From the NCBI GenBank assembly GCA_017628075.1, contig JAGBZV010000049.1, forward strand, positions 1-44,845: 44,845 nt of DNA, read 5' to 3'. Both the position numbers and the translations under genes were made by a program. This stretch comes from Clostridia bacterium. GTDB lineage: Bacteria > Bacillota > Clostridia > Oscillospirales > CAG-272. The notes beneath the pieces were generated by a model. The model saw nothing but the letters and a program-made list of their open reading frames with translations, was not told the DNA's origin and searched no databases. Positions 1 to 44,845 of the stretch are shown one piece after another. Positions within the stretch are counted from its first letter, which is position 1, and the number at the start of each line of letters is the position of its first letter.

Positions 1-790
<790 letters not shown>

Positions 791-817
791 TTAGCACTCC
801 GAATGATTGAGTGCTAA
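791..817. promoter_or_regulatory. CIRCE operator (HrcA binding site), perfect inverted repeat TTAGCACTC-N9-GAGTGCTAA
   Basis: TTAGCACTC (791-799), a 9-nt spacer cgaatgatt, then GAGTGCTAA (809-817). It lies between the predicted promoter and the groES start. Confidence 0.95.
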
Positions 818-829
818 CGTACGACTTAT

Positions 830-858
830 ATTGTACTCACTTTCATGGGAAAAATCAA
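830..858 (-). promoter_or_regulatory. Sigma-A type promoter of groES-groEL
   Basis: On the minus strand, TTGATT (-35, 858-853), a 17-nt spacer, then TACAAT (-10, 835-830), immediately upstream of CIRCE. Confidence 0.7.
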
Positions 859-993
859 GGGTTTTTCCGAGAATTAACATATTATTAACACATCATGGGA
901 CGATTGGAAATAATTGCGCAGGAAATCGGTGCCCGCGTGCAACATAGAACGCGCGGATGCCGCATACGATGGGGGCGTGAGGAGGCGTGAATC

Positions 994-2334
994 GTGACGA
1001 TCCTGTTTATTGTATTTTTGTGTGCCGCAGGCGGATATCTTGCGCACTGTCAACGGTATTATCTGTTTCTGCATCCCATTCGGGCGTGCCGCAGGCTTCT
1101 TATGCGCGGTCCGGAGGACGGTGCGTATTCTCCGCTTCGTGCGTTGTGTCTTGCGCTTGCCGGGGTGCTCGGTGTCGGAAACATCACGGGAGTTGCCGCG
1201 GCGATCATGCTTGGCGGTCCGGGAGCGCTGTTTTGGATGTGGATATCCGCGCTCTGCACGGTACCGATCAAATATGCGGAGGTCGTGCTTGCAGTCCGTA
1301 CGCGAAAAAGCTGTATTGGTCCCGACGGGAGCAGGGAATATCGGGGCGGTCCGATGCGATATCTGCCGCTTCTGCGCGGCGGACGGCTTGCGGCGGGGGC
1401 CTTCTGCGTCCTTTGTATTGCGGCCTCGTTTCTGCAGGGAAATCTTCTTCAGGGCGGTGCGGCGCTGTCGTGCGGCATGCATCTGACGGGAATGTCGCCG
1501 TGGATGGCGGCGGCTGTCCTTGCCGTGCTGTCGGGAATCCTGATCTTTGGCGGAAGACGGCGGATATCGGGCTTCTGTACGTATATGATTCCCCTCATGT
1601 CGGCGATGTATCTTGTTATGGGTGTAACTGTGCTTGTGTGGAGTGCGCCGAGGCTTCCCGGTATTATTGAGGACATTGTGCGCAGCGCATGGTCTTTTGG
1701 GGCGGCAGGATGCGGCGGCGGGGCGGGCATCCTCCTTGCGATGCGGCACGGATGTGCCAAGGGTGTTTTCTCGCATGAGGCAGGATGTGGGACGGCTCCC
1801 ATTGCACACGCGGGTGCGGAAACGAACGATGCTCCAAGACAGGGGATTCTGGGTGCGGCGGAGGTCGTGTTTGACACCCTTTTGCTTTGTACTGTAACGG
1901 GACTCGTTCTTCTCGTCGGCGGATACGGTTATGCACCTGGGGCGGCCGACTATACGGCGGTCGTTCTGGATGCGTTTTCTGCGCAGCTTGGTGCGGGGGC
2001 GGCGGTCGTGCTTGGGATATCCATCGTGCTTTACGCGTTTGCGGCACTTGTCTGCTGGTCCTTTTACGGAGCGGAATGCGTCCGGTATCTGGGGGGAGGG
2101 ACGCGTGCACGGCGGATATACCTTCTATTATATACGGCCTGCGTGCTGGGATGCGGCATGGGGCGCCCGGAGGATCTCTGGGCGATGTCCGATGCGGTTA
2201 CGGTATCTATGACGCTCCTCAATACCGCGGGCGTTGTGCTGTTGTGGCGGCGTTTTTCTGAAAAGGAACGTGATGCTCTGCAAATTCAGCAAAAAGCGCT
2301 TCAAAAACGCCGAAAAATTCCAAAAAAGGCTTGA
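994..2334 (+). CDS. Sodium:alanine (alanine/glycine:cation) symporter family protein, AGCS
   Basis: The 446-aa polytopic membrane protein contains GNITGVAAAIMLGGPGALFWMWISAL, the AGCS family signature. It uses a GTG start 8 nt after GGAGG (981-985). Confidence 0.85.
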   Translation: MTILFIVFLCAAGGYLAHCQRYYLFLHPIRACRRLLMRGPEDGAYSPLRALCLALAGVLGVGNITGVAAAIMLGGPGALFWMWISALCTVPIKYAEVVLAVRTRKSCIGPDGSREYRGGPMRYLPLLRGGRLAAGAFCVLCIAASFLQGNLLQGGAALSCGMHLTGMSPWMAAAVLAVLSGILIFGGRRRISGFCTYMIPLMSAMYLVMGVTVLVWSAPRLPGIIEDIVRSAWSFGAAGCGGGAGILLAMRHGCAKGVFSHEAGCGTAPIAHAGAETNDAPRQGILGAAEVVFDTLLLCTVTGLVLLVGGYGYAPGAADYTAVVLDAFSAQLGAGAAVVLGISIVLYAFAALVCWSFYGAECVRYLGGGTRARRIYLLLYTACVLGCGMGRPEDLWAMSDAVTVSMTLLNTAGVVLLWRRFSEKERDALQIQQKALQKRRKIPKKA

Positions 2335-2359
2335 CAGACGGCAGATTGTGTGGTATAAT
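2331..2359 (+). promoter_or_regulatory. Sigma-A promoter of the rpsF-ssb-rpsR operon
   Basis: TTGACA (2331-2336), a 17-nt spacer, then TGgTATAAT with TATAAT at 2354-2359 (extended -10). The -35 overlaps the stop codon of the symporter gene. Confidence 0.75.
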
Positions 2360-2445
2360 AACTAAGTCTGCGGCAGATGTCCGCAGCAATCCTTTCAAAA
2401 ACGAGGAACGTTTTTGACACAAGTCCATAAGGAGGTGCAATTTGC

Positions 2446-2739
2446 ATGGAAAAGAAGATCGGTTCCTACGAAACAATGTTTATCGTAAACCCCCAACTGT
2501 CCGAGGATGACACAAAGGCTGTCATCGAGAAGTTCACTGCGCTGATGGCAGAGAACGGCGAGATCGAGCAGATCAGTGAATGGGGCAAGCGCAGACTTGC
2601 TTACCCGATCAACGATCTGATGGAAGGCTATTATGTTCTTGTCAACCACAAGGCTGATACCCAGTTCATCCGTGAGCTGACTCGTCTGTTCAACATCAAC
2701 GAAAACGTCATGCGTGCCATGACCACTACCCGCGCTTAA
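2446..2739 (+). CDS. rpsF: 30S ribosomal protein S6
   Basis: The 97-aa ORF YETMFIVNPQLSEDDTKAVIEKFTALMAENGEIEQISEWGKRRLAYPI is typical S6. AAGGAGGTG RBS, and rpsF-ssb-rpsR synteny. Confidence 0.95.
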   Translation: MEKKIGSYETMFIVNPQLSEDDTKAVIEKFTALMAENGEIEQISEWGKRRLAYPINDLMEGYYVLVNHKADTQFIRELTRLFNINENVMRAMTTTRA

Positions 2740-2759
2740 TCTTAGCGAGGTGACGGAAT

Positions 2760-3239
2760 ATGGCAAGTCTGAACAAGGCGATTCTGATGGGCAACCTTGT
2801 CGCAGATCCGGAATTGAAGCAGACCCCCTCGGGTGTGTCTGTTTGCTCCTTCCGTATCGGCGTACAAAGACGCTTCAAGGACGCAAACGGCCAGTACGCA
2901 TCTGATTTTATCAACATCGTCGCATGGAGACAGCAGGCGGAATTCGTTTCCAAGTATTTCCGCAAGGGCAGCTCTGTCGTCGTTGTCGGTTCTATTCAGA
3001 CACGCGACTATACTGACCAGCAGGGAAACAAGCGCTATGCAACCGAGGTTGTTGCCGACGAGGTTTCGTTCGGCGCATCGAAGAACGATTCTTCGAATGC
3101 CGCTCCCGCATTTGCAGGTGCAGGTGATTTCGGAAACGCATCCGCATTCGGTCAGGGCGCACCCGTATCTGCTCCGGCAGCTCAGCCGGCAGCACCCAAG
3201 TTTGAGGAAATTGACGGAGATGAAGATCTCCCGTTCTGA
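2760..3239 (+). CDS. ssb: Single-stranded DNA-binding protein
   Basis: An OB-fold N-terminus (MASLNKAILMGNLVADPELKQTPSGVSVCSFRIGV), a Gly/Ala/Pro-rich linker and an acidic DEDLPF tail. Confidence 0.95.
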   Translation: MASLNKAILMGNLVADPELKQTPSGVSVCSFRIGVQRRFKDANGQYASDFINIVAWRQQAEFVSKYFRKGSSVVVVGSIQTRDYTDQQGNKRYATEVVADEVSFGASKNDSSNAAPAFAGAGDFGNASAFGQGAPVSAPAAQPAAPKFEEIDGDEDLPF

Positions 3240-3276
3240 TAACAGGTTATTTTATCAGGGAAAGGAATGAAAAACA

Positions 3277-3570
3277 TTGGATAACGCAAAGGAAGTCAAG
3301 ACCACTGAGGTCAAGGAACAGAGAGAACCCGCAGCAAAGCCTTACCGCGCACAGAACCGCGGCAAGAGAAGAAAGGTCTGCCAGTTCTGCGCAGAGAAGA
3401 TCGAGGCTGTAGATTACAAGGACGTCGGAAGACTGAGAAAGTATATCTCCGAGCGCGCAAAGATTCTTCCCAGAAGAATCACCGGTACCTGCGCTATACA
3501 CCAGAGACAGCTGACTGACGCGATCAAGCGTGCAAGAATCGTTGCTCTGCTGCCCTATATCAGCGATTGA
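3277..3570 (+). CDS. rpsR: 30S ribosomal protein S18
   Basis: [64 protein letters not shown] is typical S18. The only in-frame start is TTG at 3277, so the start is less certain than the product. Confidence 0.88.
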
Positions 3571-3587
3571 TCACAAGCAATATGATG

Positions 3588-3623
3588 GGTGCTGCACGGA
3601 TGTGCAGTACCTGTTTTTTTTTT
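3588..3623 (+). terminator. Rho-independent terminator of the rpsF-ssb-rpsR operon
   Basis: Stem GGTGCTGCAC / GTGCAGTACC (one mismatch), loop GGAT, followed by TG and a run of 10 T. Confidence 0.85.
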
Positions 3624-3717
3624 GCGCACGGAGGCATATGGCCGTACGGCGAACACGCCGGGGCGTGCTGTGTCAATTATTTGTATTTTCCGTGCGTTTT
3701 TTTGTCGAATTTAGCCA

Positions 3718-3746
3718 TTGAAAATATTTGTGTTTTGTGATATCAT
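3718..3746 (+). promoter_or_regulatory. Sigma-A promoter of the cation:proton antiporter gene
   Basis: TTGAAA (3718-3723), a 17-nt spacer, then TGaTATCAT (-10 at 3741-3746). Confidence 0.6.
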
Positions 3747-3823
3747 ATATTCGTTTGCTTTTGCGGAACAAGCTGTTTTTCAAACGCAAGCCCTACAACT
3801 ATCAGAATAGGAAGTATTTCGTT

Positions 3824-5119
3824 ATGACTGTCCTTCTTTCCATATCCATCGGCATGATCGCTGCGATGCTGCTGTCCCGTCTTGCCAAAAAGGTCCAGCT
3901 TCCGGCTGTTACTGCATATCTTGTTGCCGGTATTCTCGTCGGTCCGTTTTGCCTCGGTGCTCTCGGTATCGAAGGCCTTGGCTTCGTTGGCGAGGAGTCT
4001 ATATCCAACCTGAGCATTCTCTCTGACGTTGCCCTTGGCTTTATCGCCTTTTCAATCGGCAACGAGTTCCGCTTGGTACAGCTCAAAAAAACCGGCAGAC
4101 GGGCGACTGTGATCGGCATCTTTCAGGCTGTTGCAGCAACGCTGATCGTGGATGCCGCGCTTATTGCCCTGCATTTCATTATGCCCGATAAGATCGGACT
4201 TCCCGCTGCCATTACACTTGGAGCGATTGCTTCGGCAACGGCACCTGCCGCAACGCTGATGGTCGTTCGCCAATATAAGGCAAAGGGTGAGCTGACCGAT
4301 CTGCTTCTTCCCATCGTTGCGCTGGACGATGCCGTTGGCCTGATCCTGTTTGCAGTTTCATTCGGTGTTGCGCGTGCAATTCAAAGCGGTGCTATTGACG
4401 TCATTTACATTATCATCAATCCGCTCGTTGAGATCGCTGCGTCCCTGGTGCTTGGTTCCGTTATGGGCTTTATCATGGATTGGGTGGAGCAGTTCTTCCA
4501 TTCCAGATCCAAGCGTATGTCTATCTCCATTGCATTTGTTATGCTGACCGTTGCACTTTCCATGCTCAAGTTTGAGATTGGTCCCGTGCACGTCGGCTTC
4601 TCCTCGCTTCTCGTCTGTATGATGCTTGGCACGATCTTCTGCAACATCTGTGACTATTCCGAGGAGCTTATGGAGCGTGTTGACGGTTGGACGACACCCC
4701 TGTTCGTGATTTTCTTCATGCTCTCCGGTGCTGAGCTGGACCTTACCATTTTTTCCGATCTTGGAATCGTATTCATTGGCGTGCTGTTTTTGACGGCCCG
4801 TGCCGTGGGTAAGTGCGGCGGTGCGTACCTCAGCGCGAAATGGACGAACTGCCCGCCCAACGTCTGCAAGTACCTCGGTGTCACGCTCCTTCCGCAGGCC
4901 GGTGTTGCACTCGGTATGTCCCTGCAGGTCGCTCCGCTCGGTGCCGACGGCGTTCTGATCCGCAATATCGTTCTTTTCTCCGTCATGGTTCTTGAGCTCG
5001 TCGGACCGCTTATGGCAAAGGTTGCGCTTACGCGGGCAGGCGACATCGTTCCGGAGGGCCGTACCTCTGCAAGAGGCGTTGTCCCCTCCAAGCATAAGGG
5101 CGCACTTCCGAAGCAGTAA
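3824..5119 (+). CDS. Cation:proton antiporter (CPA2 / Na+/H+ exchanger family)
   Basis: A polytopic membrane protein starting MTVLLSISIGMIAAMLLSRLAKKVQLPAVTAYLVAGILVGPFCLG, the typical CPA N-terminus. I prefer the ATG at 3824 (AGGAAG RBS) over the ORF-track start at 3728. Confidence 0.8.
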   Translation: MTVLLSISIGMIAAMLLSRLAKKVQLPAVTAYLVAGILVGPFCLGALGIEGLGFVGEESISNLSILSDVALGFIAFSIGNEFRLVQLKKTGRRATVIGIFQAVAATLIVDAALIALHFIMPDKIGLPAAITLGAIASATAPAATLMVVRQYKAKGELTDLLLPIVALDDAVGLILFAVSFGVARAIQSGAIDVIYIIINPLVEIAASLVLGSVMGFIMDWVEQFFHSRSKRMSISIAFVMLTVALSMLKFEIGPVHVGFSSLLVCMMLGTIFCNICDYSEELMERVDGWTTPLFVIFFMLSGAELDLTIFSDLGIVFIGVLFLTARAVGKCGGAYLSAKWTNCPPNVCKYLGVTLLPQAGVALGMSLQVAPLGADGVLIRNIVLFSVMVLELVGPLMAKVALTRAGDIVPEGRTSARGVVPSKHKGALPKQ

Positions 5120-5140
5120 TTTCAGCGTATGAGCTTGATA

Positions 5141-5171
5141 GGAGCCGCACGGCCGTTTGGCCTGCGGCTCC
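5141..5171. terminator. Bidirectional hairpin terminator between convergent genes
   Basis: GGAGCCGCA...TGCGGCTCC stem with an inner GGCC/GGCC pairing, followed by CTTTTACT. It lies between the antiporter stop (5119) and the minus-strand gene stop (5175). Confidence 0.6.
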
Positions 5172-5174
5172 CTT

Positions 5175-6182
5175 TTACTGCGCTTTGGATATATAGAATG
5201 CCTGTGTATCCAGTATACGGAGCGCGCCGTCCGTGATGCGCAGACCAACGGTCACCGTTCCGCCCGGAACGGAAAACGAATAATACCGGATGCCGTGCTT
5301 CTCGGAAACGGAGGCCTCACCCGACACGGATACGCCTGCGTCGCCGAGCACATCTGCGGTAATCGTGTCAAGATCCTGCTCCGTGAGTGCGCGTGTCACG
5401 TATGCGGAGTCACTTTGTGCGGTACGTGGGAACAGGAGCAGTGTGAGAACGTGACCGCCGTGTACAGAAACACTTGCGTATCCGTTCCGACAGGAAAAAA
5501 GATATACGCCGCCGTCCTCATCCGTGTACGCATCCCCCAGCAGAGTGGCGGTCCGCCCAAGTACCCCCTTCAGACTGGCTCTCGCCTTTGCCGCCGTGAC
5601 GGGCGTTTCCTTGTCGTAGGTGTGTGTCGGTCGGGCACTGCCGTCAAGCAGGGCGGCGCGGACGGGGTCCGGTGCAAACGCATCGGCAAGCACCTCAAGC
5701 TCTGCTGCTGCCCGGAAATCGGGGAATTTGCTCTGCGGATCGGCATCGGAAATTGCACAGGCAAGATCTGCAATATGCATCCCCGCCTGTGCGACGCAGG
5801 CTTTCCAGAATACGGCGTCCGCGTCGGAAACGGTTTCTCCGATCTGCCGCGCCAATGCCGCGTAAAATACCGAGGCGGCGTCGGCGGTGCGCCGCAGGGC
5901 GTCAGCAGATGATACGTGTACGTGAGGACGCAGTGCGGCAAGCCGTGCGGCATCGGCGGACAGCATTTCGGTGCGGAAGCGGATCAGCGCGGCATCGCGC
6001 GTATCAAGGGCATCGTTAAGCGCTGCGGTATGCTCTGCCATTTCGGACAGAAGACATGCGCAGATGCGGTCAAGCGCCGCGTCGCGGGCGTTTGACGTCT
6101 TTTGCTGAACCCAAAGCGTGCCCAGCGCAAGCGTACACAGCGCCGCGGTCAGCGCGGCAAGTCGGATGGTTGTTCGTTTCAT
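5175..6182 (-). CDS. Membrane-anchored hypothetical protein, possibly YpeB/PepSY-like germination protein
   Basis: I prefer the internal start MKRTTIRLAALTAALCTLALGTLWV (ATG 6182-6180, preceded by GGAGGA), giving 336 aa. It has one N-terminal TM anchor, an Ala-rich helical region and a C-terminal beta-rich part resembling PepSY repeats. The family call is by pattern only. Confidence 0.55.
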   Translation of the reverse strand: MKRTTIRLAALTAALCTLALGTLWVQQKTSNARDAALDRICACLLSEMAEHTAALNDALDTRDAALIRFRTEMLSADAARLAALRPHVHVSSADALRRTADAASVFYAALARQIGETVSDADAVFWKACVAQAGMHIADLACAISDADPQSKFPDFRAAAELEVLADAFAPDPVRAALLDGSARPTHTYDKETPVTAAKARASLKGVLGRTATLLGDAYTDEDGGVYLFSCRNGYASVSVHGGHVLTLLLFPRTAQSDSAYVTRALTEQDLDTITADVLGDAGVSVSGEASVSEKHGIRYYSFSVPGGTVTVGLRITDGALRILDTQAFYISKAQ

Positions 6183-6305
6183 GTGGATCCTCCGCTTTTT
6201 TTGACAGTATGCGTGCTGATGCGGGCGGATATGCGTGCTTTGCGGCGTGTTTTTGTGGGGGATCCATGCCAAATTGTGAAATTTCTTGAAATCCTGCTTT
6301 GATGT

Positions 6306-6334
6306 TTGACAACGGCGAGAATGTATGGTATAAT
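6306..6334 (+). promoter_or_regulatory. Sigma-A promoter of holB-yaaT
   Basis: TTGACA (6306-6311), a 17-nt spacer, then TGgTATAAT (TATAAT 6329-6334). Confidence 0.75.
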
Positions 6335-6406
6335 AGTACGGGAATCGTTTTGCCGCTGTGTACGGCGGCAGAATAATTGGGATTTTCAAAAAAGAAGGTG
6401 AGGAGC

Positions 6407-7561
6407 ATGGCCCGGATTTCGCTCGAATGTCTGTATGGAAACGGTGTATTCAAGGAAACGCTCGTCCGTGCCATTACGGACGGCAGGCTTTCGCATGCGT
6501 ATTTGTTCGAGGGCGTGCAGGGCTCCGGCAAGGCAACCGCCGCGTTCCTTTCCGCCGCGACACTGTGCTGTACCTCGGAGGAGGTCCGACCGTGTATGCA
6601 GTGCCCAACGTGCAGAAAGATCCTCTCCGCGCAGTCACCGGATCTGTCAGTCATCGGACTTGACGCTTTGCCGTTTGACGGGCACGATCCCGCAAAGCCG
6701 ACCGAGAAGCCGCGCTCCATCGGCGTGGATGCCATTCGCGCACTCCGGTCGGATGCCTATATCCTTCCCAACGATCTGGAATACAAGCTATACATCATTG
6801 GCCATGCGGATCGCATGACCGTACAGGCGCAAAATGCGCTGCTGAAGATTTTGGAGGAGCCTCCGACCGGCGCGGTCTTCTTTTTGCTTTGCGAAAATCG
6901 CGCGGCGCTGCTTCCCACGGTGCTTTCCCGCGTTCAGCGGCTGAATATGGAGCAATTTTCCGACGATGCACTGTACGCGCTCCTTTGTCGGTACGATCGG
7001 GAGGCATCCATGCTTTCTGCGCGTGACGATGCGCTTCTGCGGCTGTATGTCCGTCTTGCGGACGGCGCATACGGACGGGCACTGTTTTATGTGCACGCAC
7101 AGAAAAAGGAGCTTGCCCAGGATGAAGCGTACGCTGCACATGAGGGGGCAATGCAGTGCCTCGCCTTGCTGTTTGCGGATTCCTATTCCGACGACAGCCC
7201 TGTTTTGCGCGGGGGTGAGGGTGTCCTTGAGCGCCCGTCGCTGACCTCTGTTGCGGCACGCATTACGTCCCTGCTTCCGGGAAAGGACGGCGCCGAAAAC
7301 CGATCGCGTCTGCGTGCGCTGACGGGTGCGCTGTGTGTGGCGGTACGGGATCTGACCATGTGTGCCTGTGGGGTGGAGGGACAGCTTTTGTTTTATCCTT
7401 CTCACGAGCAGCCCGCGGTGCTTGCTGCGCGATGCCGTGCAAAAACGCTGTCCGATACGGGGCGCGCGCTGTGTGTGCTCCTTGAAGATATGGATGCCAA
7501 TCCGAACGTCGGAATGCTTACGCGCTCCCTTGCCGGAGTGCTGATGGGCTTGCGCCGTTGA
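6407..7561 (+). CDS. holB: DNA polymerase III subunit delta prime
   Basis: LSHAYLFEGVQGSGKATAA (AAA+ clamp-loader P-loop variant) followed by the Cys cluster CMQCPTCRKILSAQSPDL. ATG at 6407 follows GGTGAGGAG. holB-yaaT synteny as in Bacillus. Confidence 0.85.
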   Translation: MARISLECLYGNGVFKETLVRAITDGRLSHAYLFEGVQGSGKATAAFLSAATLCCTSEEVRPCMQCPTCRKILSAQSPDLSVIGLDALPFDGHDPAKPTEKPRSIGVDAIRALRSDAYILPNDLEYKLYIIGHADRMTVQAQNALLKILEEPPTGAVFFLLCENRAALLPTVLSRVQRLNMEQFSDDALYALLCRYDREASMLSARDDALLRLYVRLADGAYGRALFYVHAQKKELAQDEAYAAHEGAMQCLALLFADSYSDDSPVLRGGEGVLERPSLTSVAARITSLLPGKDGAENRSRLRALTGALCVAVRDLTMCACGVEGQLLFYPSHEQPAVLAARCRAKTLSDTGRALCVLLEDMDANPNVGMLTRSLAGVLMGLRR

Positions 7562-7608
7562 ATGAATGAACTCAGGAAAGGAGATCCCGCTGGGATCGAT
7601 AGAATATT

Positions 7609-9009
7609 ATGGCTGAAAATGAAATGATGACCGCCCCGGAAGCACGGGGTACGGCAAAGGATGAGAGCGGGCAGAAGTCCCGCGGACGAAATCGCCGCGG
7701 CGGCCGCGGACGCGGACACGACCGCAGAAATGCGGACGGAAATAGCCGCGGTGCATCCCATACGCCCGCAGAGGGGACGGCAGAGCCTCAAAACGCAGAG
7801 GGTGTGCGGGAATCTGCAGGCGGAGCTGAGGCTCGCTCGCAGGGCGGAGAGTCTGCACAGAAGCGCGGCCGCGGACGGCGCGGCGGACGCGGACGCAGAG
7901 GTCACGGCGCAGAAAACGGCAGAGCGGCTGCGGGAGAGAATCCCGCGGAGCTGACGGCTTCTGCCGGGGCTGAGGAGCTCGTCTATACGCTGACGGAGCG
8001 CGATGAGATCGCGGCAGAGGTTCACGAGATCATTACCGAGGAGCGGCTTGCCGCCATTGCGGAGGAGATCGCCTCTGAGCGCGAGATGCAGCAGGCGTGC
8101 GAGGCAGAGGCGGATGCGGGGGAGACTCCTGCAAAAACGCCGGTGGAGATCGTCGGCGTTCGTTTCAAGCCGGCAGGAAAGGTCTATTATTTCGATCCGG
8201 CAGGTGCTGTGTACAAGGAAGACGATGAGGTTATCGTTGAAACGGCACGCGGCATGGAATTCGGATTCGTCGTAGGCGGAAACCGTACGGTTATGGCAAG
8301 CGACATCGTTGCCCCGCTGAAGCGGATTCTGCGGATGGCAGACGAGCAGGACCGCGTGCATTACGAGGAGAATAACCGCCGCAGGGAAGAAGCGTTTGCT
8401 ATCTGCCGGGAGAAGATCCTGCAGCACGGCATTGAAATGAAGCTGATCGACGTGGAGTATACCTTCGATAATAACAAACTCCTGTTTTATTTTACTGCCG
8501 ACGGACGCGTGGATTTCCGTGAGCTGGTCAAGGATCTGGCATCGGTCTTCCGTACGCGTATTGAGCTGCGGCAGATCGGTATTCGCGACGAGGCGAAGCT
8601 GATGGGCGGACTTGGTGTCTGCGGACGCCCGTTCTGCTGCCACTCGTTCCTCTCCGACTTCGTTCAGGTTTCCATCAAGATGGCAAAGGAGCAGAATCTT
8701 TCGCTGAACTCTGCAAAGATCTCCGGCACCTGCGGAAGACTGATGTGCTGTCTGCGGTATGAGTACGACGTGTACGAGGAGGAGATCCGCAAGACACCGA
8801 AGATGGATGCCGTTGTGGCAACGCCGGACGGTGAGGCGGTCGTTTGTGAGGTGATTCCGCTTGCCGGACTTGTCCGGGTTAAGTTTATCGGAAACCGTGC
8901 CGACCTGCCTCCGAAGCTGTTCCACCGCGACGACGTTACTGTGCGCGGAAAGATGAACTGGAAATCCGGAGCCGTGACCTATCTTGAGGATAAGCGGGAG
9001 CAGAAATAA
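7609..9009 (+). CDS. yaaT: PSP1 domain protein / stage 0 sporulation protein YaaT (RicT) with a long Arg/Gly-rich N-terminal extension
   Basis: From about 8143 on: VEIVGVRFKPAGKVYYFDPAG...ARGMEFG...LLFYFTADGRVDFRELVKDL...GVCGRPFCCHSFL...GTCGRLMCCLRYE is the PSP1/YaaT pattern. The first ~178 aa are low complexity. Confidence 0.85.
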   Translation: MAENEMMTAPEARGTAKDESGQKSRGRNRRGGRGRGHDRRNADGNSRGASHTPAEGTAEPQNAEGVRESAGGAEARSQGGESAQKRGRGRRGGRGRRGHGAENGRAAAGENPAELTASAGAEELVYTLTERDEIAAEVHEIITEERLAAIAEEIASEREMQQACEAEADAGETPAKTPVEIVGVRFKPAGKVYYFDPAGAVYKEDDEVIVETARGMEFGFVVGGNRTVMASDIVAPLKRILRMADEQDRVHYEENNRRREEAFAICREKILQHGIEMKLIDVEYTFDNNKLLFYFTADGRVDFRELVKDLASVFRTRIELRQIGIRDEAKLMGGLGVCGRPFCCHSFLSDFVQVSIKMAKEQNLSLNSAKISGTCGRLMCCLRYEYDVYEEEIRKTPKMDAVVATPDGEAVVCEVIPLAGLVRVKFIGNRADLPPKLFHRDDVTVRGKMNWKSGAVTYLEDKREQK

Positions 9010-9052
9010 CCGGACGTATAATCCGTTTTGACTAGCATAAAAAGATAACTCC

Positions 9053-9216
9053 GAGGTGCTGCAAGCTCTTGCAACACCTCCCAGGAAGTTTCCCATGCCC
9101 CTCAGCTGAGGGGCATTTTCATGCGAAAATCGCTTGAAAAATCGGGAAATTCGGGCACTTTGTTCTCCCGGGCTGCCGCAAGCTTTCAACTTGCAGCAGC
9201 CCCGAATTTATTTTCT
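9053..9216 (+). repeat. Copy A of a ~160-bp modular hairpin-rich intergenic repeat (family also at 17713-17874 and 21254-21414)
   Basis: Direct alignment by eye: roughly 85-90% identity to copy C and about 80% to copy B across the core GAAGTTTCCC.TGCCCCTCAG..GAGGGGCATTTTCATGCGAAAATCGCTTGAAAA.TCGGGAAATTCGG plus the terminal hairpin GGGCTGCCGCAAG-CTTTCAA-CTTGCAGCAGCCC. Confidence 0.9.
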
Positions 9217-9235
9217 GCAAAAAGGAAAAAGAGGC

Positions 9236-9580
9236 TTACTGCGGCTGTGCGGGAGGATGCAGAACGATCATATCAATGCGCCCGCGTACGCGAAGACAGC
9301 CGTTCTGCACCACGTAGAGGCGCAGATCCCTTCCGCTGATGCGGAGCAGCGTAAAGCCGCATCGGTCGGGATCCTTCATCCGGAACAGAAGACAGTTCTC
9401 TTCGTAGGATAACAGCGTTTCGTAGCCCGTAATCGTCAGGGAGGCATCTCCCTGCAGCTCCATATACGGAACGCCGGAAAGCGCTCCCTCCGGGAATGAA
9501 AGTGCGTGCATGATCCTGCCGCGCAGCGTGCAGGCAACTCCGTTTTCTCCGGAGCGGGCTCTTTTTTTTCGTTCAGCCAT
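9236..9580 (-). CDS. YabP/YqfC family sporulation protein
   Basis: 114 aa from the ATG at 9580-9578 (GGGAGG RBS). ELQGDASLTITGYETLLSYEENCLLFRM...LRISGRDLRLYVVQNGCLRVRGRIDMIVL matches the YabP/YqfC beta-rich pattern. The longer 202-aa track ORF has no supported N-terminus. Confidence 0.7.
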   Translation of the reverse strand: MAERKKRARSGENGVACTLRGRIMHALSFPEGALSGVPYMELQGDASLTITGYETLLSYEENCLLFRMKDPDRCGFTLLRISGRDLRLYVVQNGCLRVRGRIDMIVLHPPAQPQ

Positions 9581-9644
9581 AAAAACGACCTCCCGTGCAT
9601 AGTATTTGACGTCAGTATATGAGAGGGGAGGAGGAAATACAACT

Positions 9645-10598
9645 GTGAGAGGTCGGATGCTTGGCGCGTCTGCACGGTACCGGGGAGGGCTTTCTCTGTA
9701 CGGGGGCGGATTATGTGCGGCGGCGCTGCTTTGTGCCGCGCTTTTGCTGTGGGATCCTGCGGTTGGTGCGGAGGGCGTCCGCATGGGGCTTTCCTTGTGT
9801 GCCGGTGCACTGATACCTGCGCTGTTTCCGTTTTTATGTATCACCCCGTTTTTATCCTACGTTACGGCACGAGCCGTCGGTGCGCGGACACTTGGCCGAT
9901 GGGGACGGCTTTTGTCCGTTTTCCTTATCGGAATGGTTGCAGGATTTCCCGTTGGCGCGATTGGGGCGGCAAGGCAGTATCGCTCGGGACTTCTTGAGAA
10001 GGAGGAGGCGGAGTGCTGTCTTGGACTTTGCGTCGGAGCATCGCCGGCGTTTCTCGTCGGGTATTTCGGAAATGCGCGGTGGGGAGATGTGCGCCTCGGC
10101 TGGTGGCGGTATGCGGCACAGGGTCTTCTGTGCGGTGCGGCGATGGCGGTGGTCTGTATGCACGGCAAGGTGCGCGGCGAGGCGTGGGGGAGCGGTGATG
10201 CTTTGACGACTCCGCCCCGCATTGCCGTGTGCATTGCGGATGCGGCGGAAGCGATGCTCGGTATTTGTGCGTCTGCGGTTTTTTTTACGGTGCTGAGAGG
10301 CTATTTGCACGGTCTGTTTCCTCCGCTTGGAGCACTTTTGCTTGGAGGCGCTGCGGAGCTTCTTGGCGGAATCTGTGAATGCAGGGCGGCTTTGGATACC
10401 GGACTTCTTGGAAGCGGTGCGGCGGTGTGCCTCAGCGCATTTATGATCGGCCTTGGAGGGGCTTCGGTCATGATGCAATGTGCTGCGGCCGCCGAGGAGG
10501 CGGGGCTTTCCATGCGTCGGTACGTGCAAATGCGGATCCTGTTGGCGCTCGGGCTTGCGGGTGCAGCCGCCGTTTTCTGTTGGATATGGGGGAGATAG
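9645..10598 (+). CDS. Integral membrane protein, YlbJ-like (nucleoside-recognition/Gate domain) sporulation membrane protein
   Basis: Polytopic, with GVRMGLSLCAGALIPALFPFLCI near the N-terminus as in YlbJ-type proteins. The GTG at 9645 lies after GGAGGAGG; an ATG at 9657 is an alternative. The family call is moderate. Confidence 0.5.
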   Translation: MRGRMLGASARYRGGLSLYGGGLCAAALLCAALLLWDPAVGAEGVRMGLSLCAGALIPALFPFLCITPFLSYVTARAVGARTLGRWGRLLSVFLIGMVAGFPVGAIGAARQYRSGLLEKEEAECCLGLCVGASPAFLVGYFGNARWGDVRLGWWRYAAQGLLCGAAMAVVCMHGKVRGEAWGSGDALTTPPRIAVCIADAAEAMLGICASAVFFTVLRGYLHGLFPPLGALLLGGAAELLGGICECRAALDTGLLGSGAAVCLSAFMIGLGGASVMMQCAAAAEEAGLSMRRYVQMRILLALGLAGAAAVFCWIWGR

Positions 10599-10601
10599 CG
10601 T

Positions 10602-11924
10602 ATGTATTGGCTTGAATTTTTCGGTGGAACGGAAACTGCGGTCGTTGAGGCCGGAATGAGGCGCACTTATACGTCACTTCTGCTTCGGTGTGGGATCCGT
10701 GCCCTCGGGATCCGGAATCTGCCCGACGGGAGGATCGAGTTCTGCTTGCGGCGGCGCGATATGCGTGCGCTGGAGCAAGTGGCGCTCGCGCGCGGACTTG
10801 TACCGCCGCAGCCGGAGATGTGCAGAGGCTTCCCGCGCGTGCTTGCGTTTCTGCGAAGGCGGCCGGGGGTGCTCGTGGGGGCGGCTCTTGCGGCAGGACT
10901 GATTGCGGCATCGTCCTTATTTGTGTGGCGGGTGGATATCGTTTGTCTGGATAACGCGCAGGGGGCGGCGGAGCGCGATCGGCTGGATCTCGATGAAGTG
11001 CGCCGCGTGCTGTCTGAGGGCGGGGTGGACGTTGGCTTGTTTTTGCCCTCGCTTGACGTGCGGGACGTGGAAAACAGGATCCTTGCAGGACAGAAGGAGA
11101 TCAGCTGGATGGCCATCAACCGGAGCGGAACGGTGCTGTCCGTGGAGGTGCGTCCCGCACACGTGCCGGACGTCGACCGGACGGAGGCTCTGCGTCCCGA
11201 GGAGGGGTATGCCGTCGGAACGAATCTCGTTGCAGACGGCGACGGACGGATCCTTTCGTTTTCCGTGCAGGGTGGGCAGACGGTGGTCAGCGCGGAGCAG
11301 ATGGTAACGGAGGGTACGCTTTTGGCGACGGGGATGTATACCTCGGAAACGGGAGATATTGTCGGAATGCGTGTGCACGGAGAGGTGCTTGCGGAAACGG
11401 TGAGAACGCTTTGTGCAGAGATCCCGCTTGTCAGAAGCAGCGCCATTCCCGTTGATGTGACACGCAGGGAATGGACGCTGGTGGCGTTTGGGAAACCGCT
11501 TCTCCACATCTCGTGGCCGCTTTTTGACGTTGGAGAAATCGTAACTTTTTTGCAAACTTTTCGTTTTTGGGATAAAAATGCTGGAATTTCCGGTGAGAAA
11601 TATGGTATAATAACAGATGAGACGATTTTGCAGGATCCGCCGAAGGCGATAACGCTTTGGGACGGTGTGCCGCTTCCGCTCGTGCTGCAAAGCGCCACGG
11701 TCCTCCAATGCACGGAGGAGCGTTACGTGCTGACGGAGGAGGAAGCCGCCGCTTGTGCGAAAAAGGTGCTGGATGGCGCAATGGCGGCGCTCGGTGCAAG
11801 GGAAATCCTTTCCTGCGAGGAATCGTTTTCATATCGGGATGACACCTTGTATGCGGTACGGTACGTATACTGCATTGATAACATTGCACGCGAGGAGGAG
11901 TTCCGCATCAAAACAGATCCGTAG
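10602..11924 (+). CDS. yqfD: Sporulation protein YqfD
   Basis: 440 aa, with an N-terminal soluble part, one TM helix (VLVGAALAAGLIAASSLFVW) near residue 90, then a long C-terminal domain. It lies immediately upstream of phoH-ybeY-era-recO, as in the Bacillus yqf operon. Confidence 0.7.
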   Translation: MYWLEFFGGTETAVVEAGMRRTYTSLLLRCGIRALGIRNLPDGRIEFCLRRRDMRALEQVALARGLVPPQPEMCRGFPRVLAFLRRRPGVLVGAALAAGLIAASSLFVWRVDIVCLDNAQGAAERDRLDLDEVRRVLSEGGVDVGLFLPSLDVRDVENRILAGQKEISWMAINRSGTVLSVEVRPAHVPDVDRTEALRPEEGYAVGTNLVADGDGRILSFSVQGGQTVVSAEQMVTEGTLLATGMYTSETGDIVGMRVHGEVLAETVRTLCAEIPLVRSSAIPVDVTRREWTLVAFGKPLLHISWPLFDVGEIVTFLQTFRFWDKNAGISGEKYGIITDETILQDPPKAITLWDGVPLPLVLQSATVLQCTEERYVLTEEEAAACAKKVLDGAMAALGAREILSCEESFSYRDDTLYAVRYVYCIDNIAREEEFRIKTDP

Positions 11925-11947
11925 GGTGAAAGGACGGCACCGCGCCG

Positions 11948-13003
11948 ATGCGCGCTGCACGAAATACTATGACAGAAACGACCATTTTGACCGATACGCT
12001 GGAGCAGACATCCGTTCTGTTCGGTGCGTACGATGCCAATATCAAGCCGCTTGAGCGCGCACTCGGCGTTACGGTGCTTGCCAAGGATACAATGAGCGCC
12101 GGAGGAAATGCCGTCGTGGTGCGCGGGGAGGATGACCAGGCTGTTCGCTTGGCCGCGGAGTGCCTTGAGTACGCACTGCGCATGGTTAAGCTCAACGGCG
12201 CGCTGACGGAGCAAAACATGGATTACGTAATCTCCATGGTGACAGCGGGGAAAAAGGAGGAGCTTGGTGCACTGGACGGCGACTGCATCTGCATTACGAC
12301 GCGCGGCAAGCCCATCAAGGCAAAGACCGTCGGACAGAAGCACTACGTCGATGCCATCCGAAAAAACACCGTCGTCCTCGGCCTTGGTCCGGCGGGAACC
12401 GGAAAAACGTTTCTTGCCGTAGCCATGGCGGTCAAGGCGCTGCGCGCAAAGGAGACCTCCCGCATCATTCTGACTCGACCTGCGGTGGAGGCGGGAGAGA
12501 GGCTGGGCTTTCTGCCGGGTGACCTGCAGACGAAGATCGATCCGTATTTGCGGCCGCTCTACGATGCGCTATACGAAATGCTCGGTCCGGAGACCTATCA
12601 GAAGCATCTTGAGCGCGGAACCATTGAGATTGCGCCGCTTGCCTATATGAGAGGAAGAACGCTGGACGATTCGTTTATTATCCTCGATGAAGCACAGAAC
12701 ACAAAGCCTGAGCAGATGAAAATGTTTCTGACGCGCCTTGGCTTCAATTCCAAGGCTGTCGTTACGGGTGATATCACACAGACGGACCTGCCTTCCGGAC
12801 AGAAATCCGGTCTTGCGGAGGCGGCCCGCGTGCTGGAGGGCATTGAGGATATTGCCATTCATCAATTTACGGAGAGAGACGTCGTGCGCCACAAGCTGGT
12901 GCAGCAGATCATTCTCGCCTATGAGAAATACGACAAGGAAAAGACAAAGCGGAGCAGCGGTGCACCCACAGAGGAGAAGCGCTACCGCTTTGACCGCAGA
13001 TAA
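11948..13003 (+). CDS. phoH: PhoH family ATPase (PhoH/YbeZ)
   Basis: [18 protein letters not shown] Walker A, and [35 protein letters not shown], the PhoH signature. An alternative start is at 11969. Confidence 0.92.
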
Positions 13004-13017
13004 AGGGAGAGACGAAT

Positions 13018-13515
13018 ATGAAGCATACCGTCTATACACGCAACGATCAGAAAAAAGAGCCGCTGACGCCTGCGGCGCGTGCGCTTGTGCGCCGTGCCGT
13101 TGCAGCTGCGCTGGAGCACGAGCACTTTTCCCGTGCGGCAGAGGTTTCGGTCACCTTCGTGGACGACGAGGCGATCCGGGAGCTCAACCGCGATTATCGG
13201 GGCAAGGATACCCCCACCGACGTGCTGTCGTTCCCACTCTATGAGGAGGAGGCGCTTGATGCGCTGATGCCCGTATCCCCGGACGACCGGGGGGCAGATA
13301 TCCCGGAGGCGATCGGCGATATCGTGATCTCCGTTGAGCGCGCACGCGCACAGGCGCAGACGTTTGGTCACTCCTTTGAGCGGGAGCTGGCATTCCTTGC
13401 GGTCCATTCCACCCTGCATCTGCTCGGCTATGACCACGAGCGCTCTCCCGAGGAGGATGCCGATCAAAGACGGCGCCAGGAGGAGATACTTTCCTCCATC
13501 GGTCAGAAGCGCTGA
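13018..13515 (+). CDS. ybeY: rRNA maturation endoribonuclease YbeY
   Basis: DVLSFPL and the zinc motif [12 protein letters not shown]. Confidence 0.93.
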
Positions 13516-13546
13516 TATCCCAACATAAAAAACAACGTAAACAGAA

Positions 13547-14446
13547 ATGGAAATCACTATGAAGAAAACAGGCTTTATTGCCATTGTAGGCAAACCGAAC
13601 GTCGGAAAATCCACCCTTCTCAATACGATGCTTGGCGAAAAGATCGCCATCGTGTCGGACAAGCCGCAGACCACACGCAACCGCGTGACGGGTATTCTGA
13701 CACGGGACGATACGCAGTACGTCTTTATGGATACCCCCGGTATGCACAACCCCAAGAACAAGCTCGGCGACTTTATGATGCGTGCCGCAAACGATACCTT
13801 GACGGACGTGGACGCCGTTTTGTACGTCGTTGAGGCAGATAAGCATATCAGCCCTGCGGAGGAGCAGCTGATGGACAAGCTGTCCCGCGGCTCCATTCCC
13901 GCAATTCTCGTCATCAACAAGATCGACGCAGCAAACGGAGAGAAGGTCGGTCAGACCATTCAGCGCTTCTCTCAGCGCCACAACTTCCATGCCGTGATCC
14001 CGGTGTCTGCACTGAAGGACAAGGGCATTGAGATTATCTTCGATGAGCTGCAGCCGTTTATGAACGAATGTGAGGACTGGTTTTTCCCGGATGATATCAT
14101 CACCGACCAGCCCGAGCGTCAGATCGCAGCCGAGGTTATCCGCGAGAAGATCCTGCGCCTGACCAACGACGAGATCCCGCACGGCACGGCCGTTGTGATC
14201 GAGGCGTTTGAGGAAGGACGCGATCTGATCTCCATCCGTGCTGAAATCTTCTGCGAGCGCGAGTCGCATAAGGGCATCCTCATTGGAAAGCATGGGGTGA
14301 CGCTGAAGAAGATCGGCACATATGCAAGAGAGGATCTTGAGGCGTTTTTGGGCGTTAAGGTCTATTTGAACCTGTGGGTCAAGGTCAAGGAAAATTGGCG
14401 TGACAGTGCCGCACAGGTCGCCAACTTCGGCTTTATTGATGAATAA
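13547..14446 (+). CDS. era: GTPase Era
   Basis: GFIAIVGKPNVGKSTLLN (G1), DTPG (G3), NKID (G4) and a C-terminal KH domain region. A possible alternative start is ATG 13559. Confidence 0.95.
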   Translation: MEITMKKTGFIAIVGKPNVGKSTLLNTMLGEKIAIVSDKPQTTRNRVTGILTRDDTQYVFMDTPGMHNPKNKLGDFMMRAANDTLTDVDAVLYVVEADKHISPAEEQLMDKLSRGSIPAILVINKIDAANGEKVGQTIQRFSQRHNFHAVIPVSALKDKGIEIIFDELQPFMNECEDWFFPDDIITDQPERQIAAEVIREKILRLTNDEIPHGTAVVIEAFEEGRDLISIRAEIFCERESHKGILIGKHGVTLKKIGTYAREDLEAFLGVKVYLNLWVKVKENWRDSAAQVANFGFIDE

Positions 14447-15284
14447 GACACAGCCGGTATTGAATACGCGCGGTGTCGTTTTGCGCACGACGGACGTAGG
14501 GGAGCGGGACCGTATGCTCACGGTGCTGACCGCTGAGCACGGAAAGATTTCCGTCTTTGCGCGCGGTGTCCGCAAGATTACCTCCGGAGCACTGCCTGCA
14601 TGCCAGCTCTTTGCCTATGCGGATTTTACGCTGCGGCGCGCCTCACAGTACTGCTTTCTCAACGAAGCGACGATCAGGGAAACCTTTCTTGGAATATCCT
14701 CGACCATTGAGGGGGCGGCGCTTGCCTCCTACCTTTGTGAGGCGGCGGATGAGCTGACCTATGAGGGCGGCGATTCCGCACAGATGCTTCAGCTTCTGCT
14801 CAATACGCTGTGGACCATCTCCGCAGGCACACGCCCGCTGTTTTTGGTCAAGGGCGCATTTGAGCTGCGAGCAGCGGCCATTTCCGGATATCAGCCGGAT
14901 CTTGGCGGCTGTGCCGCGTGCGGATGTGAGACCGATCCGGCGGGGGACCGCTTTCTGCTTGACGTGATGAACGGACGGCTGATTTGCGGCGAATGCTACG
15001 ATACGCTGTATCGGGTGCACTTGGATATCGCGGCGGCGCACTTGCCGCCTAATGTGCCTTTGTGCGATGAGCACGGACAGCAGATCCTGTTCCGCCGTCT
15101 GAATACGTCTGCCCTGCGCGCAATGCAGTACGTGCTGTATACCGATCCGAAGCGGCAGTTTTCGTTTTCCGTGGAGGGGGAGGGGATCCTTTTGTTCCGC
15201 GATGCGTGCGAAACGTACCTCCTGCACCATGTCGGCCACGGCTATAAAACGCTGTCGTTTTACAAATCTCTGGAAACTTTGTAA
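14439..15284 (+). CDS. recO: DNA repair protein RecO
   Basis: NTRGVVLRTTDVGERDRMLTVLTAEHGKISVFARGVRK is the RecO OB-fold N-terminus, with a Cys cluster CAACG...CGEC. The ATG at 14439 overlaps the era stop by 8 nt; I prefer this start over the track start at 14400. Confidence 0.88.
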   Translation: MNKTQPVLNTRGVVLRTTDVGERDRMLTVLTAEHGKISVFARGVRKITSGALPACQLFAYADFTLRRASQYCFLNEATIRETFLGISSTIEGAALASYLCEAADELTYEGGDSAQMLQLLLNTLWTISAGTRPLFLVKGAFELRAAAISGYQPDLGGCAACGCETDPAGDRFLLDVMNGRLICGECYDTLYRVHLDIAAAHLPPNVPLCDEHGQQILFRRLNTSALRAMQYVLYTDPKRQFSFSVEGEGILLFRDACETYLLHHVGHGYKTLSFYKSLETL

Positions 15285-15308
15285 CCGAAAATTAAAAGGA
15301 ATATCACC

Positions 15309-17708
15309 ATGGCAACTTTTGAAAAAGCAATCGGAACGCTGGAATTTGACCGCGTTCTGGAGCAGCTTGCGGCCGCTGCGCAGACCGAGGGCGCAAAGGA
15401 GCGGGCAATGCGCGTTATACCGCAGACCTCTCTTTCGCGCATTCGCAGGCTGCAGGGGCAGACCTCCGATGCCCGGAAACTGATGGGCGTGAAGGGTACA
15501 CCGCCCTTCGGCGGAGTGACCGACATCACCGGTCACATCGACCGTGCCGAAAAGGGTGCTCCCCTGTCACCCGCAGAGCTTTTACGTGTGGCAAACGTTC
15601 TGCGTACGGCACGGATGCTGAACGATTATATCAATACGGACAAGCGCTTTGAAACCTCGCTTGACGAGATCTTTGACAGACTCACGCCGAATCGCTATCT
15701 GGAGGATCGAATCACGAAATCCATCCTTGCGGAGGATCTGATCGCGGACGAGGCGAGTCCCGCGCTTGCGGAGATCCGCCGGAAGATCCGTTCCGCCAAC
15801 GGCAGAATCAAGGAATCTCTGCAGAGGTACACGTCCGGTCAGAATTACTCCAAATATCTGCAGGAGAATATCGTCACGCAGAGAAACGGCCGCTACGTCG
15901 TTCCCGTCAAGGCGGAATACCGCAATGAGATCAAGGGCCTCGTGCACGACACCTCTGCCTCGGGAGCAACGCTGTTTATCGAGCCGCTGTCTGTTGTGGA
16001 AGCGAACAACGAGCTGCGTTTTCTTTACAACCAGGAAAAGAAGGAAATTGAGCGCGTGCTGGAGGAGCTGTCGCAGGCCGTTGCTGACTGCGCGTCCGCA
16101 CTCTCCCTGAACTATCACAATATAACGGAGCTTGCGTTTGTATTTGCAAAGGCAGAGCTCTCCTTTCGGATGAACGCCGCAGAGCCGCAGCTGAACGAGG
16201 ATGGCATCATCGATCTCAAGCGCGCCCGCCATCCGCTTCTCGATGCAAAAACCGTTGTTCCCATCGATATCCGATTGGGTGGCGATTTTGATACGCTCGT
16301 CATCACCGGTCCCAATACCGGCGGTAAGACGGTATCTCTGAAAACGCTCGGTCTGTTTGCGCTGATGGCGCAGTCCGGTCTTCATATTCCGGTTTCCGGC
16401 GAATCCCGGATTTGCGTGTTTGACAAGATCTTTGCCGATATTGGCGACGAGCAGTCCATCGAGCAGTCGCTGTCAACGTTTTCCGCACACATGACCAATA
16501 TCGTGTCTATTCTGGCGGAGATCACGCCGGATTCGCTCGTGCTCTTTGATGAGCTTGGTGCCGGTACGGACCCGGTCGAGGGTGCGGCGCTGGCGGTTTC
16601 CGTGCTGGAGCACGTGCGTGCGGTCGGCGCACGCTGTGCTGCAACGACGCACTATGCGGAGCTGAAGGCATTTGCACTTGATACCCCCGGTGTGTGCAAC
16701 GCATCGTGTGAATTCGATATCGGAACGCTCCGTCCAACGTACCGTCTGATCATCGGTACGCCCGGCAAGTCCAATGCGTTTGCAATTTCTGCAAAGCTCG
16801 GCTTGCCCGAGGAGATCATTGCGCGTGCCAATGCGCTGGTGTCACAGGAAAACAAGCGCTTTGAAACGGTCATTGAGCAGCTTGAGGTCAACCGCATCGA
16901 AATGGAGCGCAACGCCGATGAAACGGCCCGTATGCGCCGCGAATACGAGCAGATGCGTGCACAGGCCGATGCTGAGATCAAAAAGAACCGCGAAAATGCG
17001 GAGCGGGAGCTGGAGCGCGCGCGCGCGCAGGCTGCCAATATCGTTGCATCCGCAAAGGCGTCCTCGGAATATATTTTTGCGCAGATTGAGGAGCTCAAGC
17101 GCAAGAAGGAGAGCGAGAATCTTGCGCGGGAGCTGGACGAAGCACGGCGGCGCATCCGTGTCAATCTGAAGGAATCCGATGCGTTTATTGATCCCATCGT
17201 TAAGCGGGATGCGGAGGGCTACCGTCTTCCCAGACCGCTGAAGGTCGGTGATTCTGTAATTTTGGTCAATCTTGATATGCAGGGAAAGGTGACGGCACTT
17301 GCTGACCGCGACGGTATGATTGCAGTACAGGCAGGCGTCATCAAGACCAAGGTCCGTGAATCCGAGCTGATGCTCGTGGACGGAAAGCAGGTGCAGATCA
17401 AGGAAAATCCCCGCACGCCGAAAATGGCAACGCAGAAATCCGTGCGTGCCGCAGTGGTGCGCGAATTCCGTCCGGAGCTGGATCTTCGCGGTGAATATAC
17501 CGACGACGCCTGGCTGAAAACGGACAAATATCTGGACGATGCCGCACTTGCAGGCATCAAATCCGTGACGCTCATTCACGGAAAGGGCACGGGCGCCCTT
17601 CGTAAGGTCCTGTGGGAAAAGCTCAAAAAGGATGCGCGCGTGCGATCCTATCGCGCCGGTGCATACGGCGAGGGCGATTACGGCGTTACCGTCGTGGATC
17701 TGAAATAA
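15309..17708 (+). CDS. mutS2: Endonuclease MutS2 (MutS domain V ATPase plus C-terminal Smr domain)
   Basis: 799 aa, with ITGPNTGGKTVSLKTLGL Walker A, DELGAGTDP, a Glu/Arg-rich coiled coil and a C-terminal Smr domain (LDLRGEY...IHGKGTGALR). Confidence 0.95.
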   Translation: MATFEKAIGTLEFDRVLEQLAAAAQTEGAKERAMRVIPQTSLSRIRRLQGQTSDARKLMGVKGTPPFGGVTDITGHIDRAEKGAPLSPAELLRVANVLRTARMLNDYINTDKRFETSLDEIFDRLTPNRYLEDRITKSILAEDLIADEASPALAEIRRKIRSANGRIKESLQRYTSGQNYSKYLQENIVTQRNGRYVVPVKAEYRNEIKGLVHDTSASGATLFIEPLSVVEANNELRFLYNQEKKEIERVLEELSQAVADCASALSLNYHNITELAFVFAKAELSFRMNAAEPQLNEDGIIDLKRARHPLLDAKTVVPIDIRLGGDFDTLVITGPNTGGKTVSLKTLGLFALMAQSGLHIPVSGESRICVFDKIFADIGDEQSIEQSLSTFSAHMTNIVSILAEITPDSLVLFDELGAGTDPVEGAALAVSVLEHVRAVGARCAATTHYAELKAFALDTPGVCNASCEFDIGTLRPTYRLIIGTPGKSNAFAISAKLGLPEEIIARANALVSQENKRFETVIEQLEVNRIEMERNADETARMRREYEQMRAQADAEIKKNRENAERELERARAQAANIVASAKASSEYIFAQIEELKRKKESENLARELDEARRRIRVNLKESDAFIDPIVKRDAEGYRLPRPLKVGDSVILVNLDMQGKVTALADRDGMIAVQAGVIKTKVRESELMLVDGKQVQIKENPRTPKMATQKSVRAAVVREFRPELDLRGEYTDDAWLKTDKYLDDAALAGIKSVTLIHGKGTGALRKVLWEKLKKDARVRSYRAGAYGEGDYGVTVVDLK

Positions 17709-17712
17709 AGCG

Positions 17713-17874
17713 CCTCGGGCTGTTGCACTTACGTGCCCAAGCCCCATAGAAGTTTCCCTTGCCCCTCAGTGAAGGTGCAGTTTCATGCGAAAATCGTTTG
17801 AAAACCGGGGAATTCGGGTCCCTTTGTGACCCGGGGTTGTTGCAAGCTTTCAACTTGCAACAACCCCTTTTTTT
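17713..17874 (+). repeat. Copy B of the ~160-bp modular repeat; it ends in a strong intrinsic terminator
   Basis: It shares the core GAAGTTTCCCTTGCCCCTCAG...TTTCATGCGAAAATCGTTTGAAAACCGGGGAATTCGGG. The terminal hairpin GGGGTTGTTGCAAG-CTTTCAA-CTTGCAACAACCCC is perfect and followed by T7. It starts 5 nt after the mutS2 stop. Confidence 0.9.
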
Positions 17875-18010
17875 GCAGTTATGTGAAAAAAATTGGTAAA
17901 ACCTCTTTTCAAACGCCGCATTATCTGTTATAATAATAGGTGACGGAGGTCCTGCAGCGTCGTGGGATCGAAGAACGAATACATAACGAATACGTAAGGA
18001 GAAGTTTATT

Positions 18011-18799
18011 ATGAAAATGTGTTTGGGTGCACAGCTGTTTACCGTGCATAAGTACATGACAAACGTCGAGGATTATCGTTACATGATGGCAAAGATCGCT
18101 GAGATCGGCTACAAGACGGTACAGATGTCCGGCTATAATAAGCAGGCAATTACCCCTGCGATCATCAAGGAGGTTACAGAGGCAAACGGCCTGCGCGTTG
18201 TCCTGACACACAACGATCTTGATCGCGTTCTCAACGACACCGACCGCCTCATTGAGGAGCACAACCTGTTCAACTGCAATGCCATCGGTATCGGCTGTGT
18301 CGATGAGGCGATTCGTAGCTACGACGGATACGTGCGTCTGTGCGAAGATCTTGCGCCTGCGATCGAGAAGATCAAGGCATCCGGTAAGGTGTTCCTTTAC
18401 CACAACCACCGCTTTGAGTTTGAGCGCTTTGTGTCTGCAACGACGGGCGACGTCAAGAATGCAATGGATCTCGTTATGTCGCTTACCGATCCCGAGGGCT
18501 GCAAGCTGACCTTCGACGCATATTGGGCAATTGCGGCAGGCGTCGATGCAGCCGATTTCATCAGAAAGAATGGAAAGCGTATTTTCTGTACGCACTTCAA
18601 GGATATGGCGGTCAAGAACGACCAGGTCGTTATGACGGAGCTTCTGACAGGAAACATCAACTACGATGCAATCATGGCCGCTTGTGCTGAGGCAGGTATC
18701 CGTGATCTGTTTGTCGAGCAGGATCAAACCTACATCGATTCCATCGAGAGCATGAAGATCTCTCACGACAACATGAAGGCAAGATACGATCTGGATTGA
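18011..18799 (+). CDS. Sugar phosphate isomerase/epimerase (xylose isomerase-like TIM barrel)
   Basis: 262 aa. FLYHNHRFEFERF and THFKDM motifs are typical of the AP endonuclease 2 / xylose isomerase-like fold. AAGGAG RBS. Confidence 0.75.
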   Translation: MKMCLGAQLFTVHKYMTNVEDYRYMMAKIAEIGYKTVQMSGYNKQAITPAIIKEVTEANGLRVVLTHNDLDRVLNDTDRLIEEHNLFNCNAIGIGCVDEAIRSYDGYVRLCEDLAPAIEKIKASGKVFLYHNHRFEFERFVSATTGDVKNAMDLVMSLTDPEGCKLTFDAYWAIAAGVDAADFIRKNGKRIFCTHFKDMAVKNDQVVMTELLTGNINYDAIMAACAEAGIRDLFVEQDQTYIDSIESMKISHDNMKARYDLD

Positions 18800-18809
18800 G
18801 GACTGACAC

Positions 18810-19667
18810 ATGGCTGAATTTATTTTGAGTGCGTTTGCGGATGAATACGCACCCGAGCTGGATCTACAGATCGAGGGACTGAAGAAAAACGGCATCGGTT
18901 TTATGGAGATCCGCGGTGTGGACGGTACGAACGTTTCCGATCTTTCGCTTGAGCAGGCGCACGAGGTACGCAGAAAGCTGGATGCGGCAGGTATCGGCGT
19001 TTCGGCAATCGGCTCGCCCATTGGCAAGATTGGCCTTGACGACGATTTTGAGGCGCATTTGGAAAAGCTGCGCCACACGATAGCGGTCGCCAAAATACTC
19101 GGATGTGACCGCATTCGTATGTTCTCGTTCTTCGTGCCGGATACGCACGATCTTGCTCCGGTCCGCGATGCGGTCATGGAGCGGCTCGGACGCCTTCTTG
19201 AAATTGCAGAGGCCGAGGGCGTATACCTTTGCCACGAAAACGAGCGCGGCATCTACGGCGAAAGCGTAGAGGGCGTCGTCGATATTCTCCGTACCTTTGA
19301 CGGACGCATCAAGTGCGTTTTCGATCATGCAAACTTCATCACCTCCGGTATTGAGGCGTTTCCGTACGCCTTTGACGTGCTCTGTGACGATATTTTCTAT
19401 ATGCATATCAAGGATGCGGGCCACGCCCCGGACGGATCGGAGCAGATCTTCCCGGCAGGGGACGGTGCGGGCAACTTTGAGGCGACCTTCCGCCGCCTTC
19501 GTGCATACGATAAGACATTTTACTGCACGCTGGAGCCGCATCTTGCCGTATTCGGCGGTCTGGATGCCCTGGAGGCGGCAAAGCATGACGATCTTGTTAA
19601 GAACCAGTATGCCACAAACGAAGAAGCGTTCGGTGTGGCGGCAGCGGCAATCAGACGTTATCTGTAA
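18810..19667 (+). CDS. Sugar phosphate isomerase/epimerase family protein (second TIM-barrel paralogue type)
   Basis: 285 aa, with CDRIRMFSF, LCHENERGIYG and MHIKD motifs (metal-binding Glu/His pattern of the family). It starts 10 nt after the previous gene. Confidence 0.75.
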   Translation: MAEFILSAFADEYAPELDLQIEGLKKNGIGFMEIRGVDGTNVSDLSLEQAHEVRRKLDAAGIGVSAIGSPIGKIGLDDDFEAHLEKLRHTIAVAKILGCDRIRMFSFFVPDTHDLAPVRDAVMERLGRLLEIAEAEGVYLCHENERGIYGESVEGVVDILRTFDGRIKCVFDHANFITSGIEAFPYAFDVLCDDIFYMHIKDAGHAPDGSEQIFPAGDGAGNFEATFRRLRAYDKTFYCTLEPHLAVFGGLDALEAAKHDDLVKNQYATNEEAFGVAAAAIRRYL

Positions 19668-19755
19668 ACCGTGGTGCGATTCGGTGCGAGCACCGATATG
19701 ACTGCAATATCATAAGAAAGGACACTTTCCCGCAGGGAAGGTGATTGTCTAAACC

Positions 19756-21234
19756 ATGTCAGAATTAAAAATGCTTGCCATTGACCTCGGCGCGTCTTCC
19801 GGCCGCGGCATTATCGGCAAATTTGACGGAAAGAAGCTCACTCTTGAAGAAAACCACAGATTCCCCTCCGAACCCGTGACCATTGCGGGCTCCTTTAACT
19901 GGGATATCATGCGGATATTCCACGAGATCAAGCAGGCAATCAACAAATGCGCACTGTCTGAGGATCGGGATATCAAGACCATCGGTATCGATACGTGGGG
20001 CGTTGACTACGGTCTGCTTGACAAGCACGGAAAGCTTCTGACCAACCCCGTTCACTACCGCGATACCCGTACTGTCGGAATTCAGGATTATGCAGAGCAG
20101 TTCATGGCAAAGGAGCGCCTTTACGGCATTACCGGTATTCAGTTCTGCGATTTCAATACGGTATGGCAGCTTTGTGCTGAGCTGCGCGACAATCCTGAGC
20201 TGGTTGCGGCGGCTGACAAGATGCTGTTTATCCCCGACCTGCTCAATTATTTCCTGACGGGCAAGATGCAGACGGAATATACCATCGCTTCCACCGGCGC
20301 ACTTCTGGATGCGTCTACGCGCGATTGGTCCCGTGAGGTCATTGATGCCTTCGGCATTCCCTCCCGTCTGTTCACCGATGTCGTTCAGCCCGGTACCGTT
20401 GTTGGTCCGCTTCTGCAGTCCCTGCGCGATGAGCTGGGTGATATCCGTGCCAACGTCGTCAACGTTGCAGCGCACGATACGGCGTCTGCGGTCGTGGCTG
20501 TTCCGGCTGTCCGCGGAGAGGACTTCATCTTCATTTCCTCCGGTACGTGGTCGCTGATGGGAACGGAAACGATGACGCCCATTATTACGGACAAGTCTGC
20601 ACGCTACAACTTTACCAACGAGGGCGGCTTTGGCGGCTCTATCCGCGTGCTCAAGAATATCATGGGCCTGTGGCTCGAGCAGGAGTCCCGCCGTCAGTGG
20701 AAGCGCGAGGGCAAGGCGTTCTCCTTTGACGACCTTTCCCGTGCGGCAATGGCGTCCAAGCCCTGCCAGTGCATCATCAATCCCGATGATCCGTCCTTTG
20801 GCGTTCCCGGCAATCTGCCCAAGGCGATCCGCGAATACTGCAAGCGGACCGGTCAGCACGTTCCGGAAAACGAGGGTGAAATCGTCCGTGCGATCTTCGA
20901 CTCGCTCGCTCTGCGCTACAAGTGGTCTGTCAATGCCATCGACGATATGAAGGGCAAGCGTATTCCGTTCATCAACATCGTTGGCGGCGGAACCAAGGAG
21001 GGACCGCTGTGCCAGCTTTGCGCGGATGCGTGTGAGCGTCCCGTCTATGCCGGCCCCGTGGAAGCAACCGCGATCGGCAATATCGCAGTACAGGCGATCG
21101 CTGCCGGTGAGATCAAGGATCTTTCCGAGGCCCGCGAGGTGATCAGAGGTTCCTTCGATATCGAATGCTATGAGCCGAGCGGTGACCGCGCAATGTGGGA
21201 CGACGCTTATGCGAAATTCCTGACGCTGATCTGA
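19756..21234 (+). CDS. rhaB: FGGY-family carbohydrate kinase, rhamnulokinase-like
   Basis: LAIDLGASSGRGIIG and IGIDTWGVDYGLLDKHGKLLTNPVHYRDTRT closely follow the RhaB pattern. The substrate is not proven. Confidence 0.8.
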   Translation: MSELKMLAIDLGASSGRGIIGKFDGKKLTLEENHRFPSEPVTIAGSFNWDIMRIFHEIKQAINKCALSEDRDIKTIGIDTWGVDYGLLDKHGKLLTNPVHYRDTRTVGIQDYAEQFMAKERLYGITGIQFCDFNTVWQLCAELRDNPELVAAADKMLFIPDLLNYFLTGKMQTEYTIASTGALLDASTRDWSREVIDAFGIPSRLFTDVVQPGTVVGPLLQSLRDELGDIRANVVNVAAHDTASAVVAVPAVRGEDFIFISSGTWSLMGTETMTPIITDKSARYNFTNEGGFGGSIRVLKNIMGLWLEQESRRQWKREGKAFSFDDLSRAAMASKPCQCIINPDDPSFGVPGNLPKAIREYCKRTGQHVPENEGEIVRAIFDSLALRYKWSVNAIDDMKGKRIPFINIVGGGTKEGPLCQLCADACERPVYAGPVEATAIGNIAVQAIAAGEIKDLSEAREVIRGSFDIECYEPSGDRAMWDDAYAKFLTLI

Positions 21235-21253
21235 TCGAAATGAAAAAAACAAA

Positions 21254-21414
21254 GGGAGGTGTTGCAAGTTATTGCAACACCTCCCCGGAAATTTCCCTTG
21301 CCCCTCAGCCGAGGGGCATTTTCATGCGAAAATCGCTTGAAAATCGGGAAATTCGGTTCACTTTGCGCCCTCGGGCTGCCGCAGGTTTTCAGCTTGCGGC
21401 AGCCCCTTTGTATT
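21254..21414 (+). repeat. Copy C of the ~160-bp modular repeat, filling the convergent intergenic region
   Basis: GGAGGTGTTGCAA-GTTA-TTGCAACACCTCC, GGAAATTTCCC, TGCCCCTC-AGCC-GAGGGGCA, then the TTTTCATGCGAAAATCGCTTGAAAATCGGGAAATTCGG core, then a GGGCTGCCGCA...TGCGGCAGCCC hairpin followed by CTTTGTATT. Confidence 0.9.
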
Positions 21415-21417
21415 CGA

Positions 21418-22203
21418 TTACGGAAGGTCGTTCGTTTGTGGGGCGATTTGCGGCGCGCACCGCCGGTAGAGCTTTTCCTTGCCGCGCTTTCCATCCTCGC
21501 ACAGGATGCCAACGGCACGGAAAACACGGAGCAGGGCGTCGGCGCCCGTGCGCTCCATGCGTACGCCGGCTGCGGCAGCAAGCTCGCGCTTTGTGAAGAC
21601 GTCTGGCAAGGCTTGCGGCAGAAGAGCGGCGTAGGCGTCACGCCCTGCAAGGCGTGTTTCTGCCAAAAGGGCACGTGGAATCCGATCACAGCGTGTGGAG
21701 CCGCGTTTTCCGCCTCTGCCCCAACCGTCCAAATAGCGGATCTCATCCATATCGAGGGTGACGAGGCAAAGTGTCAGATTCGGATGGCACAGAAGATCGG
21801 GGATACCGCCAAGCTCCCAAAAGGCGCTGTACAGAGTGCCTGCGCGCGGGCTTTTCCGCTTTGGTGAAATCTCTCCGGTTTGCGGATCCAGCCAGGACAC
21901 CCATTTCTGACGGACGACCGGATGGATTACGGTGACGTGTGTGACCTCCAAAAAGGCCTCCAGCTTTTTTCGCATGGCTGAGAGGGAGCGCGTCTGGATC
22001 TCAAGAATACCGTCTTCGTTTAGAATGTCGGCAACGTATCTTCCGATTTTCTGCTCGTGCAGCGCACAAAGAGGCTCGTAGTACGACTTTAGGATCCGGT
22101 GCAGGCTTTTTTCACCAAGCGTGCCGATACCCTTATTCTCGCGTTCCGAGGTGAGAACCGCGTCGCGTACCGCAAGAAACGCATCGGGATCGAAGGCTCT
22201 CAT
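21418..22203 (-). CDS. Conserved hypothetical protein with a PD-(D/E)xK nuclease-like core (CoiA-like motif arrangement)
   Basis: 261 aa. GEKSLHRILKSYYEP...HEQKIGRYVADILNEDGILEIQTRS shows a D...E.Q/K-type nuclease-fold motif, and later GWGRGGKRGSTRCDRIP. Its start ATG overlaps the ispD stop (ATGA). The function is inferred from motif only. Confidence 0.6.
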   Translation of the reverse strand: MRAFDPDAFLAVRDAVLTSERENKGIGTLGEKSLHRILKSYYEPLCALHEQKIGRYVADILNEDGILEIQTRSLSAMRKKLEAFLEVTHVTVIHPVVRQKWVSWLDPQTGEISPKRKSPRAGTLYSAFWELGGIPDLLCHPNLTLCLVTLDMDEIRYLDGWGRGGKRGSTRCDRIPRALLAETRLAGRDAYAALLPQALPDVFTKRELAAAAGVRMERTGADALLRVFRAVGILCEDGKRGKEKLYRRCAPQIAPQTNDLP

Positions 22204-22997
22204 CGGAGCTCTCCGCCGTCACGGCGCATCTGCAGAATTGCCTTTGCAAAATACAGATCCTCGCGCGTGGTGATCTTCAGATTCTGATAACCGATATCGA
22301 CCATTTTTACGGGAAAGCCGACTGCCTCAACGAGTGAGCAGTCGTCGGTGACGCTGCGCTTGCTTTCACGACCAAGGTAGACCGATGCACGGTATTCCTC
22401 CACCTTGAAGATCTGCGGTGTGGAGGCTGCCCAGACCGTGCTGCGGTCCGGGGTTTCGCGGACGTATCCGGGGCCGTCGGTGATCTTGACGGTATCCTTG
22501 ACGCGGGATGCGGCCGCTGCTGCACCGATCCGATACGCCTCGCGTGCGACGGCGGTGATCTGCTCTGGCGTAATCAACGGGCGTGCACCGTCGTGAATGG
22601 CGATGAATGCGCAGCTTCGGTCAACTGCGAGGAGTCCGGCGTATGCGGAATCCTGGCGTGTTTCGCCGCCGGCGACGATTTTGGTTACCTTGGTGATCTC
22701 CGCGTCGATGAGCATGGGCCGATACAGGGGACGCTCCTCCTCGCGGACCACGAGAATGATCTCGTCGATGGATGGGCAGGCCTCAAAGCTGCGGATGGTG
22801 TGCAGAATGACAGGTTCCCCCTCAAGTGAAAGAAACTGCTTTGTTGAGGGCGCGCTGTCTGTGTGTGCACTGCCTTCCCGCATTCTGGAGCCGATGCCGC
22901 CGGCAAGAATGACTGCGGAGGTAAAGGGGTGCCGCATTTGTGCGGCAATTCCTTCCGTGATACGTGCGGCAGTATGGATGGTATTTAGAATCTGCAT
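22200..22997 (-). CDS. ispD: 2-C-methyl-D-erythritol 4-phosphate cytidylyltransferase
   Basis: SAVILAGGIGSRM is the nucleotidyltransferase glycine-rich loop, with IHDGARPL and VTDDCSLVE motifs typical of IspD. Confidence 0.9.
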   Translation of the reverse strand: MQILNTIHTAARITEGIAAQMRHPFTSAVILAGGIGSRMREGSAHTDSAPSTKQFLSLEGEPVILHTIRSFEACPSIDEIILVVREEERPLYRPMLIDAEITKVTKIVAGGETRQDSAYAGLLAVDRSCAFIAIHDGARPLITPEQITAVAREAYRIGAAAAASRVKDTVKITDGPGYVRETPDRSTVWAASTPQIFKVEEYRASVYLGRESKRSVTDDCSLVEAVGFPVKMVDIGYQNLKITTREDLYFAKAILQMRRDGGELR

Positions 22998-23147
22998 GGA
23001 ACTCTCCTGAATTTCATAGGCATCGGGTGCGCAGAGGATCTGTCAGTCCGGGCTGCCTGTCGGTATCAATATTATACCACATTCCGTTTGGAGTTGCAAT
23101 ACGGTAATGAAAATTCTCGGAAATCGCATAAAATTTCAAAAAAGCAC

Positions 23148-23176
23148 TTGCAGTAAAAACACAGATATGGTATAAT
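23148..23176 (+). promoter_or_regulatory. Sigma-A promoter of the ABC exporter operon
   Basis: TTGCAG (23148-23153), a 17-nt spacer, then TGgTATAAT (TATAAT 23171-23176). Confidence 0.65.
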
Positions 23177-23220
23177 AGGGTAAATTGCAAGAGTACTGAA
23201 CGGGAAGGGAGTGGGGCTCA

Positions 23221-25770
23221 TTGTCATACCCCAAGACGATACATTCATACTATCACTATCCGATACGCTCATTTCTGCGCAACAAACGCGCATATATCCT
23301 TCTGGCATGCTCAATTCTGTGCATGATCGTTCTGTGTGCCAGCGTGCTGATCTATTATGCCTCCCGATATGAGGCAAGCGTGGAAATGATGCGCCGCGAG
23401 GATGGTCCGCACCATACGGTGCTTATGGGCGTGAAGGGCGATTTGCGCTCCGAATACACAAACCATTCGTACGTCAAGGACTTTGCGGCGGTGGATATTT
23501 GTGCCAGGGCGCAGAATCCGAATATTCTCGCGAGTCTGGAAACGGTTTCCTTTACGGCATACGATGAGAAAATTGCTTCATTTTTCTATCTGAATCTCGT
23601 CGAGGGACGACTCCCGGAGGCGTTTGGTGAGGTCATCGTTTCCGAGCAGGCGGCCCGCTATTTCGAGGGCCTTCAGATGGGAGCCGAGCAGGAGGTCGAG
23701 GTGCAGTCAAACGGCCATCGGCAGAAGGTGCCGTTCCGTGTGGTTGGTACGTTCACCGCTGCTGCACCTGCTTCTGCATACGTATTCTGTACGGCGGAAA
23801 CGGCCGCGTATCTGCGTGGCGGAAACGCGCCCGGATCCCAATATACATCCGACGTGTATCTGATCTTTGAGGGCAGCGGACAGTCTGCAATCAAGCGGAA
23901 TATGGATGCCTTTATCGAGGACATCGGCATGGTCAAATACGACGCCGAGGGCAATGAGGTCGAGATCGAATTCGAGGACAGAAACAAAATGCTGACGGAG
24001 ATCGCGCAGATCGCCCCGTATTATGAGGGATCGACGATGCTCGTCATGTTCCTGTTTTCTCTGCTGCCCGCAGGCATCGCCTTGGCGGTATTCATTTATC
24101 TCGATCTGCAGAAAAATCTGAAGGAGCTTGCTACGCTTTCGATGATCGGCGCGACCTGGAAGCAGATCTTCCGGATGCAGTTCGTCAAATACGCCGTGAT
24201 CTTCTTTACGGTCTTTCCGTTCGGTATTGCGGGCGCTGCGGCGCTGATGCGTCTGGTCTGCGCGCTGACGGAAAACATCTCCAAGGATCGTGTCTATTTG
24301 TGGTTCCACTTTGATTTCGGTGCGATGTTCGTGCTTTGGGTGCTGTCGACGGCAATTCTGCTTGGCGTTGTCTTTATCCTGTCCAAGCGCATGACGAGCG
24401 TGGCATATGCACAGATGCTCTCTGCCGCGCACAAGTCCGGCAACATCTTCGTCGCAAAGACCTCTGATATCCTTTTCAGAGAAAAGCGAATCCTTGAGCG
24501 CATCGCGGTGCTCTTTTTCACCAGAAACCGCGGTATCAACCGCCTTTTCTGCGTGGTTATCGTGCTTCTTGTTTGCGTGTATGCGTTCTTCTCGCAGCAG
24601 ATCTCCGTGGAATACAACGAGGCACCGTCTGCGGCAGAAATGGAGCTTGCCGATTTTTACCTGTACGGTGACATTGATCTGTCCTCCGTATATGAAACGA
24701 TGATCCCGGAAACCGCAGATGCGATTGCGGCGATTCCGCACGTGGAGCGTATTCAGCGGCGCATGGAGCTGTCTGCGTTCTATACCTATCTCAATGACTT
24801 TCTTGTAGAGTCCAACATTCAGAAGCAGCTCGTTTCCAACACCGTCAAGAACGGACAGTTCGGACAGAACAGCAGCTCGATGCCCATCTATAAGCGAAAT
24901 ATCACAGACGTCAGACTGATTGGCGCAGACGAGATGCTTCTCGATATGCGCGTTGGCGCGGACGTTGTATCCGGATCGCTGGAAAGCATTTATGAAAACG
25001 AGGACACCATTGCACTCGTCGTCCATGGATGGTCTGAAAACAACGATAAGTTCTACCACGCCGGTGACAAGCTGAAGCTGCGCGTCAGCTATACGGAGGA
25101 GGATAAGGACCGTCCGGGCAAGGTCAATAAGATACGTACGGAATGGAAGGACTATACCGTCGGTGCGGTCATCTATCGTCCCAATGACGATCCCTACGAC
25201 GATATTATTACAGTTTATACCTCCCCGAAGCTGTTTGAGGAAATGACGATGGTGGACGAGGTCTACTGCTATGCGGTGCGCTGTGACAGCAGGGATGCGG
25301 ATGTACTTGCACAGGTGCGTGAGGAGCTGCGCAAGCTTGAGTTTGATTACAGCTTCGTCGTACACGACGTGCACGAGCAGCTCAGCCAGGCAAAGCTTGC
25401 GGCAATGCACGCGGTGCTGTTTATCGCGGTGATGCAAAGCTTCGTTTTGATCGTAGCCGTGCTCCTTCTCATTGCGATGGCACACTTTATGCTGGAGGTC
25501 CGTGCTCCTTCCATGCGCGCGCTGTATTTGATCGGCGCACAGCATACACAGCTTGCAAGGATCAATATTTTCGAATTTGTGATCGCCTCGGTGATCTCGT
25601 CTGCGGCAGGTATTTTCTGCTCCGGTCTCATCGGTCTGTTCCACATCGGGAATCTTACGCCGGCGCTCATTCTGATCTCTGTATTTACGCTGCTGCTTTT
25701 GACGGCGATCAATATTCTGGTTCCGATCTGGATCTGCCGCCGTCAGCTCCGCACGCAGCTTCTCAGATAA
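23221..25770 (+). CDS. ABC transporter permease, FtsX/MacB-type with two FtsX modules and large extracytoplasmic domains
   Basis: 849 aa, with hydrophobic clusters near residues 20-45, 270-400, 450-470 and 720-849, and soluble domains in between. It is followed by a MacB/LolD-type ATPase. TTG start after GGGAAGGGAG. Confidence 0.8.
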   Translation: MSYPKTIHSYYHYPIRSFLRNKRAYILLACSILCMIVLCASVLIYYASRYEASVEMMRREDGPHHTVLMGVKGDLRSEYTNHSYVKDFAAVDICARAQNPNILASLETVSFTAYDEKIASFFYLNLVEGRLPEAFGEVIVSEQAARYFEGLQMGAEQEVEVQSNGHRQKVPFRVVGTFTAAAPASAYVFCTAETAAYLRGGNAPGSQYTSDVYLIFEGSGQSAIKRNMDAFIEDIGMVKYDAEGNEVEIEFEDRNKMLTEIAQIAPYYEGSTMLVMFLFSLLPAGIALAVFIYLDLQKNLKELATLSMIGATWKQIFRMQFVKYAVIFFTVFPFGIAGAAALMRLVCALTENISKDRVYLWFHFDFGAMFVLWVLSTAILLGVVFILSKRMTSVAYAQMLSAAHKSGNIFVAKTSDILFREKRILERIAVLFFTRNRGINRLFCVVIVLLVCVYAFFSQQISVEYNEAPSAAEMELADFYLYGDIDLSSVYETMIPETADAIAAIPHVERIQRRMELSAFYTYLNDFLVESNIQKQLVSNTVKNGQFGQNSSSMPIYKRNITDVRLIGADEMLLDMRVGADVVSGSLESIYENEDTIALVVHGWSENNDKFYHAGDKLKLRVSYTEEDKDRPGKVNKIRTEWKDYTVGAVIYRPNDDPYDDIITVYTSPKLFEEMTMVDEVYCYAVRCDSRDADVLAQVREELRKLEFDYSFVVHDVHEQLSQAKLAAMHAVLFIAVMQSFVLIVAVLLLIAMAHFMLEVRAPSMRALYLIGAQHTQLARINIFEFVIASVISSAAGIFCSGLIGLFHIGNLTPALILISVFTLLLLTAINILVPIWICRRQLRTQLLR

Positions 25771-25839
25771 TGGGGGAATCATCTCCAATACTCTTCATAG
25801 AAAGGACACTTTCCGCAGCTGAAAGTGACAGATACTACG

Positions 25840-26532
25840 ATGACAGTTCTGCAATGCGATAATCTGACAAAGGTCTACCATCAGGGAGATAATATTATCT
25901 CTGCCGTCAGAACGTGTAATTTCTCCGTGGAGGAGGGCCAGTTCGTTGCGATCGTCGGTACCTCCGGCTCCGGAAAAAGCACGCTTCTGCAGCTTTGCGG
26001 AGGACTTGATACGCCCTCGGGCGGTACGGTCTACGTCAACGGCCGCGACATCTTTAAGCTCAAAAGCGAGGAGCTTGCGGAATACCGCCGCAAGCATATC
26101 GGCTTTATTTTCCAAAGCTATAACCTCATTCCCGTGTTTACGGCGCTCGAAAACATCATTATGCCGTCGCTGCTTGATGATAGACGGCTGTCGTTCCCGC
26201 ATATCAACGAGCTGCTTGAGATTCTCGGCATTGCGGACCGCATTCACCACCTTCCGCATGAGATGTCCGGCGGCCAGCAGCAGAGAGTGGCGGTTGCACG
26301 TGCGCTGATCAATTATCCGTCACTGATGCTGGCGGATGAGCCTACGGGTAACCTGGATAAGAATTCTGCAAAGGAATTGATGGACCTTCTGCTCAAAACG
26401 AAGGAGGTTCAGCATCAGACGCTCGTTATGGTCACGCATGACGACGGTATTGCTGCCATGGCAGACAAGGTTTACCGCATGGATGACGGATATTTGGCGC
26501 CGGATACCAAGCTGCGCCGCCATACGACGTAA
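25840..26532 (+). CDS. ABC transporter ATP-binding protein (MacB/LolD-like)
   Basis: [23 protein letters not shown] Walker [16 protein letters not shown] signature and [12 protein letters not shown] Walker B. The ATG at 25840 gives the typical [14 protein letters not shown]-terminus; a GTG at 25825 is also possible. Confidence 0.93.
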
Positions 26533-26611
26533 CGGGGGCATCTGTGCCGAAGCCCGTTCCGATTTCCAAGGAAGGGATGCTTTTGCAGCAGGCAAAAGCC
26601 AGGGAAGAGTT

Positions 26612-27094
26612 ATGAATATCAGAATTGGTCACGGATATGACGTGCACCGTCTTGTTGAAGGCAGGGCACTGGTTTTGGGCGGGGTGTCTATTGCGCACAC
26701 GCACGGCCTGCTTGGACATTCTGATGCCGACGTGCTGACACACGCTGTCATGGATGCGGTGCTTGGCGCTGCAGCACTGGGAGATATTGGTCGTCATTTC
26801 CCGGATACGGACGAAAAATACGCCGGAGCGGACAGCCTTGTGCTTGCGGAGCAGGTATGTGCACTTCTTGCATCGCACGGATTTTCGGTTGGAAATATCG
26901 ATGCAACGGTCATAGCACAAAGGCCGAAGCTGGCACCTTATATGGAGCAGATGCGGCAGAATTTGGCGCGTGTCTTCGGTGTTGCACCCGATGCCGTCAA
27001 CGTCAAGGCAACGACAGAGGAATCGCTTGGCTTTACCGGAAGCGGAGAGGGCATTGCCGCACATGCAGTTGCGCTGATTACGGCAAACGCATAA
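26612..27094 (+). CDS. ispF: 2-C-methyl-D-erythritol 2,4-cyclodiphosphate synthase
   Basis: [66 protein letters not shown] is the canonical IspF sequence. ATG at 26612 follows AGGGAAGAG. The longer track ORF (from 26438) overlaps the ABC gene and is not supported. Confidence 0.95.
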
Positions 27095-27108
27095 TATACA
27101 ATCAAGGG

Positions 27109-27142
27109 AAGCCTGCCGGCGGATTTTTCGGCAGGCTTTTTT
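27109..27142 (+). terminator. Rho-independent terminator after ispF
   Basis: AAGCCTGCCG / CGGCAGGCTT stem followed by TTTT. Confidence 0.8.
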
Positions 27143-27231
27143 AGTGAAGCGTCTGTTTGTTCATGAAAAATTCATGTTTATATGATATACTGTTTGCAGC
27201 GGAAATGAATGCGGAAAGGGGTGCGCCGGAT

Positions 27232-28020
27232 ATGCTGCTCGCAATTCATATAGGAAATGCCCGAATCTCACTTGGTGTTACAGACCTTGTGGGGGAACGC
27301 GGACTTTTGTTTTGTGCAGCCTGCTCTGCTGCGAACGACAGAACGGCCGATGAATACGCCGTTTGGTTGGGGCAGATCTTTGCGCTCCATACGTTTGCCC
27401 CTGCGCAGATCACCGGTCTGATCGTGTCCTCCGTGGTGCCCTCTCTGACAGATACGATCTGCAGTGCAGCAGCGCGCCTGATATCTGTCCCCCCGAAAAT
27501 CGTCGGAAGCGGAATGAAGACCGGTCTTCGTATCCGTATTGAGAATCCGGCACAGCTTGGTGCAGATCTCGTTTCCTTGGCGGTCGGAGCCTCCGACCGG
27601 ATCGTGGATTCGCGCCCGTGTGTGATCGTATCCTTCGATGCCGCAACTGCGCTGACGGTGCTTTCCTCGCCGGACGAGGTCGCGGGTGCCGTGATTATGC
27701 CCGGACTTTTAAGCTCTGCACGTGCGCTTGAGCGTGACGCCGCGCTTTTAACGGAGATCTCTCTGGAGCTGCCGCGCCGCGTGATCGGCCGGAATACGCA
27801 GGATGCTCTGCGCGCAGGGCTTCTCTACGGTGCTGTCGCACAGGTTGACGGTCTGATCGATCGTATCGCGGAGGAGCTTGGCACCGCTCCGGAGGCGCTT
27901 TGGCTGTTTGCGTGCGGTATGTATGCCGAGCGGATCGCCCCGCTTTGTAGACATCGCTTTGCACTCGTGCCTCATCTGCTTTTCGAAGGGCTTGCGGCCC
28001 TTTACCGCAAAAATTGCTGA
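27232..28020 (+). CDS. coaX: Type III pantothenate kinase
   Basis: MLLAIHIGNARISLGV, QLGADLVSLAVGA, VIVSFDAATALTVL, GAVIMPGL and GRNTQDALRAGLLYG follow the CoaX (ASKHA fold) motif order. ATG at 27232 follows GAAAGGGG. Confidence 0.82.
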   Translation: MLLAIHIGNARISLGVTDLVGERGLLFCAACSAANDRTADEYAVWLGQIFALHTFAPAQITGLIVSSVVPSLTDTICSAAARLISVPPKIVGSGMKTGLRIRIENPAQLGADLVSLAVGASDRIVDSRPCVIVSFDAATALTVLSSPDEVAGAVIMPGLLSSARALERDAALLTEISLELPRRVIGRNTQDALRAGLLYGAVAQVDGLIDRIAEELGTAPEALWLFACGMYAERIAPLCRHRFALVPHLLFEGLAALYRKNC

Positions 28021-28113
28021 ACCCGATCAAGCTGCGGCCCAGCCGCATTTGAAATATAATCATGCCGCACTGTATTCGCCATGCGCGAAACGGCAGCGGA
28101 AAGGAGCTTTCTC

Positions 28114-28749
28114 ATGGCAACGCAAAACACATCCCGCACACGTCAGATGGTACAGTTGGCCATACTGACCGCAATCACTCTCATCCTTTCGTTCACTCCA
28201 CTCGGCTACCTTCGCATCGGAATCCTCTCCATTACGTTTATTCCGGTTCCCGTCGTGATCGGTGCGATCCTTCTCGGACCGGGCGGCGGTCTGTTCCTGG
28301 GCTGTGTATTCGGTCTGACGTCGTTTGCACAGTGCTTCGGCATGGATCCGTTCGGCACTGCGCTGATGTCGCTCAACCCGGGTGCGACCTTTGTTATGTG
28401 CGTGCTTTCCCGCGCTCTGATGGGACTTTTGTCTGCGTACGTGTACCGTCTGCTCTCCGGCGTGCTGTCCAAGGCGCAGCGCGGTGGAAAAAACCGTATG
28501 ACGCCGGTGGCGTATGCCGTTGCAAGTGCATCCGCGCCGCTGTTCAACACGCTGTTCTTTATGTCACTTCTGTATCTGTTTTTCAACGATGCACAAGTGG
28601 TCCTGGAGGGCATCGGTGATCTTCCGTTCTTTGCATTCGTATTCAGCGCAGGTGCTATCAACGCAGTCTGTGAGCTGCTTGCATCGCTTGTGATTGGCAC
28701 AGCCGTCTGTATGGCGCTTGACCGTGCGCGTATGATGCGTCGTTTTTGA
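28114..28749 (+). CDS. ECF transporter S component (substrate-binding membrane subunit); pantothenate is suggested by context only
   Basis: 211 aa with about 6 TM segments. The N-terminus TRQMVQLAILTAITLILSFTPLGYLRIGILSITFIPVPVVIGAILLGP is typical of S components. ATG at 28114 follows AAAGGAG. Confidence 0.7.
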   Translation: MATQNTSRTRQMVQLAILTAITLILSFTPLGYLRIGILSITFIPVPVVIGAILLGPGGGLFLGCVFGLTSFAQCFGMDPFGTALMSLNPGATFVMCVLSRALMGLLSAYVYRLLSGVLSKAQRGGKNRMTPVAYAVASASAPLFNTLFFMSLLYLFFNDAQVVLEGIGDLPFFAFVFSAGAINAVCELLASLVIGTAVCMALDRARMMRRF

Positions 28750-28787
28750 CCGATTTTCCGTCCGAATCCCATCTGTAGTTCCTTGCC

Positions 28788-28828
28788 GGATGGAGCAGGC
28801 TTTTTCGCTTGCTCCATCCTTTTCTTTT
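28788..28828 (+). terminator. Rho-independent terminator after the ECF S-component gene
   Basis: GGATGGAGCA / TGCTCCATCC stem followed by TTTTCTTTT. Confidence 0.8.
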
Positions 28829-28886
28829 GTTCACAGAAGATTTACGATTTTCAGCGAAAAAAAAGACGAATTGATACAAAAAGGAT

Positions 28887-28915
28887 TTGAAAAATCCGAA
28901 GATTTGTGATACAAT
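28887..28915 (+). promoter_or_regulatory. Sigma-A promoter of cdaA-cdaR
   Basis: TTGAAA (28887-28892), a 17-nt spacer, then TGaTACAAT (TACAAT 28910-28915). Confidence 0.65.
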
Positions 28916-29003
28916 ATTATAATAAGTATACGTATCGAAAATTCCCGTCGGGTGAAGTGACAGGTGCACGGCGTCCGGCTTGATATAGAGAGGTTCTGCA
29001 GCT

Positions 29004-29852
29004 ATGAGCACATGGATTTCCAACACATTGACGTTTATATGGCAAACATTGAGAACCATCGCAATTACCGATCTCCTGGATATCGCTCTCGTATCGGTCA
29101 TGCTCTTTTTTGCATTCCGATTCATCAGAGAACGGCGCGCAGGAAAGCTTGCACTCGGTATTGTGCTGCTATTTATCATAATGGTCGTCAGCGAAACGCT
29201 GGATATGTACGTCACGCGCTATCTCCTGCAAAACATCTTTCAGGTCGGTATTATCGTCGTGATCGTGCTCTTTCAGCCGGAGATTCGGTCTGCGCTGGAG
29301 AAGATCGGCGGCGAGCCCTTTAAGTCCATCCGCGGCATCGGAGATCAGCGCGACTCTACGGAAACGCTGGGCGTCATTCGTGAGGTGTGCGAGGCGTGCA
29401 CGGATCTGGCACGGCAGAAGACAGGTGCACTTCTCGTTTTTGAGCGCACCACGAAGCTGGGCGACATCATCAAAACCGGTACTGTGATCAACGCGGACGT
29501 GTCCTCGTTTTTGCTCAAGAACATATTTTTTAATAAGGCCCCGCTTCACGACGGTGCAACCGTGATCTCGGGAAACCGGATTCACTCCGCAGGCTGCTTT
29601 TTGCCGCTTTCGCTCAATGACAATATCATCAAGGATCTTGGTACGCGCCATCGCGCCGGAATCGGCATGAGTGAAAATTCCGATGCGGTCGTTGTGATCG
29701 TATCGGAGGAAACGGGCACGATCTCCGTTGCCGTGGACGGCAAGCTCAAGCGCGGCTACGACGCAAGCACGCTTGTCGCGGAGCTGGAGAGCCTGCTGAT
29801 TACCGATAATCTGTACAAAAAGATCAAGAACCGCCGCAATTCCAAGAAGTGA
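29004..29852 (+). CDS. cdaA: Diadenylate cyclase CdaA (c-di-AMP synthase, membrane-anchored DAC domain)
   Basis: Three N-terminal TM helices, then TGALLVFERTTKLGDIIKTG...APLHDGATVISGNRIHSAGCFLPLS...LGTRHRAGIGMSENSDAVVVIVSEETG, with the DGA and RHR DAC motifs. Confidence 0.93.
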   Translation: MSTWISNTLTFIWQTLRTIAITDLLDIALVSVMLFFAFRFIRERRAGKLALGIVLLFIIMVVSETLDMYVTRYLLQNIFQVGIIVVIVLFQPEIRSALEKIGGEPFKSIRGIGDQRDSTETLGVIREVCEACTDLARQKTGALLVFERTTKLGDIIKTGTVINADVSSFLLKNIFFNKAPLHDGATVISGNRIHSAGCFLPLSLNDNIIKDLGTRHRAGIGMSENSDAVVVIVSEETGTISVAVDGKLKRGYDASTLVAELESLLITDNLYKKIKNRRNSKK

Positions 29853-29872
29853 TCCAGACGAAGGAGAACGCT

Positions 29873-31177
29873 ATGCTTACAATCAATGAACGCATGAAGG
29901 ACCTGTCTGCCCAGACGGGCGGTCCCGGGAAAAATAACGTCAGCCGCGATACGGCACTGACTATGGTGCTCTGCGTATGTGCTGCAATCTGTATTTGGTT
30001 TTACGTTATGAGCATCGACTCCCCCACCTCCTCGCAGGTATATAGCTCAGTGTCGGTTTCCATTCAGAACAACCGTGATCTTTCAACAGATCTGCCGCTG
30101 ACGCCGATCTCCGGAAACGGAAGCGTGATTGAGGTCACGCTCAAGGGCAGAAAGACCGTGCTCAATAATTTGCGCGCTGAGGATATCACGGCGTACGTTG
30201 ACGTCAGCGGAGCAAAGTCCTCGGGCAAGAACGTCTATCCCGTGGTCGTTGAGGCTCCTGACGGAACCGTGATCGAGGATTATTATCCCAAGGAGATCAC
30301 GGTATATATGGATAAGCGCTCGGTGGTAAACGTTCCGGTCGAGGCGTACCTCAGCCAATACAGCATTATGACAGGGTATACCGTTAACCTTGCGTCCCCG
30401 ACGCTTTCCGTTGATACAATCCAGGTCTGGGGACCGGAGTCTGAGCTTTCCAAGATTTCCTGTGCGCGCCTTTCGATCTCCCCCGGTATCATTACCAATT
30501 CCTTCTCGGGCACAGGCGAGCTTGTATTGCTCGATGGAAACGGCGCAGAGATCAACGACCGCTACCTGACGCTGTCGCACAGAGAGGCGACTGCAAAATT
30601 CTACGTATATACGACCAAGACCGTTGCGCTGAACGTGGCCTATAAGTATGGCTTTTTTGCGGAAAACGGTACGCAGGTGACCGTTTTGCCGCAGACGGTG
30701 GTGGTGCGAGGCACGGTAGAGGCCCTCAACGACCTGCAATCGATCACGGTTACAACGATCGACGAAACCAAGATTACAGAGGACGGCGTGCATGCCCTTG
30801 ATCTCAATCTTCCCGACGGCGTAACACTCGTGAACCCCGATGCGTCTCAGGCGGTTTCCATTCGGATCCGCTTCACCAATGCGATTCTGTCGAAGGTCCG
30901 TGTTTCCACGTCCGACGTACAGATCGTCAACGTGCCTGATGGAAAGACGGTTGAGATCCTCGACGATATGCTCACCATATCTGCAAGAGGTATCTTCGGC
31001 TCTATCATGAATCTGCGCGAAACGGATTTCGAAATTGTAGCGGATGCCTCTGCCGCTGTCAATAACGGAGATCAGTACGTTTCTGTTTCCGTGGCAATCA
31101 AGCAGGGTAATTCTGCACAGCTGTATCCGGTCGGCGACTATTCTCTGCAGATCCGTGTGTCGGATGTCCAGCAGTAA
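29873..31177 (+). CDS. cdaR: CdaR (YbbR domain-containing regulator of CdaA)
   Basis: One N-terminal TM anchor and repeated beta-rich YbbR-like modules, directly downstream of cdaA. I prefer the ATG at 29873 after GAAGGAGAA over the GTG at 29849. Confidence 0.8.
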   Translation: MLTINERMKDLSAQTGGPGKNNVSRDTALTMVLCVCAAICIWFYVMSIDSPTSSQVYSSVSVSIQNNRDLSTDLPLTPISGNGSVIEVTLKGRKTVLNNLRAEDITAYVDVSGAKSSGKNVYPVVVEAPDGTVIEDYYPKEITVYMDKRSVVNVPVEAYLSQYSIMTGYTVNLASPTLSVDTIQVWGPESELSKISCARLSISPGIITNSFSGTGELVLLDGNGAEINDRYLTLSHREATAKFYVYTTKTVALNVAYKYGFFAENGTQVTVLPQTVVVRGTVEALNDLQSITVTTIDETKITEDGVHALDLNLPDGVTLVNPDASQAVSIRIRFTNAILSKVRVSTSDVQIVNVPDGKTVEILDDMLTISARGIFGSIMNLRETDFEIVADASAAVNNGDQYVSVSVAIKQGNSAQLYPVGDYSLQIRVSDVQQ

Positions 31178-31189
31178 GGGGTCGCCTGC

Positions 31190-32887
31190 ATGAAAGCAAA
31201 CCAGCCGAGGCAGTTTCTCGTCCGTGACGTGCGCTTGCCGTATACTGCCGCCGAGCAGGACGTGCTTGAACGTGCAAAGCAGGTCTTCTGCCGTGCAGTC
31301 AAGGGCGGGGAAGTACAGATAACGGAAGCTGCGCTCTACAAAACCTCAGTAGATGCAAGAAAAAAGCCGGACGTGCAGACCGTCAGTACCGTTCTTTTGC
31401 ACGTGAACTGCACGGAACGGCAGGAAAAGACCGTACTTTCGCGCGAGCCGCGCATCACGCCGTTCGATCCCGGCTCGTTTTCGACGGAGCATGGGGATGA
31501 GCCGCTTGAGGGCCGTCCTGTGATTGTAGGCTTTGGCCCGGCGGGAATGTTCTGCGCGCTATGTCTGTGTGAGAACGGCTTTGTCGGTGACCGCGCTCCG
31601 ATCATCGTGGAGCGTGGGGATGACGTTGAGGCGCGTGCTGCTGCACTCAGACGCTTTTATCTGACAAAGCAGCTTGATCCATCCTCCAATATACAGTTCG
31701 GTGCCGGCGGTGCCGGTACCTTTTCTGACGGAAAGCTTGTCACGCGTGTCGGTGATCCGAAATGCGGCTGGATCTTGCGCCGCTTTGTGGAATTCGGAGC
31801 ACCCGAGGAGATCCTCGTCCGTGCAAAGCCGCACGTAGGGACGGATATTCTGCTCCGTGTGGTTGCCAATATCCGCGAGCATTTGCGTGCGCATGGCTGT
31901 GAGTTCCGCTTTCGCTGTACCGTGCGCGATCTTCGGCTAACGATGCGCGCCGGCGGCAGACACGTAACGTCCGTGCTTACGGACGACGGAGAAATCCCGT
32001 GCGGACTTCTGGTGCTTGCACCGGGGCACAGCGCACGCGATACGTACCGGATGCTTCTCGATCATGGGCTCGACGTACAGCCCAAGCCATTTTCCGTTGG
32101 CGTTCGCATCGAGCATCTGCAATCCGATCTGAACGTGGCCGCTTATGGTGACGCTGCACGCGATACGCTTGCCTGCGGTGCGGTTGGGAAGGCCGTTTTG
32201 CTCCCGCCTGCGGAATATACCGTTTCGCACAGGCCGAAGCCGACGGCAGACGATCCCGATCCGCGCGGGGTATATTCCTTTTGTATGTGTCCGGGCGGAG
32301 AGGTTATGGCCGCCGCAAGCGAGGAGGGCGGTGTCGTTGTCAACGGTATGAGCCGTTCTGCGCGTGACGGCCGCAACGCCAACGCCGCACTTGCCGTATC
32401 CGTCAGAACCTCTGATTACGGTGCAGATCCGATGGCGGCCATTGCGTATCAGCGCACGCTGGAGCGTGCTGCGTTCGGGGTGGGCGGCGGTGACTACCGC
32501 GCTCCCTGTCAGACCGTCGGTGATTTTCTCAACGGAACGAGCGGAGCTGAGCCGAGCCGTGTTCTTCCGACCTATATGGATGGCCACGTTTGCATGACCG
32601 ATCTGCATCAGATCCTGCCGGGCTTCGTTACGTCGCTTCTTGCCGACGGCCTCCGCCGCTTTGAGCGGCAGTATCCGGGCTTTTCCGCTCCGCACGCCCT
32701 GCTGACGGGTGTGGAAACACGAACCTCGGCACCGGTCAGAATCGTGCGCGGGGAAACGTTTTTGGCGTATGGAACGGAAAATCTGTACCCCATAGGAGAG
32801 GGTGCAGGCTATGCCGGCGGCATTACAAGTGCCGCCCTCGACGGCTTGAACGCCGCGCTGTGCATCCTTGCACGCTGGCGGACGTGA
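31190..32887 (+). CDS. FAD-dependent oxidoreductase of unknown function (COG2509-like)
   Basis: VIVGFGPAGMFCALCL dinucleotide-binding motif, then GAGGAGTFSDGKLVTR and a C-terminal GEGAGYAGGITSAALDG motif typical of this uncharacterised flavoprotein family. Confidence 0.75.
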   Translation: MKANQPRQFLVRDVRLPYTAAEQDVLERAKQVFCRAVKGGEVQITEAALYKTSVDARKKPDVQTVSTVLLHVNCTERQEKTVLSREPRITPFDPGSFSTEHGDEPLEGRPVIVGFGPAGMFCALCLCENGFVGDRAPIIVERGDDVEARAAALRRFYLTKQLDPSSNIQFGAGGAGTFSDGKLVTRVGDPKCGWILRRFVEFGAPEEILVRAKPHVGTDILLRVVANIREHLRAHGCEFRFRCTVRDLRLTMRAGGRHVTSVLTDDGEIPCGLLVLAPGHSARDTYRMLLDHGLDVQPKPFSVGVRIEHLQSDLNVAAYGDAARDTLACGAVGKAVLLPPAEYTVSHRPKPTADDPDPRGVYSFCMCPGGEVMAAASEEGGVVVNGMSRSARDGRNANAALAVSVRTSDYGADPMAAIAYQRTLERAAFGVGGGDYRAPCQTVGDFLNGTSGAEPSRVLPTYMDGHVCMTDLHQILPGFVTSLLADGLRRFERQYPGFSAPHALLTGVETRTSAPVRIVRGETFLAYGTENLYPIGEGAGYAGGITSAALDGLNAALCILARWRT

Positions 32888-32941
32888 GCACTGTGTCCTG
32901 ATATGAAATACGAACAGAATGAGATGAGGTGAGTGTCTGCC

Positions 32942-33430
32942 ATGCGGCAAACAGGAGTAGTGATCGCGCGTTCTGACCGTCATGCGGTCGTGGAGGTGCG
33001 AAGAATGTCCGCATGTGCGGGATGCCACAAGGCCGATGCCGGGAGGTCTTTGACGGACGACGCGGGTACCGCGTCTGCGCTTCACACCGACGTGTGCGCA
33101 GACTGTCAGATGTTTCCCGTTGCAGCAGAGCTGTCTGTAACAGCACGCAATGAGATCGGAGCGGAGATCGGGGACAGAGTCGTGATCGAATCCTCGACGC
33201 AATTGATCCTCGGCTATGCTGCTGCCGTTTTTTTCCTGCCCCTGCTTCTTGCCCTTATCTGCGGATTGGCTGTGGCACTTTGGATTTTTCCGGGTGTTCC
33301 CACTGCAGCATTTCTCGGTGCAGCCGGTGGTTTTGCCGCCGCATTTGTTATCGACAAAAAAATCGTTGACCGCAGTGCAAAGGAAAAGACGGTGTATACC
33401 GTTATCAAAAGGCTCACGAAAGGACTCTGA
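32942..33430 (+). CDS. RseC/MucC (SoxR-reducing system) family membrane protein
   Basis: MRQTGVVIARSDRHAVVEVRRMSACAGC N-terminal OB-like part with a Cys pair, then two C-terminal TM helices. ATG at 32942 follows GAGGTGAG. Confidence 0.65.
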   Translation: MRQTGVVIARSDRHAVVEVRRMSACAGCHKADAGRSLTDDAGTASALHTDVCADCQMFPVAAELSVTARNEIGAEIGDRVVIESSTQLILGYAAAVFFLPLLLALICGLAVALWIFPGVPTAAFLGAAGGFAAAFVIDKKIVDRSAKEKTVYTVIKRLTKGL

Positions 33431-33438
33431 GTGCCCGC

Positions 33439-35628
33439 ATGACATCTCATACCAAAACATGGAAGCTGCAGACACAAGACGAGCGTGCAATCGCCGCGCT
33501 CTGTGCCGCACTGGATATTCTTCCCATTACAGCCCGTCTTTTGTATAATCGCGGCTATTGCGATCCGGATAGCGCGGGAGCCTTTCTGCGAAAGGAATCG
33601 GGTGTCTTCCACGATCCGTTCCTTCTGACGGATATGGAGCGTGCTGCAGTACGGATCCGCAATGCCATCGAGCACGGAGAGCGTATTACGGTCTATGGGG
33701 ACTACGACGCAGACGGCGTTACGGCAACAACGATTTTATATTTGTATCTGTCCTCACAGGGGGCAGATGTTCGGTATTATATTCCCGGCCGCTTTGATGA
33801 GGGCTACGGTCTGAACAGCGACGCCGTGGAGCGTCTTGCGGCAGACGGCACGACCTTGATCGTGACCGTGGATACCGGCGTGACTGCCATTGCGGAGGTC
33901 GCATTGGCTCGTTTGCGCGGAATGGACGTCATCATAACGGACCATCATGCCTGCAGACCGGAGCTTCCGGATTGCACGGCGGTTATCAACCCGCACAGGG
34001 AGGGAGATCGTTATCCCTTCAAGGAGCTGGCAGGTGTCGGCGTGGCATTTAAGCTGATTTGTGCGCTGGAATGCTTTGGAATCACAGACCTTGTTGCAAA
34101 ACGGGAGGCCATGCGCCGTTTGTGCGCGGAATATGCAGAATTTGCTGCCATTGGCACCATTGCCGACGTCATGCCGCTTCGTGATGAGAACCGATTGCTT
34201 GTCAACGTCGGGCTTGCACTTCTCAAACGGACGGACAAGCCGGGCATCCTTGCACTGATGGATGCCGCACAGCAGAATAGCGGCGCGGGCGCACAGGAGC
34301 CCTCCCGCTATCCGAAAAAACGAAAAATTACGGCGTCCTATATCAGCTTTACGATCGCACCGCGCATCAATGCCATTGGGCGCATTTATACCGCTGCACG
34401 GGCGGTTGAGCTGTTTTTGACGGATTCTCCGGAATATGCGGCGCGGCTTGCAAATGAGCTGTGTGATGCCAACCGCGAGCGGCAGGAAACGGAAAACCGC
34501 ATTGCCGCAGAGGCGTACGCGCAGGTTGAGAATGAGCACGATCTGTCGCGCGAGCATATTTTGGTTTTGGCAGGAGAGGGCTGGCATCACGGCGTGATCG
34601 GCATCGTTGCTTCCCGGGTGACGGAAAAATATCATCTGCCCTGTATTTTGTTTTCTTACGAAACGGAGGACGGCGTTCCTCGGCCAACCGACGAAGGAAA
34701 GGGATCCGGCCGATCGATCGACGGCTTTTGTATGATTGAAGCGCTTTGCGAATGTGAGGAGCTTTTGGTACGCTTCGGCGGACACGCTATGGCTGCCGGC
34801 CTGACGGTCACCCGAGAGAAGCTGCCCGCTTTCCGCGCCCGCATCGAGGCGTGTGCGGCACGCGCCTTTTCCGAAGGCGTTCCCGATCCGATCCTGCCGA
34901 TCGATTGCGATACTGCGTTTTCCGACGTTTGTCTTCGTACGGTAGAGGAGATCTATCTTCTGGAGCCGTTTGGCTGCGCCAATCCGCAGCCGCAGCTCTG
35001 CCTGCGCGGTGCGCGCATTGAGGACGTCAGCGCTTTGTCGCAGGGCAAGCATACACGGATCCTTCTTGCAAACCCGGAGGATGATGCGCAGACGCGGACT
35101 GCAATGGCGTTCGGTGTTCGGACGGAGCTGTTCCCGTTTGCCAAGGGGGACGTTGTCGACGTGGTTTATTCCATGGACGTCAACGAATTCCGCGGAGAGC
35201 GCACGGTGCAGATGCTGCTTTCCGACATCGTTCCGCATACGCCCGGGGAAACGGCAGAGGCGCGCCAGCAGCGTACGTATGCACGGCTCCTTGCGGGGAT
35301 CGCTGCAATTCCGGAGGAATGCGGCAGCGCGGACGCCGTTTTACCAACCAGAGAGGATTGCCGGGCGGTATGGCTTCTGCTGCGCGAAGCTGCTGCGGAA
35401 AAGGAAGGGACTGCCGTTACGTACCGCGCGCTGTCGTATCACAGCGGAATCGGGCAGTGCCGTGTCCGGATTATCTGTGATATGTTTGTCGACACGGGGC
35501 TGATTGTGCGTACGCGCAATACGGACGAGGGCTTTGTGTTCCGTGTGGCCCTGCCATCCGGACAAAAAATTGATCTGACCGCCGCACCGCAGATTCGTCA
35601 TCTGCGCCGTGTGTTTGGCCTCTTATAA
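33439..35628 (+). CDS. recJ: Single-stranded-DNA-specific exonuclease RecJ
   Basis: ITVYGDYDADGVTATTILYLYL, LIVTVDTG and VIITDHH (DHH motifs), plus a DHHA1 region (GGHAMAAG). Confidence 0.93.
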   Translation: MTSHTKTWKLQTQDERAIAALCAALDILPITARLLYNRGYCDPDSAGAFLRKESGVFHDPFLLTDMERAAVRIRNAIEHGERITVYGDYDADGVTATTILYLYLSSQGADVRYYIPGRFDEGYGLNSDAVERLAADGTTLIVTVDTGVTAIAEVALARLRGMDVIITDHHACRPELPDCTAVINPHREGDRYPFKELAGVGVAFKLICALECFGITDLVAKREAMRRLCAEYAEFAAIGTIADVMPLRDENRLLVNVGLALLKRTDKPGILALMDAAQQNSGAGAQEPSRYPKKRKITASYISFTIAPRINAIGRIYTAARAVELFLTDSPEYAARLANELCDANRERQETENRIAAEAYAQVENEHDLSREHILVLAGEGWHHGVIGIVASRVTEKYHLPCILFSYETEDGVPRPTDEGKGSGRSIDGFCMIEALCECEELLVRFGGHAMAAGLTVTREKLPAFRARIEACAARAFSEGVPDPILPIDCDTAFSDVCLRTVEEIYLLEPFGCANPQPQLCLRGARIEDVSALSQGKHTRILLANPEDDAQTRTAMAFGVRTELFPFAKGDVVDVVYSMDVNEFRGERTVQMLLSDIVPHTPGETAEARQQRTYARLLAGIAAIPEECGSADAVLPTREDCRAVWLLLREAAAEKEGTAVTYRALSYHSGIGQCRVRIICDMFVDTGLIVRTRNTDEGFVFRVALPSGQKIDLTAAPQIRHLRRVFGLL

Positions 35629-35652
35629 ATTTTCACCAAAGGAAACCACGCA

Positions 35653-37863
35653 ATGAATACCGGTATAGAAAAACTTTTATTCATTCTCGAAAAATCCGGG
35701 AAGAATTACGACCTGATAAAGATCCGTGCGGCCTATCAGTGTGCGGCAGAGCTGCACGATGGACAGTTCCGCAATTCGGGTGAGGCGTATATCTCGCACC
35801 CTATTGCAGTTGCGGAGATAGCTGCCGGGCTTGGACTTGATACGGATTCCATCTGTGCCGCGCTTCTGCACGACACGGTGGAGGACTGTGCAGAAAAGGT
35901 CAATCTTGACGAGATCCGCCGCCGCTTCGGTCCGGTTGTCGCAGAGCTTGTTGACGGTCTGACAAAGATGGTCAACATTCCGTTTGCGGACAAGGAGGAG
36001 CAGAGCGTTGAGAATCTCCGTAAAATGCTGCTTGCGATGTCACGCGACATCCGCGTTATCTTCATCAAGCTCTGCGACCGTTTGCATAATATGCGCACCC
36101 TTGATGCAAAGCCCGAGCATAAGCGCCGCATTACTGCGCTGGAAACGATGAACGTCTACGCGCCGCTGGCGCACAGGCTCGGTATGCAGCGCATCAAGCA
36201 CGAGCTTGAGAATCTGTCGCTGTCGTATCTGGACCCCATTGGATACAATGAGGTCTATAATGATATCGAACGCAAATACGGTATCAACCGTAATTTCTTG
36301 GAGAAGGCACGCGGACAGATTGCAAATAAGCTGACCGAGTACAACATTCATTTCCAGCTTGAGGGCCGTGTCAAGAGCGTATACTCCCTCTACAAAAAAA
36401 TGTACAATCATAACAAGAGCTTCGATGAGATCTACGATTTTTATGCACTGCGCATCATCGTGGATACGGAGCTTGAGTGTTATACGGCGCTCGGCATCAT
36501 TCACGATATGTTCCGCTCCATGCCGGGGCGCTTTAAGGATTATATTTCTACGCCCAAGCCGAATCTGTATCGCTCTCTGCATACGACGGTCATTGGCCGT
36601 GACGGTATTCCCTTTGAGGTACAGATCAGAACGTGGGAGATGCACCATATCGCTGAATACGGTATCGCCGCGCATTGGAAGTACAAGTCCGGAGAGGCCG
36701 CAGGCGGTGACATCGACAAGAAGCTGGAGTGGGTTGCAAACCTCGTTGAAACCGAAGAGGATACGCACGACCCGGATGAGTTTATGCGTGCCCTCAAGAT
36801 CGATATTTTCCAGGACGAAACCTTCGTCTTCACGCCCAAGGGCGATGTTATAGCGCTGCCGCAGGGATCGACGGTCATTGACTTTGCGTACAACATTCAT
36901 TCGCAGGTCGGAAACAAGATGATCGGCGGCAAGATCAACGGTATGATCGTGCCCATCGATCGCGTGCTTCAAAACGGAGAGATCGTTGAGATCATTACCT
37001 CCGGACAGTCGCGCGGACCGTCCCGCGACTGGCTCAAGGTCGTCAAGACCTCTGAGGCAAAGAATAAGATCCGGCAATGGTTCAAAAAGGAAAAGCGTTC
37101 GGAGAACATTGCCGTTGGCCGGTCCGAGCTGGATCGGGAACTCAGGCATTACGGCATTTCCTATACGGAGGCGCAGTACCAGGCGGTGATGTCTAATCTT
37201 GCAAAGCGGCTCGGCCTGCACGAGGTGGACGATCTCTACAATACCATTGGATACGGCGGTCTGTCCGTAGCGAAGATCTCCGGCAAGCTGCGCGATGCCT
37301 TTGATTCCGTGGTTGCACCGGAGCCGGCGCAGGAGCCGCTGCGCGACGTGTCACAGGTACAGCTTACGCCTAAGGCTGCACCTCACGCAAAGCACTTTAC
37401 CGGCTCTGTGATCGTGGACGGCGTAGATGGCTGCCAGGTCAAGTTTGCCAAGTGCTGCAGCCCGCTGCCGGGTGATAAGCTCGTGGCCTTTGTCACGAAG
37501 GGATTTGGCATTTCCATTCACAAGGCGGACTGTGTCAACATTGCACAGAGGCGCACAAGCAGTGAGGATGCTTCCCGCTTCAAGTCGGCGCAGTGGGTGG
37601 ACGACTACGTTTCAGGAGCGCAAAACAGAACCTTTGAGGCAGGCCTTCTCATCACGGCGGTCAATTCCTACGTGCTGATTGCGGAGATCACCATGGCGCT
37701 TGCCGATATGCGCGTTTCGATTCTGCAAATGAATTCACAGAACAAGAGCGATTCTGAGGTCGTCATTACCATGACCGTCGGATGTAAGAATCTTGAGCAT
37801 CTGTACTCCATCCAAGCGCGGCTGCGGAACATCCGCGACGTTGTGCGCGTTACACGAATGTAG
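35653..37863 (+). CDS. relA: Bifunctional (p)ppGpp synthetase/hydrolase, long RSH (Rel)
   Basis: HD hydrolase domain (HPIAVAEI...LHDTVED), synthetase domain (YRSLHTTV...FEVQIRT), then TGS and ACT regions; 736 aa. Confidence 0.95.
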   Translation: MNTGIEKLLFILEKSGKNYDLIKIRAAYQCAAELHDGQFRNSGEAYISHPIAVAEIAAGLGLDTDSICAALLHDTVEDCAEKVNLDEIRRRFGPVVAELVDGLTKMVNIPFADKEEQSVENLRKMLLAMSRDIRVIFIKLCDRLHNMRTLDAKPEHKRRITALETMNVYAPLAHRLGMQRIKHELENLSLSYLDPIGYNEVYNDIERKYGINRNFLEKARGQIANKLTEYNIHFQLEGRVKSVYSLYKKMYNHNKSFDEIYDFYALRIIVDTELECYTALGIIHDMFRSMPGRFKDYISTPKPNLYRSLHTTVIGRDGIPFEVQIRTWEMHHIAEYGIAAHWKYKSGEAAGGDIDKKLEWVANLVETEEDTHDPDEFMRALKIDIFQDETFVFTPKGDVIALPQGSTVIDFAYNIHSQVGNKMIGGKINGMIVPIDRVLQNGEIVEIITSGQSRGPSRDWLKVVKTSEAKNKIRQWFKKEKRSENIAVGRSELDRELRHYGISYTEAQYQAVMSNLAKRLGLHEVDDLYNTIGYGGLSVAKISGKLRDAFDSVVAPEPAQEPLRDVSQVQLTPKAAPHAKHFTGSVIVDGVDGCQVKFAKCCSPLPGDKLVAFVTKGFGISIHKADCVNIAQRRTSSEDASRFKSAQWVDDYVSGAQNRTFEAGLLITAVNSYVLIAEITMALADMRVSILQMNSQNKSDSEVVITMTVGCKNLEHLYSIQARLRNIRDVVRVTRM

Positions 37864-37899
37864 GAGCCGTCTGCAGGACGGGGAAAGGACGAACATCCA

Positions 37900-38355
37900 A
37901 TGAAAGCATTGCTGCAGCGCGTGAGCTCTGCTTCCGTTTCCGTCGAGGGGAAGACGCTGTCATCCATTGAACAGGGATTTCTGATTTTGCTCGGCGTGAA
38001 AAAGGGGGATGACGAGGAGGATGCACGCCTTCTCTCTGAAAAAATCGCAAAGCTCCGTATCTTTTCCGATGAGAATGGGAAAATGAACAAATCGGTCCGC
38101 GACATCGGCGGATCTCTGCTCGTGGTGTCGCAGTTTACGCTGTGCGCAAATTATGCGCACGGGAACCGGCCGGATTTTCTGGAGGCGGAGGGACCTGCAA
38201 GAGCCAACGAGCTGTACGAATATTTCGTTTCACTCCTGCGTGAGCAGGATATTCCGGTCGGCACAGGAGAATTCGGCGCGGATATGCAGATCGCACTTGT
38301 CAATGATGGACCTGTGACGGTCATGCTGGAATCCAACGTGCTGCGAAAAAAATAA
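37900..38355 (+). CDS. dtd: D-aminoacyl-tRNA deacylase
   Basis: MKALLQRVSSASVSVEGK...GFLILLGV...LLVVSQFTL...GNRP.F...NDGPVT is the canonical Dtd sequence. rel-dtd synteny. Confidence 0.93.
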   Translation: MKALLQRVSSASVSVEGKTLSSIEQGFLILLGVKKGDDEEDARLLSEKIAKLRIFSDENGKMNKSVRDIGGSLLVVSQFTLCANYAHGNRPDFLEAEGPARANELYEYFVSLLREQDIPVGTGEFGADMQIALVNDGPVTVMLESNVLRKK

Positions 38356-38402
38356 TTGTCTGGAAGGAGAGCCCACCGTGCCCGTGCGCGGCGGCTGGAC
38401 CA

Positions 38403-39935
38403 ATGAAGTTACGCATTGACGGAAAAATCAATCATTATTATGTTCAGACACTCTGTATGATGCTGTTTCCGGGTGTCAGATTTTCTGAGGATGAGGTGGA
38501 GTCACCCGATGCGACTGCGGCGTATGTGAAAACGGAGCCGCTTCTGCGCGAAGCAGAGGGCGCTGCAGGAGAATACGGTATCCGTGCCGAGGTGACGCTG
38601 CGCCATGCAGGCAGATGCGCCTCCTCTGTGCACGAGATGGCGTACAGCGCCCTGCATACGCATGAAAAAACCGAAAAGATTGCGGTTGGAAAATGCTTTT
38701 TTGATGCGGGTGAGGAGCTTTTGCACTACCGTCCCGTTTGGGGAATTCTGACGGGCGTTCGCCCGGCAAAGCTTGCCATGGATTATCTCAATCGCGGATT
38801 TGATGCGGAGGCTGTCAAGGCGATTCTGCGCGAGGAAATGCTGGTCAATCCGAAAAAAGCGACGCTTGCCACCGACGTTGCCGTTTTTGAAAAGCAGCTT
38901 GCAGACGTGACGACGCCGGATACCTGCTCGGTTTATATTTCCATTCCGTTTTGTCCCACGCGCTGTGCGTATTGCTCGTTCGTTTCCTATACCTCTCAAA
39001 AGCTTTTGGCGCTGATTCCCGAGTATCTTGTCAAGCTGTGCGGGGAGATCGATGAAACGTTCCGCATCCTTCGTGAAAACGGTCGGCGCGTTGTCACCGT
39101 ATACATCGGCGGCGGAACGCCGACGACGCTCAATGCGTCCCAGCTTGAGATCCTTTTGGCGCGGATTGCCGCAAACGTTGACGTGTCCTCGCTTGCAGAG
39201 TTCACGCTGGAAGCGGGAAGGCCCGATACGATCACGGAGGAAAAGTTCAGGATTGCGCGCCGCTACGGTGTTACGCGCATTTCTATCAATCCGCAGACGC
39301 TCAACGATGAGATACTAGCATCCATCGGCCGCCGTCATACGGTGGAGGATTTTCTGCGTGCGTACGATATTGCCCGGAGCTCCGGCATTCCGCACATCAA
39401 TACAGATCTGATCGCCGGTCTTCCGGGCGAGTCGTTCCTTTCCTTTTCCAAGACCGTTGACAGAATTTTGGAGCTGCATCCGGATAATATTACGGTGCAT
39501 ACCTTCTGTGTCAAAAAAGCGGCGGAAATACTGCGTGAGGGCACGGACGTCTATTCCAGAACGGGCGGAGAAACAGGGAAAAGCGTGGAATATTCTCACG
39601 TTTCCGTCATCAATGCCGGCTATCAGCCGTATTATTTGTACAGACAGAAGAACACCGTCGGTAATTTTGAAAACGTTGGCTTCTGCCTGCCCGGAACCGA
39701 GGGCCGATACAATATTCTGATGATGGAGGAGCTGCATTCTGTATTTGCCGTCGGCGCAGGTGCGGTTACCAAGCTCGTTTCTGCAGATCGCGGACATATT
39801 GAGCGGATATTCTCACCCAAATACCCCTATGAGTATCTGGCGCCGGGGGCGCCGACGACTGCGAATCGGAATGACGATGAGGCGATCCGTGCGTATTTTG
39901 AAAAATACTTAGTGTTACAGACGAAAACCACGTGA
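38403..39935 (+). CDS. hemZ: Radical SAM protein, HemZ-type coproporphyrinogen dehydrogenase-like
   Basis: ISIPFCPTRCAYCSF contains the CxxxCxxC radical SAM cluster motif, with YIGGGTPT and HemN-like downstream motifs. About 510 aa with an N-terminal extension, as in HemZ. Confidence 0.75.
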   Translation: MKLRIDGKINHYYVQTLCMMLFPGVRFSEDEVESPDATAAYVKTEPLLREAEGAAGEYGIRAEVTLRHAGRCASSVHEMAYSALHTHEKTEKIAVGKCFFDAGEELLHYRPVWGILTGVRPAKLAMDYLNRGFDAEAVKAILREEMLVNPKKATLATDVAVFEKQLADVTTPDTCSVYISIPFCPTRCAYCSFVSYTSQKLLALIPEYLVKLCGEIDETFRILRENGRRVVTVYIGGGTPTTLNASQLEILLARIAANVDVSSLAEFTLEAGRPDTITEEKFRIARRYGVTRISINPQTLNDEILASIGRRHTVEDFLRAYDIARSSGIPHINTDLIAGLPGESFLSFSKTVDRILELHPDNITVHTFCVKKAAEILREGTDVYSRTGGETGKSVEYSHVSVINAGYQPYYLYRQKNTVGNFENVGFCLPGTEGRYNILMMEELHSVFAVGAGAVTKLVSADRGHIERIFSPKYPYEYLAPGAPTTANRNDDEAIRAYFEKYLVLQTKTT

Positions 39936-39949
39936 AAGGAGATGCTGCG

Positions 39950-40849
39950 ATGACAAAAAAGACAGCCGACGTGCAGATGCTGATTGCACGCAGTGAGCAG
40001 AGATTTACCGACCAGATCCGCGCTGCCGCAGCCACCTTGCTGGCACAGCCCAATCTGCAGATCATTACCGTTACAGGACCGACCTGCTCTGGAAAAACGA
40101 CAACAGCTCAGCTTCTGACCGAAGTGCTTGAGGCGGCAGGTCACAGAGTGTTTCCGGTTTCCTTTGACGATTTTTTCCTTGATCGGAGCCGCCTTCCTCT
40201 GACGCCGAGCGGCCGTGTGGATCACGATACGGTGGCAGCACTCGATATGGAAACCCTCACCTCGTGTCTGACGCGCCTTGTCAGAGAGGAAGAAACGGAC
40301 CTGCCGCTGTTTGATTTCGTAACCGGAAAAAGAGGCGGCGTCCGCAGGTATGTTCCGGTGGAGGGAGATATCATTTTGCTGGAAGGGATCCAGGCGATGT
40401 ACCCTGAGATCCGCGCACTCCTTCCGGGGGACACCGTCCGCAGCATCGCTATTTTGCCCGAACGTGACGTTGAAACACCGTGCGGCGTTTTGCACGCGCG
40501 GGAGATCCGGCTTCTCAGAAGGCTTGTGCGCGATGCGCGCACGCGCGGATCCGATGCACAGAAGACGCTTTCCATGTGGGAGGACGTTTGCGTAAATGAG
40601 GATGCCAATATCTATCCGTATCTTGACTGTGCGGATATCTGCATCGATTCCTATATGGAATATGAGGTCGGCGTGATCCGGCCAATGGCAGAGGCGGTGC
40701 TCGCCGGATTGGATGATGATAGCGTATATAAGACGTATGCGGACTCTCTGCTTGCGCGGCTTGCGTGCGTGGAGGCTTTAGATGCGGACGGCGTTCCAGC
40801 CGATTCCATGTTCCGTGAATTTATTGGAAAAAAGGAGCAGCCACAATGA
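39950..40849 (+). CDS. Uridine kinase-like nucleoside kinase (P-loop, PRK/Udk family)
   Basis: ITVTGPTCSGKTTTAQLL Walker A, FDDFF, DHD..AALD and PLFDFVTGKR...GDIILLEGI follow the Udk motif order. ATG at 39950 follows GAAAGGAG. The substrate is unknown. Confidence 0.7.
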   Translation: MTKKTADVQMLIARSEQRFTDQIRAAAATLLAQPNLQIITVTGPTCSGKTTTAQLLTEVLEAAGHRVFPVSFDDFFLDRSRLPLTPSGRVDHDTVAALDMETLTSCLTRLVREEETDLPLFDFVTGKRGGVRRYVPVEGDIILLEGIQAMYPEIRALLPGDTVRSIAILPERDVETPCGVLHAREIRLLRRLVRDARTRGSDAQKTLSMWEDVCVNEDANIYPYLDCADICIDSYMEYEVGVIRPMAEAVLAGLDDDSVYKTYADSLLARLACVEALDADGVPADSMFREFIGKKEQPQ

Positions 40850-41694
40850 TACAAAGACCAGACATCACCGTATACCGTGAATCCGCCGACGCATTGGCGG
40901 AGCGTATTCGTGCCAAGGGATTTTCCACCCCATCTGTGGCGGTGATCCTTGGCTCCGGACTCGGCGCGTATGCCGCCTCCGATGCCGTTGCTGAACGCCT
41001 TGTGATCCCATACCGTGAGATCCCGAATTTTCCGGTTTCGACCGTTTCCTATCAGAAGGGAGAGCTTGTCGTCGGACGGGTAGGCGGGAAGACCGTTCTG
41101 TTTTTCAACGGGCGCTTCCACTATTATGAGGGCTGGGAAATGTGGCAGGCATCCTATCCGACGGCGGTCAGCCGTCTTCTTGGCGTGGACACCATGATCG
41201 TTACAAACGCCGCCGGCGGCATCAACGCCGACGTCCTGACGCCGGGCGACCTGGTTCTTCTGACCGACCATATCAAGCTCTGTGCGGATTCTCCGATGCG
41301 CGGCAGAAACGAGGATGCTCTCGGTGAGCGCTTCTTTGATATGCAGGCGGTCTACGATGTGAATCTCCGCGCCTTGGCGCACCGCTGTGCTGCGGAATGC
41401 GGCATTTCCTTGAAGGAGGGCGTATACGCCTATATGGCAGGACCGCAGTTTGAAACGCCGGCTGAGATCCGTGCCTTGCGTCTGCTTGGGGCAGACGTCG
41501 TGGGAATGTCGACCGTGCCGGAGATCATCGAGGCGGCGCACTGCGGTATCCGCGTCCTTGGCATTTCCTGCGTGACCAACCTCGCTGCCGGGGTAACCGG
41601 CGCTCCGATGACGGAGGAGGAGGTACTTGCAACCTCTGCGGCGGTACAGGATCATTTTACTGCACTTTTGGATTCTGTGATCCGCCGCATCTGA
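40846..41694 (+). CDS. punA: Purine nucleoside phosphorylase (PNP family 2, PunA-type)
   Basis: VILGSGLG, GRFHYYEG and YAYMAGPQFETPAEIRALRLLGADVVGMSTVPE. The start overlaps the previous stop (ATGA). Confidence 0.9.
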   Translation: MIQRPDITVYRESADALAERIRAKGFSTPSVAVILGSGLGAYAASDAVAERLVIPYREIPNFPVSTVSYQKGELVVGRVGGKTVLFFNGRFHYYEGWEMWQASYPTAVSRLLGVDTMIVTNAAGGINADVLTPGDLVLLTDHIKLCADSPMRGRNEDALGERFFDMQAVYDVNLRALAHRCAAECGISLKEGVYAYMAGPQFETPAEIRALRLLGADVVGMSTVPEIIEAAHCGIRVLGISCVTNLAAGVTGAPMTEEEVLATSAAVQDHFTALLDSVIRRI

Positions 41695-41716
41695 CAGCTG
41701 AAAGGAAGACGATTAA

Positions 41717-43006
41717 ATGAAAACACTGTTTTGTGATATTACGACACTCAATGAAAACGGCGACGCGCACGCGCATCGCTACGTTCTCGTCGAGGATTCT
41801 CACATTACGGGAATCTTCGACGCACGGCCGGCCGGACGCTTTGACCGCGAGATTATGGGTAAGGGGCGGCTTTTGATGCCGGGCTTCTATAACTGTCATG
41901 CGCATACCGCGATGACGCTGTTCCGCGGCTACGGAGAGGATCTTCCGCTTTCGGATTGGCTCAATACACGTATTTTCCCGGCAGAGGACAGGCTGACCTC
42001 GGAGGCAGTCTATCATGCGTCTATGCTTGCCGCGGCAGAGATGATCCGCGCCGGCATCGTGTCCTTCTCTGATATGTATTTCTTCTGTGAGGACACGATC
42101 CGAGCCGTTGCGGAAACCGGTCTGAAGGCGAATATCGCACGCTGCATCACGTGCTTCAACCCCGATGAAACGCCCGAAACGGACATCCGCTTCAAGGAGG
42201 CAATGGCGCTTTATGGGCAGTATCATAATTTTGCGGACGGCCGCATAAAAATGGATATGTCCGTACACGCGGAGTATACCACGCAGCCCAACGCCATTCG
42301 CTACGTAGCAGAGGCGGCGCGCGACCTGGGGCTTCATATGCACGTGCATATGTCGGAAACGGAGGCAGAGCATAACGAATGTATTGCCCGCCACGGAAAA
42401 ACCCCCGCACAGCACTTCTGCGATCTCGGCGTATTTGACGTGCCGACGGTCGCCGCACATTGCGTTTGGGTTTCTGACGATGATATTGCGCTGATGGCGG
42501 AGCGCGGCGTGTTTGCAGCGCACAATCCAACCTCCAATCTGAAGCTCGGCTCCGGCGTTATGCCGCTGTGGAAAATGCACCGCGCGGGCGTGCCCGTCGT
42601 CCTCGGAACGGACGGCGTGGCGTCCAACAACCGGCTGGACGTCCTCAGAGAGATGAATATGGCGGCGCTTCTGCAGAAGGGTACGGATCGCGTTTGTGAC
42701 GCGATGCGGGCATCGGATTTTGTGCCCTTTGCCACCGTCAACGGCGCCCGTGCGCAGGGCAGAGAGGATTGCGGCAGATTGCGCTGCGGCGCGCGCGCAG
42801 ACCTCGTTATGCTCGATATGGACGCGGTCAACAATATCCCGTGCTATGCACCGGCAACGGCGCTTGTACACAGCGCGGTTTCCTCCGATGTCGTAATGAC
42901 GATGGTTGACGGAAGGATTCTGTATGAAAACGGACAGTTTACTACGCTCGATATCGAGGGAGTGAAGCATCGGATGCGCGAAACGGTCAAGCACTACTTT
43001 GACTGA
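41717..43006 (+). CDS. mtaD: Amidohydrolase: 5-methylthioadenosine/S-adenosylhomocysteine deaminase-like (MtaD)
   Basis: PGFYNCHAHTAMTLFRGYGEDLPLSDWL (HxH metal motif), HVHMSETEAE and LGTDGVASNN are typical of the MtaD/SsnA branch of amidohydrolases. Confidence 0.85.
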   Translation: MKTLFCDITTLNENGDAHAHRYVLVEDSHITGIFDARPAGRFDREIMGKGRLLMPGFYNCHAHTAMTLFRGYGEDLPLSDWLNTRIFPAEDRLTSEAVYHASMLAAAEMIRAGIVSFSDMYFFCEDTIRAVAETGLKANIARCITCFNPDETPETDIRFKEAMALYGQYHNFADGRIKMDMSVHAEYTTQPNAIRYVAEAARDLGLHMHVHMSETEAEHNECIARHGKTPAQHFCDLGVFDVPTVAAHCVWVSDDDIALMAERGVFAAHNPTSNLKLGSGVMPLWKMHRAGVPVVLGTDGVASNNRLDVLREMNMAALLQKGTDRVCDAMRASDFVPFATVNGARAQGREDCGRLRCGARADLVMLDMDAVNNIPCYAPATALVHSAVSSDVVMTMVDGRILYENGQFTTLDIEGVKHRMRETVKHYFD

Positions 43007-43135
43007 TTGCCGCATTTCCGGACAGAAAAAACGGAACGTACCGATGGGAATATGCCCGTCGGTGAAAGAGATATGAAACGGATGAAAATCACGCTCATAT
43101 TTCTTTTCTTTTTTGCAGTTTTGGGAGGATGCCGT

Positions 43136-44815
43136 GTGGATAAGATGAAGAAAACCAAGGAGGCAGGAGCGCGCTTTGCATGGGGCGTGCTGTTTCTGAC
43201 CGTTTCCAACGTACTGACCAAGCTTTGCGGTTTGTTTTTACGCGTGCCGTTGACCAATATGCTTGGAGATACGGGGATGGCGTATTTCAATTTGGCGTAT
43301 GCTGTTTACAAGTGGTTCTACATGATCTCAACGGCAGGCCTTCCCGTGGCGGCTGCCGTGCTCTGCGCGCAGTATGCGCACGATACCGATGATCCCGCAC
43401 GCCGCTCGGCAAATCTGCGGCGCGTTTGTACGGTTACGCTCGCGGCGTTTTTTACGCTCGGTGCGCTCGGTGCAATTCTGATGGCGCTGGGGGCGGATCA
43501 GCTTGCCGCACTGCAGCACGCGCCAAGAGCGGCAGAGGCAACGGCAGCGCTTGCGCCAGCGCTGTTCTGTATCTGTATTTCGTCTGCCTTGCGCGGCTTT
43601 TATCAGGGGCTGTCCTGTCAGCTTCCCGCGGCGGTGGCACAGGTGGTGGAGGCTGCCTTCAAGACAATTTGCGGATTGGCGCTCGGCGTGCTGTCCATGC
43701 GGCGCGGAGATCCCATTCATATCGTTGCGGCTCATGCGATTTCAGGACTTTCCGTGGGCTGCTTGTGCAGTATGCTTGTGATGCTGTGTGCCTATCCTGT
43801 GGTTGCGCGGGTACATGGAATCGGGCGGAGCAGGGAGCGTGCCTCCGTGCGTGCCGCAGTCAGCAGGGGAGAAGTTCTGCGAGCGCTTCTGCGGGCAGCC
43901 GTTCCCATCACGCTGTCTGCATCGGTGATGTCGCTGTGCGATATGACGGATTCGATGACAGTTATCAGGCGGCTGTGTGCGGCGGGTGTGTCTGCGGGGG
44001 ATGCTTTGGCGCAGTATGGAAGCTATACGGCGCTTGCCGTTCCGATGTTCAATCTGCCGCCGATTCTGATCTATCCGGTGACGACGGCGCTTTTGCCCGT
44101 GCTGTCCTCTGCGCGCCGGTCACGAGAGTCGTTTGCACGCATTGCGCGCGGTGCGGTTTTGCTGACGGTCACGCTTGCTATGCCTTGCAGTGCAGGTATG
44201 GCGATACTTGCAAAGCAGATCCTTCGTTTGTTTTATCGCGCGGAGCTGTGTGCCGATGCAGCACCGCTGCTTGCGCTGCTCTCACCTGCGATCTTCTTCC
44301 TGTCGCTTCTGGCCATAACGAACGTGATTCTTCAGGCTGCCGGGGCGGCGCGCTATTCGCTTTACAGTATGCTGCTCGGAGCTGCGGTCAAAATCACCTC
44401 AAGCGTGATTTTGTGTGGGATGCCGTTCTTCGGTATCCGGGGTGTGCCGCTGTCTACCGTTTTGTGCTATGCAGTGATGGCGCTTTGCAATGCGGGCTTC
44501 GTCCTGCGGAAGCTGGATATGCGTTTGCCGTTTGCCTCGCTGCTCCTGCGTCCGGGCCTTGCTTCCTTGTTCTGCGCAGTAAGCGCGCGTGCCGCGCTTG
44601 CTCTGCCGTGTTTTTCCGGCAGATGGGCGGTTTTTGCGGCGATTGCGATCGGAGGAGCCGTATATCTTGCTGTGCTGTATGCGCTCGGGGGATGCGATCC
44701 TGCGCTGCTGTCGCTTATTGGAGGGGGACGGCTTGGAGGCAACCGGCGTACGCGCGTCTCAAAAAAAGCGCAGGCGCTCGGCTCTGCAACTTTAGCGGAG
44801 AAATCAATTTCATAA
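43136..44815 (+). CDS. MOP-superfamily flippase, SpoVB/MurJ-like (polysaccharide biosynthesis protein family)
   Basis: About 14 TM segments. The N-terminus AWGVLFLTVSNVLTKLCGLFLRVPLTNMLGDTGMAYFNLAYAVY follows the SpoVB/MurJ pattern. The start is uncertain: GTG 43136 lies 7 nt after GGAGG, and ATG 43145 or upstream ATG 43073 are also possible. Confidence 0.75.
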   Translation: MDKMKKTKEAGARFAWGVLFLTVSNVLTKLCGLFLRVPLTNMLGDTGMAYFNLAYAVYKWFYMISTAGLPVAAAVLCAQYAHDTDDPARRSANLRRVCTVTLAAFFTLGALGAILMALGADQLAALQHAPRAAEATAALAPALFCICISSALRGFYQGLSCQLPAAVAQVVEAAFKTICGLALGVLSMRRGDPIHIVAAHAISGLSVGCLCSMLVMLCAYPVVARVHGIGRSRERASVRAAVSRGEVLRALLRAAVPITLSASVMSLCDMTDSMTVIRRLCAAGVSAGDALAQYGSYTALAVPMFNLPPILIYPVTTALLPVLSSARRSRESFARIARGAVLLTVTLAMPCSAGMAILAKQILRLFYRAELCADAAPLLALLSPAIFFLSLLAITNVILQAAGAARYSLYSMLLGAAVKITSSVILCGMPFFGIRGVPLSTVLCYAVMALCNAGFVLRKLDMRLPFASLLLRPGLASLFCAVSARAALALPCFSGRWAVFAAIAIGGAVYLAVLYALGGCDPALLSLIGGGRLGGNRRTRVSKKAQALGSATLAEKSIS

Positions 44816-44845
44816 CGTAGGGCGGGGGCTTGCTCCCGCCGCTTC

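Follow-up and report, generated by a model that had tools for sequence, protein, structure and literature searches.

A structured intergenic repeat of about 160 bp at gene ends in an uncultured Clostridia bacterium, a candidate terminator module

Three copies of a repeat of about 160 bp, all co-oriented on the + strand and alignable over their full length, were found in a 44.8-kb stretch of DNA (44,845 nt, hereafter the window) from an uncultured Oscillospiraceae/Clostridia bacterium. The repeat belongs to a known kind of sequence, the small, structured, species-restricted intergenic repeats located at gene ends. The reading that we favor, with roughly even confidence, is that of a lineage-restricted, non-coding structured repeat which is co-transcribed as the 3' end of its neighbors and acts as a terminator or 3'-end-protecting module, bidirectional where it lies between convergent genes.

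The trimmed alignment of the three copies had a mean column identity of 86%. In the repeat search (starts at 9053, 17717 and 21256), the gap-free identity to copy A was 74% for copy B and 84% for copy C, and copy B was the most diverged of the three. When a three-copy nhmmer profile was run against the window, the + strand matches were exactly A, B and C (E values of 1e-58 to 1e-60), and the remaining significant matches were only self-complementary hairpins read on the - strand. A covariance model likewise found nothing comparable elsewhere in the window. The GC content of the repeat was 52-55% and all three copies were located within 12.4 kb. The three-copy repeat is not due to chance, and the three full-length copies in one orientation described in the first-pass annotation were upheld by the alignment, by nhmmer and by the covariance model. 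The copies are as follows.

9053-9216, + strand: copy A, whole element, found by alignment and nhmmer, 167.2 bits with the covariance model
17713-17874, + strand: copy B, whole element, found by alignment and nhmmer, 166.1 bits
21254-21414, + strand: copy C, whole element, found by alignment and nhmmer, 174 bits

Each copy follows the stop codon of a + strand gene, namely ricT/yaaT (PSP1; stop at 9009) for A, mutS2 (stop at 17708) for B and an FGGY kinase gene (stop at 21234) for C, and the neighboring genes ricT, mutS2 and sugar kinase have no common function. The gaps between stop codon and element were 43 nt, 4 nt and 19 nt for A, B and C, within 1 nt of the 44, 5 and 20 nt given originally. 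On the other side, copy A is followed by a convergent YabP/YqfC-like gene on the - strand, which ends at 9236, 19 nt away from the element's right end. Copy C is followed by a convergent DUF8091 gene, also on the - strand, which ends at 21418, only 3 nt away. Downstream of copy B lies an AP_endonuc_2 / FGGY sugar operon on the + strand, with a promoter (TTTTCA-17-TATAAT) at 17906-17934. The description of the repeat as always lying 3' of a plus-strand gene was therefore correct for A, B and C, but at A and C the repeat lies equally 3' of - strand genes.

The five parts reported for the repeat, a left hairpin H1, the GGAAGTTTCCC near-palindrome, a palindrome H2, a conserved core and a right hairpin H3, were all present as stated. 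H1 and H3 are GC-rich palindromes of 28-35 nt. The features of each copy are listed below; where no strand is given, none was assigned.

9039-9050: A-rich tract upstream of A-H1, which makes A-H1 terminator-like for - strand transcripts
9053-9080: A-H1, hairpin GAGGTGCTGCAAG-CT-CTTGCAACACCTC (helix 1), three pairs changed on both sides
9095-9116, + strand: A-H2, palindrome ATGCCCCTCAG/CTGAGGGGCAT (helix 3), then TTTTCAT
9117-9139: core hairpin or palindrome of copy A, TTTCAtGCGA-AAA-TCGCtTGAAA (helix 4), 100% paired
9170-9202, + strand: A-H3, hairpin GGGCTGCCGCAAG-CTTTCAA-CTTGCAGCAGCCC (helix 6), three pairs changed on both sides
9203-9216, + strand: T-rich tail after A-H3
17717-17744: B-H1, GGGCTGTTGCAC-TTAC-GTGCCCAAGCCC, a degenerate H1 with three internal mismatches
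17781-17803: core hairpin of copy B, TTTCATGCGAAAATCGTTTGAAA, with one C>T change
17833-17874, + strand: B-H3 with T7, a 14-pair hairpin and the top-ranked terminator-like site in window positions 1-20000
21253-21286, - strand: C-H1, a 15-pair hairpin, then TTGTTTTTTT on the - strand, terminator-like for - strand transcripts
21299-21318, + strand: C-H2, TGCCCCTCAGCCGAGGGGCA + TTTTCATG, terminator-like on the + strand
21320-21342: core hairpin of copy C, TTTCATGCGAAAATCGCTTGAAA
21373-21405, + strand: C-H3, a 15-pair hairpin + CTTTGTATTC, terminator-like on the + strand

The end hairpins face outward: a T-tract comes after H3 on the + strand, and the A-tract ahead of H1 reads as a T-tract on the - strand. 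Using a scan for a hairpin followed by a T-tract (5-of-8 T), H3 of copies B and C and H2 of copy C passed on the + strand, and H1 of copy C passed on the - strand. The passing hairpins of B and C were among only five hairpins of at least 13 pairs in 40 kb, and the end hairpins were among the strongest terminator-like hairpins of the window. In copy A, both H2 and H3 failed the 5-of-8 T criterion. The terminator of rpsR at 3584-3615 has a GGTGCTGCA arm in common with the repeat.

No sigma-70-like promoter was detected inside A, B or C in the promoter scan, and reading of the element by eye revealed no convincing sigma-54 or sporulation-sigma site. A small protein or type I toxin gene was considered and rejected, as no ORF was conserved and the peptide lengths differed between the copies. 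The invariant ATG at 9121 opens a peptide of 14 aa in B and of over 50 aa in A and C, and a start codon is missing from the sole frame that is open in each of the copies. Six-frame translations of the three copies gave no match among 5.8 billion protein clusters. The earlier statement that no simple protein or promoter model fits the repeat was thus borne out by the ORF, protein-cluster and promoter scans. An integron attC site, a DGR template, a parS site and a type I toxin-antitoxin system were also dropped, since the surroundings consist of housekeeping genes, with no integrase or reverse transcriptase and no conserved ORF.

The distribution of the repeat was analyzed among strains of the species. 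The window was 99.72% identical to contig JAZRUT010000055.1 (GCA_045652685.1) of a sister strain, 99.86% identical to contigs of the ENA assemblies ERZ28653756 and ERZ27256955, and, across 2,004 nt, identical to an SRR12529138 contig from Logan. In these four strains (99.7-100% identical), A, B and C were present at the same sites wherever the contigs covered them, and no presence/absence polymorphism was observed among the four. An assembly artefact was ruled out because the four independent assemblies agree. Copy B carried no SNP between strains, copy A carried two in one strain, and copy C carried one in one strain and four in another. The SNP density was about 0.56% in the element compared to about 0.18% in the flanks and background, both from small numbers, and some of the changes break pairs of the P1 helix described below. 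The density in the element is roughly as for unconstrained non-coding DNA.

Related species were compared by the identity of their MutS2 proteins, which was 89% for locus L017, 85% for L021, 84% for L035 and 83% for L022/L023. The gene order around mutS2 was similar in all of these loci. Neither nhmmer nor the covariance model found the element in the 22-kb syntenic loci of the four relatives, where only hairpin-level matches occurred, and no analogous repeat family of the relatives' own was detected there. The only trace of the repeat in any relative examined was a solitary hairpin at 2603-2638 of L022/L023, located in the opposite orientation between convergent genes near PSP1 and matching the reverse complement of A-H3 at 29/32 positions, including one compensated pair. 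In L017, the spacer between mutS2 and the AP_endonuc_2 gene contains a short ordinary terminator, GCCGA..TCGGCTTTTT, at the site of copy B, and similarity to the window is regained at the downstream promoter, after the position of copy B.

No further copy was found in the window or in an additional 7.2 kb on its left (L025), together about 52 kb of the genome of this species. Matches to the core CATGCGAAAATCGNTTGAAA(A) numbered four among the 185,579 species genomes of GTDB and 11 in JGI metagenomes, a collection evidently without the host species; all were chance matches, with similarity confined to the motif. IMG/VR contained no match to the core motif and no viral match to the H3 pattern. 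A second motif matched 23 viral contigs in IMG/VR, but these represented one phage locus and an 18-mer common by chance, and they were discarded. BLAST of the element against plasmids and phages returned nothing. It had been proposed that three copies imply a genome-wide family. This was not confirmed, as no fourth copy appeared in the approximately 52 kb, in the loci of the relatives or in the database scans. With three copies known, the sample behind the status of an interspersed repeat is small.

The outward-facing terminator-like ends, the apparent replacement of the mutS2 terminator and the absence of a promoter or ORF argue for a terminator module, and so do the absence of the repeat from sister species and its near-neutral drift between strains. 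The element would consist of two outward-facing terminator-like hairpins around a conserved centre, over about 160-165 bp, with H3 and its T-tract serving as terminator for + strand RNA and H1, after its A-tract, for - strand RNA. Lacking its own promoter, the element would form the 3' end of transcripts from the upstream gene, and at A and C it would be transcribed from the opposite gene as well. It may then stop transcription and leave the mRNA with a stable structured 3' end. The whole cassette would have entered or spread in the ancestor of the species by duplication, transposition or recombination, and would afterwards have become fixed at the same three sites. The best-supported account of the mutS2 locus is that copy B replaced an ancestral mutS2 terminator. 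From the sequence we infer as most likely both a role in termination or mRNA stabilisation in vivo and the mode of spread. If this reading is true, the repeat supplies ready-made, possibly bidirectional terminators to housekeeping genes (ricT, mutS2 and the sugar kinase gene).

Several findings count against the terminator reading. The known copies are few and lie close together, A-H3 failed the strict T-tract criterion, and no sign of mobility (TSD, empty site or polymorphism) was detected. A bare terminator needs about 40 nt, compared to 160 nt here, and the best-conserved parts are an internal 23-nt hairpin and TTTCCC-TGCCCCTCAG rather than the terminator hairpins. The core hairpin was the most conserved block, with 22/23 columns invariant, and the centre also contains the 5' arm of P1 (7/8 columns invariant) and the left arm of H2, TGCCCCTCAG, which was invariant in 3/3 copies while its partner arm had about four changes in copy B. 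H1 was the least conserved part, and that of copy B was only 54-57% identical to those of the other copies. With the core, the P1 arm and the H2 left arm conserved and H1 poorly so, the centre and not the termini is most constrained. This internal conservation points to a sequence-specific function that would lie outside the terminator model.

The folding of the repeat was analyzed together with its conservation. Copy A folded at -74.4 kcal/mol on the + strand (z -7.0 against shuffles) and at -87.2 kcal/mol on the - strand (z -9.2). The RNAalifold consensus was alike on both strands and consisted of H1, a three-way junction, a weak small hairpin with an invariant CUUUG in its loop, and H3. The three-way junction is formed by P1 (AGUUUCCC with GGGAAAUU), H2 and the 9-pair core hairpin UUUCAuGCGA-aaa-UCGCuUGAAA. 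On the named structure, 92.7% of cells were paired, compared to 38-53% with slid partners. Eight pairs were changed on both sides (three in H1, three in H3) against 0-2 in the slid controls, a comparison of low power with three sequences. The covariation score was 0.212 compared to 0.126 in shuffles, and it was reached by 0/500 shuffles. The hairpins are kept by compensatory changes.

These data could also be explained by paralogous structured RNAs or 3'-UTR-derived sRNAs, a possibility that we regard as doubtful. The functional surfaces of such RNAs would be the invariant UUUCCC-UGCCCCUC and the core hairpin, serving for example as an anti-Shine-Dalgarno seed or a protein-binding hairpin. Conservation that peaks inside the element and not at its ends agrees with this, as do the C-rich H2 left arm that stayed invariant while its partner changed in copy B, the covarying stems with their very low folding z-scores, and the tandem arrangement of a pair of terminator-like hairpins on the + strand. 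However, the scan found no promoter, and the pairing showed no clear strand bias: wobble pairs that are G-U only on the + strand were about as many as those that are G-U only on the - strand in the three sequences, and the consensus energies were -71.9 kcal/mol (+) and -73.0 kcal/mol (-). The repeat is also not conserved in related species, an unusual pattern for a class of functional RNAs, and between strains the elements gain SNPs faster than their flanks, with some P1 pairs broken. Rfam provided no support for an RNA of this type. With Rfam 15 and gathering thresholds there were no matches in the whole window, and in E-value mode the best scores for the single copies were 11-25 bits compared to gathering scores of 42-100, from generic hairpin matches (miRNA precursors, DsrA and STnc100). 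A known RNA family was rejected on these results, and the Rfam comparison put forward with the first-pass annotation ended with no model explaining the element.

A more specific version, which we consider rather unlikely, combines both functions in a 3'-UTR module. Of two successive terminators, the first, H2 with U4, would be leaky and the second would be H3 with its U-tract, so that the invariant segment between and around them (the UUUCAUGCGAAAAUCGCUUGAAA hairpin, UUUCCC/GCCCCUC and CUUUG) might be released as a trans-acting or protein-binding sRNA, giving a species-specific paralogous family born from a mobile terminator cassette. A precedent for sRNAs in such a position comes from the rrn operons of E. 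coli, where the sRNAs rrA, rrB and rrF lie between dual terminators (PMC8144298). The present element is similar in that H2 with U4 and H3 with its U-tract bracket an invariant segment of about 55 nt; it differs in that those sRNAs belong to rRNA operons of Gammaproteobacteria, and in that termination at its first hairpin and a discrete RNA would be predictions.

The conserved centre might instead act as DNA, which we consider very unlikely. Dimeric DNA-binding proteins would then use the invariant 23-bp palindrome TTTCAnGCGA-AAA-TCGCnTGAAA and the GGAAATTTCC palindrome as operators placed between genes, much as some E. coli BIMEs carry an IHF site in their linker. Dyad symmetry and a size fit for operators are indeed seen in the best-conserved blocks, and the lack of a clear strand preference in the wobble pairs suits a function in double-stranded DNA. 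However, the blocks lie downstream of genes, and those of A and C lie between convergent genes where there is no promoter to regulate; the neighbors ricT, mutS2 and sugar kinase are functionally unrelated, and this reading would not account for the compensatory changes seen at H1 and H3.

The ends of the repeat were further examined for signs of mobility. The two end hairpins are related: 11/13 positions in the 5' arm of H1 match the reverse complement of H3. Since each of them is palindromic, direct and inverted similarity of the ends are indistinguishable. No direct repeat that could represent a target-site duplication (TSD) flanks A, B or C. At copy B, conserved mutS2 sequence reaches to the TAA stop on the left, and the right flank rejoins the homology with L017 without duplication. 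No clean empty site was visible in the relatives, whose spacers have diverged too far. The lack of a TSD and of polymorphism, together with termini that are the least conserved part, weakened the classical MITE reading.

A different type of mobile element, a non-autonomous REP doublet/BIME or an IS200/IS605-type palindrome element, is quite unlikely in our view. Its mobility would depend on a Y1 transposase (RAYT/TnpA) from another place in the genome that recognises H1 and H3. REP/BIME elements consist of paired GC-rich imperfect palindromes of 20-40 nt with a conserved linker, occur at gene ends or between convergent genes and produce no TSD, and REPs have a conserved GTAG head, short linkers and RAYT transposases. 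The repeat resembles them in its paired GC-rich imperfect palindromes, which are related (11/13) and placed at both ends, in its location at gene ends and in convergent spacers and in the absence of a TSD, as this class predicts. The single orientation common to all copies, the solo H3-like hairpin of L022/L023 (29/32, opposite orientation) and the arm shared with the rpsR terminator are also consistent with such an origin, and a separate GTAG-headed REP-like hairpin pair is present at the right edge of the window (44817). On the other hand, the GTAG head is absent from H1 and H3 in all copies, and the linker of about 90 nt is the best-conserved part of the element, whereas H1, which as a recognised hairpin should be among the best conserved, is the least. 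The 52 kb of this genome that were covered encode no Y1 (RAYT) transposase, and the four strains show no insertion polymorphism. Only three copies are known here, while typical REPs exceed 100 copies per genome (PMC2817692). Among the explanations originally offered, an sRNA, a REP/BOX-like terminator or a MITE, the REP/BOX-like terminator fits best; the classical MITE is weakened, and the sRNA, which is less likely, has neither a promoter of its own nor a clear strand bias.

No published description of this repeat was found. The terminator module that we favor was compared with three families of known repeats, SPRITE, BOX and bcr1, which are species-restricted, structured, shorter than 200 bp and co-transcribed with their neighbors (PMC3049150, PMC3184786). 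SPRITE occurs in 30 copies per genome, consists of a long hairpin with a U-rich tract, has no established TSD or empty site and, where it is co-transcribed, is proposed to work as a terminator (PMC3049150). The present repeat is similarly small, low-copy, species-restricted and intergenic, with hairpin and T-tract and no TSD or empty site. In contrast to the single AT-rich hairpin of SPRITE, it is GC-rich and has two end hairpins and a three-way-junction centre, as far as the two can be compared by description.

BOX of S. pneumoniae (boxA-boxB-boxC) has terminal inverted repeats, TSDs, variable module numbers and 125 copies per genome, and is confined to a single species plus its nearest relative (PMC3049150). 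Like BOX, the repeat described here is modular, shorter than 200 bp, extensively folded, intergenic and narrow in its species range, but its module order is fixed, it lacks TSDs and its known copies number three. The bcr1 repeat of the Bacillus cereus group (about 155 bp) is transcribed and its multi-hairpin structure is kept by compensatory changes; it is flanked by 5-bp direct repeats, and both its distribution and its positions vary from one related strain to another (PMC3184786). The two repeats share their size, their occurrence in Firmicutes and the compensatory changes in a multi-hairpin structure, whereas here there are no flanking repeats and the sites are identical in four strains.

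If the favored reading is true, the repeat would be one more structured intergenic repeat family, from poorly studied uncultured Oscillospiraceae/Clostridia. It opens no long-standing question, and would gain further interest only if the core were a trans-acting RNA or a specific protein-binding site. Its recognition has value for annotation, as such repeats break metagenome assemblies and can pass for sRNAs or riboswitches.

The gene order of window 21418-27700, to the right of copy C of the ~160-bp repeat, is unlike that of the syntenic loci of three relatives (L021, L022 and L035). In the relatives the FGGY kinase is followed by ECF, PanK and IspF on the minus strand, whereas in the window it is followed by DUF8091 and ispD (minus strand), with ispF and the pantothenate kinase on the plus strand downstream of the FtsX/ABC pair. 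Copy C therefore lies at a synteny breakpoint. A contig of the window's own species (L032, assembly ERZ27256955) breaks off within copy C, at window 21356 and profile position 116; of the 13 differences that separate it from the window, four fall inside its final 103 nt. This pattern could reflect variation between strains, conversion of one copy by another, or an assembly that broke at the repeat.

Hairpins resembling H1 and H3, the left and right hairpins of the repeat, were also found outside the three copies:

3584-3615 (window), strong terminator 3' of rpsR, GGGTGCTGCAC-GGAT-GTGCAGTACCT plus T8
2528-2641 (L022/L023), two-hairpin intergenic region between convergent genes, in a relative with MutS2 83% identical

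The rpsR terminator shares the arm GGTGCTGCA with H1 of copy A, and nhmmer aligned it weakly with the H1 segment of the repeat profile (E about 1). Both stems of the L022/L023 region are of the CTGCCGC/GCGGCAG type, and the second hairpin (2603-2638) agrees in 29 of 32 positions with copy A's H3 read as its reverse complement. The repeat core was absent between these two hairpins.

A further pair of hairpins was located at the right edge of the window:

44816-44845 (window), running on into L027 8903-8985, REP-like pair

The two units, spaced 53 nt apart, lie directly 3' of a Polysacc_synt/MATE-like gene (stop codon at 44815). In each, CGTAGGG precedes a GC-rich hairpin, whose sequence is GTAGGGCGGGGGCTTGCTCCCGCC in one unit and GTAGGGGCGACCATTGGTCGCCC plus T5 in the other. 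These units may represent a second, GTAG-headed repeat family of the genome besides copies A-C. Two independent ENA assemblies stop 21 and 83 nt past the stop codon of the same gene.

When the window was compared with L028, a contig of assembly ERZ28653756, 14 of the 19 differences were packed into 100 nt (window 39818-39918), a cluster that resembles a short tract of recombination. In the same assembly, the YlbJ-like sporulation membrane gene (317 aa, window 9645-10598) is split into gene calls of 180 and 131 aa (L031 4337-5290), suggesting a nonsense or frameshift variant. The ERZ27256955 contig L034 tracks the window as far as 10424, while its final 138 nt (5900-6037) correspond instead to window 10132-10269; this end is either an assembly chimera or a rearrangement within the YlbJ-like gene.
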